IMG/VR virus record: IMGVR_UViG_3300046318_000188
Location: 1 to 64,000 of that record
Strand: one strand, 5' to 3'
Length of the DNA stretch: 64,000 nucleotides
Source: a virus
Below the pieces are notes generated by a model that did no database searches, was not told the DNA's origin, and saw only the letters and a list, made by a program, of their open reading frames with translations. Shown piece by piece: positions 1 through 64,000 of the stretch. Position numbers and translations under genes: made by a program. How positions within the stretch are numbered: position 1 is the stretch's first letter; the number at the start of each line of letters is the position of its first letter.

Positions 1-2
1 TG

Positions 3-1514
3 GATGTTTTAGATAAAACAATTAAATCATTTATAGACACCAGAGATTATATTACCAAAATGGTAATTTTGGATGATTCTGCGGTTGAAGGTGTATACGA
101 ATCTTTAGTTGAAAAGTATGGCCAGTTTTGTGATGTTATTTGTTTTCCAAGAAATCGTTCACAATGGTTTGCAATGGATTTCATGGTTTCTTATTGTGAT
201 TCAGAATATATTTTCTATCTTGAAGATGATTGGGAATTATTAAAACCTGGTTATCTAAATCAATCAAAACAAATTCTTCAAAAATATAGAAATGTTGGCA
301 CAGTTGATATTTCTTGGAGAACATTTGAAGATGAAGGTATGGATTGTTATGAGAAAGAATTAATTGATGGTCACTTCTATTGGAAAAAACCATGGAGAAT
401 TTCAGACTATCATTTACATTGGTATGGTTGGGTAGGAAGTCCTAATCTAAAACGCAGAGATGATTTAATTCTTTTGGGTCGAGTTGAGAAATGGCACAAT
501 GAATGGAACATTGACCGTAAATTTCTATCGATGGGTTTCAAAGCGGTATTCTTAGATGGTGAATATGCCAGACATTTGGGTGATAATTGTTCAAAAATGG
601 CTGGCAAACGACCAGATGACGGTACCACTCCAGAGAATTATTATCCAGTAGAGTTACAAGCAGACAGACGATGGCCTAAACTAGACTATATGTTCTTGGA
701 TGACCATTGGAGGTCGCCTTGGGAGGTGACCATGGTGACTGCTATGTTAAATATAAATCGAGGCGATAGGAGTTTCGAGGAACATTATATCCAAGGCATG
801 AAAAAGGTATTGGAATGCCGAAATCCAATGGTGGTATTTGCCGAAGAAAAGTACCATGATACCATTCGAGAAATGCGTGGAACATTACCACTGGATTTAC
901 ACAAATTTGAGATAGAAGATTTAGAAAATTCTTATTATTTCCAGGCAGTTCAAAATATTATTAGTACTGATGAATGGATTAATCAAGCTGAGTGGATGAA
1001 AACAAGTGTTATCAAAGACAAATATTATATTGCTTTGACACTTTATAAGAATCAACTATTACAAAAAGTTGTTGAACAAAATCCGTTTGGTTATAATGGT
1101 AGCTGGAAATTCTATTGGATAGATTCAGGCATATACAACAGTTATAATATCAATGAGCATATTGATATGTTTAATTTTAATAAGATACCAGATGACAAAT
1201 TCTTTTTAACTTCATTTGATTACAATACAGATACAGAAATTCATGGTTACAATATAGAATCCATGGAGAAATTTTGTGGTAGAAAACCAAACTATGTGTG
1301 TCGTGCTACTATTTTTGGTGGATCAAAAGATAATATATTAAAATTCAATGAAAAATATTATGATTATTTAAACCAGTCTTTGGTTCGTGGTAGCATTGGC
1401 GCTGAAGAAAGTATATTTACATTGGTGGAGATGTTAAATCCAGACCTTATACATAGATATGGAATGCCAAATGGTGATATTAAGTTGTTCTTGAATACAA
1501 TACGGAGTAGATAA
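3..1514 (+). CDS. Two-domain glycosyltransferase (GT-A/GT2-like N-term + WlaTC/HtrL-like C-term), 5'-truncated
   Basis: Frame open from window start; YIFYLEDDW DxD-like motif; C-term 'VTMVTAML...NPF...FYWIDSG' resembles HtrL/YibB family. Confidence 0.7.
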
Positions 1515-3193
1515 TGAATAGATTACGGCTGCATATTTTAGGTTTACCACACACAGTCACAAGTAAAGAATATGTTGCTTGTGCATATACTCAAAAAGTT
1601 TATAAATTTGCAAAGATGATGACCGAAAGAGGTCATACTGTTATACATTATGGCCATGAAGATTCTGATTTGCCATGTACAGAACATGTTACAGTTACCA
1701 CAAATAAAGATTTAGAAATTGCTTATGGTTCATACGACTGGCGCAAAAACTTTTTTAAGTTTGATACTGGTGACCATGCTTATAAAACATTCTATAAAAA
1801 TGCTATTGAAGAAGTTGGTAAAAGGAAACAAGAACGAGATTTTATTCTTCCGTTTTGGGGAGCAGGTGTAAGACCAGTATGTGATGCTCACCAAGATTTA
1901 ATCTGTGTGGAACCTGGTATCGGATACGCTGGTGGCCATTGGGCTCGGTGGAAAATCTTTGAATCATATGCTATCTATCATGCATACTATGGATTGAGTG
2001 CAGTTGGTGAATGTAAACAGGATTGGTACGATGCAGTTATTCCAAACTACTTTGATCCGGACGATTTTGAATATCGTGAAAAGAAAGATGATTACTTTCT
2101 ATTTCTAGGTCGTGTGTATGTTGGTAAAGGTATCGATATTGCTGTACAGGTAACCGAAAGATTAGGACAAAAACTCATTGTTGCTGGACAGAATCCAGAA
2201 AATAGAACATTTCCACCACATGTAGAGTTTGTAGGTTATGCCGATGTTGAAAAAAGAAAACAATTAATGGCAGGAGCCAAAGGTGCTTTCGTGGCATCAC
2301 AGTATGTTGAACCATTCGGTGGTGTTCAAGTTGAATGTCTGTTCTCTGGTACTCCTACAATTACTACCGATTGGGGTTCATTCACAGAAAATAATGTACA
2401 TGATGTAACTGGTTATCGTTGTAGAACATTTGACCAATTTATGTTTGCTGCTAAGAATATTGATAAGATTAAGCCGTCTGATTGCCGTGAGTTTGCAATC
2501 AATAATTTCTCACTTGAAAGAGTTGCAGGAATGTATGAAGAATATTTTCAATCGGTATTGGACGTTTACAATGGCCAAGGTTGGTATGAACCTCATCCCG
2601 AAAGACAAGATATTAACTGGTTGAAAAAACATTATCCAGTCATGGAAGAAAAGATTGACTATGAGGCAATCTATAAAGAAGAAAGACCTTTTGCTGACCG
2701 ATTATCAGTTTGGATTAGAGATAAAATTAAACCTAAAAAAGTATTAGATTTAGGGTCAGGTCCTGGAATTCATGTGTATGCACTTGATGATGCTGGTGTA
2801 AATGTTATGGGTATTGATATTGATGAACGAGTTGATGGTCGTGATTTGCTCATACAAGATAATTTACTTACACTAAATGGTAAATATAAATCAGATTGTG
2901 TAATTTGTTTTGAGGTAGCTGAACACATAGACCCAACTTACAATGATGAGATTGTAAGGAACATCTATGAAAGTATTGAACCTGGAGGTACATTGTTGTT
3001 TACGGCAGCTAAACCGGGCCAAGGTGGTGTCGGTCATATTAACAATAGACCTAAAGATTATTGGGCTAATAAGTTTTTTGAATTAGGATTAGTCAGAAAT
3101 AATCATATAGAAAGAGAATTAATTGAATATTGTAAAGAAGGATACCATATGGGATGGTTTATAAACAATATTTTAGTATTCCACAAGACATAA
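1514..3193 (+). CDS. GT4 (GT-B) glycosyltransferase fused to class I SAM-dependent methyltransferase
   Basis: [20 protein letters not shown]4 motifs; C-term VLDLGSGPG and CFEVAEH. Confidence 0.8.
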
Positions 3194-3231
3194 ATATAAG
3201 ATAATCAAAATAATAAAAAGGGTGAAAAACC

Positions 3232-6200
3232 TTGTCATCAAATAATTCCACATTTGTAGTAGAAACCGGACTATCGATAGCCAATACCAAGGTTATCGAT
3301 TCTGGTGGTAATTGGGTTGGTCCTGTATTTACCTTAACAGGTGCTACCGGTTCTACTGGTCCGTTACCTACTACAATCACACACATTCCGAATTATATTA
3401 CGATGGATCCAACCACGGTCTCCGTGTCTAATGTTGGAACATCTACAATCTATGGAACATATAACTTTGGTGATGTCACCAGTATTCAATCATATGGCGA
3501 TTATAATACCACAGCAAATACTGGATTCTATTCTGTAAATGATAATACTGGGGCTCCAGGACATGTTGAATATATTGGATTTACAGGCGTAACAGAATTC
3601 AATCGTATTGTTTTAAATGTAAACTACACTGCATCATCTGGTCATACGCAAGATATCGACCTTTATAATTATGTTACTGATCAATGGGACACCTTTGGTA
3701 CCTATACAGGTAACGGAAATTGGCAACAGATTGCTCTTGGTGTAATTGACCATAATCCATATATTAGTTCTGGTAATGTTACAATGCGTAACTACCATCT
3801 TAACTCTGGTAATGTACAACATAGAACATGGTTTGATTATATTGCTCTTGAAATGTCTACTGCTGGTGGCCAAGGTCCACAAGGTAGGCAAGGTGCTTCC
3901 GGTTCAACAGGTTTCCAAGGCGCATCAGGTTCTACAGGTTTTACAGGCGCTACTGGTGTACAAGGTGATATGGGTGCAACAGGGCCAACCGGTGCGACAG
4001 GCATACAAGGCGCTTCTGGCTCTACGGGCCCTCAAGGTATTCAAGGATCATCAGGTATACAAGGCGCTTCAGGTTCGACTGGATTAACTGGTGCAACCGG
4101 CACACAAGGCGCTTCGGGTTCCACAGGTATTGATGGTGCTTCTGGTGCTACAGGATTTCAAGGTGCATCCGGTGCTACAGGATTTCAAGGTGCATCAGGT
4201 GTTCAAGGTGCTTCAGGTTCAACGGGTTTAACTGGTGCTACAGGTATTCAAGGTGCATCCGGTGCTACAGGATTTCAAGGTGCATCCGGTGCTACAGGAT
4301 TTCAAGGTGCATCAGGTGTACAAGGTGCTTCCGGTTCAACTGGTACACAAGGCGCTTCGGGTTCCACAGGTGCACAAGGTGCTTCAGGTATTCAAGGTGC
4401 TTCTGGATCAACAGGATTCCAAGGTGCCTCAGGTTCTACTGGTACACAAGGCGCATCAGGTATTCAAGGTGCTTCTGGTTCAACAGGATTCCAAGGTGCT
4501 TCAGGTTCTACTGGATTAACTGGCGCTACCGGCATACAAGGCGCTTCTGGATCCACGGGTACACAAGGTGCCTCAGGTTCTACTGGTACACAAGGCGCTT
4601 CGGGTGTTCAAGGTGCATCAGGATCAACAGGTTTAACTGGTCCAACAGGATCAGTAGGACCAACAGGTGATACAGGAGCTACAGGTTCAACTGGAGCACA
4701 AGGCTCGATTGGATTAACTGGTGCTACGGGTGCACAAGGTGCCTCAGGTATTCAAGGATCATCAGGCATACAAGGTGCTTCAGGTTCTACAGGTGTTCAA
4801 GGTGCCTCAGGTTCTACTGGATTAATTGGTGCTACGGGTATTCAAGGTGCTTCAGGTTCTACTGGTACTCAAGGTGCTTCTGGAGTTGGCGCTACAGGTT
4901 CAACAGGACCACAAGGCATACAAGGTGCTTCAGGTTCTACTGGTACTCAAGGTGCTTCTGGAGTCGGAGCATCAGGTCCAACTGGACCAACAGGAGCTAC
5001 CGGTTCAGGAGGCGGAGGTGGTAGTTCTTCTGGTTACTTAGCTAATACAGTAATTTTTGCTAACTCAGCTGGTTATCTTAGTAACACAGTAAATATATCT
5101 TTTTATTCAGCTAACAATACTCTAGTTGTTGCTAATGCGGTATTCAACTCAATAACACTTTCTAATACTAATATTGCTTTAGGTACTGGTGCTGGTGCAT
5201 CAGGACAAAATGCTTACTCTGTTGCTATTGGAAATCAAGCTGGTTACTGTAGACAAAGATGTAACGCAGTTGCTGTTGGTAGGTGTGCTGGTAGAACGGC
5301 GCAAAATGCTTATTCGATTGCTATTGGTACTTGTGCTGCTAGTTGTGGCCAAAAAACTCAAGCGGTTGCTATTGGAACTTTTGCAGGACAAACAAGACAA
5401 GGTTCTTGTGCAGTTGCTATTGGCCTTAATGCAGGTAAAACAACACAAGGAAAATGTGCGGTTGCTATTGGTACTAATGCTGGTTTCAATACTCAAGGCA
5501 TAGCTGCAGTAGCAATTGGTTGTACTGCTGGTCAAGTAGGACAAAATAACTATTCTATTGCTATCGGCCAATCTTCTGGTGGTGTTGGACAAAGAAATTG
5601 TGCAATCGCAATTGGTCGTAATTCCGGTAATCAATATCAAAATGCTTTTTCTATTGCAATTGGCCAACAAGCTGGCCAATGTAGACAAAGAGTATGTGCG
5701 GTTGCCATTGGTCGATGTGCTGGTTTCAATACTCAAGATGCTTATTCTATATCTGTCGGTTCTTATGCTGGTTACTGCCGACAAAGATGTAATGCAATTG
5801 CTATTGGTGGTAATGCTGGTCAAACATCTCAAAATGCTTCTGCGATTGCTATTGGTACAACTGCTGGTAATTGTAGACAAAGAGCCTATGCAGTTGCTAT
5901 TGGTCGTTGTGCAGGTAAAACGGCTCAAGGCGCATATGCGGTTGCTATTGGACCTAACGCAGGTGTAACTTGCCAAACCACCAAGAGTATCATTATCAAT
6001 GCTAACTGTTCTGCACTAAATGGTACTCAATCTGGCCTCTACATTAATCCGGTTCGTATTTGTTCCGGTAATACTTCTCAAGTTGTTTACTATAATACTA
6101 CAACAAAAGAATTAACTTACACCGGTACAATTCAAACCTATTCTGGAAGTCTTACTGCCAATAGTATTGTAGTTACTAATGGTGCTTCTGTAAATTCTAC

Positions 6201-6504
6201 AATCATTCAAGCAACCACAGCAACTACTGCTCAGACGGCTATTGATACTTGGTCTACTACAACCTATCGTACTGCCAAATATATTATCTCAATGACTTCT
6301 GTATCAAATTACCATGCAATTGAATTATTTTTGGTGCAAGATGGTACTACTGTTTATGTAACTCAATATGCTGAGATTATTACCAATATAGCTTTGGCCA
6401 CATTTGATGCATCAATTTCTGGTTCAACATTGAGTCTGTTGGTCAATCCAGCAAGTTCAACAAGTACAACTTATAATATATTCAGAAGTAACATAACGGT
6501 ATAA
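3232..6504 (+). CDS. Tail fibre/adhesin-like protein with long collagen-like (G-X-Y) region and YadA-head-like repeats
   Basis: GASGSTGxQ triplet repeats ~3865-5010; AVAIG repeats ~5170-6000; TTG start. Confidence 0.75.
3865..5010 (+). repeat. Collagen-like coding tandem repeat (9-nt period)
   Basis: caaggtgcttcaggttctact-type units repeated. Confidence 0.9.
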
Positions 6505-6507
6505 ATA
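6500..6507 (+). promoter_or_regulatory. T4-type late promoter
   Basis: TATAAATA upstream of second fibre gene; gp55 encoded in window. Confidence 0.7.
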
Positions 6508-6544
6508 ACATAAACAATTCAATTAACTAAGGGGAAAGTGAACC

Positions 6545-9500
6545 TTGGCAATATCTAATACAAATTCTTTTGTAGTAAAGAACGGCTTGACCGTTGGAAC
6601 TACACAGACTATCAATCCATCAGGCAATGTCTTTACCGGTAATCTAACAATTACGGGTGCCACGAGCAATGGTATTACTTTTGCGGATGGAACACGACAA
6701 ACTACTGCGGCTACAGGCGGTGGTGGCGGTGGTTCTGGTAATGCTAATACCAATGGTTGGTTACCCAATTCAATCATATTTGCTGACTCTACTGGATATC
6801 TCAGTAATACTCCTAATTTACAATTTTACGGAGCCAATAATACTTTAGTTGTTGCCAATGCAGTATTTAATTCAATAACATTAGCTAATACTAATATTGC
6901 TTTGGGTCAATGTGCTGCGGGTGGAAGTCCACAAGGAATTTTTGGTATTGCGGTTGGTGCTTACGCAGGAAAATACAATCAAGGAGTTAATTCGGTTGCT
7001 ATTGGAAATGCTGGTCAGGTTGACCAAGCTTTTGGTGCGGTTGCCATTGGTAATGGTGCAGGATGTTCTACACAAGGATGTCAATCGGTTGCTATTGGTA
7101 ATAGTTCAGGATTTACTCACCAAGGACAATTTGCGGTAGCAATTGGTAATTGTGCTGGTTCTACAACTCAAGGTGGAAAAACAGTTGCTATTGGTTGTAA
7201 TGCTGGTCATAGTAATCAAGCAAATTCTGCCGTTGCGATTGGTTTTCAAGCTGGAAAATCATATCAAAGCCTTTGTTCGATTGCTGTTGGTAATACTGCA
7301 GGTTCTTGTGCACAAGGCACGCATGCGGTTGCTATTGGTTCATATGCCGGTAGTACTGGCCAAGCTGGATATACAGTTGCTATTGGTTCTAATGCAGGAA
7401 CTACATCACAAAGTTGTTATGCGGTTGCTATTGGTAATGGTGCAGGATGTTCTACACAAGGAGGTCAAGCAATTGCTATTGGTAGATGTGCTGGTAAAAC
7501 AACACAATCTTCTTGCGCAGTTGCTATAGGTCATTGTGCAGGACTTACATCACAAGGATGTGCTGCTATTGCTATTGGTACAATTGCTGGTGGTCTAAAT
7601 CAAGGTACACAAACAATTGCTATTGGATCAAATGCTGGTTCTTGTTCCCAAAATGCATCTTCTGTTGCTATTGGCCAAAATGCTGCGCAATATCAACAAA
7701 GAGCTTGTGCAGTTGCTATAGGACATTGTGCAGGTAGAACAGCACAAGGATGTTATTCCGTTGCTGTTGGTATTGGTGCCGGTAATGAATCTCAAAACGC
7801 TTATTCTGTTGCTATTGGTTCTTATGCTGGTTACTGTAGACAAAGAACGAATTCAGTTGCTATAGGACAAAATGCAGGACAATCGGCACAATGTATATAT
7901 GCTGTTGCTATTGGTACTAATGCAGGTGGATCATCACAAAGATGTTATTCAATTGCTGTAGGTTATTCTGCTGGGTGTACTACGCAGGGACCTTCCGCGG
8001 TTGCTATTGGTTATACTGCCGGCAGATGCTTACAAGGCGGCCGATCGGTTGCTATAGGACCAGAAGCGGCCACAGTTAATCAAGGTGATTGCTCAGTTGC
8101 TATTGGTCGTATGGCTGGTAATTGTAATCAAGGTGGTTGTGGTGCTATTGCTATTGGCCTTCAAGCAGGTTACACATTACAAAATGTTTCTGCTATTGCT
8201 ATTGGTGCTTGTGCTGGTTATTGTAGACAAAGATTTCAAGCGGTTGCTATTGGTAAATGTGCTGGTAAAATAGAACAAGGATGTTCTTCTGTAGCTATTG
8301 GATATCAAGCTGGTACAACTACTCAGAATTACGGTTCCGTTGCAATTGGTAGTGTTGCTGGATATAACACACAAGGTAACAGGGCTGTAGCAATTGGTCA
8401 AGAAGCAGCACAAACCACACAAGGAAATTTCGCTGTAGCAGTTGGTTATATCGCAGGTAATGCCACACAAGGTGAGAATGCTGTAGCAATTGGCAAAGCT
8501 GCTGGCCAAACATCACAAAATACTCTTTCTGTTGCAATTGGTTCTTGTGCTGGTAATTGTAGACAAAGAGCTTCAGCGGTTGCTATTGGTAATGCTGCAG
8601 GATATACAGAGCAAGGAACATATGCGGTTGCTATTGGTACCGGTTCGGGTCAAGCAACACAAGGTAACTGTGCAGTTGCTATAGGTTCTGCGGCTGGCTT
8701 TTTTGAACAAAATACTCAATCGATTGCTATTGGTACTAATGCAGGATACTGTAGGCAGAGAGCTTGTGCAATTGCTATGGGACAAAATGCTGGACAAACA
8801 GCACAAGGACAATATGCGGTTGCTATTGGACCTAACGCAGGTGTAACTTGCCAAACCACCAAGAGTATTGCTATCAATGCTTCCTGTGTGGCATTAAATC
8901 CAACTGAACAAGGCCTTTACATTAATCCTGTTCGTAATGACACAGGAAATACCACACAGGCAATTTACTATAACACAACAACCAAAGAATTAACATACGC
9001 ATCACCAACAGGTGGTGGTAGTTCTTCTGGTTACTTAGCTAATGCAGTAATTTTTGCTAACTCAGCTGGTTATCTTAGTAACACAGTAAATATATCTTTC
9101 TATTCTGCCAATAATACTTTAGTTGTTGCTAATGCAGTATTCAATTCAATAACATTAGCGAATACTAATATTGCTTTGGGTACTGGTGCTGGAGCATCAG
9201 GACAAAATGCTTATTCTATTGCTATTGGTCTTAATGCTGGTCAATGTAGGCAAAGAGCTTGTGCGGTTGCTATAGGTAAGTGTGCAGGTAAGACAGAACA
9301 ATGTACACAAGCGGTTGCTATTGGTAAATGTGCAGGTAGAACAGCACAAAATTCAAGTGCAATTGCTATTGGTGGTAATGCCGGTAATTGCAGACAAAGA
9401 ACTATGGCAGTTGCTATTGGTGTTTGTGCAGGTAGAACAGCACAAGGAGCTTGCTCTGTTGCAATTTCTCGTAATGCCGGTAAATGTAATCAAAGTTGTA

Positions 9501-11809
9501 GTGCAGTTGCTATTGGTGTGTGTTCAGGAGTAACATCACAAGGATCCTCTACTGTTGCCATTGGTATTCTAGCAGGACAAACATCACAAAATTCAAGTGC
9601 AATTGCTATTGGTGGTAATGCCGGTAATTGCAGACAAAGACAATATGCGGTTGCTATTGGTGTTAGTGCTGGTTTACAATCTCAAAATACTTCTGCAATT
9701 GCTGTAGGATTACGAGCTGGTAACTGTAGACAAAGATGTAATGCAATTGCAATTGGTACAGATGCAGGTAAAACAGCACAAGGTTCTGTGTCGGTTGCTG
9801 TTGGTGCTGGTGCTGGTCAATCTAATCAGCTATGTACTGCTGTAGCAATTGGCACCAATGCTGGACAAACATCCCAAGGAAGTGGTACAGTTGCTATTGG
9901 TGCTAATGCTGGTCTCGTATCTCAAAATAATCTTTCGGTTGCTGTTGGTACCGGTGCTGGTGAATGTAGGCAAAGAGTTTGTGCAACGGCTGTTGGTCGT
10001 ATGGCTGGTAGATTTGCTCAAGGATGTTATTCTACTGCTGTTGGTTCTTTTTCTGGTTATCAATCCCAAAATGCTTACTCTGTTGCTATAGGATATCAAG
10101 CTGGTAATTGTCGCCAAAGACAAGGTGCAGTTTCTATTGGTAAATGTTCCGGTAAAATAGCACAAGGATGTTTTTCAGTTGCTGTTGGCCAAGGCGCCGC
10201 TCAATGTAATCAATCCTGTCGTGCAGTTTCTATTGGTGTTTGTGCCGGTAAAACAAGTCAAGCTCAATATGGTATTGCTATTGGTGTTTGTGCTGGATCA
10301 ATTAGTCAAAGAACTAATGGTGTTGCAATAGGACGAGTTGCCGCTAAGTGTAATCAAAGTGCTTGTTCAGTTGCTATTGGTTCTGCTGCAGGATATTTTG
10401 AACAAGGTACATCTTCAGTTGCTATTGGTGCTTGTACAGCACTATTGTATCAAAATGCTTATTCTATTGCTGTTGGTTCTTTTGCTGGTTATTGCCGACA
10501 AAGAACTCAAGCGGTTGCTATAGGTCGTTGTACAGGTAAAACGGCACAAGGTGCTTCAGCCGTTGCTATGGGTTATCAATCAGGTATTACATCACAAGGT
10601 GCTTCAGCCGTTGCTATTGGTAATGCTGCTGGTGCTACTAGTCAAGGTGCTTGTGCAGTAGCGTTTGGTAATTCTGCTGGATTTACAGGACAAGGCGCTT
10701 TTGCATTAGCAATTGGTACAAATTCAGGAAATTCAAATCAGGGTGTTTGTGCAGTTGCTATAGGTGTACAAGCAGGACAAATATCTCAAAACGCTCAATC
10801 AGTTGCTATTGGCCATGCTTCTGGATATTGTAGACAAAGAACTCAAGCAGTTGCTATTGGATATTTCTCAGGTCAAACTGCGCAAGGTGCTTGTGCCGTT
10901 GCTATTGGTTCTAATGCTGGAAATTCCAATCAAGGCGATTATGCCGTTGCAATTGGTTCTTGTGCTGGCAAATGTAATCAAGTTGCAACTAGTGTGGTTA
11001 TTAGTGGATGTACTGTACCAGTTAATGCAGTACAGGCAGGACTTTATATTGCTCCAATCCGTGTTTGTGCTGGTAATACAACACAAGCCGTATACTATAA
11101 CACCACAACCAAAGAATTAACATATACAGCACCTACTGGTGGTGGAAATGGTGGCGCTTCTGTATCTGGTTATTTGCCAAATTCTATTCTTTATGCTAAT
11201 GCAAATGGATACTTAGCAAATACTGCGAATGTACAATATTTTGCATCTAATAATTCATTCAAATTAAGTGGCGATTCTTCAGCTAGTAGTAATAAAGGAC
11301 TATTGCAAATTGGAGCTCCATTAACATTTAGTGACGTTAATATTTTAGGTACAATTACAAATAATGTTAATGGTTATACACAAGTAATTTTACAAAATCA
11401 AAGTAATGGTACTTCCGCTTCTGCTGATTATATTGTTAATAATGATACAATTACGGGTACATCAATTTATGGTGACTTTGGTATCAATAGTACTACATAT
11501 ACTGGCGCTTCACCGTTTTCTGCCGCAAACGGAACATATCTGTATGCAGCAGGTGGAACATTAACAGTTGGTACGAATGGTGCTAAAGATTTTAATATTG
11601 TCACCAACGATACATTAAGAGCTAATGTCAATGCTACCACAGGTAATATGCACGTTACTGGTAACGCATATTCGAATGCGATATATACTAATGGATTATA
11701 TTATGCAGCTAACAATCAGCCTTGGCCAATAGGCGGAGGTGGTGGCTCAGGATCATCAATTACAATAGGACAGGTAAGTGCAATAGCTAGAGGCTTTGCG
11801 TTACCATAA
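6545..11809 (+). CDS. Giant Cys-rich YadA-head-like repeat fibre/adhesin
   Basis: Two long blocks of ~15-aa Q-x-x-x-(A/S)VAIG-x-x-AG repeats; TTG start. Confidence 0.75.
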   Translation: MAISNTNSFVVKNGLTVGTTQTINPSGNVFTGNLTITGATSNGITFADGTRQTTAATGGGGGGSGNANTNGWLPNSIIFADSTGYLSNTPNLQFYGANNTLVVANAVFNSITLANTNIALGQCAAGGSPQGIFGIAVGAYAGKYNQGVNSVAIGNAGQVDQAFGAVAIGNGAGCSTQGCQSVAIGNSSGFTHQGQFAVAIGNCAGSTTQGGKTVAIGCNAGHSNQANSAVAIGFQAGKSYQSLCSIAVGNTAGSCAQGTHAVAIGSYAGSTGQAGYTVAIGSNAGTTSQSCYAVAIGNGAGCSTQGGQAIAIGRCAGKTTQSSCAVAIGHCAGLTSQGCAAIAIGTIAGGLNQGTQTIAIGSNAGSCSQNASSVAIGQNAAQYQQRACAVAIGHCAGRTAQGCYSVAVGIGAGNESQNAYSVAIGSYAGYCRQRTNSVAIGQNAGQSAQCIYAVAIGTNAGGSSQRCYSIAVGYSAGCTTQGPSAVAIGYTAGRCLQGGRSVAIGPEAATVNQGDCSVAIGRMAGNCNQGGCGAIAIGLQAGYTLQNVSAIAIGACAGYCRQRFQAVAIGKCAGKIEQGCSSVAIGYQAGTTTQNYGSVAIGSVAGYNTQGNRAVAIGQEAAQTTQGNFAVAVGYIAGNATQGENAVAIGKAAGQTSQNTLSVAIGSCAGNCRQRASAVAIGNAAGYTEQGTYAVAIGTGSGQATQGNCAVAIGSAAGFFEQNTQSIAIGTNAGYCRQRACAIAMGQNAGQTAQGQYAVAIGPNAGVTCQTTKSIAINASCVALNPTEQGLYINPVRNDTGNTTQAIYYNTTTKELTYASPTGGGSSSGYLANAVIFANSAGYLSNTVNISFYSANNTLVVANAVFNSITLANTNIALGTGAGASGQNAYSIAIGLNAGQCRQRACAVAIGKCAGKTEQCTQAVAIGKCAGRTAQNSSAIAIGGNAGNCRQRTMAVAIGVCAGRTAQGACSVAISRNAGKCNQSCSAVAIGVCSGVTSQGSSTVAIGILAGQTSQNSSAIAIGGNAGNCRQRQYAVAIGVSAGLQSQNTSAIAVGLRAGNCRQRCNAIAIGTDAGKTAQGSVSVAVGAGAGQSNQLCTAVAIGTNAGQTSQGSGTVAIGANAGLVSQNNLSVAVGTGAGECRQRVCATAVGRMAGRFAQGCYSTAVGSFSGYQSQNAYSVAIGYQAGNCRQRQGAVSIGKCSGKIAQGCFSVAVGQGAAQCNQSCRAVSIGVCAGKTSQAQYGIAIGVCAGSISQRTNGVAIGRVAAKCNQSACSVAIGSAAGYFEQGTSSVAIGACTALLYQNAYSIAVGSFAGYCRQRTQAVAIGRCTGKTAQGASAVAMGYQSGITSQGASAVAIGNAAGATSQGACAVAFGNSAGFTGQGAFALAIGTNSGNSNQGVCAVAIGVQAGQISQNAQSVAIGHASGYCRQRTQAVAIGYFSGQTAQGACAVAIGSNAGNSNQGDYAVAIGSCAGKCNQVATSVVISGCTVPVNAVQAGLYIAPIRVCAGNTTQAVYYNTTTKELTYTAPTGGGNGGASVSGYLPNSILYANANGYLANTANVQYFASNNSFKLSGDSSASSNKGLLQIGAPLTFSDVNILGTITNNVNGYTQVILQNQSNGTSASADYIVNNDTITGTSIYGDFGINSTTYTGASPFSAANGTYLYAAGGTLTVGTNGAKDFNIVTNDTLRANVNATTGNMHVTGNAYSNAIYTNGLYYAANNQPWPIGGGGGSGSSITIGQVSAIARGFALP

Positions 11810-11832
11810 TTTAATTATTAGGAGATTATAAC

Positions 11833-12576
11833 ATGGCAGCAAATCAGGCACCAATTTATTCAATTGCAGGCGATATTCAAGGTGGAGATATTCTAACTAC
11901 CGCAGCGGCAGATTATACTGGTCAAGGTGTTAACAACGCTTCAGTATTTACTGCTGATTCTACCAATGGTGGTTTTGTACAAAGGTTACGATTTAAATCT
12001 TTAGGCACAAACGTTGCAACCGTTGCTCGTATTTACATTAATAACGGAAATGGTCGTTTAGCTGCAAGTATTGCTGCTGTATCTGGTACACCAACAGGCA
12101 CCCCAAGCACTACAGGGGGTACACTATATGCAGGATCATATTTTGCCAAAATTGTTGCAATTGACCAATATGGATCAAAAACCGCAGCTTCTACTGAAAC
12201 TGCTTCTGTGGCCACCACTGGAACAACCGGTTCTATTGCTTGGGCTTGGACATCAGTAACCGGTGCCGTATCATATCGTGTTTATGTTGGACCTGTTACC
12301 GGTGGTCAAGCTTCTTATTTTGAAACTACAACAAACAGTTATACACAAACAACTGCTGTTGGTATAAGAGATAATTTATCAACAGGTGTTAGTAATAATA
12401 ACCAGTTTTATGGTGAAGTTTCTTTACCAGCAACAACAGCAACCAATACTGCAGCAACAACCGATGTAGATTATCCTTTAAACTTTGCATTACCGCCATC
12501 TGATAGAATTGTTGTAGGCCTTGCAACTACCGTAGTAGCCGGATGGCAAGTAACGGTAATCGGCGGAGCTTATTAA
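11833..12576 (+). CDS. Hypothetical virion/tail-associated protein
   Basis: T/A/G-rich beta-type ORF, RBS AGGAG. Confidence 0.6.
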   Translation: MAANQAPIYSIAGDIQGGDILTTAAADYTGQGVNNASVFTADSTNGGFVQRLRFKSLGTNVATVARIYINNGNGRLAASIAAVSGTPTGTPSTTGGTLYAGSYFAKIVAIDQYGSKTAASTETASVATTGTTGSIAWAWTSVTGAVSYRVYVGPVTGGQASYFETTTNSYTQTTAVGIRDNLSTGVSNNNQFYGEVSLPATTATNTAATTDVDYPLNFALPPSDRIVVGLATTVVAGWQVTVIGGAY

Positions 12577-12749
12577 TGGACTATGTTTATCTTGACTTTA
12601 TAGATTTTAAAGGTTATCAGGAATCTCAAAACGGACAAGTAACTCGTTATGTTGATGAGCAAGGTAATTTTTTGTTTAATATTACACCCGAAGGTAATGG
12701 TGGAATATTATTGGATGGTAATCCTATTAGATTAGATTGGATGTTATAG
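12576..12749 (+). CDS. Small hypothetical protein
   Basis: TAATG stop/start overlap with upstream gene. Confidence 0.55.
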   Translation: MDYVYLDFIDFKGYQESQNGQVTRYVDEQGNFLFNITPEGNGGILLDGNPIRLDWML

Positions 12750-12750
12750 A

Positions 12751-13758
12751 ATGTTAGACTTTTCTCATGTACTTGATACTCCTGGATATGACATTCAGAA
12801 ATTTATAGGTCATAGTTCTGCTACTGCATCTACAGGTGCTGGTGGCCAACAATGGCAAACTTGGAGAAAACCTAGAGGCGCTAAATTTGTTTATATGTTA
12901 GCAGTTGGTGGTGGTGCTTCAGGAGGTACAGGAACAAATACTGCAACAACATCAGGCGGTGGCGGTGGTGGAGGATCAGGAGCACAATCAACATTATTAA
13001 TTCCTGCTATGTTTGTTCCTGATGTTCTTTACATCTTGTGTGGAATGGGTGGTCGACCTGCAGCAACAATAGTAACGGCTACCGCAGGTGTTGGCGGTAC
13101 AGTTACTTACATCTCAGCCGAACCTTTTGAAACCGTTGTACCATTAACTAACGCTGTATATTTACTTGCTGGTGGTGGCGGTGGTGGTTCTGCTGCTTCT
13201 GCAACAGTTGCCGGTGGTGCAGGTGCCGCTGGTGGTGCTGGCGCAATTACTACAGCACCTTTAGCTGGAAAAGGACAATTCTCCTTTATTGCAGGACAAG
13301 CCGGCACAGCTGGCGGTAACGGTACTGCTGGTACTACTGGTGCTACTCTAACTATTCCAGTAACAGGACTTATGGTTACAGGTGGTACGGGCGGTGGAGG
13401 AAAAACAGCAACAGTATTTTCTACTGGTGGAGCAATTACTAGTGCTGCTGGTGGTATCAGTGCATTAAATACCGACACTTTTCCGTTGTCTATACCCGTT
13501 GCAGCTGCAGCGGCCGGTGCAACTCCCGCAGTTCCCGGCCGAAATGGAATTATATTAAAAAACTCTATAATGCATTTTGGCGGCCAAGGTGGCGGTTCTG
13601 CTTCAGAAACATCTGGTGGTATTGCTGGTGCCGGAGGAAATGCTGCTCCGGGTTCTGGTGGCGGCGGTGCAGGCGGATCATCAGTCACAGCCGGTGTAAA
13701 TACATTAGCCAGACCAGGTGACGGTGGTGATGGATTTGTTTTGATGATTTCATTTTAG
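12751..13758 (+). CDS. Glycine-rich tail-associated protein
   Basis: WRKPRGAKFVYMLAVGGG...GGDGFVLM Gly-rich domain pattern. Confidence 0.65.
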   Translation: MLDFSHVLDTPGYDIQKFIGHSSATASTGAGGQQWQTWRKPRGAKFVYMLAVGGGASGGTGTNTATTSGGGGGGGSGAQSTLLIPAMFVPDVLYILCGMGGRPAATIVTATAGVGGTVTYISAEPFETVVPLTNAVYLLAGGGGGGSAASATVAGGAGAAGGAGAITTAPLAGKGQFSFIAGQAGTAGGNGTAGTTGATLTIPVTGLMVTGGTGGGGKTATVFSTGGAITSAAGGISALNTDTFPLSIPVAAAAAGATPAVPGRNGIILKNSIMHFGGQGGGSASETSGGIAGAGGNAAPGSGGGGAGGSSVTAGVNTLARPGDGGDGFVLMISF

Positions 13759-13845
13759 AGTGGTATATGTTTGGTAATATGTGTTAAGTTGGTTGAAATT
13801 AAGTAATACATATTATATAATGGTTATATTTAATGGAGAAATATT

Positions 13846-14544
13846 ATGACGGATGAAGTACAAATTATTGGTAATGATGGTGAAGTTTCGGTTTCAGATG
13901 TGTTACAAGAAACTCATTATTTCACTACAGGGATTTATCAAATTAATAAACCAGAGTTCCTTACACCTGCTAGAGAAGTGGCTTATGAATCACTTAAACA
14001 GGTAAAAAAAGAAGTTGATTTAAATAAAATATATCCTGCTTATATGTCTTATAGTTTTGCTGATGATCCTAGATTATCTGATTTGGTTACTTACATTGGT
14101 CTATCTGCTGGAAATATATTAAGGTCACAAGGCTTTAATATGGATAATTCAGAGGTTGTATTCAATGAATTTTGGGCTCAAGAACACCATCAGTATTCTG
14201 GACAAGAAGAGCATGTTCATCCAGGTCAACAAATTTCTGGTTTCTATTTCCTAGATGTTCCACAGGATTCTTCATTGATTACTTTCCATGATCCTAGACC
14301 AGCAAAGAAAATGATGAATCTTGCAGAACAAGATATGAGCCAAATTACCTATGCTAGTGCTGCAATCAATTTTGTTCCAACACCTGGACTATTGATGTTC
14401 TCTAATTCTTGGTTACCACATACATTTACTAAGAATGCTTCAAAGAAATCATTTAAATTTATTCATTTTAACCTTGGTGTACGATATGTTGTTCCCACAC
14501 AAACAACACCACAACCACCAGTAAATTCACCTGAAATCGTATGA
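13846..14544 (+). CDS. Putative 2OG-Fe(II) oxygenase (TIGR02466-like)
   Basis: HVHP..ISGFYF, FHDPRP, F.NSWLPH motifs. Confidence 0.75.
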   Translation: MTDEVQIIGNDGEVSVSDVLQETHYFTTGIYQINKPEFLTPAREVAYESLKQVKKEVDLNKIYPAYMSYSFADDPRLSDLVTYIGLSAGNILRSQGFNMDNSEVVFNEFWAQEHHQYSGQEEHVHPGQQISGFYFLDVPQDSSLITFHDPRPAKKMMNLAEQDMSQITYASAAINFVPTPGLLMFSNSWLPHTFTKNASKKSFKFIHFNLGVRYVVPTQTTPQPPVNSPEIV

Positions 14545-14816
14545 ACAAGTATCACATCAGATTTAATAAGAGTAGAGGACAGCCAGGTCGTGGTACCAAA
14601 GACCATGTCTGGCGAGTCTTTGAAAATGGTACTAAAGAATATCTCTTTAAGCATGTCAATATTAATGTGCCAATGTATGATGAAGTTACTGGTGATGGTC
14701 AAGGAAACGATGACTGGAACTTTGCCTGTGAAGGTCAGCTGATAATTGACAAAGAAAATTCAACAGCCATTATAGTGAGCCTTGAAACCACTTGTAGTCC
14801 TACCAAACGGGACTAA
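14541..14816 (+). CDS. Hypothetical protein
   Basis: ATGA overlap with upstream gene. Confidence 0.6.
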   Translation: MNKYHIRFNKSRGQPGRGTKDHVWRVFENGTKEYLFKHVNINVPMYDEVTGDGQGNDDWNFACEGQLIIDKENSTAIIVSLETTCSPTKRD

Positions 14817-14850
14817 ACATAAATAATACATTATACAAGATAATGTACCA

Positions 14851-15399
14851 ATGACGACATCAATCCAAACAGCACTTGACCAAGCCAATGCAGCTATTGC
14901 TAGTATTGGTGCTTCATTGGTTACATTACAAAACCAAAGTGATTTATTAAATGTTACGCCGGTTACGGTTAATCAACAGATAAGTATTCTTACTGCGGCA
15001 AATACAGATGTTTTCTATTTGTATTCGGACCATGGTGTTGTTAATGTTGGTGCTGCTAATGGCGGTATTATTTTTCCGACAGGCACCACACAACAAAGAC
15101 CTACGAGTCCACAGAGTGGTACTGTCCGATATAATACCAATTCTAGCTCTTTGGAGATATATACAAGTACATGGCAAGATGTTGGTACTGGTGCTTCAAG
15201 TGGTGGAAGTTCTGGTGTAAGCGGTTCTAGTGGTGGTGGTGGTGCAAACGGTGGAATTTTCTATGTTAGTTCACAACAAATTACTTCCAGTTTTGTATCA
15301 GGCAATGCAAATAATATCCTTTCAGTAGGACCATTAACACTATCAAACACATCGGTTGCAGTACAAATTACAGGTAATTCTGTATGGAAAGTTATTTAA
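14851..15399 (+). CDS. Tail-associated hypothetical protein
   Basis: PTGTTQQRP...VRYNT motif typical of T4-like fibre proteins. Confidence 0.6.
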   Translation: MTTSIQTALDQANAAIASIGASLVTLQNQSDLLNVTPVTVNQQISILTAANTDVFYLYSDHGVVNVGAANGGIIFPTGTTQQRPTSPQSGTVRYNTNSSSLEIYTSTWQDVGTGASSGGSSGVSGSSGGGGANGGIFYVSSQQITSSFVSGNANNILSVGPLTLSNTSVAVQITGNSVWKVI

Positions 15400-15410
15400 A
15401 GGAATAAAAC

Positions 15411-16466
15411 ATGACGCTTATTTTTGACGCAATCAACGGATTTAGAGATACTGGCACAGGCGCCTTAGGATTGCCTTCTGGTACTACTGCTGAACGACCA
15501 TCAAATCCAGCTAATGGTTACATGAGATATAATACCAATACTGCGGTAATAGAAACTTATGTAAATGGTTCATGGGGAACATATGTTTCTGGATCATATA
15601 ATGTACAAGCTCTTATTGTTGCTGGTGGTGGAGGCGGTGGAGGTGGTGCTGGTTGGGCTTGTGGAGGTGGCGGAGCTGGAGGTGTAGTTACGCTTGCAAG
15701 TTATTCTGTTACTTCAGGAGTTTTATATTCTGTTGTGATTGGATCTGGTGGTAATGCTGGCGCAGGTACTGTCGGTGCCAACGGCGGAAATTCAACTTGC
15801 TTTGGCCAAACTGCCGTGGGTGGTGGTGGCGGCACTACTGGAGGTGCTGGATCACCTGGAGGATCCGGAGGAGGCGCAGCTTCGGGACCTAATACAACCA
15901 CACCATACTATGGTGGAACTGGAACCACTGGCCAAGGAACTGCCGGAGGAAATTATCTAGGACAAGGTAATGATCCTAGTGGCCAAACAAGATCAGGTGG
16001 TGCAGGTGGCGGCGGAGCAACTACCGCAGGAACAGGTACAGCGAGTAACTCATCCGTGGCCACCACAGGTGGTACTGGTATGTTATCTTCAATTACAGGA
16101 ACATCAACATATTATGCTGGTGGAGGCGGTGGAGGTGGTGTAACACAAGCATATCCACCAAACTCTCCATATGGATATTCTATTGCAGGATCCGGTGGTC
16201 CAGGTGGTGGAGGACCAGGTACACAAAGTAATAGCACAGCGACTCCTGGTACTGCCAATTCAGGTGGTGGCGGAGGAGGATCCGGAGGATATTATAATCC
16301 TACTTTGTATCCAGGAAATGGCGGCAATGGTGGATCAGGCGTTGTGTTTATATCATATCAGAATTCAGTACAGAGAGGTACTGGAGGTACTGTAACGAGT
16401 TACACTTCAGGTGGTTTAACATATTGGGTTCATACATTTAACTCATCAGGAACTTTTACCGCTTAG
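15411..16466 (+). CDS. Glycine-rich tail-associated protein
   Basis: PSGTTAERP..MRYNT; LIVAGGGGG; HTFNSSGTF. Confidence 0.7.
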   Translation: MTLIFDAINGFRDTGTGALGLPSGTTAERPSNPANGYMRYNTNTAVIETYVNGSWGTYVSGSYNVQALIVAGGGGGGGGAGWACGGGGAGGVVTLASYSVTSGVLYSVVIGSGGNAGAGTVGANGGNSTCFGQTAVGGGGGTTGGAGSPGGSGGGAASGPNTTTPYYGGTGTTGQGTAGGNYLGQGNDPSGQTRSGGAGGGGATTAGTGTASNSSVATTGGTGMLSSITGTSTYYAGGGGGGGVTQAYPPNSPYGYSIAGSGGPGGGGPGTQSNSTATPGTANSGGGGGGSGGYYNPTLYPGNGGNGGSGVVFISYQNSVQRGTGGTVTSYTSGGLTYWVHTFNSSGTFTA

Positions 16467-16524
16467 AGATTTATGTTGTAAAACTATATAATAGTTAGTG
16501 GTTTTTTATAAAAAAGGTGATTAT

Positions 16525-17094
16525 ATGATGTTTAAAAATACTTATTGGTTTTGGGAAGCAGAAATTAAACCAGAAGTTTGTGATAAGTGGGTTAACGAAC
16601 ACTTTAACAATAATGAGATTGAAGAAGCTACAGTAGGTACTGGTAAAGGTGATTATATAAAAAACAATGATGTTAGAATTACTGATGTTGTTTGGATAAA
16701 ACCAGGAACAGAAATTTTTGATACTATTTTTAATTATGTAAAAAGTGCCAACATGAATGCTGGATGGAATTTTGATTTGTCTGGTATGGAAGATGTACAA
16801 TTAGGAAAATATTCAGATGGTGGATTCTATGATTGGCATATTGATGCTTTTGCCCCAGAAGAAGGTAATTGGCAACGAAAATTAAGTTGCTCAATACAAT
16901 TAACTGATCCTGATATGTATGAAGGTGGTGATTTAATTATAAAAACATCATTACAAGGAAGTACTGAAATGGTATCTAGAAAAAAAGGAACTATTGTGGT
17001 ATTTCCTAGTTTTGTGGAACATAAAGTAACGCCAGTCACAAAAGGTACAAGATACTCTGCTGTGTCTTGGATGAAAGGTCAAGCATTTAGATGA
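16525..17094 (+). CDS. Prolyl-4-hydroxylase-like 2OG-Fe(II) oxygenase
   Basis: YDWHID, RKLSCSIQL..YEGG, FPSFVEHKVTPVTKGTRYS. Confidence 0.85.
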   Translation: MMFKNTYWFWEAEIKPEVCDKWVNEHFNNNEIEEATVGTGKGDYIKNNDVRITDVVWIKPGTEIFDTIFNYVKSANMNAGWNFDLSGMEDVQLGKYSDGGFYDWHIDAFAPEEGNWQRKLSCSIQLTDPDMYEGGDLIIKTSLQGSTEMVSRKKGTIVVFPSFVEHKVTPVTKGTRYSAVSWMKGQAFR

Positions 17095-17122
17095 TTATCA
17101 TCAAATGAAAAGGAAAAAGTAA

Positions 17123-17515
17123 ATGTCGCATTATGCTAAAGTATTAAATAATAAAGTTATAAATTCAATTGCCGCTGAGGCTGAGTTTTTTGACACCTTT
17201 GTAGATACTTCACCAGGACAATGGCTTCAAACTTCATATAACAGTAGAGCAAATACTCATTATTTACCTAATAGTGATACTCCATCGGGTCAACCAGCAC
17301 TACGAGCTAACTTTGCTAGTGTTGGAGATAATTATGACCCAATAAATGATGTGTTTTATGCACCACAACCTTACACACATTGGGTTTTAAACACCACAAA
17401 ATGGATATGGGAACCGCCAATTCCGTATCCAACAGGTGGCGATCCATATCAATGGGATGATAGTGCTAATACTTGGGCTCTAGTTGTTTCAGCTTTACCC
17501 TCAGTAAATACTTAA
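17123..17515 (+). CDS. Hypothetical protein (fibre-associated)
   Basis: WLQTSYN...LRANFA..GD.YD...DVFYAPQPY pattern. Confidence 0.6.
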   Translation: MSHYAKVLNNKVINSIAAEAEFFDTFVDTSPGQWLQTSYNSRANTHYLPNSDTPSGQPALRANFASVGDNYDPINDVFYAPQPYTHWVLNTTKWIWEPPIPYPTGGDPYQWDDSANTWALVVSALPSVNT

Positions 17516-17579
17516 TACTATCATATTCCACATAAGATAAATAGTCCATTATAGGATAAGTTTATCCAAGGAAAACTAA

Positions 17580-18353
17580 ATGTCTACTATTTCCACTAGA
17601 GAAGATTTCAAAAATTATTGCCTGCGCAGATTAGGCTTTCCGGTCATCGAGTTAAACCTTGATGAGGACCAAATTCAAGACCGTATTGATGATGCGCTTC
17701 AATACTGGCAAGACTACCATTTTGATGGTACTCAAAAAGTATACTATATCAAAAAGATTGGTCAAACCGAAATTACTCAAAAGTACCTAGACTTGACGGA
17801 TGCCAGAGATTCTTCTAATAACCATATGGATATCGTTGGTGTTACTCGTATATTTCCAGTACAAGATTCACAAGCTTCCGTTTCTATGTTTGACCTAAGA
17901 TATCAACTAAGATTAAACGAACTCTACGACTTCACCTCCGCATCATACATCAACTATACCCTTACAGCACAGCACTTACGTTCACTGGAACTGTTGTTCT
18001 CTGGAGAAGTTCCTATTCGATTCCAAAGACATATGCAAAGACTGTATATTGATTGGGCATGGGGAGCATCCGAAGCACCAGTTGGTACTGTTGTTATTGC
18101 CGAAGCGTATGCTAATATTGATCCGGCAATTTACCAAAAAGTGTGGAATGACCGTTGGTTAAAAGAATATGCTACCGCTTTGATTAAGAGAACTTGGGGT
18201 AACAATCTTAAAAAGTTTTCTGGTATTCAATTACCAGGTGGTGTCACACTAAATGGCGATAAGATTTATGAAGAAGCTGTTGGTGAGATTGAGAAATTAG
18301 AAACTGAAATGCAGACCGAATATGGTGCGCCTTTGGAATGGCTGATGAATTAA
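17580..18353 (+). CDS. gp13: Neck protein gp13
   Basis: YCLRRLGFPVIELN; LPGGVTLNG; synteny. Confidence 0.92.
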   Translation: MSTISTREDFKNYCLRRLGFPVIELNLDEDQIQDRIDDALQYWQDYHFDGTQKVYYIKKIGQTEITQKYLDLTDARDSSNNHMDIVGVTRIFPVQDSQASVSMFDLRYQLRLNELYDFTSASYINYTLTAQHLRSLELLFSGEVPIRFQRHMQRLYIDWAWGASEAPVGTVVIAEAYANIDPAIYQKVWNDRWLKEYATALIKRTWGNNLKKFSGIQLPGGVTLNGDKIYEEAVGEIEKLETEMQTEYGAPLEWLMN

Positions 18354-18354
18354 T

Positions 18355-19245
18355 ATGCCAACCAATCTATATTTCAATAATTATAAATCTCACGGCGAAC
18401 AAACACTAGTTGAAGATTTAATTGTAGAGTCCATTAAAATTCTTGGATTCGATGCGTTTTATCTTCCTAATGACAACGACCAAGCCAGAGATTTATTATA
18501 CGGCGAAGATCCGGTTAAGAAATTTGAATCGGCATTTCCTGTTGAGATGTATGTTTCTTCTGACCCATTGGATTACATTGGTAAAAAAGACTTCTTTTCT
18601 AAATTTGGTTTAGAAATTAAAGACGATGTTAATGTAATTATGTCACGCAGAAGTTTTCAACAAAGAGTACCACAGAATTCATTTACTAGACCAAGAGAAG
18701 GTGACTTGGTTTACATTCCATTTTTAAATGGTACTGGCGAATTGTTTGAAATTAAATTTGCAGAACAATCAAAAGACTTCCATATGCTTGGAAGGCCTCA
18801 ACCATATTTCTATGAATTAAACCTAGAGAAATACAAATACTCTCAGGAAGTTATTGCTACTGGTATGCAAGACATTGACTTGGCTGTAACGAACAATGCT
18901 TATACATTGAGTTTAAATATTAATCACCGTACGGGTACTGGTTATTATGAAATTAAAGAAATTGTATATCAATCTGCTGACCAAACACAAGCAAATGCTA
19001 CAGTTGTTGCTATCGTTCAATCATTTATACCTTCTTCAAACACATTAACAGTAACTAATATTGCCGGTGAATTTGTTGATGGTGGAACAATTATTGGTGC
19101 AACCAGCAACGCAAGATATTCTTTAATGAATTTTGATCCTTTATTAGACAATTCTTTCTCAGAAACATACGACAACAAACATATTGATTTAAGTTCAGAA
19201 GGTGTTGTCAATTTCTCTGAAACTAATCCGTTTGGAAATATCTAA
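18355..19245 (+). CDS. gp14: Neck protein gp14
   Basis: EQTLVEDLIVESI; FSKFGLEI; RPREGDL; FSETNPFG. Confidence 0.9.
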   Translation: MPTNLYFNNYKSHGEQTLVEDLIVESIKILGFDAFYLPNDNDQARDLLYGEDPVKKFESAFPVEMYVSSDPLDYIGKKDFFSKFGLEIKDDVNVIMSRRSFQQRVPQNSFTRPREGDLVYIPFLNGTGELFEIKFAEQSKDFHMLGRPQPYFYELNLEKYKYSQEVIATGMQDIDLAVTNNAYTLSLNINHRTGTGYYEIKEIVYQSADQTQANATVVAIVQSFIPSSNTLTVTNIAGEFVDGGTIIGATSNARYSLMNFDPLLDNSFSETYDNKHIDLSSEGVVNFSETNPFGNI

Positions 19246-20237
19246 TGGCTAATATAGCATACAACCGCATCATTCGTAAACTCGTAGTTTCTTTTGGTAA
19301 ACTATTTGATGATATTACTTTGGTGCGTTACAATCCGGATTTATCAGAAGCGGAAAGATTTTTAGTACCTCTTGTATATGCTACCAAAGAATTATATGTA
19401 AGGCGTTTAGAGGATGATCCTGCTTTAGATAAAAAAATTCAAATAGCCTTACCAAGAATGTCATTTGAAATGAATGGTCTTACATATGATGTATCAAGAA
19501 AATTAAATACCAATATTAAAAGTTTTGCACAGACAAGTTCTGGTGTAATTGCTCAATACAATCCTGTTCCTTATAACTTTGATTTTAACCTTTATATCTA
19601 TGTAAGAAACATAGAAGATGGTACACAAATTATTGAACACATTCTTCCATACTTTGCACCAGATTATACTTTAAAATTGAATTTAATTCCTGAAATGGGA
19701 ATTGTTAAAGAAGTGCCAATCGTTCTCAATTCAGCCACATCTGAAATTGATTATGAAGGTGATAAAAATTCTGAAACAAGAATGATTATTTGGACACTTA
19801 ATTTTACAGTTAAAGGTTTCATATTTGGTAAAACATCTACTGCTGGACTTATTAGAACATCCATTACAAACATCTTTAGTAATGTTTCACAAGCTGATAA
19901 ATTTATATTTAATATGGCACAACCAGGAATTGGAACATATCAAGCAGGAGAAACAGTATACCAAGGATATTCTGCACAGTCAGCAACAGCATCAGGTAAA
20001 GTTGTTTTGTGGGATAACAACACATTACACCTAACAAATATTGATGGAAATTTTGTTTCAAATCAACCTATTATTGGTTTAGTTTCAAATTCAAATTACA
20101 TATTTGATTCGTATACACCACAGTCTGCACAATATGAACAAGTTGCAAAGATTGTTGTTGTTCCTAATCCACTAACTGCTAATGCCAATAGTGATTATAC
20201 ATATACCACCACAATAACGGAAACTCCTAACCTATAA
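19245..20237 (+). CDS. gp15: Tail sheath stabilizer gp15
   Basis: LPRMSFE; QIIEHILPYFAP. Confidence 0.9.
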   Translation: MANIAYNRIIRKLVVSFGKLFDDITLVRYNPDLSEAERFLVPLVYATKELYVRRLEDDPALDKKIQIALPRMSFEMNGLTYDVSRKLNTNIKSFAQTSSGVIAQYNPVPYNFDFNLYIYVRNIEDGTQIIEHILPYFAPDYTLKLNLIPEMGIVKEVPIVLNSATSEIDYEGDKNSETRMIIWTLNFTVKGFIFGKTSTAGLIRTSITNIFSNVSQADKFIFNMAQPGIGTYQAGETVYQGYSAQSATASGKVVLWDNNTLHLTNIDGNFVSNQPIIGLVSNSNYIFDSYTPQSAQYEQVAKIVVVPNPLTANANSDYTYTTTITETPNL

Positions 20238-20238
20238 A

Positions 20239-20664
20239 ATGAATGAATTGAATAAATCATTGTCTGAAGTATTTGATGTAGAACCTTTAAAAGAAGTTAA
20301 GGAAGAAAAAAAAGAAAAACTTCCTGTTCTACAACAAAACTATAACGAACCTGATATGAAACAGGACTTGACTGATGCGTACCAACAGTCAAAAGAAAAT
20401 CTACAAGCCATCATAGACCAAGGCAAAGAAGCAATGGAAGAAATTCTTCAAATTGCCAAAGTTGGTCAACATCCAAGAGCATTTGAAGTTTACGGTACCA
20501 TACTTAAAAACATGGTAGATGCCAATAAAGAATTATTGGCCATACAAAAACAAATGCGTGACATGGATCCCAAATCCAAATCAGAAAGCAATACAACAAT
20601 CGATAAAGCTATCTTTGTTGGTTCAACAAGTGAACTTAGTAAATTATTAAAAGGTAAAATGTAA
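20239..20664 (+). CDS. gp16: Terminase small subunit gp16
   Basis: HPRAFEV; AIFVGSTSEL. Confidence 0.9.
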   Translation: MNELNKSLSEVFDVEPLKEVKEEKKEKLPVLQQNYNEPDMKQDLTDAYQQSKENLQAIIDQGKEAMEEILQIAKVGQHPRAFEVYGTILKNMVDANKELLAIQKQMRDMDPKSKSESNTTIDKAIFVGSTSELSKLLKGKM

Positions 20665-21401
20665 TGAAGTTGTATGTGAATATTTGTTTTCATTATGTGG
20701 AAGAAAGATTAAAGATTCTAGATGAAGTAATTGCTTCGGTCAATGAAATCCCCACAGATGAAACCATTATTATTGTTAATAGTAATGAGTTATTTGAATG
20801 TGAAGCCGTTGTTAATGTTGCGCACGGATTAAAAGACCCATACCATCTTACATGGGAACATAAAAAATATATGTCAGAATTTTTAAAGACTGACTATACT
20901 CATTATGCTTATCTTGAAGATGATATGAAATTGACCACAACAACATTGGAATATTGGTTACAAACCAAAAAGTTATTTAAGAGTAATGGTTTCAATTTTA
21001 TTCCTGCCATTCACCGTATTGAATATAAAGATGGTATTGAAGTATCATTAGATGCTACCAAAAAACCTGGTGCTTGTGATGCTATTATTTTAGATAATCA
21101 GAAATTTGTTTTTCTTCCTGAACCATATCAAGGTATGTTTATTATGGATAGAGAAGATGTTATTGAACATTTAAACTCTCAGTACTCTAACATTGGCCAA
21201 TATCATAATTATGGTATTAGAGAATCAGCTAATATTGGCAACATGTATGTTAATGTGCCACAAGGATATTCTCATCGTGCTGTAGTACCTGTAAATAACT
21301 TTGAACAATGTTGGGTACATCATGTGGCCAACAATTATGCTGATAACCTAAATACTCCTCATGCTAAAGTACCAGCAAAGGATTTATTAGATGGCAACTA
21401 A
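20664..21401 (+). CDS. GT-A-like hypothetical protein inserted between gp16 and gp17
   Basis: YAYLEDD motif; overlaps both neighbours. Confidence 0.55.
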   Translation: MKLYVNICFHYVEERLKILDEVIASVNEIPTDETIIIVNSNELFECEAVVNVAHGLKDPYHLTWEHKKYMSEFLKTDYTHYAYLEDDMKLTTTTLEYWLQTKKLFKSNGFNFIPAIHRIEYKDGIEVSLDATKKPGACDAIILDNQKFVFLPEPYQGMFIMDREDVIEHLNSQYSNIGQYHNYGIRESANIGNMYVNVPQGYSHRAVVPVNNFEQCWVHHVANNYADNLNTPHAKVPAKDLLDGN

Positions 21402-23070
21402 ACTTAAAGAATCGTACCGTGATAACCCCTTACTAAAACGAGTGGGAGTTCAAGTACAATTTACAGAAGAACAAGTTGAAGAATATATTAAATGTTCTAA
21501 AGACCCAATTTACTTTGCCAAATACATTAAGATTATTACTCTTGATGAAGGTGTTGTACCTTTCAAAATGTACGACTTTCAAGAGGACATGATTAAGACT
21601 TTCCATAATAATCGTTTTACCATTATGAAGTGTCCTCGCCAGGTTGGTAAAACTACTACAACCGTTGCATATCTCCTCTGGTCTATTCTATTCCAAGATT
21701 CACAATCAATTGCAGTTCTTGCCAACCGTGGTGAAACTGCCCGTGGTATTCTAGGTAAACTCCAGTTAGCATATGAGAATCTACCTATGTGGTTACAACA
21801 AGGTGTCGTAGAGTGGAACAAAGGTCGTGTTGAATTGGAGAATGGTTCTATAATCATTGCATCTTCAACATCAGGTTCAGCTGCTCGTTCTGGTTCGTTT
21901 AACATTGTATTCTTAGACGAGTTTGCTTTCGTACCGGCAAATATTGCCACAGACTTTATTACTTCAGTTTATCCAGTTATTACTGCTGGTACCAAAACAA
22001 AAATTATTATTGTTTCTACTCCTAATGGTATGAATCTGTTTTATAAGATTTGGACTGATGCAGTTAATAAAAATAATAACTATGTACCATTTGAAGTTCA
22101 TTGGTCTATGGTACCCGGTCGTGATGAAGCTTGGAAAGATGAAACAATCCGTAATACTTCTGAATACCAGTTTAGACAGGAGTTTGAAACTGAGTTCTTA
22201 GGATCCAGTAATACTCTCATTTCTGGTCAAAAGTTACAAGCTTTAACATTTAAAAATCCCATTGCGGTACACGATAAGATTAATATCTATGAACATCCTA
22301 TCAAAGGTGATGAAGAAGCGCTTAAGGACCACTTGTATTGTATTACGGTTGACGTTTCTGAAGGTCGAAACTTAGATAGTTCTGCTTTCTCCGTGTTTGA
22401 TATATCGACCACACCTTACCGACAAGTAGCAACCTATAAGTCCTCATCGATATCACCTATTTTGTTTCCTACGGTAATTCATAATGCCGCTAGGTTGTAT
22501 AATGATGCTTATATTTTGGTAGAAATTAATAATAATCCACAGGTTGCTGATATTATTCACCAAGACCTTGAATATGAGAATCTCTGGAAGGTCTTTACAG
22601 GTAATAAGAAACCACAACAACTACATAGTGGATTCGGTCGTGGTGTCCAAATGGGTGTCAAAATGTCACCAGCCGTCAAAAGGGTGGGTTGTTCTAACCT
22701 AAAAACCTTAATTGAAGGTGACAAATTACAAATTATTGATTTTGATACCATTTCAGAATTAACTACCTTTGTGGCCAATAAGACATCTTTTGCTGCTGAA
22801 GGTGATGCCAATGATGATATGGCCATGACTTTAGTGTTGTTTGCTTGGGCGGCAACACAAAAATACTTTAAAGAAATCGTTAACCACGATATTCGAAAAC
22901 AAATCCAGTTGGAAAACATGAATCAATTGGATGAGGAAGTGCTACCGGCACCTATTATTGAGAATGGGTTAAATAATTCATTTGAAGTTATTGATGGTGA
23001 TGTTTGGGAACTAGCAAACGGTGGCGAGGCATATGCAGGCTTTATGCAAGATTCGTTTGAAAATCTCTAA
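21391..23070 (+). CDS. gp17: Terminase large subunit gp17
   Basis: PRQVGKTT Walker A, FLDEFAF Walker B, STPNG. Confidence 0.97.
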   Translation: MATKLKESYRDNPLLKRVGVQVQFTEEQVEEYIKCSKDPIYFAKYIKIITLDEGVVPFKMYDFQEDMIKTFHNNRFTIMKCPRQVGKTTTTVAYLLWSILFQDSQSIAVLANRGETARGILGKLQLAYENLPMWLQQGVVEWNKGRVELENGSIIIASSTSGSAARSGSFNIVFLDEFAFVPANIATDFITSVYPVITAGTKTKIIIVSTPNGMNLFYKIWTDAVNKNNNYVPFEVHWSMVPGRDEAWKDETIRNTSEYQFRQEFETEFLGSSNTLISGQKLQALTFKNPIAVHDKINIYEHPIKGDEEALKDHLYCITVDVSEGRNLDSSAFSVFDISTTPYRQVATYKSSSISPILFPTVIHNAARLYNDAYILVEINNNPQVADIIHQDLEYENLWKVFTGNKKPQQLHSGFGRGVQMGVKMSPAVKRVGCSNLKTLIEGDKLQIIDFDTISELTTFVANKTSFAAEGDANDDMAMTLVLFAWAATQKYFKEIVNHDIRKQIQLENMNQLDEEVLPAPIIENGLNNSFEVIDGDVWELANGGEAYAGFMQDSFENL

Positions 23071-23142
23071 ATATGACCTTACATAAATATTATCATGGTA
23101 TTATAACTGCCAATACAACATCATATTCAAGGAGATAATCAA

Positions 23143-24855
23143 ATGGCATTCCAAATCTCTCCAGGCGTAAATGTATCCGAAATCGACTTAACAACGGTCG
23201 TCCCTTCGGTACTAACTACAGCCGGTGCTTTTGTGGGAAACTTCGCATGGGGTCCCGTAAATGTTAGAAAACAAATCGCAGATGAAACACAACTAGTAAA
23301 TGTCTTTAGTAAGCCGGACAGTAATAACTATGTTTCATTCTTTACTGCTGCTTCATTCTTAGCTTACGGTAACAATCTTAGAGTGGTTCGTTCAGTAGGC
23401 GCAAACTGCTATAACGCAATTGCAAATACCGTTACAAACGTAGGTGTTAAAATTGAAAACGAATCAGTATTTGAAAACGTCTATTTAAATAATAATAATG
23501 GATTTGCTGTAGGTTCTTATATTGCAAAATATCCTGGAGTAATAGGTAATTCATTAACCGTTTCAACTCTTGATGCTGGTGCCACTTTTTCCACTTGGAC
23601 AGTAAATGGTGTTAATGTTTCTGGTTATTTTAATGGCGCTCCAGGTACATCAGCCGCTTGTGCTGCTGCCGGTGGTGCTAACGATGAAGTTCACATTATT
23701 GTTACTGACTCTGGTGGTTTATTCACTGGTGTTAAAAATACAGTATTGGAAGTTTATCCTTATTTGTCTAAAGCTTCAGATGCTACCGATTCATTAGGTA
23801 ACTCAAATTATTGGAAAAATGTTCTTTATAATAATTCCAAATATGTTTATGGTGTTGATGCTGTTGATTATGCCAATACTTTCAGTACTTGGGGTCATGC
23901 AATGGCAAATACATCATTTGCAACAGTTGCCACCACACAGACTGTAGGATTAGGAAAAGGTCGTGATGAAGCTCCTGCTACAGCAAATTTAGCGGTCAGT
24001 TGGGATAGATTTGCACACGATGAAGTAGATATTTCTTTAGCTATTACTGGTGATGCAAATATTACTGTTCAACAATATGTTATTGATAATGTTGCTAATG
24101 CTCGTAAAGATTGTATTGCTTTTGTTTCTCCACCATCTTCAAATGTAATTAACCAATCCGGCAATGAAACAACAAACATTACCACTTGGAATACTGCTTT
24201 AGCTCGTTCCACATCGTATGCTGTTGCTGATTCTGGTTGGAAGTATATGTTCGACAAGTACAATAACACATATCGTTATATTCCGTTAAATGCTGATATT
24301 GCTGGTCTCTGTGTTAATACTGACTCCGTTCGTGACCCATGGTTCTCACCTGCTGGTTTAAATCGTGGTGCAGTTAAGAACGCAGTTCGTTTAGCATGGA
24401 ATCCAAACAAAACAGAACGTGATACATTGTATGCACAAGGTATTAACCCTGTCGTTTCTTTCCCCGGTAACGGTATTGTTCTTTATGGTGATAAGACTTT
24501 ACAATCAAAACCGTCTGCATTTGACCGTATTAACGTCAGAAGATTGTTTATTGTTCTAGAAAAAGCAATTGCAACCGCTGCTAAGTATTCATTATTTGAG
24601 TTTAACGATGAGTTTACCCGTGCTCAATTTGTTGCTTTAGTAACACCATTCTTGAGAGATATTCAAGGTCGCCGTGGTATCTATGACTTCCGTGTTGTTT
24701 GTGATACTACAAATAATACAGACCAAGTTATTAGTGCCAATCAGTTTGTTGGTGACATCTATGTTAAACCTGCTCGTTCAATCAACTTCATTCAGTTGAA
24801 TTTCGTTGCAGTAAGAACTGGTGTTGATTTCACAGAAGTCGTTGGTAAGTTCTAA
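23143..24855 (+). CDS. gp18: Tail sheath protein gp18
   Basis: SPGVNVSEIDLT; WFSPAG; FDRINVRRLF. Confidence 0.97.
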   Translation: MAFQISPGVNVSEIDLTTVVPSVLTTAGAFVGNFAWGPVNVRKQIADETQLVNVFSKPDSNNYVSFFTAASFLAYGNNLRVVRSVGANCYNAIANTVTNVGVKIENESVFENVYLNNNNGFAVGSYIAKYPGVIGNSLTVSTLDAGATFSTWTVNGVNVSGYFNGAPGTSAACAAAGGANDEVHIIVTDSGGLFTGVKNTVLEVYPYLSKASDATDSLGNSNYWKNVLYNNSKYVYGVDAVDYANTFSTWGHAMANTSFATVATTQTVGLGKGRDEAPATANLAVSWDRFAHDEVDISLAITGDANITVQQYVIDNVANARKDCIAFVSPPSSNVINQSGNETTNITTWNTALARSTSYAVADSGWKYMFDKYNNTYRYIPLNADIAGLCVNTDSVRDPWFSPAGLNRGAVKNAVRLAWNPNKTERDTLYAQGINPVVSFPGNGIVLYGDKTLQSKPSAFDRINVRRLFIVLEKAIATAAKYSLFEFNDEFTRAQFVALVTPFLRDIQGRRGIYDFRVVCDTTNNTDQVISANQFVGDIYVKPARSINFIQLNFVAVRTGVDFTEVVGKF

Positions 24856-24885
24856 TAAATAATACAACGATATAGGAGATTACAA

Positions 24886-25428
24886 ATGGCATTCAACGTA
24901 GCAGAATTTAGAGCGAATATGATTGGTGACGGTGCTCGTCCCAATCTATTTCAAGTAACATTAACCTTCCCAGCTATTGCCGCCAACGGACAAGCAGCCG
25001 GCCAAAAAGCAACATTTATGGCCAAAGCTGCTCAGTTACCTGGTTCAACAATTGGTCAAGTTCCAGTTTATTACTTTGGTCGTGAACTAAAGTTTGCTGG
25101 TAACAGAACATTTGCTGACTGGACACTGCAAATTATTAATGATGAAGATTTCACGGTTCGTAATTCTATCGAATCATGGATGAATTCTATTAATAGTCAT
25201 GCTACCAATGTGCGTAATACTGCTGCTGGCAGTCCATCTTCATATACAGTAGATGCTTCTGTCACACAGTATGGTAAAACTGGCGAAGCTTTGAAAACTT
25301 ACAAATTTGTTGGAATGTATCCACTTGATTTGGCACCAATTGATTTAGATTGGTCGTCAAATGATACCATTGAAGAATATGGCGTAACATTTGCCTATCA
25401 ATGGTGGGAAACTGATACAACAAATTAA
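24886..25428 (+). CDS. gp19: Tail tube protein gp19
   Basis: GARPNLF; GRELKFAGNRTF. Confidence 0.95.
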   Translation: MAFNVAEFRANMIGDGARPNLFQVTLTFPAIAANGQAAGQKATFMAKAAQLPGSTIGQVPVYYFGRELKFAGNRTFADWTLQIINDEDFTVRNSIESWMNSINSHATNVRNTAAGSPSSYTVDASVTQYGKTGEALKTYKFVGMYPLDLAPIDLDWSSNDTIEEYGVTFAYQWWETDTTN

Positions 25429-25442
25429 TTATATTATATTAC

Positions 25443-25477
25443 GAGGAGAACTTTGGTTCTCCTCATTATGTTTTTTT
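25443..25477 (+). terminator. Hairpin / probable terminator after gp19
   Basis: GAGGAGAAC-tttg-GTTCTCCTC then T-rich tract. Confidence 0.55.
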
Positions 25478-25495
25478 GAATTGGAATAAAATACT

Positions 25496-27166
25496 ATGGC
25501 AAATAAATTCTCACTTTTCGGTTTTACAATTGCGCGGAACAAGGATGAAGAAACCAAGTCCGTGGAGCAATCCTTTACGCCTCCGGCCAACGATGACGGT
25601 GCGCTTACTATTACCTCTGCCGCTTATTATGGAACATACGTTGACCTAGACGGCACAGCAAAAAATGATGTAGAACTTATTTCTCGTTATCGTGAGATGG
25701 CAATGCAACCAGAAATTGAATCGGCAATCGATGATATTATTGGTGAAGCAATCTGTCAAGACGATGATGGTAAGATTATCAAGTTGGTTCTGGACAACCT
25801 TAAACAACCAGAAAAGATTAAAAATGCCATCAGAACGGAATTCAATACCGTTTTAAGATTGTTAAATTACAACAATATGGCACAAGATATCTTCCGTAGA
25901 TATTATGTTGATGGTAAGATGTATTACCACATTATTATTGACCAGACTAAGCCTAATGAAGGCATCAAAGAACTCCGTTATATCGATCCACGCAAACTTC
26001 GTAAGGTTCGTGAAGTAAAGAAAAACAAAGACGAGCGTACTGGTGTGGAAATGATGAATGTAATTAATGAATATTACATCTTCAACGACAAGGTCACCAC
26101 AGGTTCATCACAAAACTTTGGACCTATCGGTGTTCGTATCACAACTGATTCCATCATCTCCGTGGTTTCTGGCCTCATGGACAGTCGCCGTGCAACAGTA
26201 CTGTCTTACCTACACAAAGCAATCAAACCACTTAACCAGTTAAGGATGATTGAAGATGCTACAGTCATTTATCGTATCAGTCGTGCTCCCGAGCGCCGTA
26301 TTTTTTATATTGACGTGGGTAACCTTCCGAAATTAAAAGCGGAACAATATCTCCGTGACATCATGGTCAAGTATAAGAACAAACTGGTATACGATGCAAG
26401 TACTGGTGAAGTTCGTGATGACCGTAAACATCTTTCTATGTTGGAAGATTTCTGGTTACCTCGCCGTGAAGGTGGAAAAGGTACAGAGATTACTACATTA
26501 CCTGGTGGCCAAAATTTAGGTGAATTGGAAGATGTTAAATATTTTGAAAAGAAACTATATAAAGCACTTAATGTGCCGGTTTCTCGATTGAATCCTGAAA
26601 ACTCTGGTTTCTCTCTTGGTCGTACCAATGAGATTACCCGTGACGAATTGAAGTTTTCTAAGTTTGTTGACCGACTAAGAAACAAATTCTCAGATTTGTT
26701 TAACCAAACACTTAGAGTTCAATGCGTTCTCAAAGGTATTTGTACCAATGAAGAATGGGATGAATTTAAAGAAAACATCCACTATGACTTCATTAAAGAT
26801 AATAACTTTAGTGAGTTAAAAGAAGCAGAATTAATGCGTGACCGATTGTCTTTATTGGCAAACATAGACCCATACACAGGTCGTTATTTCTCTCAAACAT
26901 GGATCCAACGCAATGTTCTCCGTTTAACAGACGATGAAATTCAAGAAATGGAAAATGAAATTGAAGAAGAAAAGAAAGCAGGATTAGGATTACCCGTTGG
27001 TGTAATGAATGATGTGGCTCAACAACAAATGATGGCTAATGTTCCTACACAACCAATAAATCCTATTGACATGCAGCACGCACAAGATATGCAGGACAAA
27101 GCGCAACAATCGGCTGGCCAGCAAAAAGAAGAAACAACCATAACTAAATTGAAACGCATATTATAA
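25496..27166 (+). CDS. gp20: Portal protein gp20
   Basis: YRISRAPERRIFYIDVGN; LPRREGGKGTEI. Confidence 0.97.
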   Translation: MANKFSLFGFTIARNKDEETKSVEQSFTPPANDDGALTITSAAYYGTYVDLDGTAKNDVELISRYREMAMQPEIESAIDDIIGEAICQDDDGKIIKLVLDNLKQPEKIKNAIRTEFNTVLRLLNYNNMAQDIFRRYYVDGKMYYHIIIDQTKPNEGIKELRYIDPRKLRKVREVKKNKDERTGVEMMNVINEYYIFNDKVTTGSSQNFGPIGVRITTDSIISVVSGLMDSRRATVLSYLHKAIKPLNQLRMIEDATVIYRISRAPERRIFYIDVGNLPKLKAEQYLRDIMVKYKNKLVYDASTGEVRDDRKHLSMLEDFWLPRREGGKGTEITTLPGGQNLGELEDVKYFEKKLYKALNVPVSRLNPENSGFSLGRTNEITRDELKFSKFVDRLRNKFSDLFNQTLRVQCVLKGICTNEEWDEFKENIHYDFIKDNNFSELKEAELMRDRLSLLANIDPYTGRYFSQTWIQRNVLRLTDDEIQEMENEIEEEKKAGLGLPVGVMNDVAQQQMMANVPTQPINPIDMQHAQDMQDKAQQSAGQQKEETTITKLKRIL

Positions 27167-27169
27167 ATA
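27162..27169 (+). promoter_or_regulatory. T4-type late promoter
   Basis: TATAAATA. Confidence 0.65.
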
Positions 27170-27188
27170 TTTGATTGGAGAATAAAAA

Positions 27189-27380
27189 ATGACAGACAGA
27201 AATATTATCGATTACGCTCAAGATGACAATGCCGTTGAATTTAAAAACGCATTATATAATTCTATTCACGATAAAGTGACGGCACATATTGAAGCTAAAA
27301 AGCAAGAAGTAGCACAAAGTTTAATTAGTCCACAACCACAACAAGCAACCGCTGAGGATACACCAGTTGAAAACACTTAA
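27189..27380 (+). CDS. Small prohead core-like protein (gp67 position)
   Basis: Synteny after gp20; RBS GGAG. Confidence 0.55.
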   Translation: MTDRNIIDYAQDDNAVEFKNALYNSIHDKVTAHIEAKKQEVAQSLISPQPQQATAEDTPVENT

Positions 27381-27594
27381 ACAGTTTATGACGGAAGCAA
27401 CTGCTCATAAAGATAAACAAATGGATCCTCCAAATGTTTTGATTATGAAACGAAAGTCTATTAGACAATTTTCTAATGACCAGCGAGTTGCGTTATATTA
27501 TGTGGATAAGATTAATAAATATGTAACAGTACCTTATACAGCAATGCAATGGAGTGCATCTGCACCAACATCAAGTGCAGCTGAAGAACTATAA
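27367..27594 (+). CDS. Hypothetical head-region protein
   Basis: MKTLKQF..E N-terminus resembles T4-like capsid-targeting sequences. Confidence 0.55.
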   Translation: MKTLKQFMTEATAHKDKQMDPPNVLIMKRKSIRQFSNDQRVALYYVDKINKYVTVPYTAMQWSASAPTSSAAEEL

Positions 27595-27605
27595 TAGGAT
27601 AAAAA

Positions 27606-28130
27606 ATGGCAACCTCAAACAGTATACAAATTTTAGTTGACACCAATAAACGAACCGTTATTAAACGAGTTGGTATTTTTGATGCAGCTGGTGGAGATGA
27701 AAACGAAACCGTTATTATTGATCCTAAGACTTTGGCCTATGCATTGAATGCCAATAATTTAATTTATCAATCAGGCAATACGGTTGCTACAGGATTTGCA
27801 AACTCTGCATTTACTATTTCTAGAGTTGTTGCCTCTGTTGATGCTGAAGTCGGTCACCTACAATTAAAATGGCAAGGCACCGTAAATTCTGCAACCATCT
27901 ATGCTTTGGGTGTTGGAACAACAGATACAAATCCTAATTGTCAGTTCCCAGTCATTGGTAACAATGCACAAGGACCTACAGGTAACGTAACAATCAAAAC
28001 TGTTGGTACAACGGCTAATGCTGCTTATACAATTATCATTGAATTACATAAAAACGGTCAGTTTTATAGTGCCGGTCAGTTCCAAGACCCAGCTGCATTT
28101 AACTACCCTCCTTATGGTGTAACTCCATAA
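27606..28130 (+). CDS. Hypothetical head-region protein
   Basis: ORF with RBS in head operon. Confidence 0.6.
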   Translation: MATSNSIQILVDTNKRTVIKRVGIFDAAGGDENETVIIDPKTLAYALNANNLIYQSGNTVATGFANSAFTISRVVASVDAEVGHLQLKWQGTVNSATIYALGVGTTDTNPNCQFPVIGNNAQGPTGNVTIKTVGTTANAAYTIIIELHKNGQFYSAGQFQDPAAFNYPPYGVTP

Positions 28131-28534
28131 TGAGTAGTTTTGTTTCTAAACTTCTATCGAATAATCTTGTAGAAGCAAGAAACGAAATAGAAGATAAGTT
28201 AAAAAATCTGGTTGATGAAAAACTCAACCAGATTAGATTGCGAATTACCGCAGAGATGTATGATGTAATTATTGAAGGTAACATATTAAGAATGGGCAGA
28301 ACCAAGATGATTAAGGTTCGTGTCCGTAAAGGTAAGATACAACGCCGTAAGAAGTTTTCGGCAGTTAAAGGTTATACAATTCGTGGTGGTAAGTTAACAC
28401 GAATGACACCAATGGAACGCAGACATCGTAAGATGGGCGCCAAAAGGTCAAAGTTTAAAAGAAGGGCTAAATTAAGACAATCCCTCAGAAAAAGAAGAAT
28501 GTCTTTAAGAAAAAGAACGGCAATGGGACTATAA
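28130..28534 (+). CDS. Prohead core protein (gp68-like), very basic C-terminus
   Basis: Position before gp21; R/K-rich tail ending RTAMGL. Confidence 0.65.
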   Translation: MSSFVSKLLSNNLVEARNEIEDKLKNLVDEKLNQIRLRITAEMYDVIIEGNILRMGRTKMIKVRVRKGKIQRRKKFSAVKGYTIRGGKLTRMTPMERRHRKMGAKRSKFKRRAKLRQSLRKRRMSLRKRTAMGL

Positions 28535-28539
28535 TAAAA

Positions 28540-29184
28540 ATGAAACTCATTAAAGAAATTAACGAAACGGTAAATTACCTTACAGAAGATGCTGATGGCA
28601 AGAAGTCATTGTTCATCGAAGGTCCGTTCTTGGTGGCTGAAACCAAGAACCGTAATGGCCGTTTGTATGAATTTAACACAATGAAAAAAGAAGTTGCTAG
28701 ATATACAGAATCATATATCAACAAGCAACGTGCTTTTGGAGAACTAGGCCATCCAGAAACTCCGACCATCAACTTAGACCGTGTATCACACATGATTGTA
28801 GGTCTCAGAGAAGATGGTAATCAATGGATTGGTAAAGCAAAGATTTTAGATACTCCTATGGGTAACATCGCCAAAAGTCTTATCGAAGGTGGTGCTCAAT
28901 TAGGTGTATCTTCAAGAGGTATGGGCTCGTTGAAAAATGTTAACGGTGTTAATGTTGTTCAGCCCGATTTCTATCTAGCCACAGCGGCAGATATTGTAGC
29001 AGATCCTTCCGCCCCAGGCGCTTTTGTGCAAGGTATCATGGAAGGTAAGGAATGGATGTTGGTCAATGGTGTATGGACAGAACAAGATTATTCTCAAGCA
29101 AAGTCTTTAATTAAGGCGGCAACAAGAGAACAAATTGAAGAAGTAAGTCTACGCATCTTTGGAAACTTCCTTAAAAAACTTTAA
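28540..29184 (+). CDS. gp21: Prohead protease gp21
   Basis: GELGHP; GVSSRGMGSL; DIVADPSAP. Confidence 0.96.
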   Translation: MKLIKEINETVNYLTEDADGKKSLFIEGPFLVAETKNRNGRLYEFNTMKKEVARYTESYINKQRAFGELGHPETPTINLDRVSHMIVGLREDGNQWIGKAKILDTPMGNIAKSLIEGGAQLGVSSRGMGSLKNVNGVNVVQPDFYLATAADIVADPSAPGAFVQGIMEGKEWMLVNGVWTEQDYSQAKSLIKAATREQIEEVSLRIFGNFLKKL

Positions 29185-29185
29185 T

Positions 29186-29193
29186 TATAAATA
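29186..29193 (+). promoter_or_regulatory. T4-type late promoter
   Basis: TATAAATA upstream of gp22. Confidence 0.7.
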
Positions 29194-29221
29194 TCCAATA
29201 TAAATCAAGGAGATTTTCAAA

Positions 29222-30415
29222 ATGGGAAAATTTAATCTGTCCGAAGCCGCTAAAGAAGTTCTTTCTGGCAATGTTGCTAGCAAGAAAAGTGGCCAAGAAT
29301 CCGGTGTAGGTAATACATCTTTAAAAGGTGATGTTGCTTACGGTACTAAAGAAGTTGACGTTGGTTCTACACCAACCAAAACAACTGACGCTAATCCTGA
29401 CTATACAAAAGGTGCACCAACAGCTAAGGCTCCGGGTGCAACTCCTCCTGTAGGTTCTGAGCCTAAGAAAGTTTTGGCTAAACAACCTGCTGAGAGTGGT
29501 TCTGTTGAAGATCCAGAAGGCAAAGCAGGCAAACAAACCATGGCTAAAAATCCTGGTGCTACATTCCAATCTTACGGTGAAGAAACTGAGTCTGATGACG
29601 AAGTTGTTGCTGAAGAAAAAGAAGAAGAACACGAAGATGAAGCTGAAGATAAAAAACTCATCAAAAAGATGATTAGTAAGGCAAAAATGAAAGAAGATAT
29701 GGATGCATTGCTGTCTGGTGAAAACCTTTCAGAAGAATTCGTTACTAAAGCTGCTACAATTTTTGAAGCTGCCGTTGTTGCTCGTGCAGAAGAAGTTATT
29801 GCTGAAGCTGAAGCACAATTACAAGAGCAGTTTGATGCTGCTGTTGAAGAAATCAAAGAAGATTTGGCTTCTAAAGTTGACGACTATCTCAACTATATGG
29901 TTGAAGAATGGATGAAAGAAAACGAAATCGCAATTGAAAAAGGTCTCCGTGCTGAAATCGTGGAAGACTTTATCGGTGGATTACGCAACCTGTTCGTTGA
30001 ACACTATATCGACATTCCTGCCGACAAGGTAGATGTTGTTGAAGAATTGACAAACAAAGTTGAAGAACTCGAAGCATCTTTAAACGAAGAAATGAATCGT
30101 TCTGTTGAGTTGGTAAAATCTCTTAACGAACAGAAAAAAATTGAGGCTATCTACACAGCGTGTGAAGGCCTGTCGCAGACCCAAGTAGAGAAATTAAAAT
30201 CGCTCGCAGAGAACGTTGATTTTACTACTGAAGAAGAATTTGTTGCTAAAGTGGACGTTTTGAAAGAATCTTATTTCAAATCTGAAGTTAAAGCTGCTGA
30301 TTCATCTGCTTTGGACGATGAAGTTCAAATCGAAGAAGAAACAAAGAAACCAGCCGTTTCTGTTGATCCTTTAATCGAACAAGTCGCAAGAACTATTTCA
30401 CAATCAAAGAAGTAA
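29222..30415 (+). CDS. gp22: Prohead scaffold protein gp22
   Basis: Acidic coiled coil; KVDDYLNYMVEEW. Confidence 0.92.
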   Translation: MGKFNLSEAAKEVLSGNVASKKSGQESGVGNTSLKGDVAYGTKEVDVGSTPTKTTDANPDYTKGAPTAKAPGATPPVGSEPKKVLAKQPAESGSVEDPEGKAGKQTMAKNPGATFQSYGEETESDDEVVAEEKEEEHEDEAEDKKLIKKMISKAKMKEDMDALLSGENLSEEFVTKAATIFEAAVVARAEEVIAEAEAQLQEQFDAAVEEIKEDLASKVDDYLNYMVEEWMKENEIAIEKGLRAEIVEDFIGGLRNLFVEHYIDIPADKVDVVEELTNKVEELEASLNEEMNRSVELVKSLNEQKKIEAIYTACEGLSQTQVEKLKSLAENVDFTTEEEFVAKVDVLKESYFKSEVKAADSSALDDEVQIEEETKKPAVSVDPLIEQVARTISQSKK

Positions 30416-30444
30416 TAACCTTATAATAATAAAAAGGAAATAAA

Positions 30445-31767
30445 ATGTATTTAACAGAAGAACTACAAAAAAAATGGGAACCAATTCTTGAGCATCCAGA
30501 ATTAGAGTCCATCAAAGACCCATACAAGAAAGCTGTTACAGCTCTTGTTTTGGAAAACCAATCACAAGCAATGCGTCAAGATGCAATGGCTTTGAACGAA
30601 GCAACTGCTTCTGCTCCTACTAACGTAGGCGGTGGCGTTTCTAACTTTGATCCAATCTTGATTTCTTTGGTACGCCGTGCTTTGCCAAATCTTATCGCTT
30701 ATGACGTTGCTGGTGTTCAACCAATGACAGGTCCTACAGGTTTGATTTTTGCAATGCGTGCTAAGTATGCTACTCAAGGTGGTACTGAGGCATTCTACAA
30801 CGAAGCAAATACAATGTTCTCTGGTACAGGTTCTGCTGGTAACCCTTACGGTTTCACTGGTACAACTGCAACAGACACAAGTACAAACTTCCAAAACCAA
30901 ACTACTGCTAATACTACATCTGGTATCGCTATTCCTACAGCAGCTGCTGAAGGTTTGGGTGCTGATGCTAATGCAGCGTTTGCTCAAATGGCTTTCTCTA
31001 TCGAGAAAGTTACTGTAACTGCTCAATCACGTGCTTTGAAGGCTGAGTACTCATTAGAGTTGGCACAAGACTTGAAAGCAATTCATGGTCTTGACGCTGA
31101 AACAGAATTGTCAAACATTCTGTCTACTGAGATTCTTGCTGAAATCAACCGTGAAGTTATCCGTACTATTTACAATACTGCCGTTGGTGGTGCTCAGTAT
31201 GGTACAACTACTGCTGGTACATTCGACTTAGACACAGACTCAAACGGTCGTTGGTCAGTTGAGCGTTTCAAAGGTTTGATTTTCCAAATCGAGCGTGATG
31301 CAAACATTATTGCTAAACAGACTCGTAGAGGTAAAGGTAACGTGATGATTGTTTCTTCTGACGTTGCTTCAGCAATGGCAATGGCTGGTGTATTGCAATA
31401 TACTCCTGCTCTCCAAGCTGATTTGCAAGTAGATGACACAGGTAACACATTTGCTGGTATGTTGCATGGCCGTATCAAGGTTTATATCGACCCGTATTTT
31501 GGTGGATATCAATCTAACCAAGAACTCGTAACTATCGGTTACAAAGGTTCTAGCCCATACGATGCAGGTTTGTTCTATTGCCCATACGTTCCGTTGCAAA
31601 TGGTTCGTGCAGTTGACCAGTTTACATTCCAACCTAAGATTGGTTTCAAAACTCGTTACGGCATGGTAGCTAACCCATTCGCACAAGGTCCTGTAGCTGG
31701 TGGCAACGCTTTGACTTCACGTTCAAACGTTTACTATCGTTTGTTTGCTGTCAAAAACTTGATGTAA
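30445..31767 (+). CDS. gp23: Major capsid protein gp23
   Basis: GVQPMTGPTGLIFAMR; SRALKAEYS; FQPKIGFKTRYG. Confidence 0.98.
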   Translation: MYLTEELQKKWEPILEHPELESIKDPYKKAVTALVLENQSQAMRQDAMALNEATASAPTNVGGGVSNFDPILISLVRRALPNLIAYDVAGVQPMTGPTGLIFAMRAKYATQGGTEAFYNEANTMFSGTGSAGNPYGFTGTTATDTSTNFQNQTTANTTSGIAIPTAAAEGLGADANAAFAQMAFSIEKVTVTAQSRALKAEYSLELAQDLKAIHGLDAETELSNILSTEILAEINREVIRTIYNTAVGGAQYGTTTAGTFDLDTDSNGRWSVERFKGLIFQIERDANIIAKQTRRGKGNVMIVSSDVASAMAMAGVLQYTPALQADLQVDDTGNTFAGMLHGRIKVYIDPYFGGYQSNQELVTIGYKGSSPYDAGLFYCPYVPLQMVRAVDQFTFQPKIGFKTRYGMVANPFAQGPVAGGNALTSRSNVYYRLFAVKNLM

Positions 31768-31796
31768 TATAAAAATCACCGTAGAGTGATACTTTA

Positions 31797-31826
31797 GAGA
31801 GACCTCTTCGGAGGTCTCTTTTTTTA
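31797..31826 (+). terminator. Intrinsic terminator after gp23
   Basis: AGAGACCTC-TTCG-GAGGTCTCT + T run. Confidence 0.9.
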
Positions 31827-31842
31827 TGGCCTAAATAATCAT

Positions 31843-32379
31843 ATGACAGCACTTACAAGAACCCCCGAAGCAGGTAGTTTTCTACAACCGACAAAATACC
31901 TATTAACATTTGATAGGATTAAAACGGTACAGTTCTACTGCCAATCAGTTAACATACCTGGAATCAACCTAGGACAGGCACCAATCAGCACACCTATGTT
32001 GGACATATTTGCACCAGGTAATAAGATTACTTACAACCCACTAAACATACATTTCTTGGTTGATGAGAAGTTACAGTCATGGCAAGAATTACACGCTTGG
32101 TTCCGTTCCATCGCATCTCCAGAGAGTTTTGATGAGAGAAAAAGGTTGGGCACACTCCAGAACCAATACTCTTTAGGCGGAAAAAGACCACAGGCATATT
32201 CTGATGCCACACTAACGGTATTATCATCCTTGAATAACCCTATTTTAAGGGTCAAATTCTACAATATGTTCCCAATTACACTTTCGGATATCATATTCGA
32301 TTCCGCACAATCGGCAGATGATGTAATTTCAGCGGATGCGGTATTCATATTTGACTATTTTGATTTTGAATACGCTTGA
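31843..32379 (+). CDS. gp3: Tail completion/tube terminator gp3
   Basis: FYCQSVNIPGI; YSDATL; synteny. Confidence 0.85.
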   Translation: MTALTRTPEAGSFLQPTKYLLTFDRIKTVQFYCQSVNIPGINLGQAPISTPMLDIFAPGNKITYNPLNIHFLVDEKLQSWQELHAWFRSIASPESFDERKRLGTLQNQYSLGGKRPQAYSDATLTVLSSLNNPILRVKFYNMFPITLSDIIFDSAQSADDVISADAVFIFDYFDFEYA

Positions 32380-32405
32380 CATTTAATTAATATTATGTTA
32401 TATTA
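32377..32405 (+). promoter_or_regulatory. Sigma70-type promoter for uvsY
   Basis: TTGACA-17-TATATT. Confidence 0.65.
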
Positions 32406-32429
32406 AAGGTTTAGATACCTTTTTATATT

Positions 32430-32864
32430 ATGGAAAACTTAGAACAAATACTGAAATTGTGGGAAAAAGATGCAGACATTGACCAGACAGAACCTGGTAA
32501 AGAACTGCTGAAGATTCCAAAACTACACAACCAATATCTCTCCATTCTTACCAAACACAAGATTGCTTCCAAAAAGGCACATTTTGATTACTTGCGTATG
32601 CGTAAAGTAAAACTCGACTATTATGCCGGAAGAATGGATCAAGAAGATTTAGAAAAATATGGATGGCAACCTTTTGCCTTTGTATTGAAGTCTGATATCA
32701 ATGCCTACTTAGAAGGCGATTCGGACCTTATTAAATTATTAGAGAAAAAAGTATATCACGAAGAATCTGTTTCTGTTGTTGAATCAATCATGTCTGAATT
32801 GAAACAGCGAACATGGCAGTTGCGTGATTTTATATCATGGGAAAAGTTCATTGGCGGACAGTAA
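32430..32864 (+). CDS. uvsY: Recombination mediator UvsY
   Basis: IPKLHNQYL; WEKFIGG; synteny. Confidence 0.9.
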   Translation: MENLEQILKLWEKDADIDQTEPGKELLKIPKLHNQYLSILTKHKIASKKAHFDYLRMRKVKLDYYAGRMDQEDLEKYGWQPFAFVLKSDINAYLEGDSDLIKLLEKKVYHEESVSVVESIMSELKQRTWQLRDFISWEKFIGGQ

Positions 32865-34350
32865 TTTAATAATATCCAAAAAAGATGAAGTATATGTAAA
32901 GATAACCTGTGAGAAATCAATCGCAAAAGAGTTATCGGAGTTTTTCACATTCTTTGTTCCTGGTTATCAGTTTGTTCCGGCATTTAGAAACAGAGTTTGG
33001 GATGGAAAGATAAGACTCCTGAATTTACAGAGTTCCACTTTATATCGAGGACTTCTGTATTATGTGGAACAGTTCTGTAAAGAAAGAGGTTACACATTTG
33101 AGTATCAAGATGGAGTAGATACAGAAGATGAATACTCCAAATATCATGCAGAAAAGTTTATTAAAGAATTGGACATTCACGGCCGTGGAGAACCAATCGA
33201 AGTAAGAGAACATCAAATTGCGGCATACATTCATGCTATGCAAAAAAAGAGAGCCTTGTTGGTATCACCAACCGCATCAGGTAAATCTCTTATCATCTAT
33301 CTACTCTTTCAACAGTTATACAAATATCAAAATTTAAAAGGACTTGTAATTGTTCCAACCACATCTTTGGTTGAACAGTTATATTCCGACTTTGCCGATT
33401 ATAACAATGAAAATATGGAACCATTTCTTCATCGTATCTATCAAGGTAAAGAAAAAGACACAGACAAACCGTTGACAATATCCACTTGGCAGTCTTTGTA
33501 TAAAATGCCAAAAGAATATTTTGAACAGTTTGATTATATTATTGGTGACGAAGCACACCTATTCAAAGCACAATCTCTTACCACCATTCTTACCTCATGT
33601 ATCAATGCCAAGTATAGATTTGGATTGACAGGTACTTTAGATGGAACTAAAACACATAAACTGGTACTCGAAGGTTTGTTTGGTCCAGTTAAGAAAGTAA
33701 TTACCACAAAAGAACTGATAGACAAAGGTCAAGTATCCAATTTTGATATTAAATGTTTGTGCCTTAAACATGATGATAAGATATCTAAATTAATTAAAGA
33801 AAAAGCGACATACCAAGAAGAAATTGCTTATCTGATTTCCTGTGAGGCAAGAAATAAATTCATTAAGAATCTGGCGGTTAGCTTAGGTAAAAATACTTTG
33901 GTGTTGTACCAAATGGTTGACAAACATGGCAAAATACTGTATGATATGATTAAGAACACCAAGAACATTGGTGATAGAAAAATCTTCTTTGTGCATGGTG
34001 GAGTTGATGCTAATGATAGAGAAGAAATAAGAAGAATTATGGAGATTGAACAAGATGCAATTGTCGTTGCTAGTTTTGGCACTTTTAGTACTGGTATTAA
34101 TATTAGGAATTTGCATAACATTATATTTGCAATGCCAACTAAATCGAGCATACGAACTTTGCAATCAATTGGACGAGGCTTACGACAGAGTGAAGGCAAA
34201 GAAATTGCCACTCTCTACGACATCTCGGATGACCTCAGAGTAGGTAAACATATGAATCACACTTTAAAACATTTCGTGGAGAGGGTTCGTATATATACTG
34301 AGGAGAAGTTCCCATTTAAAATCTATAAGATAGGACTAAAAAATGGATAA
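32851..34350 (+). CDS. uvsW: SF2 helicase UvsW (start uncertain)
   Basis: WDGKIRL; SPTASGKS; DEAH; QSIGRGLR. Confidence 0.95.
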   Translation: MADSNLIISKKDEVYVKITCEKSIAKELSEFFTFFVPGYQFVPAFRNRVWDGKIRLLNLQSSTLYRGLLYYVEQFCKERGYTFEYQDGVDTEDEYSKYHAEKFIKELDIHGRGEPIEVREHQIAAYIHAMQKKRALLVSPTASGKSLIIYLLFQQLYKYQNLKGLVIVPTTSLVEQLYSDFADYNNENMEPFLHRIYQGKEKDTDKPLTISTWQSLYKMPKEYFEQFDYIIGDEAHLFKAQSLTTILTSCINAKYRFGLTGTLDGTKTHKLVLEGLFGPVKKVITTKELIDKGQVSNFDIKCLCLKHDDKISKLIKEKATYQEEIAYLISCEARNKFIKNLAVSLGKNTLVLYQMVDKHGKILYDMIKNTKNIGDRKIFFVHGGVDANDREEIRRIMEIEQDAIVVASFGTFSTGINIRNLHNIIFAMPTKSSIRTLQSIGRGLRQSEGKEIATLYDISDDLRVGKHMNHTLKHFVERVRIYTEEKFPFKIYKIGLKNG

Positions 34351-34720
34351 TATTAAAATAGTCAGATTAAAGAATGGTGAAGATATTGTTGGTCAATTAA
34401 CCAATGTCGATGATTCATACGATGTTGTTGAACCTATGACCGTGGATGTAGAGTATCGTGGTAAAGAACCTGGATTGGTAATGCGTCATTGGTTACCTAT
34501 TCAATTGGTAAAGTATAATGAGATTACTATTAAACAAACGGATGTTCTTTGTGTTTTGGAACCTTCAGAAGATTTTGCTGAGTATTATATGAATACTGTG
34601 GAAAAAGTTCACGACTTGCTTAAGGCAAGAAACCTCGTAGACGAACTTGATGATGATGAAGTAAATGATATTATGGATGCTTTAGATGAATTACAACAAC
34701 AAGGGAATACATTACATTAA
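34343..34720 (+). CDS. Conserved hypothetical (Sm-like fold) protein
   Basis: IVRLKNGEDIVG pattern. Confidence 0.6.
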   Translation: MDNIKIVRLKNGEDIVGQLTNVDDSYDVVEPMTVDVEYRGKEPGLVMRHWLPIQLVKYNEITIKQTDVLCVLEPSEDFAEYYMNTVEKVHDLLKARNLVDELDDDEVNDIMDALDELQQQGNTLH

Positions 34721-34795
34721 TGGTTCCTTATATTACTTTCAACCAAGGACATACTCGACTATACACACTTGTCAAGCATATGTCAACAACTAATT

Positions 34796-35362
34796 ATGGT
34801 AAATATGATAACACCTACTCCTAAACCTCCTAAGAAACCTAAACAGTATGTTAATAATGGTGACTTTCTTGCTGCCTTGATTGACTACAAAGAAAAGTGT
34901 AAAGAGAATAAGAAGAACAAAGTAGAACCTCCTCCTATTCCTAATTACATTGGTGAGTGTTTTATGAAGATAGCAGAAGGTTTATCACACAAACCTAACT
35001 TCATTAACTATACCTATCGTGACGAAATGATATCGGATGGTATTGAAAACTGTATAATGTATTTCAATAACTTTAATCCAGAGAAGTCTAAAAACCCATT
35101 TGCTTACTTTACTCAAATCATTTACTATGCCTTTTTACGAAGAATACAAAAGGAAAAGAAACAGACTTATGTTAAGTACAAAGCCACAGAGATGATTGGT
35201 ATTCTTGATGAGTTTGAAATGCTTGAATTTGAAGATGGTACCACCAAACAGTTTGAACTCTATGATAACATTGGTGAATTTATTGAGAATTATGAAGAAG
35301 CTAAAGCAGCCAAAAAAGTGGTAAAGAAACCCAAAGGTATTGAAAAGTTCTTAGGAGAATGA
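34796..35362 (+). CDS. gp55: Late sigma factor gp55 (start uncertain)
   Basis: YVNN; PNFINYTYRDEMISDG; NPFAYFTQI. Confidence 0.95.
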   Translation: MVNMITPTPKPPKKPKQYVNNGDFLAALIDYKEKCKENKKNKVEPPPIPNYIGECFMKIAEGLSHKPNFINYTYRDEMISDGIENCIMYFNNFNPEKSKNPFAYFTQIIYYAFLRRIQKEKKQTYVKYKATEMIGILDEFEMLEFEDGTTKQFELYDNIGEFIENYEEAKAAKKVVKKPKGIEKFLGE

Positions 35363-35366
35363 TATA

Positions 35367-35585
35367 ATGAGAGAAGCATTTAAAGTATTATTGTTTTTAG
35401 CTATATGTTTTATTGTGATTAAGGATGTGAATCAGTATGTAAATTATAGGCTTGATTCACAACTATATGAAATTATGGCTAAAAAATATAACTGTACATT
35501 TTTAACCCCTTCAGCCAGCAGAGCCGATGTTGGTATGTTTGACTGTGAAGGAAAGATTACATTTAAGAAATTAGAATCTGAATAA
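35367..35585 (+). CDS. Small membrane-anchored hypothetical protein
   Basis: N-terminal hydrophobic helix; RBS. Confidence 0.55.
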   Translation: MREAFKVLLFLAICFIVIKDVNQYVNYRLDSQLYEIMAKKYNCTFLTPSASRADVGMFDCEGKITFKKLESE

Positions 35586-35710
35586 AATGTATCGAGTGCA
35601 CTATTATAATACATCAGGAGAACTAAGAGAAAAAGATTTAGAATCTCTTGATGGTGTGTGGCAATTTGTTAATAAGTTACCAAAAGAATCAGTATCGGAA
35701 ATACAACATT

Positions 35711-36781
35711 ATGAAAATAGCGATAATTACAGACCAACATTTTGGGGCGAGGAATGATTCAATTCATTTCTTAGATTATTATGAAAAGTTCTACAAAGAT
35801 ACATTCTTTCCAACTATTGATAGCCACAATATTACTACTGTGCTTATTCTCGGTGATACTTTCGACCGTAGAAAATATGTAAACTTTTATTCCTTGAAAC
35901 GAACCAAGGAAATGTTTTTTGATGAGTTGGCCAAACGTGGTATTAAAGTACATATGTTGGCAGGTAATCATGATACTTATTTCAAAAATACCAATGATGT
36001 TAATTCGGTAGACCTATTGCTCCGTGAATATGATAACATTAATGTCATCGATAAACCCACAACAATCAATTTAGATAATATTCCAATCTGTATGATTCCA
36101 TGGATTTGTCCAGAGAATTATGGCGATTGTTTAAAAGAGATGGAAGATACAAACGCTGACCTTTGTATGGGTCATTTTGAAATTGCCGGATTTGCCATGC
36201 ATCGTGGTATGCCATCACTTGAAGGATTAAATCGTGATATCTTTAGACGCTTTGACCGTGTTTTCAGCGGTCATTACCATCATCGTTCTAGCTCTGATAA
36301 CATCACATACCTTGGAAATCCTTACGAACTCACCTGGCAAGATTATAATGATCCAAGGGGCTTTCATATTTTTGACCTTGACACTTATGATAATGAGTTC
36401 AATCCTAATCCTAATGTAATGTTCCACAGAGTTATCTATGATGACCGTGAAGAATCTATTACAGAAATTAATAATAAAGATTTAAGCAAGTATACCAATA
36501 CCTATGTTAAGGTTGTGGTAGTCAACAAAACTAATCCTTATCTGTTTGATAAGTTCATGAACCATTTATATGAAGTTAATCCAATCGATATTACCATTGC
36601 CGAAGATATGGTGGACTTGACAGAAGGTGTAGAAAATGATATGATTAATGAAGCTGAAGATACTATCACGATTATTAATAAATTTGTGGATGGTATTCAA
36701 GAAGAACATATTGATAATGATAAACTCAAAACAGTATTAAAAGAACTGTATGTTGAGGCACTTAACCTAGAACAGGCATGA
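35711..36781 (+). CDS. gp47: Recombination nuclease gp47 (Mre11/SbcD-like)
   Basis: TDQHFG; GDTFD; GNHD; SGHYH. Confidence 0.95.
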   Translation: MKIAIITDQHFGARNDSIHFLDYYEKFYKDTFFPTIDSHNITTVLILGDTFDRRKYVNFYSLKRTKEMFFDELAKRGIKVHMLAGNHDTYFKNTNDVNSVDLLLREYDNINVIDKPTTINLDNIPICMIPWICPENYGDCLKEMEDTNADLCMGHFEIAGFAMHRGMPSLEGLNRDIFRRFDRVFSGHYHHRSSSDNITYLGNPYELTWQDYNDPRGFHIFDLDTYDNEFNPNPNVMFHRVIYDDREESITEINNKDLSKYTNTYVKVVVVNKTNPYLFDKFMNHLYEVNPIDITIAEDMVDLTEGVENDMINEAEDTITIINKFVDGIQEEHIDNDKLKTVLKELYVEALNLEQA

Positions 36782-38493
36782 TTATATTCCAAAAGGTTCG
36801 TTGGAAGAATTTTCTTTCAACCGGGAACGCATTTACAGAAATTGATTTTCAAAGGTCACCAAACACACTCATCATTGGACATAATGGTGCAGGTAAATCC
36901 ACAATATTGGATGCCTTGTGTTTTGGTCTTTTTGGTAAACCATTTCGTAAGATTAACAAACCACAATTACTTAACTCCATCAATCAACAGGCCGCTGTTG
37001 TGGAGATTGAATTTGCAATTGGTAAAAAAGAATATAAAGTAATTCGTGGTATTAAACCAAACACATTTGAAGTTTATCTTGGAGATAAGTTACTTGACCA
37101 AGATGCCAAAGCAAAAGATTATCAAGAGTTCTTAGAGAAGTTTATTCTCAAATTAAATTATAAGTCATTTACTCAAGTTGTTATTTTAGGTTCAGCATCA
37201 TTTGTTCCATTTATGCAACTATCTCCGGCAGACCGTAGAGCAATCATTGAGGACCTACTAGACATTGGTATTTTCTCCTCAATGAATGGATTAGTTAAAG
37301 AGAAGATGTCTGAGATTAAAGACCTCAATACAAAAACCAAGTATGAAGTAGATTTGACCAATGAACGAATTAGTTTTCAAAAGCAAAGTATTGAAGAACA
37401 TAAGAATCGGTCTGATGCAGAGATTACAAAGAAACGAAAAGAGATTGCCGATTCTGTTGACCAAGTATTTACATTGGAAAGAGATATTGAATTAATCCAA
37501 AAACATATTGATGTATTACAAAGCAAAATTTCTGACCATATGTCGGTACAAAAGAAAAGTGCCAAACTATTACAGTTAGAAGCTAAGTTGGAATCTCGTA
37601 TTAAAAAGATTGATAAAGAGGTAACATTTTATGAAGAACACTCCGATTGTCCAACCTGTAAACAAGGAATTGGAGAAGAATTCCGAACTGGACAAGTTAC
37701 TACTCTCAATGGGACTAGGGGAGAAGTCACTACAGCCTTATCAGATATCGCTACTCAAATTGCTACAACAAGCAAACGATTCGAAGAAATTCAAAATGGT
37801 CTTAAACACATCACGGCACATAACAACGAGGTCGTCAAGCATAATTCAACAATATCTGCAATTAACAAATTCACTACAAAACTCCAAAGAGAAGTAGAAG
37901 AACTTCAAAACCATAAAGATACTTCTGAAGAAGATAATGAGAAGTTAAAAGAATTGCGGGAGCAGTTATCCGCACTCAGTACCAAGATGGAACAACTAGC
38001 AACCGAGAAACAATATTATGAATTTGCTGGTTCTTTACTGAAGGATACTGGTATCAAAACAAAGATTATTCGTCAGTACTTACCTATTATGAATAAGTTA
38101 ATTAATAAGTATTTGTCTGCAATGGACTTCTTTGTGAATTTTAATATTAATGAGAACTTTGAAGAAACAATTAAATCTCGACACCGTGATGAATTTGGTT
38201 ATGCCAATTTCTCTGAGGGTGAGAAGATGCGTATCGACTTGGCTTTGTTATTTACATGGCGACAGATTGCTAAGTTAAAGAATAGTACCAATACCAATTT
38301 ATTAATTTTGGATGAGGTGTTTGATTCCAGTTTAGATACTGTTGGTACAGAGGAGTTCTTGAAGTTGATTCATGAAATGGGAACAGATACAAATGTGTTT
38401 GTTATCTCACATAAAGGTGACCAATTGTTTGATAAGTTTAGGTCAATTATTAAATTTAAAAAGGTAAACAATTTTAGTCAGGTTGAAAAATGA
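36778..38493 (+). CDS. gp46: Recombination ATPase gp46 (Rad50/SbcC-like)
   Basis: GHNGAGKS; CPTC hook; FSEGEKMR; LDEVFD. Confidence 0.96.
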   Translation: MIIFQKVRWKNFLSTGNAFTEIDFQRSPNTLIIGHNGAGKSTILDALCFGLFGKPFRKINKPQLLNSINQQAAVVEIEFAIGKKEYKVIRGIKPNTFEVYLGDKLLDQDAKAKDYQEFLEKFILKLNYKSFTQVVILGSASFVPFMQLSPADRRAIIEDLLDIGIFSSMNGLVKEKMSEIKDLNTKTKYEVDLTNERISFQKQSIEEHKNRSDAEITKKRKEIADSVDQVFTLERDIELIQKHIDVLQSKISDHMSVQKKSAKLLQLEAKLESRIKKIDKEVTFYEEHSDCPTCKQGIGEEFRTGQVTTLNGTRGEVTTALSDIATQIATTSKRFEEIQNGLKHITAHNNEVVKHNSTISAINKFTTKLQREVEELQNHKDTSEEDNEKLKELREQLSALSTKMEQLATEKQYYEFAGSLLKDTGIKTKIIRQYLPIMNKLINKYLSAMDFFVNFNINENFEETIKSRHRDEFGYANFSEGEKMRIDLALLFTWRQIAKLKNSTNTNLLILDEVFDSSLDTVGTEEFLKLIHEMGTDTNVFVISHKGDQLFDKFRSIIKFKKVNNFSQVEK

Positions 38494-39059
38494 GTGAATT
38501 TATTACAATCAATACCACAGAAGCGGTAAAAGAAACTCCCAAGATTAGGCAAGAAACAATATTGCCTTTGGTACCAGAAAATCATACATTACTATCACAG
38601 GTAATGCCTCAATGGGACTTTAAAAATCCTCCGATGAATCCAATAGAACTGGCATCAAACCTTGTTGATACTTGCCGTAAAAACCACGGTTATGGATTAT
38701 CTGCCAATCAATGTGGATTACCATATCGTGTATTCGTAATGGGATATGACCAAGAGTTTGTGGCATTTTTTAATCCAAAGATTATTTCCACGGAAGGTGA
38801 ATGTCACATGATAGAAGGATGTTTATCTTTTCCATTTTTGGCATTAAGGATTACCAGACCAGAAATCATTAATGTGGAATACCAAGATTATGAAGGTAAT
38901 ACCAAAACATCTAAGTTTGCCGGTATTTCCGCAAGATGTTTTCAACATGAGCTTGACCATATGAATGGTATCGTGTATACTAGTAAAGTTAAACCTATGG
39001 CTATGCAAATGGGTATGCAGAAACGAAATAAAATTTTAAAGAAATTGAAACTTAAATAA
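38490..39059 (+). CDS. def: Peptide deformylase
   Basis: GLSANQCG, EGCLS, QHELDH. Confidence 0.93.
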   Translation: MSEFITINTTEAVKETPKIRQETILPLVPENHTLLSQVMPQWDFKNPPMNPIELASNLVDTCRKNHGYGLSANQCGLPYRVFVMGYDQEFVAFFNPKIISTEGECHMIEGCLSFPFLALRITRPEIINVEYQDYEGNTKTSKFAGISARCFQHELDHMNGIVYTSKVKPMAMQMGMQKRNKILKKLKLK

Positions 39060-40324
39060 TGGCAACTCCAATTGAATTTGTAGAAGAACAATGGGAAAAA
39101 TGGTCAGAATCCAACCCTCCTTCTAAATTTGAACATATCGATGAAGGTCATATGAAAGAAGTCCTTATCAAGGATTTAACATATGCTTCACAAATGGATG
39201 TTCGTGAATATACTCTATACCAAAAATGGTGTGAAGTGAAAGAGAGATATCCTGTACATGAAGTTTCTACACTATTCGGACAAGATGTTCAGATGGTGGA
39301 TCCCGAACAAAGAAAATTGGTTGACAAGGTTAAGAAAAACTTTTGGATGCCAGAAAGTCCAGATGATTATGAGAAATTGAAACCTGTTATGGTTCTTTCA
39401 AATGGTACTGGTGCTGAAACTTGGAATGCCGTTCGTACCTTTTCTTCCACTATGAAGAACAATAGTAACATTGGCCGTAATCTGTTTTACATTCTTACCG
39501 ATGAAGTAACTGGCAAATATCTTGGAGTTATTTGTATCTCCTCAGACTTCCTGGACTTGACTCCAAGAGATAATGCAATAGGATGGTCGAGAGATATTAA
39601 AACACAGCAGCACATGATTAATCATACTGCAATTGGATCCACAATCGTTCCTCTACAACCACTCGGTTTTAATTACATGGGTGGTAAGTTATTGGCATTA
39701 ATGTGTTTATCTGATACAGTTCAGAAAGATTGGAAGCGACAATATGGTGATACATTGGTTGGAGTTACTACTACTTCTCTTTATGGCAATACTAAGTCTG
39801 GCGGTCTATCTCAATATGATGGACTAGAACATTGGAATAAAATGGGATTCTCCTCAGGTTCTGTGGCATTTGAACCGAGTAGAGCAACCAAAAAATTAGT
39901 ATTTGATTGGATTAAAGAGAATCACACTCGCAAATATTTTGAATGGTGGGAAGCAAAGAATCAACAAGGCCTTCCACTTAAGCGTGACCATAAAAATCGT
40001 TCTTTGAATTTTGCTTATTCTAAACTTGGTATTCCAAAAGAATTAATTCGTACAGAACATCAGCGTGGTATCTATTTTAGTCCGTTATACAATAACACTA
40101 ATGAATTTCTCCGTAAAGAAATTACAGATGAGCAGTTGGTAAAATCATTTGATACCAGCGAAGAAGCTTTATCTACTATTTGGAAAACAAAATATGCCAA
40201 AGGTAGAATCCGTCAATTACAGAAAAAGAATAATGTTTCATATGAAACTCTTTTCTATGACGATTTAATTGAATTATCTTGGGAAGAAACCAAGGCAAAG
40301 TATTTGCCACAAGTTGGCAGATAA
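39059..40324 (+). CDS. DUF4338 / Druantia DruA-like protein
   Basis: P.GFNYMGGKLLAL and TTTSLYG..SQY resemble DruA-family motifs (recognised by eye). Confidence 0.55.
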   Translation: MATPIEFVEEQWEKWSESNPPSKFEHIDEGHMKEVLIKDLTYASQMDVREYTLYQKWCEVKERYPVHEVSTLFGQDVQMVDPEQRKLVDKVKKNFWMPESPDDYEKLKPVMVLSNGTGAETWNAVRTFSSTMKNNSNIGRNLFYILTDEVTGKYLGVICISSDFLDLTPRDNAIGWSRDIKTQQHMINHTAIGSTIVPLQPLGFNYMGGKLLALMCLSDTVQKDWKRQYGDTLVGVTTTSLYGNTKSGGLSQYDGLEHWNKMGFSSGSVAFEPSRATKKLVFDWIKENHTRKYFEWWEAKNQQGLPLKRDHKNRSLNFAYSKLGIPKELIRTEHQRGIYFSPLYNNTNEFLRKEITDEQLVKSFDTSEEALSTIWKTKYAKGRIRQLQKKNNVSYETLFYDDLIELSWEETKAKYLPQVGR

Positions 40325-40345
40325 TCAAGTATACCACACGAATAC

Positions 40346-40375
40346 TTGACAAACACACCTAGATAATGATATGAT
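40346..40375 (+). promoter_or_regulatory. Sigma70-type promoter
   Basis: TTGACA-18-TATGAT. Confidence 0.55.
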
Positions 40376-40428
40376 GTGTCCACTTGCATAACGCAAGGTT
40401 TTTTATTAACTTACTATGGAGTTTTACT

Positions 40429-40701
40429 ATGAAGAAGCAATTATCCGCTAAGCAAAAAATGTTGGCAACTTTGAAGAAATCAGAAGGTTACAATACTTTC
40501 ACAACTGCTCAAGCACAAAGCCGTTTCGGCATCACCAATGTTTCTGCTCGTATTGATGAATTGCGCCAAGAAGGCCATGTAATCTATACCAATAAACGCA
40601 CCCTAGAAGATGGTCGTAAGATTACTTACTACCGTATGGGAACACCAACTAAATCATTGGTACAAAAAGCACTCAAAGCTGGTTATTCATTTACTGCCTA
40701 A
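40429..40701 (+). CDS. Winged HTH DNA-binding protein
   Basis: FGITNVSARIDELRQEGHVI. Confidence 0.7.
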   Translation: MKKQLSAKQKMLATLKKSEGYNTFTTAQAQSRFGITNVSARIDELRQEGHVIYTNKRTLEDGRKITYYRMGTPTKSLVQKALKAGYSFTA

Positions 40702-40713
40702 TCTGTGTGTAGT

Positions 40714-40750
40714 AAGAGGGGTTCGCTGAGAGGCGATACTCCTCTTTTTT
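40714..40750 (+). terminator. Probable intrinsic terminator
   Basis: AAGAGGGG...CTCCTCTT stem + T run. Confidence 0.55.
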
Positions 40751-40771
40751 ATTATTATTTTCGGAGAACAA

Positions 40772-41590
40772 ATGGAAATCACAATCAAAAAAGAAGAGCT
40801 ACAAAAGAAAAGCCTATTTGTTGCCACACCCATGTATGGTGGTGTAAACCACGGACTATACATGAAAGCTTGTTTAGATTTACAAGCAATTTGTATGGCA
40901 TACAATGTTCAAATCAAATTCTCATTCCTGTTTAATGAGTCCCTAATTACACGAGCAAGAAACTACCTTGCTGATGAGTTCATCCATCGTTCTGACTGCA
41001 CTCATATGCTGTTCTTAGATTCTGATGTTCATTTCAATCCACAAGATGTTATTGCTTTATTGGCCATGGACAAAGATGTATCTGGCGGTCCTTATCCAAA
41101 GAAAGCAATCAAATGGAAATCTGTTATCAAAGCAGTACAAAAGAATCCAGATATTGATGCCGGACAATTAGAAAAAGTTACTGGTGATTATGTGTTTAAT
41201 CCTGTTAAAGGTACAGCACAATTCTCCGTTACTGAACCCCTACAAGTTTTAGAAATTGGTACCGGCTTCATGATGATTAAGCGTGAAGTGTTTACCAAAA
41301 TGGCTGAAGCTTATCCCACAATTCGTTATAAACCTGACCATGTAGGCCAAGCAAACTTTGACGGCTCACGATATATTCATGCTTACTTTGATACAGTTAT
41401 TGACACTAAAGATTCAATTGTTGGTGGTGGTTCTGACCGTTACCTTTCAGAAGATTATATGTTCTGTCAAATGTGGCGTAAGATTGGTGGAGATATCTAC
41501 CTTTGCCCATGGATGAAAACATCACACATTGGTACATATCACTTCCAAGGAGATATGCCAGCTGTTGCTAATTTTGTCGGAGAAATGTAA
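40772..41590 (+). CDS. GT-A fold glycosyltransferase-like protein
   Basis: ESLITRARN; LFLDSD; GTGFM; LSEDYMFC. Confidence 0.7.
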   Translation: MEITIKKEELQKKSLFVATPMYGGVNHGLYMKACLDLQAICMAYNVQIKFSFLFNESLITRARNYLADEFIHRSDCTHMLFLDSDVHFNPQDVIALLAMDKDVSGGPYPKKAIKWKSVIKAVQKNPDIDAGQLEKVTGDYVFNPVKGTAQFSVTEPLQVLEIGTGFMMIKREVFTKMAEAYPTIRYKPDHVGQANFDGSRYIHAYFDTVIDTKDSIVGGGSDRYLSEDYMFCQMWRKIGGDIYLCPWMKTSHIGTYHFQGDMPAVANFVGEM

Positions 41591-41991
41591 TGTCAAATTT
41601 TGTTATGTCCGAATTGACCGAAAAAGAAAGAGCAATTGATAAATTGGTTTCAGAAGCACCTTATCATCCTGGTTATGAAGATGCAGCAATGGCGCCAAAA
41701 GAAGTTGGCCGTAAATTTGATGGTGGCAAACTAGAATATGGTTTGTTACCACCACTAGCATTAGAAGAAACAGTTAAAGTATTAACTTTTGGTGCTCAGA
41801 AATATGAAAGAGATAATTGGCAAAAAGTACCTGATGCCAAACGTAGGTATTTTGATGCGTTACAACGGCATGTTTGGGCATGGAAACAAGGTGAACAGAT
41901 TGACCAAGAATCTGGTATACATCACTTGGCACACGCAATGTGCTGCTTGATGTTTCTGTATGAACATGATATAATGTATTCTAAGTCGTAA
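41590..41991 (+). CDS. dATP/dGTP diphosphohydrolase-domain protein (DUF5664-like)
   Basis: KFDGGKLEYGLLPP..GAQKY..DNW..D.ESGIHHLAHA. Confidence 0.8.
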   Translation: MSNFVMSELTEKERAIDKLVSEAPYHPGYEDAAMAPKEVGRKFDGGKLEYGLLPPLALEETVKVLTFGAQKYERDNWQKVPDAKRRYFDALQRHVWAWKQGEQIDQESGIHHLAHAMCCLMFLYEHDIMYSKS

Positions 41992-42014
41992 ATTTTTACA
42001 TAATGGAGAAATAA

Positions 42015-42686
42015 ATGAAGTTATCAAATGAAACCCTAACAGTATTGAAGAACTTTTCCTCAATCAATCAAGGCCTTCAATTTAAACAAGGCAAAAGACT
42101 TACTACTGTTTCGGCTAGTAAGACGGTACTTGCTCAAGCAAATCTTAGTGATGAATTTCCAAAAGAATTCTGTATCTATGATTTAAATCAATTCTTGTCT
42201 GTTTACAATCTTAATAAAGATCCAGAACTTGATTTTACCGATTCTGATGTTGTCTTTAATAGTGGCAAAAAGAAAACAAACTATCGTATGACCGCACCTG
42301 ATATGATTGTTGTTCCACCAAATAAAGAAATTACATTACCTTCTGTTGATTGTGAATTTACTTTATCGGCTGAAGATTATGATTCCATTATGAAAGCGGC
42401 TTCGGTTCTTTCTTCACCACATATTGGTGTAAGGTCTGATGGTGAATCCGTTGAAATTGTTACCTTTGATGCCAATGATAATTCAGCACACACAAACTCA
42501 ACACAAGTTGGTGAAGGCAATGGTAAAAAGTATACAGTTGTTTTTAAAACTGAAAACATCAAGTTAATTCCTGGCAGTTATACAGTACAAATCTCATTTA
42601 AGGGTATTGGACATTTCCAAAATACTAAAGAAGATATTCAGTATTGGATTGCCTTTGAAGCCAAAGAATCGAAAGTGAGTGAATAA
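42015..42686 (+). CDS. gp45: Sliding clamp gp45
   Basis: MKLSNETLTVLKNFSSIN; IYDLNQFL. Confidence 0.95.
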   Translation: MKLSNETLTVLKNFSSINQGLQFKQGKRLTTVSASKTVLAQANLSDEFPKEFCIYDLNQFLSVYNLNKDPELDFTDSDVVFNSGKKKTNYRMTAPDMIVVPPNKEITLPSVDCEFTLSAEDYDSIMKAASVLSSPHIGVRSDGESVEIVTFDANDNSAHTNSTQVGEGNGKKYTVVFKTENIKLIPGSYTVQISFKGIGHFQNTKEDIQYWIAFEAKESKVSE

Positions 42687-42871
42687 TGTTTTTAAAATTT
42701 ACAGAAACAAAATCAAATACAGTAATTGTTATTAATTTAAAACACATCGTAGCGGCATTTGAAGCAGCTGATGGTGAATTTGAAGGTAAGACTATTATCA
42801 ATTTGGTAAACGGTGCAGTAGCTGTTGAAGAATCTTTAGTTACGGTCATGGGCCAATTGGCGGCAGCATAA
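42686..42871 (+). CDS. Small hypothetical protein
   Basis: TAATG coupling. Confidence 0.55.
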   Translation: MFLKFTETKSNTVIVINLKHIVAAFEAADGEFEGKTIINLVNGAVAVEESLVTVMGQLAAA

Positions 42872-42872
42872 T

Positions 42873-43151
42873 ATGGCGACTGAAATTCAAACACTATACG
42901 GAACATACAATGAGGAACAATTAAAGGCACTCAAGTCTGTAATTGATGAAATCAATGTATCTCAGACCAAGATTGATTTTGAGAAACAGGTACAAAAAGA
43001 AATCATTGATGTTGCATTTGATAACTTTAAGATTCCAAAAAAGATTATTGCTAGAATGGCAAAAGTCAAATACAAACAAAACTTCTCAACGGAAGTTGCA
43101 GAACAGAAAGAGTTTGAAGCTCTATTTGAAGTTCTTAGTGAAGTAAAGTAA
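42873..43151 (+). CDS. T4 DsbA-like dsDNA-binding protein
   Basis: IPKKIIARMAKVKYKQNF pattern. Confidence 0.6.
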   Translation: MATEIQTLYGTYNEEQLKALKSVIDEINVSQTKIDFEKQVQKEIIDVAFDNFKIPKKIIARMAKVKYKQNFSTEVAEQKEFEALFEVLSEVK

Positions 43152-43176
43152 GTATTATATTATATTATGGGAGTAT

Positions 43177-44112
43177 GTGATGGAACAATTATTATGGGTC
43201 GAGAAGTATCGACCACAAAAAGTGGAAGATTGTATCCTACCGGATGCAATCAAATCCACCTTCATGGAATATGTTGCTAGAAAAGAAATACCGAATCTAC
43301 TATTATCAGGTACAGCGGGTGTTGGTAAGACAACGATTGCTAAAGCCCTCTGTAATGAAGTTGGTTGTGACTATATTGTTATCAACGGCTCTGATGAATC
43401 TGGTATTGATGTTCTCCGAAATAAAATTAAAAACTATGCTTCGTCAATCAGTCTTGCGGGCGGCCGCAAAGTTGTAATCATTGATGAAGCGGACTATCTA
43501 AATCCTAATTCCACACAACCAGCGTTGCGTGGTGCCATTGAGGAGTTCTCCTCAAACTGTTCTTTTATCTTTACTTGTAATTTTAAGAACCGTATTATCG
43601 ATCCAATTCACTCACGGTGTTCCGTCATTGACTTTAAAATCAATGGCAGTAAGGCAAAGATGGCTGCGGCTTTCTTTAAACGTGTTGAGTGGATTCTTGA
43701 ACAAGAAAATGTTCAATATGATAAAGAAGTCGTTGCTGCTGTTATCACAAAACACTTTCCTGATAATCGTAGAGTTCTTAATGAACTACAGCGTTATTCG
43801 GTTTCTGGTGTAATCGATAAAGGTATTCTAGCTAATGTTGCTGATGTTCAACTTGGTGACCTCATTTCCGCATTAAAAAATAAAGATTTTGCCTCAACTC
43901 GTAAATGGGTTACCTCAAACCTAGACAACGATCCAGTAAAGATTTATCGTAAACTCTATGACGGTCTTTATGAAATATTGAAACCACAATCAGTCCCACA
44001 ATTGGTTCTCATTCTTGCCAAGTATCAATATCAGGCTGCCTTTGTGGCGGATCATGAGATTAATATGGTTGCCTGTTTGACCGAGATTATGGTGGATTGT
44101 GAGTTCAAATAA
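43177..44112 (+). CDS. gp44: Clamp loader large subunit gp44
   Basis: LWVEKYRP; GTAGVGKTT; DEAD; SRC. Confidence 0.96.
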   Translation: MMEQLLWVEKYRPQKVEDCILPDAIKSTFMEYVARKEIPNLLLSGTAGVGKTTIAKALCNEVGCDYIVINGSDESGIDVLRNKIKNYASSISLAGGRKVVIIDEADYLNPNSTQPALRGAIEEFSSNCSFIFTCNFKNRIIDPIHSRCSVIDFKINGSKAKMAAAFFKRVEWILEQENVQYDKEVVAAVITKHFPDNRRVLNELQRYSVSGVIDKGILANVADVQLGDLISALKNKDFASTRKWVTSNLDNDPVKIYRKLYDGLYEILKPQSVPQLVLILAKYQYQAAFVADHEINMVACLTEIMVDCEFK

Positions 44113-44501
44113 TGCCGGATCTATTCAAAGAAATTGTACCTTCCATATTAGAAAAGAAAAAATCTGTCTTTCGTGACGAACTGGATTATAAGGATTACAA
44201 GCCCTTCCTTATCAACCGAGCCTTATCCTATCATATGGACTGTGTGTTATATGTCAATGAAATGAATATAAACAACAAGTTAGATGTGGATATGCAATAC
44301 CAATATCTTCTAAATACAATTAGGTCAATGAAACGGAAATTCCAACCGTGGCAGAAATCAGAGACCGATAAAGACATTGAGTGTGTGAAGCAGTATTTCG
44401 GTTATTCAAATGAAAAAGCCAAAGAAGCTCTGCGTATTCTTACTGATGAACAAGTCGCTGAAATAAAAGCAAAAATAACAAAAGGCGGAGTGAACAAGTA
44501 A
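44112..44501 (+). CDS. gp62: Clamp loader small subunit gp62
   Basis: PFLINRALSY; YFGYSNEKA. Confidence 0.92.
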   Translation: MPDLFKEIVPSILEKKKSVFRDELDYKDYKPFLINRALSYHMDCVLYVNEMNINNKLDVDMQYQYLLNTIRSMKRKFQPWQKSETDKDIECVKQYFGYSNEKAKEALRILTDEQVAEIKAKITKGGVNK

Positions 44502-44908
44502 TGATTTCAATTATTGATTTAGTTGAGGTTACATTAAACGAAAGAGATGATTTCTTAAAGGTCAGAGAAACGCTTACCCGTATTGGTGTTGCTTCCAAAA
44601 AAGACAGAATATTATACCAATCTTGCCATATTCTACATAAGCAAGGTTTATATTATATCGTACATTTCAAAGAACTATTTGCTTTAGATGGTAAACCTAC
44701 TGATATCTCCGAAAACGATTTATCTCGTAGAAATGCCATTGTGAAACTGTTGTCAGATTGGGGACTGGTAACGATTGTTAATAAGTCTAAGGTCGAAACA
44801 CCACCTCCTATCTTCCTATCACAGATTAAGATTCTTTCCCATAAAGAGAAACATGATTGGGAATTAATGCCAAAATATAATATTGGTAAAAAACCACAGT
44901 CCTATTGA
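44501..44908 (+). CDS. regA: Translational repressor RegA
   Basis: DFLKVRETLTRIG; QSCHILHKQG..IVHFKELF. Confidence 0.96.
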   Translation: MISIIDLVEVTLNERDDFLKVRETLTRIGVASKKDRILYQSCHILHKQGLYYIVHFKELFALDGKPTDISENDLSRRNAIVKLLSDWGLVTIVNKSKVETPPPIFLSQIKILSHKEKHDWELMPKYNIGKKPQSY

Positions 44909-44935
44909 CATTTCAGTAGGACTGTGTTATAAATA
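44906..44935 (+). promoter_or_regulatory. Overlapping sigma70-type and late promoter upstream of hsp20
   Basis: TTGACA-17-TATAAA; TATAAATA at 44928-44935. Confidence 0.6.
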
Positions 44936-45000
44936 TACTTGTAGTCGCCTAATGGGATTACATTTTTTGAAACTCGCTTAATACACAAGGAGAACTAAGC

Positions 45001-45456
45001 ATGAACACAACTATCAACGCATTATTTCCACAACTCAAAACTCTCAGCAAGTCTTTGGATCCATTCACCATCGGTTTCGATGATGTTTTGAGCCAGATTA
45101 ATGAACTCTCTGAATCCGTAACCAAGGCAGTTCCTGGTTTCCCTCCATACAATATCAAACAAGTTAAAGATAACAAATACGTTATCGAAATGGCAGTAGC
45201 TGGTTTTGCCAAAACTGATATTGAAGTAACTTTGGATGGTAACAAACTGGTTATCAAAGGTAACGCTTCAGAAGAAGAATTACCAGAAGATAATTACATT
45301 TTCAAAGGTATCGCAACTCGTAACTTTACTCGTCAATTCACATTGGCTGATAAGGTAGAGATTAAAGATGCCGAGATTGTAAATGGTATGTTAAAGGTTT
45401 GGTTGGAAAACTATGTTAAGGCACAAGATGCCGTCAAGAAAATTGCCATTAAGTAA
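45001..45456 (+). CDS. Small heat-shock protein (Hsp20/IbpA-like)
   Basis: PPYNI; IEMAVAGF; GIATRNFTRQFTLAD. Confidence 0.93.
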   Translation: MNTTINALFPQLKTLSKSLDPFTIGFDDVLSQINELSESVTKAVPGFPPYNIKQVKDNKYVIEMAVAGFAKTDIEVTLDGNKLVIKGNASEEELPEDNYIFKGIATRNFTRQFTLADKVEIKDAEIVNGMLKVWLENYVKAQDAVKKIAIK

Positions 45457-45515
45457 TTGGTAATATCAATGGGGGTTGGTTGACAACCCCCTTCTTTTGA
45501 GTTATACTTTATATT

Positions 45516-45746
45516 ATGAAAAAAAATCTAAGACCCGGTTATGTTGCTGGTAATACTGGCGACAAATCTATACTGAAAAAGGTTCGTTCCAAAACGAATT
45601 CTGACATCTATTACACCTATTCAAATTGGGCAACCAACGAGATTGAAGGAATAACTTTTATTCCTGTGGTTAAAGAAGTACCCAATCAAACCAAAAATCA
45701 AGTAATTTTTTATATGCGTAAAGATAATGTGGAGTATGTGAAATGA
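45516..45746 (+). CDS. Hypothetical protein
   Basis: ORF behind TTGACA-17-TATACT promoter (45480-45508). Confidence 0.55.
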   Translation: MKKNLRPGYVAGNTGDKSILKKVRSKTNSDIYYTYSNWATNEIEGITFIPVVKEVPNQTKNQVIFYMRKDNVEYVK

Positions 45747-45949
45747 ATAGATTAGAAACCTGGAATTTAAATCAACGCCGTTATTTCGAACCTAGTAGTA
45801 AAGATGATTTAAAAATGTTTCGTAAATATCTACACTCATTAAGTTGGGGTGATGGTGGTTGTCCCTTTTATTTGGAATGGCCATATTTGGATGTTCCATC
45901 AATGTTGAAAGATAAGATTACCAACTATACACTTAAAGGTGTAAAATGA
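45743..45949 (+). CDS. Hypothetical protein
   Basis: ATGA coupling; CPFYLEWPY. Confidence 0.55.
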   Translation: MNRLETWNLNQRRYFEPSSKDDLKMFRKYLHSLSWGDGGCPFYLEWPYLDVPSMLKDKITNYTLKGVK

Positions 45950-46219
45950 ATTGGTTAAAACATTCTGGTTGTAACATTACTTTGAAATTAAATCCATTCC
46001 ATTGGAGATTTCATTGTGCTTATAATCAAACCAATGAAGCGTGGGAACAAGACGCTTTAGTATTAGAATTATTTCCTATTACCATTAGAGTATGGATTGA
46101 TGACGGAAGTTGGTAATCAATTTTATTGATAACTCAAATCAAAATATATCATAATTTAAATAATGAGTTTTTACAGTTTTTCATAATAGATACTACTATG
46201 ATTAACTTTTGGAGGATGT

Positions 46220-46669
46220 ATGAGTATTACAATTAAAAATCTTGAGGGTGCATTGGCTGGCGAATCCATGGCTCACATCAAGTATCGTTATTTCGCTAAG
46301 ATTGCTCGTGAAGAAGGATTTGAAGATGTTGCAAAACACTTTGAACATACAGCAGAACAAGAGATTCTCCATGCATGGGGACATCTTGAACTTTTAATTG
46401 GTAAACCTTCCACTAAAGAATGTTTAGAAAAAGCCATTGAAGGTGAAACATATGAATTTACCACAATGTATCCTGATTTTGAAAAAGAAGCAATCTTTGA
46501 AGGCAACAATGAAGCAGCTGCTGAAGCTCGTTTACAGGCAGAAGAATCAAAAGAACATGCTGAACAATTTATTCAAGTGTTACGAAAAGCCGAAAAACGA
46601 TTCAAAGCATTAAAAGGTGTTGAAGAACGCCATGCAAATGCCTATAAAAAAGTATTGGAGAACCTATAA
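46220..46669 (+). CDS. rbr: Rubrerythrin (ferritin-like di-iron domain)
   Basis: NLEGALAGESMAHIKYRYFA; EILHA; GETYEFTTMYP; ESKEHA. Confidence 0.92.
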   Translation: MSITIKNLEGALAGESMAHIKYRYFAKIAREEGFEDVAKHFEHTAEQEILHAWGHLELLIGKPSTKECLEKAIEGETYEFTTMYPDFEKEAIFEGNNEAAAEARLQAEESKEHAEQFIQVLRKAEKRFKALKGVEERHANAYKKVLENL

Positions 46670-46803
46670 TGGAACAAAGACACGTTTGTATTGTATGTGG
46701 TCATGTCCACGATGAAAAGACTGAAGGTAAATGGGAAGATTTACCAGACAATTTTGAGTGTCCTGAATGTGGTGTAAGTAAAGAAGATTACGTTACTGAA
46801 TGA
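46669..46803 (+). CDS. Rubredoxin (44 aa, not in ORF track)
   Basis: MEQRHVCIVCGHVHDE..WEDLPDNFECPECGVSKEDY: two CxxC; TAATG coupling. Confidence 0.9.
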   Translation: MEQRHVCIVCGHVHDEKTEGKWEDLPDNFECPECGVSKEDYVTE

Positions 46804-47399
46804 TACCAAGAAAGTTAACTCCTTTCGACAAAGATAAACTCATTGACCACTTTATGCTTGATATTGTGGAAAATGATAGACGTTTGAGATTTGGTTATGA
46901 AGCACCAAATGATGCAGTCAAAAAATATATTGACGATTCACTACAAAATTATGGATATGTCAATATGTGGTTTGTTGTAGAAATTGATTCTTTTGACCGA
47001 TTTGATGGCAAAAAAATTATTGCTACTTGTCATGTGGCTATGAATAGAGAAACGAACACCGCCGAAATGGGTTGCACGGTTTCGCCTCAGTACCGTAACC
47101 AGAAACTGGGGCAAGAATTATTTAATCGTGGAATTACTTGGGCTAGAATGGCAGGTGCAGAAAATGTATTCATGCATTGCCTTTCTGAAAATAGAGCAAT
47201 TCAACATATCGCCAAGAAAGGTGGTATGACAGTTGTTACTATTGACCCATCTGAAAAAGAGTCCACGATTCAGATTAGACAGAATCGTTATGAAGCTGGT
47301 TTTAAAGATATGGTTATGGACCAGATTGCTGTTTATGACGCAGCAATCCGTCAACAGACATTCTTTGCTAAGAAGTTCTTGAAAGGTTTGGTAAAGTGA
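46800..47399 (+). CDS. GNAT-family acetyltransferase
   Basis: AEMGCTVSPQYRNQKLGQEL; ENRAIQHIAKK. Confidence 0.8.
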   Translation: MIPRKLTPFDKDKLIDHFMLDIVENDRRLRFGYEAPNDAVKKYIDDSLQNYGYVNMWFVVEIDSFDRFDGKKIIATCHVAMNRETNTAEMGCTVSPQYRNQKLGQELFNRGITWARMAGAENVFMHCLSENRAIQHIAKKGGMTVVTIDPSEKESTIQIRQNRYEAGFKDMVMDQIAVYDAAIRQQTFFAKKFLKGLVK

Positions 47400-47842
47400 A
47401 AGTAAAATTTATTCCAATGTATATGGAGATTGCTGGCATTATCGCCAAACAATCTTCAGCCAAAAGATTACAGGTTGGTGCGATTGTCGTAAAAGAAGAT
47501 AGAGTAATCTCCATCGGTTATAATGGTATGCCTGCTGGTTGGACCAATGAATGTGAAGAAGTGGTAGAAGTTCATGAAGATGGTGGAATCGTCACCAAAA
47601 CCAAACCAGAGGTCATTCACGCAGAGGCTAATGCCATCGCTAAACTGGCCAAAGGCAATGAATCTGGAGATGGTTCCACGATGTTCCTGACCCACGCTCC
47701 ATGCCTAGACTGCGCTAAACAAATTTATACCGCCGGCATCAAAACGGTATATTTTAAAGATTATTATAAGAATGTTGATGGAATACAGTTCCTAGAACGG
47801 TGCCATGTAAAAATCAAGAGAATTTCACCTGGTGAAATCTAG
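47396..47842 (+). CDS. dCMP deaminase-family protein
   Basis: GYNG; HAEANA; PCLDC. Confidence 0.9.
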   Translation: MKVKFIPMYMEIAGIIAKQSSAKRLQVGAIVVKEDRVISIGYNGMPAGWTNECEEVVEVHEDGGIVTKTKPEVIHAEANAIAKLAKGNESGDGSTMFLTHAPCLDCAKQIYTAGIKTVYFKDYYKNVDGIQFLERCHVKIKRISPGEI

Positions 47843-47922
47843 GTGCTTGATAAATATTGGTAAGTGTGATATAATTTAATTCGAAATGTGCTTATTGGGT
47901 CAACTTATTAAGGAGAGACCTA

Positions 47923-48420
47923 ATGCAGTTAAGTATAGTCGGTTGTCCCGATAAAAAACATTTCCGCCCGTTTGTAAAAAGGGCTGCCTTATTTTACGCT
48001 TCCGAATTGATTAAACCTAAGATGTTAGAAAACATCTTTTTGAGAATTAAATTTAGTTCTAAGATTGAAGCTCATGGATATGCCTCTGTGATAGAGTTCA
48101 GTAGAAGTAATAAACCAAGACAGTTTGAAATTGAATTACATCCTGGTATCGGCGCAGCAGAAATATTAAAAACACTCAGTCATGAAATGGTGCATATTAA
48201 GCAATACATTTATGGTGATGTTAATTTAAATCTGACCAGATGGAAAGGCAGTAAAGTTTTAGAACCTGATTATTGGGTTCAACCATGGGAAATAGAAGCC
48301 TATGGTATGCAAGCAGGACTATTTACAAAGTTTGCAGTAAAAGAAAAATTATGGAATATATTTGATGATATGTGTGATCCTGATAGTCCGATAGAAATGA
48401 AACCATTAGGTTGGAAATAA
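47923..48420 (+). CDS. HExxH putative metallopeptidase
   Basis: TLSHEMVHIKQY...QPWEIEAY. Confidence 0.7.
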   Translation: MQLSIVGCPDKKHFRPFVKRAALFYASELIKPKMLENIFLRIKFSSKIEAHGYASVIEFSRSNKPRQFEIELHPGIGAAEILKTLSHEMVHIKQYIYGDVNLNLTRWKGSKVLEPDYWVQPWEIEAYGMQAGLFTKFAVKEKLWNIFDDMCDPDSPIEMKPLGWK

Positions 48421-48421
48421 A

Positions 48422-48443
48422 TGTTGCTAAAAAGCAACAGTAT
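48422..48443. promoter_or_regulatory. Operator-like palindrome TGTTG-N8-CAACA(GTAT), copy 1
   Basis: Same motif recurs at 49233-49254, each upstream of a promoter. Confidence 0.5.
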
Positions 48444-48465
48444 TTGGTAAATAATTACAAAGTTG

Positions 48466-48494
48466 TTGACAATTGAGCATATATACTATATCAT
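48466..48494 (+). promoter_or_regulatory. Sigma70-type promoter P1 of tRNA locus
   Basis: TTGACA-17-TATCAT. Confidence 0.75.
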
Positions 48495-48531
48495 ACACAG
48501 TATTGAATAAATTAATTAAGAAAGAAATAAA

Positions 48532-48633
48532 ATGTTGTTTGTAACGAAACCTTTATCCATGCAGTCAGAGTATCGCACACCGAGCAATTGGCCAGCGATT
48601 GGCTTTGACCATGCCTCAGGGGTTCGTGTATAG
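48532..48633 (+). CDS. Putative attenuator leader peptide (33 aa) MLFVTKPLSMQSEYRTPSNWPAIGFDHASGVRV
   Basis: ORF between promoter and terminator; 3' codons complementary to terminator 5' arm. Confidence 0.7.
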   Translation: MLFVTKPLSMQSEYRTPSNWPAIGFDHASGVRV

Positions 48634-48666
48634 AACAAAAGTAATTTCCTTTCACACACGAACCCT
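48619..48666 (+). promoter_or_regulatory. Antiterminator helix
   Basis: GGGTTCGTGT (48620-29) is the perfect complement of ACACGAACCC (48656-65), which overlaps the terminator stem. Confidence 0.75.
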
Positions 48667-48694
48667 AGTCTAAACAACTAGGGTTTTTTGTTTT
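48661..48694 (+). terminator. Intrinsic terminator (attenuator) upstream of tRNA array
   Basis: AACCCTAGT-ctaaaca-ACTAGGGTT then TTTTGTTTT. Confidence 0.85.
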
Positions 48695-48705
48695 CCAGTT
48701 TCAAA

Positions 48706-48761
48706 TTACTAGACACTAAAATTTCAGTCTAGTAACGCTCTCTAAAAATTTAAGTAGTAAC
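48706..48761 (+). promoter_or_regulatory. Hairpin + boxA-like element (rrn-type antitermination signal)
   Basis: TTACTAGAC/GTCTAGTAA stem, then CGCTCTCTAAAAA-TTTAAGTAGTAAC. Confidence 0.55.
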
Positions 48762-48764
48762 TAT

Positions 48765-48838
48765 TGAGATATAGTGTAACGGTAGCACCACGCACTTTGA
48801 CTGCGTTAGCATAGGTTCAAATCCTATTATCTCTACCA
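48765..48838 (+). tRNA. tRNA-Gln(TTG)
   Basis: Cloverleaf, ACGCA-CT-TTG-AC-TGCGT, CCA. Confidence 0.9.
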
Positions 48839-48840
48839 AT

Positions 48841-48934
48841 GGAAGGTAATGCAGCGGGGATGGTCCTGCGACTGGCCTTGAAAACCAGGTTCTGCCTAAA
48901 AGCGGATGGGGTTCGACTCCTCTGCCTTCCGCCA
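48841..48934 (+). tRNA. tRNA-Ser(TGA), probable 8/4 fold
   Basis: Long variable arm, G73, CCA. Confidence 0.85.
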
Positions 48935-49057
48935 TATTGAAGCATACTGCGGTGGTGTTACATATTATATCTAGTCAATATAATATGCCTATGCTAAGAG
49001 TATGATTAAATGTTCCGACAGCCTTAGACTAAGGTTCATTAGTGTGCTTCAATATGG
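48932..49057 (+). ncRNA. Long-stem RNA cassette 1
   Basis: CCATATTGAAGCATACT / AGTGTGCTTCAATATGG terminal stem. Confidence 0.65.
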
Positions 49058-49063
49058 TTTATT

Positions 49064-49150
49064 GGAAGATGTGTTGCAAGGTGCGACCGAAGTTTGCTAA
49101 ACTTCCGTTCAGAAATGGGCTGATAGGTTCGATTCCTATATCTTCCGCCA
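49064..49150 (+). tRNA. tRNA-Ser(GCT)
   Basis: Long variable arm, G73, CCA. Confidence 0.88.
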
Positions 49151-49152
49151 AT

Positions 49153-49227
49153 GGTGGTGTGACCGAATGGTGAGGTGACAGTCTGCAAAACTGGTCCAAG
49201 TAGGTTCGATTCCTATCACCACCTCCA
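49153..49227 (+). tRNA. tRNA-Cys(GCA)
   Basis: Cloverleaf, U73, CCA. Confidence 0.9.
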
Positions 49228-49232
49228 GTATG

Positions 49233-49335
49233 TGTTGTACCAAAACAACAGTATCAAAAATAGTTCTTGTGGTATTTTTTGGTTCGTGTATAATAGTTGT
49301 TCTGTTGTAAAGTTCTTTAAAAATTAAGTAGTAAC
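49233..49335 (+). promoter_or_regulatory. Promoter P2: palindrome copy 2, TTGTGG-16-TATAAT, boxA-like
   Basis: TGTTG-N8-CAACAGTAT; TATAAT 49289-94; AGTTCTTTAAAAATTAAGTAGTAAC 49311-35. Confidence 0.6.
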
Positions 49336-49338
49336 AAT

Positions 49339-49413
49339 ACACCGTTCGTCTATCGGTTAGGACCCAAGGTTTTCAACCTTGTAAGAGGAGTTCAACTCTC
49401 CTACGGTGTACCA
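49339..49413 (+). tRNA. tRNA-Glu(TTC)
   Basis: CAAGG-TT-TTC-AA-CCTTG, CCA. Confidence 0.9.
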
Positions 49414-49527
49414 TATTGAAGCACATTTAAACCTTAACAGGTCGGTATTGGTAAGCCAAAACCTCTATTAGTAAGTTCGAGAATTTATTAGTAAGTTTAT
49501 TTCACCTTAATGTGTTTCAATATGGTA
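49409..49527 (+). ncRNA. Long-stem RNA cassette 2
   Basis: TACCATATTGAAGCACATT / AATGTGTTTCAATATGGTA. Confidence 0.65.
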
Positions 49528-49674
49528 AGTAATGGCAAAAAATATAATATTGTTCTTTTTAATCTTGCTAATATCGCGGTTAGTGGGTGACATAAGAAAA
49601 ATGTTAAACAAGTATGCGACCTAGAAGCGGGTGGACAAACGTGACTGTGGGCCACCAAGGTAGTCAACATTACA

Positions 49675-49753
49675 TACTATATTGAAACATATTAGATCAG
49701 TGACCGTTCCGACAGGTGCGGCGACATTAAAGTGAGTGTGTTTCAATATGGTA
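49675..49753 (+). ncRNA. Long-stem RNA cassette 3
   Basis: TACTATATTGAAACATATT / AGTGTGTTTCAATATGGTA (3 G.U pairs). Confidence 0.65.
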
Positions 49754-49754
49754 A

Positions 49755-49873
49755 TATCTGAAGCATAGCAAGTGATGCTAGAGGTAGGGGTAAGCATTGA
49801 ACTCGAGATAGGTGCTTATGAGTAACTCGACCGGTCTCACCCGGTGAAGCGTATTGCAACCATACGCCAGATA
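49755..49873 (+). ncRNA. Multi-hairpin structured RNA candidate
   Basis: TATCTG/CAGATA closing stem around five hairpins. Confidence 0.5.
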
Positions 49874-49874
49874 C

Positions 49875-49949
49875 ACCATATTAAAACACACTTCAGGCGG
49901 GGAGGCTCCGCTCCAAATATCAAAGTGAGGTAGTGTGTTTCAATATGGT
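49875..49949 (+). ncRNA. Long-stem RNA cassette 4
   Basis: ACCATATTAAAACACACT / AGTGTGTTTCAATATGGT. Confidence 0.65.
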
Positions 49950-50009
49950 ATGACTCTGCTGGGTATGAATCAGATTCTCCGGCGGGTAAGTTACTACCAT
50001 ATCAAATTT

Positions 50010-50084
50010 GGTTCGTTCATATAACGGTAATTATGCTGGACTGTCTATCCGGATACAGGAGTTCGATTCTCCTACGAACCGCCA
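50010..50084 (+). tRNA. tRNA-Asp(GTC)
   Basis: Cloverleaf, G73, CCA. Confidence 0.9.
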
Positions 50085-50092
50085 AGTTTTAT

Positions 50093-50170
50093 TGTCCGAG
50101 AGCAAGCAAGGTGTAGGCGCCTGACTGTTAATCAGGAATGAGTGAGGTTCGATTCCTCATCGGACAGCCA
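50093..50170 (+). tRNA. tRNA-Asn(GTT)
   Basis: CCTGA-CT-GTT-AA-TCAGG, CCA. Confidence 0.88.
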
Positions 50171-50179
50171 AGTTTCAAT

Positions 50180-50261
50180 GGTGTGGATGCTCTAATGGTA
50201 GGGCAGCGGGCTGTAAACCCGTGGCTTCGGCAAGTAGGTTCGATCCCTACCCACATCACCA
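50180..50261 (+). tRNA. tRNA-Tyr(GTA)
   Basis: Variable arm, CCA. Confidence 0.9.
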
Positions 50262-50269
50262 AGTTTTAT

Positions 50270-50347
50270 CTCAGTATAGGCTAGCCTGGTCAAGTCACTC
50301 CGTTTGGGGCGGAGAGTGCGTAAGTTCGAATCTTACTACTGAGACCA
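50270..50347 (+). tRNA. tRNA-Pro(TGG)
   Basis: CTCCG-TT-TGG-GG-CGGAG, CCA. Confidence 0.9.
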
Positions 50348-50488
50348 TATTGTAGTTGTAACGATATTACTACGTTGCTAGAAGCGTAGTCTGACGGCTG
50401 GTTAAGGATACACGGTGTCCACGGAATAAGGGAACCAGAATTTCGAGTGCTGACAGGTAAGCTGTCATCTTTTTAAAGGAGAAGTAAA

Positions 50489-50671
50489 ATGAAACCAAGA
50501 AATATATTTGCCGTGTTGGCAAGTAAACGGAAGGCGGGCCCGCACCGCAAAAGCAATAAAGCTTTACGCAAGAAAGAAAAACAATCGGGGTATAATTCAA
50601 CGGCTAGAATATCCGGCTTTTACCCGGACTATCAGAGTTCGAATCTCTGTGCCTCGACCAGTTTATCTTAA
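50489..50671 (+). CDS. Basic small protein whose ORF runs through tRNA-Lys (ArfA-like candidate)
   Basis: Strong RBS AAGGAG; 32 K/R-rich codons precede the tRNA with no stop. Confidence 0.6.
   Translation: MKPRNIFAVLASKRKAGPHRKSNKALRKKEKQSGYNSTARISGFYPDYQSSNLCASTSLS
50586..50660 (+). tRNA. tRNA-Lys(TTT)
   Basis: TCCGG-CT-TTT-AC-CCGGA, CCA. Confidence 0.88.
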
Positions 50672-50763
50672 AACATACTAACGCCAAAAACTGGCGGTCT
50701 AGCGTCAACTAGGCGAAACTGTATTTGACGATGCAGAGGATTAGTATGTTTCAAAATAAATTG
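50659..50763 (+). ncRNA. Long-stem RNA cassette 5 (three internal hairpins)
   Basis: CAGTTTATCTTAAAACATACTAA / TTAGTATGTTTCAAAATAAATTG. Confidence 0.6.
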
Positions 50764-50766
50764 TAA

Positions 50767-50841
50767 GCTCTCAAAACATAAATGGTGATGTGCTGGTTTT
50801 GTAATCCAGATAACTTGGTTCGATTCCGAGTGAGAGCACCA
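50767..50841 (+). tRNA. tRNA-Thr(TGT)
   Basis: Cloverleaf, CCA. Confidence 0.85.
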
Positions 50842-50846
50842 AATTT

Positions 50847-50918
50847 GGGCTGTGTGCAGGGGCACAAGGATGCTTTGCAAGCAACCTCTGGTCGGTTCGA
50901 TACCGACACGGTCCACCA
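50847..50918 (+). tRNA. tRNA-Ala(TGC), reduced D-arm
   Basis: G3.U70, anticodon TGC, CCA; 72 nt. Confidence 0.8.
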
Positions 50919-50923
50919 AACAT

Positions 50924-50998
50924 GGTAGTGTAGCATAATGGTCGTGCGCCTCCTTCATACGGAGAAAAGTATAAGTTCGAATCTTATCACTACCACCA
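50924..50998 (+). tRNA. tRNA-Met(CAT), probably elongator
   Basis: CTCC-TT-CAT-AC-GGAG, CCA. Confidence 0.8.
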
Positions 50999-51095
50999 GT
51001 TTGTTAAGTTAAGTGCAGTAACATGGGTTGAGTGATCCTCTCAGCCGATTAACAACGGAGTTGGCCGTACCGTCTGCATACGAGCCCCAAATTAT

Positions 51096-51172
51096 GGGTC
51101 ATTAACATCAAATGGAAGATGCCTGTCTTACGAAGTCAGAAGTTGGGAGTTCGAATCTCTCATGACCCTCCA
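51096..51172 (+). tRNA. tRNA-Arg(ACG)
   Basis: CTGTC-TT-ACG-AA-GTCAG, CCA. Confidence 0.8.
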
Positions 51173-51179
51173 GTTTTAC

Positions 51180-51253
51180 ACCTAGGTAGCTCAATGGTAG
51201 AGCAATCGGCTGATAACCGATAGACAGAAGTTCAATTCTTCTTCTAGGTACCA
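51180..51253 (+). tRNA. tRNA-Ile(GAT)
   Basis: ATCGG-CT-GAT-AA-CCGAT, CCA. Confidence 0.9.
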
Positions 51254-51371
51254 GAGCAGACCCACAGGATCCGCAAGGCTGTCAAACTCTTAACCTGTTA
51301 AAATAAACAAGAGTGAGTTCCGCCAGTAACTTTCACAAGGAGATGAGTTGAATAAACTCACTGGCAACTAT

Positions 51372-51446
51372 TTCTCGGTGGTGTTAACGGTAGCACACTG
51401 GTCTCCAAAACCATAAGTTGCGGTTCGAATCCGTACCGGGAAGCCA
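51372..51446 (+). tRNA. tRNA-Trp(CCA)
   Basis: TGGT-CT-CCA-AA-ACCA, G73, CCA. Confidence 0.88.
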
Positions 51447-51466
51447 TAATAATAAAAGGAGTTAGC

Positions 51467-51943
51467 ATGAAAAAGTTAGATATAGTAGAAGTCAAAAGAT
51501 TCATTGAAGCACAATCTGAAGATACTAAAATCTATCTTGGTGCTGACTCTGAAAGATTTGAAATCAAAGGTGAATGGTATGCTGACTACACATTAGCAGT
51601 AGTTGTTCATATTGATGGATGTCATGGTTGTAAAATCTTTGGTGAAGTTATTCGTGAAAGAGATTATGACCAAAAGAAAAATAAACCTGCTTTAAGATTG
51701 ATGAATGAAGTTTACAAAGTTTCAGATTTATTTCAATCTCTTGCGGATGTATTAGAAGATAGGTACGTTGAGGTACATTTAGATATTAACCCAAATGAAT
51801 TATATGGTTCATCTTGTGTAGTTCAACAAGCGATTGGTTATATCAAAGGTACTTGTAATGTTATACCTATGGTTAAACCAAAAGCTTTTGCTGCTTCATA
51901 TGCGGCAGATAGATTAAAGTTTGTTTTAGCTGAAGCAGCTTAA
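51467..51943 (+). CDS. RNase H-like YkuK (DUF458) family protein
   Basis: KIYLGADS...RLMNEV...EVHLDIN..GSS...KP.AFAASYAAD. Confidence 0.8.
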   Translation: MKKLDIVEVKRFIEAQSEDTKIYLGADSERFEIKGEWYADYTLAVVVHIDGCHGCKIFGEVIRERDYDQKKNKPALRLMNEVYKVSDLFQSLADVLEDRYVEVHLDINPNELYGSSCVVQQAIGYIKGTCNVIPMVKPKAFAASYAADRLKFVLAEAA

Positions 51944-51947
51944 CTAT

Positions 51948-52021
51948 GTGGCTCCTAGTGTAATGGTTGCACACTTGTCTGTGAAACAAGTAGAGAGGGT
52001 TCGATTCCCCGGTTCCACCCA
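51948..52021 (+). tRNA. tRNA-His(GTG), irregular stems
   Basis: G-1:C73, CTTGT-CT-GTG-AA-ACAAG, CCA; two acceptor mismatches. Confidence 0.75.
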
Positions 52022-52030
52022 AAGGATATT

Positions 52031-52249
52031 ATGTATAGAGTAAAATGGATTAAAGATGTTTATGATAATGATGTAAAAGAATTTCATACTTTAGATGAAG
52101 CAATGAATTATGCAAAACAATTAGATATAACTGTTGAGATTAAAACTCCAGATTATACTGTTGTTGGTAAATTTGGAGTTGATTCAGTAGAAAATCTAAT
52201 TCTGCCGAATGGTGCAGAGTATGGATATGTAAAACGTAGATACAAGTAA
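52031..52249 (+). CDS. Hypothetical protein
   Basis: RBS AAGGA; VVGKFGVDSV. Confidence 0.6.
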   Translation: MYRVKWIKDVYDNDVKEFHTLDEAMNYAKQLDITVEIKTPDYTVVGKFGVDSVENLILPNGAEYGYVKRRYK

Positions 52250-52252
52250 TAT

Positions 52253-52326
52253 GCCTCGGTAGTTTAATAGTAGAACACCGCTCTTACAAAGCGAAGACGG
52301 CGGAGCGTTACCGCAACGAGGTACCA
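52253..52326 (+). tRNA. tRNA-Val(TAC), non-canonical T-loop
   Basis: CGCT-CT-TAC-AA-AGCG; T-loop AGCGTTA; CCA. Confidence 0.75.
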
Positions 52327-52328
52327 AT

Positions 52329-52404
52329 GCAACTTTAGCTGATGTGGTCATAGCGGTGGTCTGAAGAGCCATTGAACCAAGTTCGATCCTTGGAGGTTGC
52401 ACCA
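52329..52404 (+). tRNA. tRNA-Phe(GAA)
   Basis: Cloverleaf, CCA. Confidence 0.9.
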
Positions 52405-52409
52405 GTTTT

Positions 52410-52483
52410 GCTCTTATAGTATAATGGCATTACACATCCTTGGTAAGGATGAAACACAAGTTCAATTCTTGTTAAGAGCACCA
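52410..52483 (+). tRNA. tRNA-Thr(GGT)
   Basis: CATCC-TT-GGT-AA-GGATG, CCA. Confidence 0.9.
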
Positions 52484-52485
52484 AT

Positions 52486-52562
52486 GCCCTTGTAGCGCAA
52501 TTGGTAGAGGCAATGGTCTTAGAAGCCATCAAGTGTCAGTTCGAATCTGACCAAGGGTACCA
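52486..52562 (+). tRNA. tRNA-Leu(TAG), short variable loop
   Basis: ATGGT-CT-TAG-AA-GCCAT, CCA. Confidence 0.87.
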
Positions 52563-52563
52563 A

Positions 52564-52640
52564 GCGGTTGTGATGGAAATGGTATACGTACCGGACTTAA
52601 AATTCGGGTTTTGTGGGTTCAAGTCCCACCTTCCGCACCA
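52564..52640 (+). tRNA. tRNA-Leu(TAA), short variable loop
   Basis: CCGGA-CT-TAA-AA-TTCGG, CCA. Confidence 0.87.
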
Positions 52641-52642
52641 AA

Positions 52643-52698
52643 TAACTTTACAATGATGTTGCTTTAACTTTACAATAGTGTTATAATAACTTTACAAT
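52643..52698 (+). repeat. Three TAACTTTACAAT direct repeats, 22-bp period, overlapping a promoter
   Basis: Copies at 52643, 52665, 52687; TTGCTT-17-TATAAT (52659-52687) with TG extension. Confidence 0.85.
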
Positions 52699-52701
52699 AA
52701 A

Positions 52702-52776
52702 CTGGCTATAGTATAATGGAGAATACAGAAGGCTTCTACCCTTTTAATGTGGGTTCGATTCCTGCTAGCCAGACCA
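52702..52776 (+). tRNA. tRNA-Arg(TCT)
   Basis: GAAGG-CT-TCT-AC-CCTTT, CCA. Confidence 0.88.
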
Positions 52777-52781
52777 AATTT

Positions 52782-52856
52782 GGGCCGTTAGCATATCGGT
52801 AGATGCCGGCGACTCATAATCGTCAGAAGAAAGTTCGACTCTTTCACGGCCCACCA
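52782..52856 (+). tRNA. tRNA(CAT), probably Ile2 (lysidine)
   Basis: GGCGACTCATAATCG anticodon arm resembles bacterial tRNA-Ile2. Confidence 0.75.
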
Positions 52857-52873
52857 AGTTTACCATAATGTTG

Positions 52874-52902
52874 TTGACAAAGTTGTATAAGTATAGTATA
52901 GT
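52874..52902 (+). promoter_or_regulatory. Sigma70-type promoter before tRNA-Gly cluster
   Basis: TTGACA-17-TATAGT. Confidence 0.75.
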
Positions 52903-52921
52903 TACTACTTGAACGAAATAT

Positions 52922-52988
52922 GCGGTGTGTGATAGCACGATTCGAGATACCCTCTTGAATTATCTGAGCAAAGCAGACCACCGCTCCA
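52922..52988 (+). ncRNA. Miniature tRNA-Gly-like RNA (anticodon ACC), 67 nt
   Basis: GCGGTG/CACCGC-T-CCA acceptor, tiny D-arm, 7-bp anticodon stem, 4-bp T-stem. Confidence 0.7.
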
Positions 52989-52995
52989 AATTTAT

Positions 52996-53069
52996 GCGGG
53001 TATGATGTAAAGGTAACCTGAGTCCTTGCCAAGGACTATTTGAGAGTTCGATTCTCTCTGCCCGCTCCA
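52996..53069 (+). tRNA. tRNA-Gly(GCC)
   Basis: AGTCC-TT-GCC-AA-GGACT, U73, CCA. Confidence 0.9.
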
Positions 53070-53084
53070 CTAAAAGGAATTGTT

Positions 53085-53288
53085 ATGGCTGCTGTAAAAT
53101 CTAAAAAGAAGAATCCAATGTTAACCAAGAATGGTAAACAGCGATTAGGTCCTTTGAACATTGAACAATTGTCTAAAATGTTAGATGGTGCTCGCAAGAA
53201 ACATATTCCTAAAATCAAGAAAGCCATTGCAAAGCGATTACAAACGCAACAGTTTGGCAAAGATGCAGAGCCAGTAGTTTCAGAATAA
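53085..53288 (+). CDS. Small basic hypothetical protein
   Basis: RBS AAGGA before ATG 53085. Confidence 0.6.
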   Translation: MAAVKSKKKNPMLTKNGKQRLGPLNIEQLSKMLDGARKKHIPKIKKAIAKRLQTQQFGKDAEPVVSE

Positions 53289-53294
53289 AAATTT

Positions 53295-53368
53295 GCGGGA
53301 TTAGTTTAATGGTAAAACTAGAGGTTTCCAACCTTTCGTTGTCAGTTCGATTCTGTCATCCCGCTCCA
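53295..53368 (+). tRNA. tRNA-Gly(TCC) copy 1
   Basis: Cloverleaf, U73, CCA. Confidence 0.88.
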
Positions 53369-53374
53369 GTTTGT

Positions 53375-53450
53375 TGGCATATAGCTCAGTTGGTAGAGCA
53401 CCGGACTGTTAATCCGTAGGTCCTTGGTTCGAGCCCAAGTTTGCCAGCCA
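53375..53450 (+). tRNA. tRNA-Asn(GTT) copy 2
   Basis: Canonical cloverleaf, CCA. Confidence 0.92.
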
Positions 53451-53495
53451 TATATAAGTGTTGTAATATGTTTATTTTATTAAGAAGGAATTGAA

Positions 53496-54272
53496 ATGAA
53501 AAAATCACTATTAGCAGTAATGTTGGTTGCATCAGGTGTAGTGTCAGCTGCAGAAGTATTTGATGGTAATCTTACAGGCAATATGACTTTAGCAAGTAAC
53601 TACGAATTTCGTGGTATTAGTTTAAGTCAAAATGGTCCTGCAATTCAAGGTGGTATCGACTACGCACATAGTTCAGGTATTTACATCGGTAACTGGAATT
53701 CCAGTATGCGTGGTGTTCCAAACATGAACAATGATGACATCGATAGTAATAGTGGTACACAATCAAATCTATATGCTGGTTGGCGTAAAGATGTTTACAA
53801 AGGCATTATTGTTGACTTAGGTACTATTAGTTACCTTTATCCTACCGCAACAGCCGGTGGTTCAAAAACAAATTACAGCACAAACGAAGTATATGCCGGT
53901 TTAGGTTATGGTCCTGTTTCTGTCAAGTTCAGCCAAACAACCTCAAATTACTTTGGTGTTAACAACAGTTCTGGCACACAATACTACCAAGCTGACATCA
54001 AACAAAGTTTAGGTGCTCTTGCATCACAACTCAAACCATTAAGTGTTGTTGCACATTATGGTCATACATCAATGGCTGGTAACGGCAACAGTAATTTGAA
54101 TTACAATGACATGAACATTGGTTTAGTATATTCATTCCCAGAGCAATGGGACTTAGGTGTTCGTTACTACACCAATTCATCTATGACAAGCACATTCCAA
54201 CAATATAATAGTTGGAATGGTACCAAGTTTTATGGTGATTCTGTTGTAGCAACATTGACAAAAACGTTTTAA
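53496..54272 (+). CDS. TorF / TIGR02001 (Gcw_chp) putative outer-membrane porin
   Basis: Signal peptide; SNYEFRGISLSQNGPAIQGGIDY; terminal Phe. Confidence 0.85.
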   Translation: MKKSLLAVMLVASGVVSAAEVFDGNLTGNMTLASNYEFRGISLSQNGPAIQGGIDYAHSSGIYIGNWNSSMRGVPNMNNDDIDSNSGTQSNLYAGWRKDVYKGIIVDLGTISYLYPTATAGGSKTNYSTNEVYAGLGYGPVSVKFSQTTSNYFGVNNSSGTQYYQADIKQSLGALASQLKPLSVVAHYGHTSMAGNGNSNLNYNDMNIGLVYSFPEQWDLGVRYYTNSSMTSTFQQYNSWNGTKFYGDSVVATLTKTF

Positions 54273-54299
54273 GTATTAAACTGCTGGAGAAATCTCAGC

Positions 54300-54508
54300 A
54301 ATCATCATTGAGAATGTGAGCGTAAGAGTAAGCAATCCCAACTGTTAGGGAAATCACTATCCTTGAGGTATCCATCCGAGATCCGGAGATGACTGCTGGC
54401 TGAAGCAGTATGAAAGGTGTAATCAGGGAGAGGTCAGTACATAGGACGGGTTAAAGACCGCACCGGTGAGAACCTCTTAAACACAAAACAGTATTCTCAA
54501 TAATGATT
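54300..54508 (+). ncRNA. ~200-nt structured RNA candidate
   Basis: ATCATCATTGAGAATG / TATTCTCAATAATGAT closing stem; GC-richer interior hairpins. Confidence 0.5.
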
Positions 54509-55543
54509 AAGAAAATTAAAATCGCAATACTTGTACCATCATATAAAGAAGAAAAGGTAATTGATAAAACAATAGTTTCATTATTAAAAGCAGGATTCTT
54601 AAAAGAAGATATCTACATTGTTGATGATTGTTCTAAGGATGAAACGAGCAATATTGCTTTGAGTTATAATGTTAATGTTTTAACGCTTACAAAAAATTCA
54701 GGCAAAGCTGGAGCAACAAAATCTGGATTTGACCATTTCAATCTTATCAAAAGATATGATTGGGTTACGCTTGTTGACGGCGATTCAATTTTATCCAAAG
54801 ATTTCATTTCTGTATTAAAAACAGCAATTAAAAAAGATTCGAGTCCAGGTTTGTATGTTGGCCAAGTAGTCAGCATTAAAAACAATTCTATCTTTTCAAC
54901 TTATCGAGCATATGAATACACATATGGCCACGAAATTGTTAAGAAGGGACAAGATAACTTTGGCACAATCTTTGTAAGTCCTGGTTGTTGTAGTGTATAT
55001 CGTACCAATGTTTTAAAACAATTAGATATTTCAAGTGATACATTGGCTGAGGATATGGATTTAACCATACAGACACACCGATTAGGTTATCGTGTTCGAT
55101 ATTTACATGACCTTATTGCTTATACACAAGACCCAAATAATCTCAAAGATTTCTATAAACAGATTACTCGTTGGTACAGAGGATTCTGGCAGATTATGAA
55201 GAAGCATAAAGTGCTTTCTTTAACACAATGGAGTAAAGTAGATATATACTTAAAAATTATAACGATTGATGCAGTCATTTTTAATAGAATTTTCATGACT
55301 GTATTCGTTTTAGCGTTATTTGATTTAAAAGTATTGTTAATAGGCATGAGTATGGATTACTTACTCCTAGCAGCAATATCAATATACGCAGCAATTTTAG
55401 CCAAAAACTGGCGTATATTTTTTTATAGTCCAATATTTTATTTTATTGGATTGATGAATTCAACAGCATATTTGAAAGCATTTGTTGAGGTATTCATATT
55501 TGGTAAAATTGTATTAAGTTGGAATAAAGTTAAAAGATATTAA
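54503..55543 (+). CDS. Membrane GT2 glycosyltransferase (PgaC/cellulose-synthase-like)
   Basis: VDDCS, DGD, LAED, QITRW motifs plus C-terminal TM helices. Confidence 0.88.
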   Translation: MIKKIKIAILVPSYKEEKVIDKTIVSLLKAGFLKEDIYIVDDCSKDETSNIALSYNVNVLTLTKNSGKAGATKSGFDHFNLIKRYDWVTLVDGDSILSKDFISVLKTAIKKDSSPGLYVGQVVSIKNNSIFSTYRAYEYTYGHEIVKKGQDNFGTIFVSPGCCSVYRTNVLKQLDISSDTLAEDMDLTIQTHRLGYRVRYLHDLIAYTQDPNNLKDFYKQITRWYRGFWQIMKKHKVLSLTQWSKVDIYLKIITIDAVIFNRIFMTVFVLALFDLKVLLIGMSMDYLLLAAISIYAAILAKNWRIFFYSPIFYFIGLMNSTAYLKAFVEVFIFGKIVLSWNKVKRY

Positions 55544-55551
55544 CCAGTAAG

Positions 55552-55559
55552 TATAAATA
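55552..55559 (+). promoter_or_regulatory. T4-type late promoter
   Basis: TATAAATA. Confidence 0.5.
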
Positions 55560-55593
55560 CTTATATAACGTGTAAATTAATTATAGGAATAGT

Positions 55594-56130
55594 ATGAAAA
55601 AGATTATTTTAGCAGCATTAATAGGATTCGTAACAACGGCATACGCTGCGGATGAGATTCCTACAAAGGATTCAAAGTATACTCCTTCACCGGTTACTCA
55701 GGCAGAAGGCATGAATAGTTGGTTTAATGAGGCGAGTGCTGGTAGTGGCCCCATTGCAATGCCAGGATATTCTTGGGGATTTGCAGGAACACCAAGCACT
55801 TTTACAGCAGGAGCACCAAACAATGCTGTTGGATATTCTGCCAAAATTGAACAAGGTGTAGATTGGTTCGCTTTTGATGAAGATAAAAAGTGGAGATTCA
55901 ACACTTTTGTTAATGCTGTTATCAGCAAAGACACCAGTAATTATGCTTATACTTATGGTAACTTGTTTACTCCAGGTGTAGGTGCAAAGATTCGTAATGT
56001 ATATGATAGTGGCCTAATTGAAATTGGTGCACAATATGTAAAACAAAATAACTTAACTACATCATCAGCTAGTGGACAAGGCGTACAAGCCTTTGTTAGC
56101 TATTGGTTCGGTTGGGACTTAAAGAAATAA
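55594..56130 (+). CDS. Exported protein, possible small outer-membrane beta-barrel
   Basis: Signal peptide; alternating aromatic C-term SYWFGWDL. Confidence 0.6.
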   Translation: MKKIILAALIGFVTTAYAADEIPTKDSKYTPSPVTQAEGMNSWFNEASAGSGPIAMPGYSWGFAGTPSTFTAGAPNNAVGYSAKIEQGVDWFAFDEDKKWRFNTFVNAVISKDTSNYAYTYGNLFTPGVGAKIRNVYDSGLIEIGAQYVKQNNLTTSSASGQGVQAFVSYWFGWDLKK

Positions 56131-56143
56131 TAGGAAAAATAAT

Positions 56144-56329
56144 ATGTCAGGTCCAGTCGCAAGCAATTCCTTGTTGTTCAATTTAGGTATGCGTTATCCA
56201 GTAGTTACTGCTGCAATTGCTACAGTTGCAACCGTAGCTACACTTAATGCACCATTAGAAATAGCACAAATTACACCACAACCAGCACCTACGGAGCTTC
56301 CAGTTTTACTTAAAACTATTGCAGGATAA
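56144..56329 (+). CDS. Small hypothetical protein
   Basis: RBS AGGA; hydrophobic core. Confidence 0.45.
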   Translation: MSGPVASNSLLFNLGMRYPVVTAAIATVATVATLNAPLEIAQITPQPAPTELPVLLKTIAG

Positions 56330-56332
56330 TTA

Positions 56333-56692
56333 TTGATTATGTTATTTGATGTGATTGTGAATGTGACTACTGCAATGATTTGTTTTACAGGACAATGTTA
56401 TCCTGTCCTTGTTGGAGATAATACTCCACTAGGTGAATATCAATTAACACCTTATCGTACTCCGATACCGGCTTATGGTGGTACTGTTTTAGCATTTAAA
56501 GAAACAGATAAGGTAGTATATGCTATTCATAGAACAATTGATGTTAAGGGACAAAATAGAGCCGTTAGGATTAAATCTCCTGATGTAAAACAAAGATTAC
56601 ATATCACCAATGGCTGTATTAATGTTGAACCTGAAGTATATCAAAAATTAATGAATTGTTGTTCTAAAAGTAAAGTGCAACTGATTAAATAA
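56333..56692 (+). CDS. L,D-transpeptidase (YkuD)-like protein
   Basis: TPLGEY...AIHRT...ITNGCINV catalytic-type motif. Confidence 0.7.
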   Translation: MIMLFDVIVNVTTAMICFTGQCYPVLVGDNTPLGEYQLTPYRTPIPAYGGTVLAFKETDKVVYAIHRTIDVKGQNRAVRIKSPDVKQRLHITNGCINVEPEVYQKLMNCCSKSKVQLIK

Positions 56693-56696
56693 TATT

Positions 56697-57089
56697 ATGA
56701 AAAATTTGTTGAGTATTCTTTTTATTATTTGTATGCCAGTATACGGCCAAACTTCTGGTATTGTAATTCACAATATTATGAGGTCACAGATTGCTCCAAA
56801 TGCCGGAGCACTATTCAATCTACAAGTTAAAGCTCCAGTAACTGAAGATGATTGGATTCAATTAAATAAAAATGTATCTGCATTACATAACGCAGCACAT
56901 TCTTTAAAAAAACTCAATACAAATACAGAATGGCAACAACGAGTAGATGCAATTGATATATTGTCCGAAATGTCAATCGAACAGGTTAAAGATAGAAATG
57001 TTCGAGGTCTATCGAACACAGGGAATGCACTATATAATTTATGTGAATCTTGTCATTATCAATTCTTTCCTAAAGGTAAGAATCTTTAG
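56697..57089 (+). CDS. Exported cytochrome c'-like protein
   Basis: Signal peptide; helical; C-terminal CESCH haem motif. Confidence 0.65.
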   Translation: MKNLLSILFIICMPVYGQTSGIVIHNIMRSQIAPNAGALFNLQVKAPVTEDDWIQLNKNVSALHNAAHSLKKLNTNTEWQQRVDAIDILSEMSIEQVKDRNVRGLSNTGNALYNLCESCHYQFFPKGKNL

Positions 57090-57100
57090 TATATAACAAT

Positions 57101-57175
57101 AGCGGTGTAGCTCAGTAGTAGAGCGCCGGACTCATAATCCGGATGTCGGTAGTGCGAATCTACCCACCGCAACCA
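57101..57175 (+). tRNA. tRNA-Met(CAT), initiator-like
   Basis: 1:72 mismatch; CCGGA-CT-CAT-AA-TCCGG; CCA. Confidence 0.8.
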
Positions 57176-57188
57176 ACAAGGAGATATT

Positions 57189-57344
57189 ATGTCAGAAGAT
57201 GATAAAAAATTTCATGAAGAACAATTAAAAAAGGTTCGAGATTTAAAACCTGTTGGCAAACCACAACAGAGGCCAGCATTAAAACCCAAACCAAATTTCG
57301 TACCTAAAAATACTGTAATGCGTAAAGCTGGCCGAGGTAGGTGA
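57189..57344 (+). CDS. Small basic hypothetical protein (51 aa)
   Basis: RBS AAGGAG; ends MRKAGRGR. Confidence 0.6.
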   Translation: MSEDDKKFHEEQLKKVRDLKPVGKPQQRPALKPKPNFVPKNTVMRKAGRGR

Positions 57345-57350
57345 TACAAC

Positions 57351-57644
57351 CTAACTTAAAGTATTTTGTCCCACAGCTAAAACACAACCCAATGATTTAT
57401 CCATTTCAATCAATGTCCATGATCCCGTTTCTTTATTGGAAAACATAACAATTTGAGTTTTTCTTTTGGTTATTTCATTTGAATAAAAGAAAACAGCGGA
57501 CTCTTTGAATTGAGTGTCAATCGTATAGAGAAGTATTTTGGTTGGAAAACATTGTACAGATTTGCTATAGAAATCGCCATCATTTTCTTTAGCAATTGTC
57601 ATTGAGGGTATCACAACAAGAAGCGCCAAAAGCAATTTTTTCAT
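57351..57644 (-). CDS. Exported hypothetical protein
   Basis: Signal peptide; RBS AAGGA on minus strand; N.ETGSWTLIE..GCVLAVG. Confidence 0.65.
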   Translation of the reverse strand: MKKLLLALLVVIPSMTIAKENDGDFYSKSVQCFPTKILLYTIDTQFKESAVFFYSNEITKRKTQIVMFSNKETGSWTLIEMDKSLGCVLAVGQNTLS

Positions 57645-57678
57645 CGGAATCCTTTTTTGGTATATAATTATATATGTC

Positions 57679-57707
57679 TTTACATTTGTATATTTTAGTA
57701 GTATAAT
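57679..57707 (+). promoter_or_regulatory. Sigma70-type promoter
   Basis: TTTACA-17-TATAAT. Confidence 0.7.
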
Positions 57708-57717
57708 GATTCATTAT

Positions 57718-57791
57718 GCGGGATTAGTTTAATGGTAAAACTAGAGATTTCCAATCTTTCGTCATCAGTTCGATTCTGATATCCCGCTCCA
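57718..57791 (+). tRNA. tRNA-Gly(TCC) copy 2
   Basis: 68/74 identical to 53295-53368. Confidence 0.9.
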
Positions 57792-57808
57792 CTTTATCAG
57801 GAGAAAAC

Positions 57809-58120
57809 ATGGAAGTATTAGCCCTTAAATTAATTACCGGTGAAGATTTACTTGGTGAACTAGAATCACAATCAGAAACCGAATTCGTTATTGTAAATCC
57901 TGTGGGTATTGCAGTAGTTCGTGGTAAAGATGGCACACCACAAGTTGGATTCTCACCATTCCCTATTCATGCGGAACAAAAATCAGGTGCAACTATTGCC
58001 TTGGCCAAGAAGAATGTAGTATACTCTTATACACCAGCAGAAGATTTTATTACAAACTATAGTTCAATCTTTGGTTCTGGTATTGTAGTTCCTCCACAAA
58101 AACAAATTATTACAGGTTAA
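57809..58120 (+). CDS. Conserved hypothetical (Sm-like fold) protein
   Basis: LKLITGEDLLG...FGSGIVVP. Confidence 0.65.
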   Translation: MEVLALKLITGEDLLGELESQSETEFVIVNPVGIAVVRGKDGTPQVGFSPFPIHAEQKSGATIALAKKNVVYSYTPAEDFITNYSSIFGSGIVVPPQKQIITG

Positions 58121-58121
58121 A

Positions 58122-60665
58122 TTGAGTAAATTCTATACTAATGTTCAATGTTTTGGTAACAACATTTTCTACCGTGGAGTTATAGACGGACAGAAAGTTA
58201 AACAAAAGATTGAATACTCACCATCTCTTTTTCTTCCATCACGGAAGAACCCACAAGGAATTTACAAATCTCTGACTGGTCTTCCATTAGACCAGAAAAT
58301 CTTTGGTACAATGCGTGAAGCAAGAGATTATGTAAAACAATTTGATGGTGTTCATGGTACTCCAATCATTTATGGTCAAACTCGTTTTGAATATGCCTTT
58401 ATTGCAGAACAACACAAAGGTATGGTCGATTATGATTATGACCATGTTTCTGTTGCCGTAATCGATATTGAGGTAGGTTCAGAGAATGGATTTCCTGACC
58501 CATATAAAGCAGAAGAACCCATTACAGCCATTTGTGTTAAGTTTCTAAATCAATCACCATTTGTATTTGCTTGTGGTGAATATGAAACACAAGGTAATGA
58601 AGTGTATATTCGTTGTAAAGATGAATATTCACTCTGTAAACAATTCATGCATTTCTGGAAAGACAAATATCCGGATGTCGTTACTGGTTGGAATACTAAG
58701 TTCTTTGATATACCATATCTTGTCAATCGTTTCAGAAAAATTCTTGGTGAAGATGAAGCTAAGAAATTATCTCCTTGGAATTATATTACAGAACGCAAAG
58801 CAAGAGTAAATAACCGTGAACTAATTGAATACAGTTTAGTTGGTATCTCATCACTTGATTATATTGAACTTTACAGATGGTATGCTCCTGGCGGTAAGTC
58901 ACAAGAATCATATCGTTTAGATGCCATTGCTCAAGTTGAATTGGGTGAAGGTAAAATCTCCTATGATGAGTATGATAATTTACATTCATTATATCGTTTG
59001 AACTTCCAAAAGTTTATTGAGTATAACATTAAAGACGTTGAGTTGATTGTTAAATTGGAAGATAAGTTGAAGTTGCTTGAATTGGCAGTAACTTTGGCAT
59101 ATGATACCAAATCAAACTTTGATGATGTATTTGCTCAAACCCGTATGTGGGATGCTCTGACTAATGCTTATTTGTTGGAGAAGAATATCATTGTACCACC
59201 TCGTATCGTTAAAGAAAAAGATGGTATGTTTGAAGGTGCATATGTTAAAGAAGTTCAGGTTGGTGCTCATGCTTGGGTTGCCTCATTTGACTTGAACTCT
59301 TTGTATCCACATTTGATGATGCAATATAATATCAGTCCAGAAACTCTCATTGAGCCGGCAGACTATACAGATGAAATGCGTGAGGTGCTTTCACAGGGTG
59401 TTTCTGTTGAGAAGATGTTAAACAAACAAATTGATACTTCAAATCTCAAAGATGTAACTATCACTCCTAATGGCCAATTCTTCCGTACGGACATCCAAGG
59501 TTTCTTACCTGGAATGATGGAAGAAATGTATAATGATAGAAGTAAGTTTAAAAAATTAATGCTTAAAGCAAAACAGGAATATGAAAATGAAAAAGACCCA
59601 AGTAAACTCTATGAAATCGAAAAACGAATTGCCAAATACAACAACATCCAGTTGGCGAAAAAAGTTTCTCTCAATTCTGCATACGGCGCTCTTGGTTCTC
59701 AGTATTTTCGTTTCTATGATTTGCGTATGGCTCTTGGCGTTACCACTGCGGGACAATTAAGCATTCGTTGGATTGAAGCCAAGATTAATGCTTGGATGAA
59801 TAAAATTTTGGAGACCAAAGATGTTGACTATGTTATTGCTTCTGATACTGATTCAATTTACCTACGAATGAGAGAATTGGTTGATAAATTTATTAAGGAT
59901 AAGTCCGATAAACAAAAAGTAATCTCTCTCATGGATAAAGTTTGTGAAGATAAGATACAACCTTATATCGATAAGTCTTATGATGAGTTGGCTGAATATG
60001 TTCACGCATATGGCCAGAAAATGCAGATGAAACGAGAAGGTCTATCTGATAAAGGTATTTGGACTGCCAAGAAGCGTTATATTCTGAATGTGTATAACAA
60101 TGAAGGTGTTCAATATAATGAACCACAGATGAAGGTGATGGGTTTGGAGATGATTAAGTCATCAACACCTGCCGTTATCCGTGAGAAGATGAAACAAGCA
60201 ATCACTATCATCATGAATGGTACTGAAGAAGATATTCATGAATTCATTAAAGAAGCCAAAAAAGATTTCATGGGATTACCACCGGAAGAAATCTCCTCAC
60301 CCCGTGGTTGTAACGGCTTGTCTAAATATTCGGACGCTTTATCAATGTATAAGTCTGGTACACCAATGCATGTCAAAGGTGCCATCTTATATAATCACTA
60401 TCTTAAAGAGAAAAAACTTACTAAAAAGTATCCACTCATACAAGAAGGCGAGAAACTAAAATATAGTTATCTCAAGATGCCTAATCCATTCAAAGATACC
60501 GTCATTTCATTCCCTGGTCGTTTACCTGTAGAATTTGGACTCAATGAATATATTGATTATGATGTTCAATTTGAAAAGGCCTTTGTTGAACCAATCAAAG
60601 TTATTCTAGATTGTATGAAGTGGTCAACTGAAAAAGTAAGTAGTTTGGAGGATTTCTTCTCATGA
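58122..60665 (+). CDS. gp43: Family B DNA polymerase gp43
   Basis: DIEV exo; SFDLNSLYP; KVSLNSAYG; DTDS. Confidence 0.98.
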   Translation: MSKFYTNVQCFGNNIFYRGVIDGQKVKQKIEYSPSLFLPSRKNPQGIYKSLTGLPLDQKIFGTMREARDYVKQFDGVHGTPIIYGQTRFEYAFIAEQHKGMVDYDYDHVSVAVIDIEVGSENGFPDPYKAEEPITAICVKFLNQSPFVFACGEYETQGNEVYIRCKDEYSLCKQFMHFWKDKYPDVVTGWNTKFFDIPYLVNRFRKILGEDEAKKLSPWNYITERKARVNNRELIEYSLVGISSLDYIELYRWYAPGGKSQESYRLDAIAQVELGEGKISYDEYDNLHSLYRLNFQKFIEYNIKDVELIVKLEDKLKLLELAVTLAYDTKSNFDDVFAQTRMWDALTNAYLLEKNIIVPPRIVKEKDGMFEGAYVKEVQVGAHAWVASFDLNSLYPHLMMQYNISPETLIEPADYTDEMREVLSQGVSVEKMLNKQIDTSNLKDVTITPNGQFFRTDIQGFLPGMMEEMYNDRSKFKKLMLKAKQEYENEKDPSKLYEIEKRIAKYNNIQLAKKVSLNSAYGALGSQYFRFYDLRMALGVTTAGQLSIRWIEAKINAWMNKILETKDVDYVIASDTDSIYLRMRELVDKFIKDKSDKQKVISLMDKVCEDKIQPYIDKSYDELAEYVHAYGQKMQMKREGLSDKGIWTAKKRYILNVYNNEGVQYNEPQMKVMGLEMIKSSTPAVIREKMKQAITIIMNGTEEDIHEFIKEAKKDFMGLPPEEISSPRGCNGLSKYSDALSMYKSGTPMHVKGAILYNHYLKEKKLTKKYPLIQEGEKLKYSYLKMPNPFKDTVISFPGRLPVEFGLNEYIDYDVQFEKAFVEPIKVILDCMKWSTEKVSSLEDFFS

Positions 60666-61525
60666 TTTACTTTACATTCGCAGCAGCATTTCTATTATCT
60701 GTTATTGCTGGTTATTATTCAGTAATAGGTCTTGCTGCTATTTTTATGGGTGCATTTTGGCCAGTTATTATTATGGGTGGTTCCCTTGAATTTGCTAAGT
60801 TGGTTACCGCATCTTGGTTATATCGAAACTGGAAAAATGCACCTTTTTTATTACGGACATATTTGGTTATTGCCGTAATGTTGCTCATGCTCATTACTTC
60901 AATGGGTATTTTTGGTTTCTTGGCCAAAGCACATATAGATTCTACATTAGATGCTGGTGCAAATTCGGTAGAACTTAAAACTTTGAATCAGCAACAAAAA
61001 ATTGCTGATGAAAGATTGAACTACTTATTAGCAAGAGCCAAAGACCCATCAACGGCAAGTAATCAATTGGATAGACAGATTCAGAATACTCAAAAAGAAC
61101 TTACCGAAATTAATAAGAAACGATTGCCACTTCTCCGTGAAGAAAACAAACTTGTGGCAGATATTGGACCAATCAAGTATGTGGCAGATATGTTCTTTAA
61201 TGGTGATGGTGCCGTAGATAAGGCAGTCAGACTGGTAATCTTTATCATTATGCTTGTGTTTGACCCATTAGCTGTGTTATTATTAATAGCAGCGAATATC
61301 TCAATGAAGAAACCTGAAAGAGTGGAAAAGACTTGGGATGATTTCTTTAATAATGCACCAATACCAGAAGATTCTATTGAGATTGAAAAAGAGAATATTG
61401 CTGAGATTGAACCTGTTGCAGAAGAACTAAAAAAGAAACGTGGATTTCCCAATCGGAAATCTAAGATAGATAGTATGTATGTAGATGATGCTGAGTTGGC
61501 ATTTCGTAAAAAGGAAAATGAATGA
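60662..61525 (+). CDS. Membrane coiled-coil hypothetical protein
   Basis: TM helices; ITSMGIFGFL; VFDPLAV. Confidence 0.7.
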   Translation: MIYFTFAAAFLLSVIAGYYSVIGLAAIFMGAFWPVIIMGGSLEFAKLVTASWLYRNWKNAPFLLRTYLVIAVMLLMLITSMGIFGFLAKAHIDSTLDAGANSVELKTLNQQQKIADERLNYLLARAKDPSTASNQLDRQIQNTQKELTEINKKRLPLLREENKLVADIGPIKYVADMFFNGDGAVDKAVRLVIFIIMLVFDPLAVLLLIAANISMKKPERVEKTWDDFFNNAPIPEDSIEIEKENIAEIEPVAEELKKKRGFPNRKSKIDSMYVDDAELAFRKKENE

Positions 61526-62601
61526 GTATACTTGACAAAATTAAAAAGAATAGTAGCATTAAAGAGTCTGCTATTCTAGCAAAATCTAAATTCTTCACAC
61601 AGAAGGATATGATTCCTACTTCCGTGCCTATTATTAATGTGGCATTATCAGGTCGCCTTGATGGTGGTTTAACACCAGGTCTTACAATGTGGGCAGGTCC
61701 ATCCAAACATTTTAAGACAGCATTTTCATTATTGATGGCCAAATCTTACTTGGACAAATATCCTGATGCTGCGCTTCTTTTTTATGATTCTGAATTCGGT
61801 ACGCCACAATCTTATTTTGATTCTTTTGGTATTGATACTAATAGAGTATTACATACGCCACTCACCGACATAGAACAATTAAAAATTGACTTGATGCAAC
61901 AGTTAAATCAAGTTGAACGAGGTGAACATTTGATTGTTGTTGTTGATTCAATTGGTAACTTGGCATCCATTAAAGAAGTTAATGATGCACTTGATGGTAA
62001 AACTGTCGGTGATATGTCAAGAGCAAAAGCCGTTAAGTCTTTGTTTAGAATGGTTACACCACACTTATCACTTAAAGATATTCCGATGGTTGTTGTTAAT
62101 CATACTTACATGGAAATTGGAATGTTCCCTAAAGCAATTGTTGGTGGTGGTACAGGTTCTTACTATTCTGCTGATAACATTTTTGTGTTGGGTCGCCAAC
62201 AAGAAAAAGAAGGTACTGAAGTTGTGGGTTATAATTTTATTATTAATGTGGAGAAATCACGATATGTTAAAGAAAAATCTAAGATTCCTGTTTCCGTTTC
62301 TTTTGATGGAGGCATTTCTCGTTGGTCTGGTTTACTTGACATTGCACTCGATTCAGGATTGGTTATTAAACCATCTAACGGTTGGTATTCACGGGTTGAT
62401 GTAACAACTGGTGAAGTAGAAGATAAGAAATACCGTTTGAAAGAAACCGACACAAAAGATTTTTGGATGCCACTTATTACTAGTGAGAAGTTCCAAAGTT
62501 ATGTTAAAGACAAATATCAAATTGCTTCGGGTGCCATCATGCAAGGTGGTGAAGAAGAATTGTTTGATGAAGTTATTACTATGAATGGAACAGAAGAATG
62601 A
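61522..62601 (+). CDS. uvsX: RecA-like recombinase UvsX
   Basis: AGPSKHFKT; FYDSEFG; DSIGNLAS. Confidence 0.96.
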   Translation: MSILDKIKKNSSIKESAILAKSKFFTQKDMIPTSVPIINVALSGRLDGGLTPGLTMWAGPSKHFKTAFSLLMAKSYLDKYPDAALLFYDSEFGTPQSYFDSFGIDTNRVLHTPLTDIEQLKIDLMQQLNQVERGEHLIVVVDSIGNLASIKEVNDALDGKTVGDMSRAKAVKSLFRMVTPHLSLKDIPMVVVNHTYMEIGMFPKAIVGGGTGSYYSADNIFVLGRQQEKEGTEVVGYNFIINVEKSRYVKEKSKIPVSVSFDGGISRWSGLLDIALDSGLVIKPSNGWYSRVDVTTGEVEDKKYRLKETDTKDFWMPLITSEKFQSYVKDKYQIASGAIMQGGEEELFDEVITMNGTEE

Positions 62602-62915
62602 TAGAAGGTATTGACTATTGCTTCATCTATCCAAAAGAAGATGAAGCTGCGGTTCATATAAAATTACTTGATGGTCCTTACAAAGATACCACATACAAAT
62701 ATGGTAGAGTTAGTTTTGAGGAAAAAGATGAGCAGGTCTATTTACAATTCAAGTTTGATGTGATAGAATCCACCATCAAGACAAAAACATTGGAGAAAGA
62801 CCTTGATTTTAAAAATTACATTGGTGACTTGCTTGTTGAAATCATGTCATCTAACATTGAGCAGGAAATAATTGATGAAACTGGAACAATCGATTCTGAA
62901 GAATCTGGTCTATAA
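62598..62915 (+). CDS. Hypothetical protein (gp40 position)
   Basis: Coupled ORF between uvsX and gp41. Confidence 0.6.
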   Translation: MIEGIDYCFIYPKEDEAAVHIKLLDGPYKDTTYKYGRVSFEEKDEQVYLQFKFDVIESTIKTKTLEKDLDFKNYIGDLLVEIMSSNIEQEIIDETGTIDSEESGL

Positions 62916-64000
62916 TGAGGACTACCTAAGAAAAGTTTTACCATTCTTAAAATCTGATTATTTCTCCGACAGAACGGAGAGAACACTCTACAATGAAATC
63001 ACCTCGTTTACTGAAACTTACAATACTCCGCCTACGATTGAAGCACTCTCAATTGCCGTCAAAGAGAGGAACAATCTTTCGGATGATGAAGTTAAGAACT
63101 GCGAAACTTATCTCGAAGAAATTGAGGCTCATAGCAAAGAGCAAACCGAGATACAATGGCTTGTTGACAAGACAGAAAAGTTTTGCCAAGAGAAGGCGAT
63201 ATACAATGCCGTATTGGGGGCAATTTCAATTCTCGATGGTAAGGACAAAGATAAAGACAAAGGTGCAATTCCCTCTATATTATCGGACGCCTTGGCCGTT
63301 TCATTTGATACAACAGTAGGACACGATTACTTACAGGACTCTGATGCTCGATTTGATTTCTATCATAGAAAAGAGGAACGAATTCCTTTCGACTTGGAAT
63401 TCTTCAACAAGATTACAAAGGGTGGTTTGCCAAGTAAAACTCTCAATATTGCTCTTGCGGGGACTGGTGTTGGTAAATCTCTTTTTATGTGTCATGTGGC
63501 AGCAGGCGCAATGGTCCAAGGCAAAAATGCTTTGTACATCACGATGGAAATGGCTGAAGAAAAGATTGCAGAACGTATTGATGCGAATCTTTTGAATGTT
63601 ACTTTAGATGACCTTATTGATTTACCAAAAGAAATGTATGACAAAAAGGTTGCTAGGGTTCGTGAGAAGTGTACCGGTAAACTTATTATTAAAGAATACC
63701 CAACCGCTTCGGCATCCGCAACTCATTTTAGGACTCTATTAAATGAACTTAATCTCAAGAAGTCTTTTATACCTGACATTATCTTTATTGATTACCTTAA
63801 TATCTGTTGTTCTTCTCGTATCAAGGCTGGTGCGAATATCAACTCTTACACTTACGTTAAGTCAATCGCAGAAGAACTTAGGGGTCTTGCGGTTGAATAT
63901 AATGTTCCTATTGTATCTGCTACTCAAACTACCAGAAGCGGATTCACATCGTCTGATCCAGGACTGGAGGATACGAGTGAGTCATTCGGGTTGCCTGCAA
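62875..64000 (+). CDS. gp41: Replicative helicase gp41 (3'-truncated; absent from ORF track)
   Basis: MKLEQSILKNL..; LAGTGVGKS; IDYLNIC; SATQTTRSG. Confidence 0.95.
   Translation, partial: MKLEQSILKNLVYNEDYLRKVLPFLKSDYFSDRTERTLYNEITSFTETYNTPPTIEALSIAVKERNNLSDDEVKNCETYLEEIEAHSKEQTEIQWLVDKTEKFCQEKAIYNAVLGAISILDGKDKDKDKGAIPSILSDALAVSFDTTVGHDYLQDSDARFDFYHRKEERIPFDLEFFNKITKGGLPSKTLNIALAGTGVGKSLFMCHVAAGAMVQGKNALYITMEMAEEKIAERIDANLLNVTLDDLIDLPKEMYDKKVARVREKCTGKLIIKEYPTASASATHFRTLLNELNLKKSFIPDIIFIDYLNICCSSRIKAGANINSYTYVKSIAEELRGLAVEYNVPIVSATQTTRSGFTSSDPGLEDTSESFGLPA

Follow-up and report, generated by a model that had tools for sequence, protein, structure and literature searches.

The locus ahead of the tRNA genes

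The DNA analysed here, a stretch of 64,000 nucleotides (positions 1 to 64,000 of IMG/VR record IMGVR_UViG_3300046318_000188, hereafter the window), is from an uncultured T4-like lake phage. A 165-aa protein encoded upstream of the element described below had, among cultured phages, only distant matches in T4-like phages (30–42% identity), whose hosts are Stenotrophomonas, Caulobacter, Sinorhizobium, cyanobacteria and Methylophilales. A first-pass annotation had proposed that a promoter, a short ‘all-codon’ ORF and an intrinsic terminator together gate an array of phage tRNA genes. The features of this region are the following, with pairings between RNA segments denoted by the segment numbers (1:2, 2:3 and 3:4):

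48466..48494, + strand: sigma-70-type promoter TTGACA-17-TATCAT, matching the consensus at 11 of 12 positions and driving the leader transcript
48532..48633, + strand: leader ORF of 33 sense codons and TAG, with a weak purine-rich Shine-Dalgarno region
48535..48553, + strand: segment 1 (codons 2–8), predicted anti-antiterminator, pairing with segment 2 in leader-only folds when no ribosome is present
48558..48613, + strand: central hairpin inside the ORF (codons 10–27), found in every fold of the window
48618..48638, + strand: segment 2, spanning the final four codons and the stop, with the core GGGGTTCGTGT at 48619-48629
48654..48666, + strand: segment 3, shared by the antiterminator (as its 3′ arm) and the terminator (as its 5′ arm)
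48660..48694, + strand: intrinsic terminator (3:4) with a 10-bp stem, a 7-nt loop and a T6-G-T4 tail
48706..48761, + strand: spacer that separates the terminator from tRNA-Gln and contains a 9-bp hairpin and a boxA-like sequence
48765-48838, + strand: tRNA-Gln(UUG), the first tRNA behind the candidate attenuator (ARAGORN)
48841-48930, + strand: long-arm tRNA, the second behind the candidate attenuator (Rfam), read by eye as tRNA-Ser(UGA)

The promoter and the ORF were found where they had been claimed, the peptide being exactly the one given and the Shine-Dalgarno region indeed weak, and the same holds for the terminator, whose stem spans 48660-48686 and whose T run extends to 48694. The claimed tRNA array is also present, since ARAGORN called 27 tRNAs downstream from 48765 and Rfam added two others (48841-48930 and 52253-52323). 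The long-arm tRNA received no ARAGORN call at 48841-48930 and scored 38 bits against the Rfam tRNA-Sec model, which is under the cut-off of that model.

On the + strand, the promoter scan gave no promoter-like site between 48494 and 48957, and the lack of such a site between the terminator of the window and tRNA-Gln was counted, by position, in favor of an attenuator. Promoter-like sites do occur within the array, at 48957, 52647/52669 and 52874, and they limit the reach of any control exerted from the leader. Downstream promoters had been announced at 49267, 52659 and 52874; the scan supported the last two and did not list the first, for which a TATAAT can be read by eye at 49291-49296 and a homologous TTGACA-17-TATAAT promoter exists in relatives. 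A sequence in the spacer may correspond to boxA; in processive antitermination of the rrn type, boxA lies on the nascent transcript and is bound by NusB/NusE.

In an RNA library, a contig of 151 nt without differences from the window covers 48706-48838 and thus includes the spacer upstream of the mature tRNA-Gln; as its depth is 2 and it belongs to the contigs of a single RNA run whose library may contain DNA, it provides a weak hint for attenuation. The stretch 5′ of 48706 was covered by no contig in this one library, and no conclusion was drawn from that. Three DNA runs (X3, X4 and X8) span 47900-48890 without differences and therefore yielded no population variants.

Leader ORFs in related phages

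The amino-acid and codon diversity claimed for the leader was confirmed, the ORF having 29 distinct codons and every amino acid except Cys (19 of the 20). Compared to 33-codon windows of the phage's own ORFs, both values are unusual (P = 0.005-0.006 and P = 0.001, respectively), as is the codon-adaptation index (0.446 vs 0.70, P = 0.001). However, a structured non-coding RNA would also look codon-diverse and rich in rare codons, so these numbers by themselves do not prove coding and were rejected as evidence for it. It is rather the comparative data that argue for a coding frame.

Indeed, 26 distinct versions of the element were identified in uncultured T4-like freshwater phages, of which 8 are long (32–38 codons) and 18 are short (22–26 codons). 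In the 24 distinct elements submitted to the frame count (the 18 short and 6 long forms), no in-frame stop was found in any, while the other two frames contained 40 and 35 stops; the frame is also open in L456 and L457, two further long variants outside that count. The ATG never changes and indels preserve the frame throughout, the short forms falling into five length classes of 23–27 codons. In the comparison with relatives that the first-pass annotation had called for, the short ORF was thus kept open although its sequence had changed strongly. The peptide itself drifts, that of L107 being 55% identical to the peptide of the window, which is easier to reconcile with a leader peptide than with a functional protein.

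The surroundings of the ORF are also conserved. The promoter layout of the window recurs in two relatives with long forms (L012 and L082), and the hairpin and boxA-like element of the spacer are kept in long forms, the version of L107 being TGCTCTTTGACAA. In 14 of the 18 short forms, a TAWAAW -10 element ends only 5–6 nt before the ATG, so that most short forms would need leaderless or coupled initiation. Wherever downstream sequence was available, the element heads a block of tRNA genes. Among the 17 short forms with such sequence, the T run ends 5–10 nt before the first called tRNA in 15, and the remaining 2 have an uncalled tRNA-His-like sequence in that place. Since such a gap is too small for a separate promoter, the first tRNA would be transcribed solely by read-through. 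Relatives that keep the terminator and lack the ORF, which the first-pass annotation had regarded as evidence against its proposal, do exist in at least four cases (L004, L024, L027 and L063) and count in part against it. In L004, L024 and L063 a consensus promoter follows the terminator, an arrangement that complements the ORF-bearing one and speaks for attenuation; in L027 no promoter follows. A promoter upstream of the terminator was found only where the ORF is present.

With regard to the extent of the family, three short forms (L168, L206 and L261) were new among the matches listed, at least 120, in a metagenome pattern scan, and L043 was the sole new real element in the 63 stretches retrieved with the pattern GGGGTTCGTYTGTAA. 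A pattern placed on the start of tRNA-Gln returned 62 stretches and no new leader. Among the matches listed (at least 120) in the pattern scan of genome contigs, no real element was left once a T run and a tRNA close by were required, a result that has no bearing on absence from bacterial genomes. Most hits of the pattern scans were false positives. The candidates L086/L104, L091 and L099 were dropped as unrelated GC-rich matches. No similar leader peptide or DNA was found among 50,697 cultured-phage records, in which the best DNA match had an E-value of about 1 and concerned unrelated genes. Note that the relatives share phylogeny, and counts of elements are therefore not independent.

The high amino-acid coverage is seen in several long forms. 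Four diverged long-leader lineages contain 19/33, 20/33, 20/32 and 20/38 distinct residues, when the null mean is 14–15 (P = 0.005, 0.0004, 0.0004 and 0.002, respectively). The ‘all-codon’ description does not suit the short leaders, in which Thr, Asn, Ser, Trp, His and Cys are overrepresented. The Trp, Cys, Thr and Ser part of this enrichment may reflect the central hairpin (ACATCA-TGGTGT pairing) and not codon choice. No regulatory-codon cluster, i.e., a run of one codon, was present in the leaders, long or short, and UGG is invariant in every leader.

Regarding the tRNA genes themselves, the arrays of four of the five long forms with enough downstream DNA contain tRNAs for 18–19 amino-acid species; yet L082 combines a 19-amino-acid leader with tRNAs for just 8 amino-acid species in the 11.5 kb that follow. 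For the short forms, 107 of 222 central residues match the element's own array, where permuted arrays give 95.0 (P = 0.005), and tests of individual elements gave binomial P values from 0.0002 to 1, with 4 of 17 below 0.05. The match between a leader and its own tRNA set is therefore modest, and the idea of an exact mirror holds just in part.

Predicted alternative RNA folds

The two antiterminator arms are as claimed, GGGTTCGTGT (48620-48629) being the exact reverse complement of ACACGAACCC (48656-48665), and the internal hairpin reported around 48564-48609 lies within the minimum-energy fold. The 195-nt transcript folds with a z-score of -5.07, and none of 200 shuffles folded equally well. 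In the window, the 2:3 hairpin (dG -17.7 kcal/mol, z = -4.71) becomes the minimum-energy fold once the transcript stops short of segment 4, and the terminator has a dG of -13.6 kcal/mol (z = -4.16). In leader-only folds, the core of segment 2 is paired with a probability of 0.89 in the window, and a 1:2 anti-antiterminator inside the ORF was predicted in all 22 folded elements (mean z = -2.65 for the leader-only folds). Over the same 22 elements, the antiterminator region has a mean z of -3.95, with dG values from -13.3 to -18.5 kcal/mol, and terminators have a dG of about -13 kcal/mol. The three-state folding was obtained for each of the 22 elements with sufficient sequence, and tool folds of the window and L457 agree with it. 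The folding models thus predict a classical 1:2 / 2:3 / 3:4 attenuator, in which 2:3 excludes the terminator and the 5′ arm of 2:3 sits at the place of a terminating ribosome.

The first-pass annotation had expected that an untranslated leader would allow read-through. We depart from it on this point, because segment 1 is predicted to sequester segment 2 (mean pairing probability of 0.81 over the 22 elements), and an untranslated leader should therefore terminate. Termination of an untranslated leader is what is known as superattenuation in trp.

The antiterminator/terminator alternatives are conserved in the related phages with compensating changes. For the terminator, 2 stem pairs changed on both sides in relatives (14 cells), 96.7% of the cells remain paired, and none of 500 shuffles reached the observed covariation. 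For the antiterminator, GGGGTTCGT is invariant, third-codon positions included, in all 18 short forms and in 5 window-like long forms, so that covariation is uninformative where the 2:3 core of the short forms does not vary; indeed, the column-wise count of 2:3 gave an invariant core with weak covariation. In addition, RNAalifold, run on a MAFFT alignment of the short forms, recovered the terminator alone, and the cross-duplex matrix was not cleanly diagonal because G-U pairs permit cross-pairing. Altered versions of segment 2 are found in L107, L456 and L457. As an example, the C-terminal peptide of L107 is wholly different, but its segments 2 and 3 are again complementary over 10 bp, in a new version (GGGTTTTGTG with CACAAAACCC), and in L457 segments 2, 3 and 4 changed together and still form 12 bp in 2:3 and 10 bp in 3:4. 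Compensating changes of the antiterminator are present in both of these diverged lineages.

Proposed attenuation, rival explanations and known systems

From the comparative sequence data and folding models, we consider it somewhat probable that the element is a ribosome-mediated (leader-peptide) transcription attenuator gating the transcription that runs from the leader promoter into the phage tRNA genes. RNA polymerase would start at the promoter at 48466-48494 and transcribe the 33-codon ORF. If the leader is untranslated, segment 1 (codons 2-8) would pair with segment 2, the 3:4 terminator would form and transcription would stop at 48694; a fast ribosome that reaches the stop codon would cover segment 2 and lead to termination again. 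A ribosome stalled within about codons 2-25 would break 1:2 and leave segment 2 free to pair with segment 3, and as 2:3 (about -18 kcal/mol) is predicted to be more stable than the terminator (about -13.6 kcal/mol), no terminator would form and polymerase would read through into tRNA-Gln and beyond. These codons lie upstream of segment 2, and the geometry permits many stall positions. We infer that the ORF is translated, that slow decoding stalls the ribosome and that the switch works in this direction; slow ribosomes would then probably lead the phage to make more tRNA, and the tRNAs produced would relieve the stall in a negative feedback loop. With 19–20 amino acids in the leader, slow decoding of nearly any codon class should raise tRNA synthesis. 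Against this, the leaders have no one-codon runs, and a pause at just one hungry codon may be too short.

A further and more doubtful suggestion is that the leader acts as a pan-amino-acid decoding gauge, with which the phage would transcribe replacement tRNAs when any tRNA class becomes short. The shortage could come from codon-usage mismatch late in infection, host shut-off or tRNA-cleaving defences (e.g., anticodon nucleases).

An independent small gene, encoding a peptide or an sRNA on a transcript of roughly 130-190 nt, would equally have its own promoter and strong terminator, and the pairings would then be non-regulatory, the tRNAs being supplied by internal promoters and by a terminator that always leaks. 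The array does contain promoter-like sites, which agree with such a gene, as do the conserved N- and C-terminal motifs of the short-form peptides (MKN..., W, GVRL), for which we also considered a presumed resemblance to T4 Stp or arrest peptides. Moreover, in L027 the tRNA follows such a terminator directly, with neither an ORF nor a promoter after the terminator, so that plain leaky read-through can suffice. A small gene is nevertheless unlikely in our view, since it does not account for wobble positions of the last codons that are invariant while the remaining peptide drifts, for the replaced C-terminal peptide of L107 in which the RNA complementarity was re-created, for the mutual exclusion of segment 2 sequestration, antiterminator and terminator in 22/22 folded elements, or for a promoter that precedes the terminator only in ORF-bearing cases. 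The cultured-phage records, with no similar peptide or DNA among all 50,697, also argue against it.

A translation-independent RNA switch appears improbable. In such a switch, the choice of antiterminator or terminator would depend on what the leader RNA binds, be it a tRNA, a small ligand or a protein such as a phage factor or, at the boxA-like site, Nus factors, and the open frame would be a by-product. This would explain the strong structure of the leader (z = -5.07), the boxA-like sequence past the terminator and the invariant UGG, a triplet that is contained in the acceptor-end-binding bulge of T-boxes. Against this, no Rfam family, T-box included, was found at 48466-48694 (E up to 1), and a frame free of stops in 24/24 elements, in-frame indels, an invariant ATG and the fixed 5–6 nt spacing to the -10 element would be unexpected, as would 19–20 amino acids in four lineages, for which there is no rationale at the RNA level. 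Finally, a chance ORF with chance complementarity beside the ordinary terminator of the upstream gene, conceivable for a short, AT-rich region and with the same terminator type ending upstream genes in ORF-less relatives, is very unlikely given the conservation over 26 distinct sequences and the covariation, frame, fold and coverage statistics.

The attenuator that we favor has well-known counterparts. Attenuation in amino-acid operons has been known for 50 years, and leader-peptide attenuators include trpL, hisL, pheL (PMC3082878) and the multivalent thrL and ilvGMEDA leaders of such operons as well as that of pheST. The phage element shares with those of amino-acid operons a promoter-proximal short ORF, four segments (1:2, 2:3, 3:4), an intrinsic terminator and an ORF end that overlaps segment 2, and stalling would favor the antiterminator here too. 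It differs in that the genes behind it are phage tRNA genes instead of biosynthetic or synthetase genes, in that its leader has no one-codon run but 19–20 amino acids or a Thr/Asn/Ser-rich set, and in that many members appear leaderless. The mycobacterial whiB7 uORF is reported to react when any of many amino acids, tRNAs or synthetases is depleted, with a specificity set by the uORF coding sequence, and stalling in it leads to antitermination, as would stalling in the phage leader (PMC10274678); it is however enriched in alanine, controls a transcription factor and is neither a phage nor a tRNA-gene element. In toiL (E. coli topAI-yjhQ), one short ORF senses many translation stresses through different stall positions, as the phage leader may do, but by ribosome-binding-site occlusion and Rho-dependent termination and without tRNA genes (PMC12121999). 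The trn operon of Anabaena is a long, spare tRNA array that is switched on under translational stress (PMC8421152), as the phage tRNA genes would be; it is cellular and not viral, and its promoter is controlled by the repressor protein TrcR (PMC10272220), and the terms ‘attenuat’, ‘leader peptide’ and ‘terminator’ have no occurrence in PMC8421152. Our literature searches, together with word searches inside PMC10264068 and PMC8421152, gave no publication on leader-peptide attenuation of tRNA genes, and Rfam over the window (E up to 1) returned tRNAs only, with nothing in 48466-48694. In T-box riboswitches, the choice between terminator and antiterminator reports tRNA charging, but the tRNA is bound directly and no translation is needed; the phage element has no Rfam T-box match.

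To our knowledge, the control of phage tRNA genes is largely unknown. Their rationale is debated between codon compensation and escape from tRNA-cleaving defences (PMC10264068; PMC11464382; PMC11555353). If the attenuator is real, tRNA supply would be sensed and regulated during infection, a simple cis element would predict the decoding problems that a phage expects, and attenuation would operate on RNA genes too. If the decoding gauge is real as well, it would be the first attenuation-based homeostat of tRNA supply and would give the phage a sentinel of its own against tRNA-targeting immunity. Being short and portable, the element could become a synthetic sensor of decoding speed.

The central hairpin at 48558..48613 is, from the folding models, a possible RNA polymerase pause structure, and a central hairpin was also predicted in the short-form leaders, from different sequences. 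In addition, GGTTCGTGTATA at 48621 recurs identically in the promoter at 49281, and this sequence identity may point to a promoter-derived origin or a sigma-dependent pause.

Layout of the element and its relatives

Pfam matches (gp20 portal, gp23 capsid, T4-type terminase, tail sheath and family B polymerase) indicate that the 121,872-bp virus record containing the window derives from a T4-like myovirus. The first-pass annotation had described a promoter, a leader ORF and a terminator ahead of tRNA genes at 48466-48694, and all these parts are present exactly as described.

Features of the leader region and tRNA array
Inside 48466-48694: promoter TTGACA-17-TATCAT (promoter scan)
48532-48633: leader ORF of 33 codons (ORF call)
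T run to 48694: intrinsic terminator with a 10-bp stem (sequence and terminator scan)
48706-48761: hairpin and boxA-like sequence, after the attenuator terminator
48841-48930: long-arm tRNA-Ser(UGA), detected with Rfam and missed by ARAGORN; identity assigned by eye
49311-49335: second copy of the hairpin and boxA-like sequence, after the next promoter
52253-52323: tRNA-Val(UAC) with an unusual T loop, detected with Rfam and missed by ARAGORN; identity assigned by eye
Downstream of the terminator: 27 tRNAs (ARAGORN)

Once both Rfam-only tRNAs are counted, every one of the 20 amino acids has a tRNA in the array. The tRNA-Ser-like gene (48846-48934) matches Pseudomonas phage PHB09 at 88.8% identity over 89 nt, in a stretch that carries no annotation. 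The complementarity proposed earlier is also exact, since the last leader codons GGGTTCGTGT (48620-48629) pair fully with ACACGAACCC (48656-48665), which overlaps the 5' arm of the terminator. The whole leader folds with a z of -5.07 relative to shuffles, and Rfam holds no family matching it.

Relatives were searched through the upstream 165-aa gene, DNA patterns and leader-peptide alignment, and at least 26 distinct versions of the element were collected from uncultured viral and metagenomic contigs (their loci carry L-numbers); DNA and peptide searches found nothing resembling it in cultured phages. Two forms can be distinguished, namely a long form of 32-38 codons with 8 distinct sequences (the window, L100, L088, L097, L082, L107, L456 and L457) and a short form of 22-26 codons with at least 18, whose N-termini read MKN..., MKT..., MNK... 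or MTN... Both share an N-terminal homology (F-T-K/N-P-S), a single Trp codon and a similar ORF 3' end, in which GGG GTT CGT is followed by one further codon and the stop. The element is real and conserved. Note that the 165-aa gene (47923-48420) is itself conserved and carries an HExxH motif; its protein has no Pfam match, and the annotation of one distant homologue, from a cyanophage, names a WLM protease domain.

The leader ORF and what it may sense

Across 24 distinct elements, the leader frame contains no stop codon, against 40 and 35 in the other two frames, and the leader ATG is invariant across the aligned elements. The short-form leaders fall into five length classes, every one in frame, and their MAFFT gaps between ATG and stop are multiples of three only. 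Peptide identity to the window leader is 55% for L107 and 64% for L456 and L457. Judged from sequence, a frame held open despite a drifting peptide is the signature of a putative regulatory leader ORF.

The case for translation is weakest at initiation. The window start is preceded only by the purine-rich AAGAAAGAAA, and L456 has a GTG start with AAGGA 8 nt upstream. In 14 of the 18 short forms, a TATAAT or TATAAA element ends 5-6 nt upstream of the ATG; TATATAAT lies at this distance in short-form loci, often with no -35 element. Similarly, L457 (2970-2985) carries TATAAATA, presumably the T4 late-promoter consensus, 5 nt upstream of its ATG. We infer that leaders with a promoter element so close to the ATG yield nearly leaderless mRNAs or are coupled to translation of the upstream gene, the stop of which is only a few nucleotides from their start. 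Some leaders may combine transcription from a late-type promoter with leaderless translation.

The earlier idea of an all-codon leader peptide fits the long form and fails for the short one, in which composition is biased. Four diverged long-leader lineages use 19 of 33, 20 of 33, 20 of 32 and 20 of 38 distinct amino acids by codon length (P = 0.005, 0.0004, 0.0004 and 0.002, respectively), compared to a mean of 14-15 in windows of the phage's own proteins. Residues shift position while the full set is kept; as an example, His and Cys are placed differently in the window and L457. The arrays behind long leaders specify 18-19 amino-acid species in four of the five loci with enough downstream DNA, and the L082 array only 8. 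Short-leader arrays specify 4-11 species in 11 of the 12 loci with at least 2 kb downstream, and L261 has 2 called. Thr (2.1x), Asn (2.2x) and Ser (1.8x) are over-represented in the central parts of short leaders, as are Trp, His and Cys, and Asp is absent there; a predicted central hairpin, in which Thr-Ser codons pair with Trp-Cys codons, may contribute to this bias.

Short leaders matched their own arrays at 107 of 222 central residues, slightly more than the 95.0 of 222 with permuted arrays (P = 0.005). Where an array encodes a tRNA for Ala, Pro, Ser, His, Cys, Tyr, Asn or Thr, its short leader always contains that residue; Glu and Arg are exceptions to this rule, and tests made element by element were mixed. 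An exact mirroring of the phage's own tRNA set is thus only partly supported, and sensing of decoding speed across many codon classes is likely.

A predicted four-segment RNA switch

Three transcript lengths were folded for each of 22 elements, with tool folds added for the window, L059 and L457, and gave a similar picture throughout. In the leader alone, segment 1 (inside codons 2-8) is predicted to pair with segment 2 (last codons and stop) around the central hairpin; the segment 2 core has a mean paired probability of 0.81, and these leader-only folds have a mean z of -2.65. When the transcript ends between segment 3 (antiterminator 3' arm and terminator 5' arm) and segment 4 (terminator 3' arm), the minimum-energy fold becomes the 2:3 antiterminator in most of the 22 elements, except L084, L206 and L106, which do not switch. 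Folded in isolation, the antiterminator region reaches -13.3 to -18.5 kcal/mol (mean z -3.95). In the full transcript, 1:2 is restored together with the 3:4 terminator (about -13 kcal/mol). As modelled, this pattern is that of a classical four-segment attenuator, in which a ribosome terminating at the leader stop would cover segment 2.

The first-pass annotation expected an untranslated leader to give read-through; since 1:2 is predicted to form, such a leader should instead terminate. Read-through would then require a ribosome that initiated and stalled upstream of about codon 25, a limit derived from the leading edge of the ribosome lying ~12-13 nt beyond the A site.

Comparative evidence bears on both helices. 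In the terminator, two pairs changed on both sides (14 cells), 96.7% of cells are paired, and none of 500 shuffles equalled this. The 2:3 core is constant in short forms, so no covariation is obtainable there; its invariance includes wobble positions, which argues for an RNA-level constraint. In L107, the peptide end is wholly different, yet a change in segment 2 GGGTTTTGTG is matched by one in segment 3 CACAAAACCC; the cognate duplex reaches -16.4 kcal/mol, versus -9.3 to -11.0 kcal/mol for its segment 3 with segment 2 of nine other tested elements. In L457, segments 2, 3 and 4 are all altered and helices of 12 bp (2:3) and 10 bp (3:4) are retained. G-U pairing blurs the diagonal of the cross-duplex matrix, and L107 and L457 therefore represent two supportive lineage events rather than statistical proof. 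In addition, the 12-mer GGTTCGTGTATA at the ORF end (48621-48632) recurs exactly at 49281-49292, within the promoter preceding tRNA-Glu (spacer and -10 region), and L024 and L063 carry TGGTTCGTGTATAAT in the homologous promoter; segment 2 may be promoter-derived or act as a -10-like pause signal.

The tRNA genes behind the terminator and known systems

A tRNA block lies directly downstream of every element having downstream sequence; upstream tRNAs also occur in L059 and L071 (one each, ~1 kb away) and L457 (two, 1.0-1.6 kb away). Downstream sequence is available for 17 short forms. In 15 of them, the gap between the end of the T run and the first called tRNA is 5-10 nt; in L095 and L261, the remaining two, a tRNA-His-like sequence not called by ARAGORN begins ~10 nt after the T run. 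The first tRNAs of short forms are therefore transcribable only through the terminator. The L095 and L261 sequences resemble the ARAGORN-called tRNA-His at the same site in L083.

In long forms, tRNA-Gln lies 53-129 nt beyond the terminator, and the intervening spacer contains a hairpin and a boxA-like sequence. A promoter scan found no promoter-like site in the window spacer; that of L457 contains, by eye, a TTGACG...TAATAAT site. The ORF-less loci L004, L024 and L063 keep the terminator and place a consensus promoter after it, and L027 keeps the terminator with neither ORF nor promoter. The boxA-like sequence of L107 reads TGCTCTTTGACAA, which we take to be close to the rrn boxA consensus, and these copies suggest Nus-type processive antitermination acting on the tRNA transcripts. 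One 151-nt contig from an RNA library, with a sequence identical to the window's, spans 48706-48838 and so includes the spacer that precedes mature tRNA-Gln; with a depth of 2 and possible DNA carry-over, it gives a weak hint that the tRNA-Gln precursor begins upstream of the spacer.

Altogether, sequence and folding models make it moderately likely that the element is a ribosome-mediated attenuator through which decoding speed feeds back on the phage's tRNA synthesis. It shares four structural criteria of leader-peptide attenuators, but it lacks a run of cognate codons and would regulate tRNA genes. Multivalent amino-acid leaders are among the nearest known systems. So are, among published ones, the pheL leader-peptide attenuator (PMC3082878), the whiB7 uORF attenuator (PMC10274678), for which defects in many amino acids, tRNAs and synthetases act as triggers, and the multipurpose uORF toiL (PMC12121999). 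The Anabaena tRNA array, also among them, is induced by translational stress via the repressor TrcR (PMC8421152; PMC10272220). A full-text literature search found no paper on attenuation of phage tRNA genes; the type of mechanism is known, and the tRNA-gene target is unprecedented.

Other genes were noticed in the window. Encoded within the tRNA region (53496-54272), a protein of 258 aa whose N-terminus resembles a signal peptide matches Gcw_chp, a bacterial Pfam family of unknown function (E = 2.5e-41), and a 421-aa protein (39059-40324) has a Pfam match to DruA, a family of Druantia defence proteins (E = 3.2e-21). Two adjoining ORFs (46220-46803) have CxxC...CPxC motifs and look, by eye, like genes for a rubrerythrin-type protein and for a rubredoxin, and similar genes lie beside the tRNAs of the related locus L090.

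Follow-up and report, generated by a model that had tools for sequence, protein, structure and literature searches.

The DNA between the tRNA genes of a freshwater T4-like phage houses a new and strongly covarying RNA family, absent from the libraries, whose closing helix uses a functional CCA as its first pairs. Five of these hairpin cassettes lie on the plus strand of the window, the whole stretch of 64,000 nucleotides that was analysed. When the tRNA region of the window is taken together with 199 IMG/VR loci (the scan of IMG/VR relatives comprised at least 120 stretches), the family amounts to at least 331 cassettes, at least 239 of them distinct, in 200 sequences. The DNA that separates phage tRNAs is usually ignored; here, a good part of it is a large RNA family.

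A preliminary description of this DNA had placed five elements in the window, and the search for arms, the search for repeats, folding and a covariance model all recover them (Table 1). Matches to the arm consensus number nine in the window against 0.97 expected, and nine or more were seen in 0 of 100 shuffles. Eight of these arm positions fall within 48931-49949, while a stray one, with three mismatches, is at 19029. The repeat search finds the same arm pairs, and a diverged fifth pair (50659-50681 with 50741-50763, 23 nt, 87% complementary). All five cassettes fold as closed hairpins with z values of -4.6 to -7.1 that none of 200 shuffles equalled, and all five are scored by the covariance model, which was trained on 13 cassettes, copies 3 and 4 of the window among them.

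Table 1. Features of the tRNA region of the window: positions, fold z values and covariance-model scores.
Feature	Positions	Strand	Fold z	Model score (bits)	Remarks
Type II tRNA-like gene	48841..48934	+			Rfam clan CL00001 match 48841-48930, 38 bits
Cassette 1	48931..49058	+	-4.57	42.0	Helix 48931-48949 with 49040-49058; insert about 90 nt
tRNA-Glu(UUC)	49339..49413	+			Discriminator and CCA (49410-49413) open cassette 2
Cassette 2	49410..49526	+	-7.07	50.2	Helix 49410-49428 with 49508-49526
Inter-cassette segment X	49527..49675	+	-1.0 (not significant)		Paired ends; repeat search
Cassette 3	49676..49752	+	-6.68	63.5	Three U.G pairs on the + strand
Inter-cassette segment Y	49754..49878	+	-1.2 (not significant)		Ends CACCA; its ACCA opens cassette 4
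Cassette 4	49875..49949	+	-5.32	62.4	A.C mismatch at helix position 8 (49883)
Spacer before tRNA-Asp	49950..50009	+			Ends in L-arm-like fragment ACCATATCAA without partner
tRNA-Lys(UUU)	50586..50660	+			Cassette 5 directly 3'
Cassette 5, diverged subfamily	about 50659..50763	+	-5.66	26.1 (at 50662-50760)	23-nt arm pair

Several details of the preliminary description stand as well. At helix position 11, copy 1 has G-C, copy 2 has G.U, and both copies 3 and 4 have A-U; the A.C mismatch common to copies 4 and 5 occupies the same helix position; the inserts of copies 1 and 3 contain GTTCCGACAG and those of copies 3 and 4 contain AAAGTGAG. The stem indeed takes in the CCA of the type II tRNA-like gene in copy 1 (48931-48934, with the discriminator, make its first pairs) and that of tRNA-Glu in copy 2, but in copy 5, from the CCA of tRNA-Lys, just the final A. 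At their 3' side, cassette 1 stops 5 nt short of tRNA-Ser(GCU), at 49064, and cassette 5 stops 3 nt short of tRNA-Thr (50767). The outer stem of the latter begins with GTTTAT instead of CCATAT, and the same is true at the Lys junction of three relatives (L009, L012 and L014). The type II tRNA-like gene has no ARAGORN call at 48841-48930; inspected by eye, it would be a tRNA-Ser(UGA), and L014 and L012 have it at the orthologous position.

The two segments between cassettes find no support as tRNAs, with neither an ARAGORN nor an Rfam call and no significant fold. The ends of segment X pair, lengthening the complementarity between the 3' arm of cassette 2 and the 5' arm of cassette 3 to 27 nt, and its 3' end is ACTA, against ACCA in the other segments; it also holds a putative 30-aa hydrophobic ORF (49532-49624). 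The minimum-energy fold of segment Y resembles a cloverleaf, with a 6-bp terminal stem and an arm with a 7-nt loop adjoining the 3' strand, and to the eye this predicted shape might be that of a tRNA-like molecule. The partnerless fragment ACCATATCAA before tRNA-Asp is probably a remnant.

No Rfam family matches the cassettes. Searched with Rfam 15 at E<=1 (positions 47000-58500) and at E<=10 (positions 49400-50010), the window gave nothing but matches to the tRNA clan and, over the cassettes, noise (mir-653, 24 bits for a cut-off of 77). In six loci rich in cassettes, too, whatever lay outside the tRNA clan was noise below threshold. In the literature, supplements excluded, we found no description of such elements. 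No cassettes were found in phages T4 and DLP6, the tRNA region of T4 having no match to covariance model R1 at E<=1. A blastn search of deposited phage genomes with 49400-49960 gave no match at E<=0.01, which does not imply absence, since a 19-nt arm is below what such a search can pick up. Among 185,579 prokaryote genomes there was one match. Some cassettes sit between protein genes, outside tRNA clusters, and arrays of four cassettes without intervening tRNAs lie behind a perfect TTGACA-17-TATAAT promoter.

The original proposal of an RNA helix, and not a DNA palindrome, is strongly supported, the strand concerned being that of the tRNAs: the evidence comes from covariation, an excess of G.U on this strand, pairing that tracks the discriminator and the fixed orientation of the inserts. 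In 52 cassettes, 96.0% of the cells are paired (85.0% in shuffles), with double changes at 16 of the 19 stem pairs, in 107 cells; the covariation measures were reached in 0 of 500 shuffles, and controls in which the arms were slid pair at 31-52%. Stems at the same junction can have quite different sequences with full compensation, and a near-identical strain, seen in a DNA run, carries A>G at 49883, which turns the A.C of cassette 4 into G-C. With the at least 239 distinct cassettes oriented by the tRNA strand, helix positions 0-18 hold 411 G.U against 59 A.C, and position 16 is U.G in 197 of the 239 listed. This strand asymmetry, which the preliminary description had read in the window, is convincing only with the relatives; the six G.U and three A.C mismatches of the window (hand count) prove nothing by themselves. 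For 89.5% of the 239 listed cassettes, stability favours the sense over the antisense RNA, with a mean difference of 6.1 kcal/mol. Finally, of 916 contexts at tRNA 3' ends, 24 pair at 18 of 18 positions when G.U is allowed, four when A.C is allowed, and none with the arm reversed. Among 159 representatives, 97 have no internal mismatch and the insert spans 21-161 nt.

The 5' (L) arm opens with the discriminator and CCA that end the preceding RNA. In 118 of the 239 listed cassettes, the L-arm CCA coincides with the end of an ARAGORN tRNA, and a T-loop is found at tRNA distance in 17 more; 104 are without an upstream tRNA-like end. The last base of the 3' (R) arm tracks the discriminator (A-U in 143, G.U in 46), and in a set of 46 the discriminator pairs include four U-A and two C-G. 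Cassettes that come first after a consensus promoter have AGCA where the CCA would be. Downstream, 75 of the 239 have the start of a tRNA at -3 to 12 nt relative to the R arm. The helix starting so exactly at the discriminator and CCA, one may wonder whether it controls the preceding tRNA by masking the CCA end, either delaying RNase P or aminoacylation, blocking 3' exonucleases or insulating neighbours, cleavage being secondary. The UGG of the R arm is sometimes G1G2 of the next tRNA (in L009), and certain tRNAs are preferred, the 118 distinct cassettes with an ARAGORN tRNA before them following Glu in 33 cases, Lys in 28 and Leu in 19. Yet the preference for Glu and Lys may simply reflect shared synteny, the final A is all that is paired of the CCA in cassette 5 and its orthologues, 104 cassettes are without an upstream tRNA-like end, and a mature tRNA must shed the helix anyway. 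We hold this view to be very improbable.

The inserts are highly variable. They form 159 clusters among the 239 listed distinct cassettes, 115 of them singletons; each insert of window copies 1-4, those with consensus arms, is a singleton cluster, and that of cassette 3 comprises a hairpin and a purine tail common to an insert family of eight members. Their orientation is fixed: homologous inserts gave 268 ordered matches on the plus strand and none on the minus strand, so that inversion between the inverted arms, a process we considered, was not seen. A number of inserts look like pieces of tRNA. GGTTCGA is present in 13 of the 159 clusters (0.5 expected) and GTTCRA in 21 (about 13%), in nine of which its distance to the R arm, 5-8 nt, is the one to be expected where a T-arm abuts an acceptor strand; D-arm features in tRNA register also occur. 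Two of these 21 clusters were scanned with the Rfam tRNA model (RF00005, cut-off 29 bits). The L162 cassette scores 31.4 bits, its inner helix taking the place of the acceptor stem and 39 nt that of the anticodon arm; the L121 cassette scores 16.8, below the cut-off. None of the five window cassettes matches RF00005.

This might suggest that the inserts are what matters, each cassette being the gene of a stable small RNA (in some cases a tRNA mimic that lacks the acceptor) which acts as a decoy, sponge or ligand for RNA-binding factors of host or phage, while the stem is a stabilising or recognition handle. Insert families are indeed conserved across phages, always in one orientation, some with compensatory changes in their hairpins; T-arm and D-arm features keep the register of a tRNA; the tRNA-free arrays have their own perfect promoter; and the tRNA cluster of T4 ends with the genes of two stable RNAs that are tRNA-like, rnaC and rnaD. 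Against this, 115 of the 159 clusters in the listed sample are singletons, and the compensatory changes come from few sequences (one pair in a set of nine, four pairs in a set of four). No window insert matches any Rfam family, and the record (about 73% complete) has no Ro60/TROVE (PF05731) or RtcB gene. Guides, an idea of the preliminary description, or antisense cargo aimed at the phage's own genome find no support either: the longest exact matches of the five window inserts and segments X and Y elsewhere in the 121,872-base genome, both strands included, are 11-14 nt, against 13-15 nt in shuffles. That the inserts are small RNA genes in their own right thus appears to us unlikely. A more elaborate variant would see an exchangeable library, in which the common stem, cut from tRNA precursors or promoter-driven arrays, displays inserts that are hypervariable yet fixed in orientation; these would serve as decoys or ligands for host defences that target tRNA or for other RNA-binding factors, and would be traded by recombination in the arms. 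We find this decidedly doubtful. Some of the inserts are indeed tRNA bodies that lack an acceptor end or an ordinary anticodon arm.

Cassettes come and go between relatives. At the Glu-Asp junction there is none in L014, where the empty site reads Glu-CCA-A-Asp, one in L009 and L012, and three, with two extra segments, in the window; the L014 junction is an empty site of the kind for which the preliminary description had proposed to look. Inserts are exchanged between stems and junctions: that of cassette 2 is 83% identical to the insert of a Lys>Ala cassette in L012, and that of cassette 5 is 89% identical to the insert of a Gly>Gly cassette in L014. Loci L039 and L040 share an insert identical at 60 of 61 positions (hand count), despite a common gene only about 70% identical and neighbouring tRNAs that differ. 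Arms are slightly more alike within a locus (similarity 0.853, against 0.837 otherwise), a difference reached in 0 of 500 permutations.

All this, together with the many insert clusters and the cassettes found between protein genes, would fit selfish or neutral modular DNA that spreads in tRNA clusters by arm recombination or some unknown enzyme, the helix being kept for the harmless removal of functionless inserts. An element with terminal inverted repeats that inserts either way should, however, give both orientations, and the inserts are never inverted. No target-site duplication is evident by eye when the one empty site, L014, is compared with the filled junctions of L009 and L012, and some insert hairpins are kept through compensatory changes. 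No transposase was found, a weak point because the searches covered RNase III, TROVE and RtcB only. The G.U excess and the pairing of the discriminator betray selection on RNA, which is nevertheless compatible with selfish DNA. On balance, we assign this explanation a rather low probability. Of the mobile element at tRNA 3' ends that was first suggested, gain and loss, variation in number, swapping of inserts and sites away from tRNAs survive, whereas transposon-like insertion is unlikely, given that inserts are never inverted, no target duplication is seen and interiors differ between copies. Integron attC sites and retron a1/a2 repeats were considered and set aside, their core motifs fitting poorly, and no integrase or reverse transcriptase was found.

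The reading that we prefer turns on the precursor itself. With the 5' arm at the CCA of one tRNA and the 3' arm often ending 0-12 nt before the next, trailer and leader are zipped into a helix of 19-20 bp that closes the insert. Each cassette would be a hairpin module transcribed within a polycistronic tRNA precursor. Escherichia coli RNase III cuts regular double-stranded RNA of about two turns, and it excises rRNAs from their leader-trailer stems; 89% of the 159 representative helices are 18-23 bp long (mode 19-20), which is about two turns. The helices are probably cutting sites that separate tRNAs and release small RNAs, and we see an even chance that each is a trailer-leader processing site for a double-strand-specific endonuclease, most simply host RNase III. 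A cut in the helix would part adjacent tRNAs of the precursor and set the insert loose as a small RNA with a short stem. The downstream leader would next be trimmed by RNase P, and the upstream trailer shortened by 3' exonucleases as far as the encoded CCA. The enzyme would be the host's, since the phage record, about 73% complete, has no RNase III gene (PF14622) in its 121,872 bases. The processing handle with variable cargo of the preliminary description fits this anatomy, 18-23 bp from trailer to leader; its cleavage we infer. Two RNA runs consist of contigs that match only the tRNAs of other organisms (85-95%) and leave the cassettes uncovered.

Some observations sit uneasily with processing. 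The Glu-Asp junction of L014 is empty, 48 of the 239 listed cassettes have before them no tRNA-like end and no other cassette, and a few cassettes lie between protein genes. Most junctions between tRNAs in these phages are at most 15 nt long and without a helix (258 of 724 distinct spacers), which means that the helix is dispensable for separating tRNAs; of the spacers of 40-260 nt, only 42 of 237 have one. The A.C mismatch at position 8 recurs in 27 of the 239 listed cassettes, which selection for pairing alone does not explain. Arm sequence conserved beyond pairing hints at a sequence-specific partner or at the spread of modules. A DUF458/YkuK RNase H-like gene in the cluster was considered as a dedicated nuclease, but no link emerged, DLP6 having this gene in its tRNA cluster and no helices; a search for sequence relatives of solved structure gave none at E<=1.

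As to origin, the ancestors of the family were probably tRNA or tRNA-like genes in which leader and trailer paired: in some inserts a tRNA body survives, with the inner part of the helix as its acceptor stem. Inserts may then have been gained, lost and exchanged by recombination between conserved arms, and the family diversified in this way. In the textbook scheme, tRNA precursors mature through RNase E and RNase P. If the helix is a cutting site, viral tRNAs would follow a different route, and each phage lineage would make dozens of new small RNAs. The tRNA-like inserts and their rapid exchange bear on the role of the stable RNAs of T4-type phages, and on phage answers to host defences that attack tRNA. 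In addition, more than 200 variants of one helix make a natural data set for the substrate rules of double-strand-specific nucleases.

How do these elements compare with known systems? The leader-trailer stems of 16S and 23S rRNA and the T7 sites of the R1.1 type are RNase III processing sites. There too, a helix of about two turns is built from sequence 5' and 3' of an enclosed RNA, and one double-strand cut parts enclosed and flanking RNAs, as we infer for the cassettes. Unlike these sites, the 5' strand of a cassette starts with a functional tRNA CCA, the enclosed RNA is hypervariable, and the elements, whose cleavage is presumed, are repeated within a cluster and gained or lost between close relatives. 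The species 1 and 2 RNAs of T4 (rnaC and rnaD) are small stable RNAs encoded directly after a tRNA in a T4-type cluster, and RNase III is reported to cut species 1 RNA in vitro. With its T-arm and terminal pairing, rnaC resembles the tRNA-like inserts, as rnaD, which ends in CACCA, resembles segment Y. What is shared is location and tRNA-like features: T4 has no CCA-anchored 19-bp helix (its best trailer helix reaches at most 13 of 18 positions), and neither RNA matches the cassette model at E<=1. Bacterial Y RNAs of the YrlA type join a long stem of their 5' and 3' ends to a tRNA-like module, a similar design, with the long stem replacing the acceptor stem in the cassettes; there is no match to a Rfam Y RNA, nor a TROVE gene (PF05731) in the roughly 73%-complete record.

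MITEs and other elements with terminal inverted repeats have ends like the cassette arms of 17-23 nt. Copies of a MITE share their interior and insert both ways, whereas the cassettes have 159 insert clusters, none inverted, and no target duplication was found at the one empty site compared. The Correia repeats (CREE) and similar MITE hairpins are also short, bounded by inverted repeats and co-transcribed with their neighbours, and they form hairpins that RNase III binds and then cuts or protects (PMC2649163). Finally, T4-type phages have PeSLs, conserved motifs at sites of insertion, deletion and replacement that have been proposed to promote the shuffling of modules through recombination (PMC4122927, PMC2839356). 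A PeSL is an early promoter with a small terminator-like stem-loop, a direct repeat flanking ORFs in hyperplastic regions (PMC4122927); the cassettes differ from PeSLs in being inverted-repeat hairpins, at tRNA junctions, that carry their cargo within a long helix.

In this phage, a conserved, strand-specific RNA helix of two turns forms between the 3′ end of a stable RNA and the leader of the following one, and it encloses an insert that is locked in orientation and often structured. The preliminary description had proposed five such cassettes with covarying stems among the tRNAs. They are real: the consensus of the arms (L and R, the 5′ and 3′ strands of the closing helix) matches the window 9 times for 0.97 expected, a number reached by 0 of 100 shuffles, and eight of the nine matches fall between 48931 and 49949 in the alternation L, R, L, R. 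A repeat search recovers the same arm pairs together with the diverged fifth (50659-50681/50741-50763), and all five cassettes fold as closed hairpins (z -4.6 to -7.1). The position that is G-C, G.U or A-U depending on the copy, the common A.C, both motifs that recur between inserts and the presence within the stem of the CCA of the preceding tRNA are each confirmed in the sequence. With 6 G.U against 3 A.C mismatches, the window would not by itself suffice to show an RNA helix. The L-arm-like starts that lack an R arm are probably remnants of lost cassettes.

Features in and around the tRNA cluster of the window
Feature	Positions	Strand	Remarks
Cassette 1	48931-49058		
Cassette 2	49410-49526		
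Cassette 3	49676-49752		
Cassette 4	49875-49949		
Cassette 5	~50659-50763		diverged
L-arm-like start ACCATATCAA	49995-50009		before tRNA-Asp; no R arm
L-arm-like start ACCATATTG	50345-50370		after tRNA-Pro; no R arm
60-aa basic ORF	50489-50671	+	strong AAGGAG site ahead; reads into and through tRNA-Lys (50586-50660)
DUF458/YkuK-type RNase H-like gene	51467-51943	+	PF04308, 54.8 bits; inside tRNA cluster
82-aa basic ORF	53040-53288	+	spacer from tRNA-Gly(GCC) to tRNA-Gly(UCC)
Gcw_chp family gene	53496-54272	+	PF09694, 142.6 bits; directly after tRNA cluster
22-nt direct repeats TAACTTTACAAT...	52643-52708		three in tandem, between tRNA-Leu and tRNA-Arg
Fourth copy of 22-nt repeat TAACTTTACAAT...	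52855-52876		after tRNA-Met
Motif TTAAGTAGTAAC	48745-48764		just upstream of tRNA-Gln
Motif TTAAGTAGTAAC	49319-49340		just upstream of tRNA-Glu
Motif TTAAGTAGTAAC	52896-52913		inverted, once

The full record, whose first 64 kb make up the window, has 121,872 bases and is about 73% complete; PHROG matches to terminase, sheath, portal, major head protein, a gp46-like nuclease and DNA polymerase identify it as a T4-type myovirus. Sequencing runs in which the region is present are freshwater or aquatic metagenomes. In the window, all ORFs of at least 200 aa are on the + strand, with the single exception of 5200-5976, nested in a 1,090-aa + strand ORF. ARAGORN finds 27 tRNAs there, 25 of them within 48765-53450, and Rfam adds two tRNA-clan matches (48841-48930 and 52253-52323). 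The Gcw_chp family, which we take to be one of outer-membrane beta-barrels, would give a hint of a Gram-negative host. The 22-nt repeats may be promoter-like or processing signals. The surroundings of the 60-aa ORF (~50470-50585) are conserved at 86-94% DNA identity across seven loci (L009-L012, L014, L092, L158), some of which represent one and the same contig. At a Gly-Gly junction of relative L014 (7407-7519), where the order of the two genes is reversed, lies a hairpin cassette with an insert resembling that of window copy 5. CUA-anticodon tRNAs, of the amber-suppressor type, occur in the clusters of relative L027 (~7900, tRNA-Pyl(cta) by ARAGORN) and of Stenotrophomonas phage DLP6 (L210, 11675-11746).

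The PF04308 gene, for which a sequence search at E<=1 gives no relative with a solved structure, led to further cassettes. It has 302 relatives in IMG/VR; the arm motif is present in 56 of the 80 loci examined among these, and a gapped arm pattern retrieves at least 120 further stretches from the same database. The census covers 200 sequences oriented by their tRNAs, one being the tRNA region of the window and the other 199 coming from IMG/VR loci, and counts 331 cassettes, 239 of them distinct. The cassettes are absent from T4 and from DLP6, the closest deposited phage with a PF04308 gene, which there too (6001-6471, 60.5% identity) lies within a tRNA cluster. Among 185,579 prokaryote species genomes the pattern yields one stretch, a 1,478-base contig with three cassettes in a row in a Candidatus Planktophila (actinobacterial) MAG bin; in all likelihood a piece of phage DNA was assigned to the bin, and the find is a weak hint at best as to the host. 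Neither the cassettes of the window nor those of six cassette-rich loci match a family in Rfam, and the literature searched yielded no description of such elements.

That the stem is an RNA helix rather than a DNA palindrome, as first suggested, is borne out by pairing, covariation and an excess of G.U on the tRNA strand. In an alignment of 52 cassettes, standard pairs fill 96.0% of cells against 85.0% in shuffles, and changes on both sides affect 16 of 19 pairs (107 cells); 0 of 500 shuffles reached any pairing or covariation measure, and shifting the partner by 1-3 columns leaves only 31-52% of cells paired. The 239 distinct cassettes have 411 G.U against 59 A.C over helix positions 0-18, with 27 of the 59 at position 8; position 16 is U.G in 197. 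Sense RNA folds more stably than antisense in 89.5% of cassettes. A consensus-free search of 916 contexts, starting from tRNA 3′ ends alone, gives 18/18 pairing in 24 contexts with G.U allowed, in 4 with A.C instead and in none with a reversed arm; it also yields stems of wholly different sequence starting at the same NCCA, so that selection acts on structure and not on sequence only. A single DNA strand folded in the same sense might in principle give an identical asymmetry; RNA is the simpler reading, given the densely transcribed tRNA cluster.

The helix begins at the discriminator base, is 18-23 bp long in 89% of 159 representatives (mode 19-20) and encloses 21-161 nt (median 49). In 118 of the 239 cassettes the L arm takes its CCA from the end of an ARAGORN tRNA; a T-loop lies at tRNA distance upstream in 17 more, another cassette within 200 nt in 55 and something else in 48. 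The final base of the R arm varies with the discriminator (A-U in 143, G.U in 46), becoming U-A behind tRNA-Gly, and a tRNA starts -3 to 12 nt from the R arm in 75/239; in L009, G1G2 of tRNA-Asp are part of the UGG paired with CCA. That the helix serves to mask CCA, which such pairing would fit, is quite improbable. CCA is not retained where a cassette comes first behind a perfect TTGACA-17-TATAAT promoter. Behind such promoters, L139 (~11528-12218, tRNA-sense) and L148 (801-1442) carry tRNA-free arrays of four cassettes, whose inter-cassette segments terminate in NCCA; upstream contexts of the array type, among them ..GGGGCT..AGTAGCC.ACA and GACTATGG.AGTC.ACAGTAGGG, recur at cassettes of other loci.

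Inserts are hypervariable: the 239 cassettes form 159 insert clusters, 115 of them singletons. Their most enriched words belong to the tRNA T-loop, GGTTCGA occurring in 13 clusters for 0.5 expected and GTTCRA in 21, in nine of which it stands 5-8 nt from the R arm, the spacing of a T-arm that adjoins the acceptor strand. Of two GTTCRA cassettes scanned, one passes the Rfam tRNA cut-off (31.4 bits), its inner seven helix pairs serving as acceptor stem around an oversized middle; the other scores 16.8 bits. Compensatory changes preserve internal hairpins in some inserts, and window copy 3 has the hairpin and purine tail of an eight-member family. These features would suit functional small RNAs or tRNA mimics, a reading that we hold doubtful; none of the five window inserts is tRNA-like by the T-loop or Rfam tests.

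The preliminary description had also considered a mobile element, and here gain, loss and recombination of modules do stand. The Glu-Asp junction has no cassette in L014, one each in L009 and L012, and three in the window together with inter-cassette segments X (49527-49675) and Y (49754-49878). At the Lys junction of four relatives, a site-specific outer stem is kept around four different inserts. The insert of window copy 2 resembles that of the L012 Lys junction (83%), and that of copy 5 the L014 Gly junction (89%); L039 and L040 share an insert at 60/61 positions, set in different arm variants and flanked by different tRNAs, their shared protein gene being ~70% identical in DNA. Arms are slightly more similar within a locus (0.853) than between loci (0.837), and a few cassettes lie between protein genes. 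Inserts never occur inverted (268 plus-strand ordered matches, 0 minus-strand) and copies have no common interior, which makes a classical transposon unlikely. Selfish recombining modules, to which such exchange might point, seem to us an unlikely account.

With evenly balanced confidence, we propose that the helix is a substrate for a double-stranded RNA endonuclease, most simply host RNase III. A single cut through its two turns would part the neighbouring tRNAs and liberate the insert, RNase P and 3′ exonucleases then completing the ends. This cleavage reading is weakened by the many tRNA junctions that are helix-free and by the recurrence of A.C at the helix centre. The three alternatives are all compatible with it.

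Among the closest known systems are the leader-trailer stems of rRNA type and phage RNase III sites, the T4 stable RNAs C and D, whose function is unexplained, the Correia-type hairpins bound by RNase III (PMC2649163) and the PeSL shuffling cassettes (PMC4122927). In the membership tests run, the family shows no homology to the T4 RNAs and lacks the features of PeSLs; it has the terminal inverted repeats of Correia-type elements but neither their common interior nor their insertion in both orientations, and it has the regular two-turn helix of an RNase III site. We rate it as a structured, putative processing spacer of a stable-RNA operon, unusual in its CCA-anchored stem, its hypervariable, partly tRNA-derived inserts and its rapid modular exchange.
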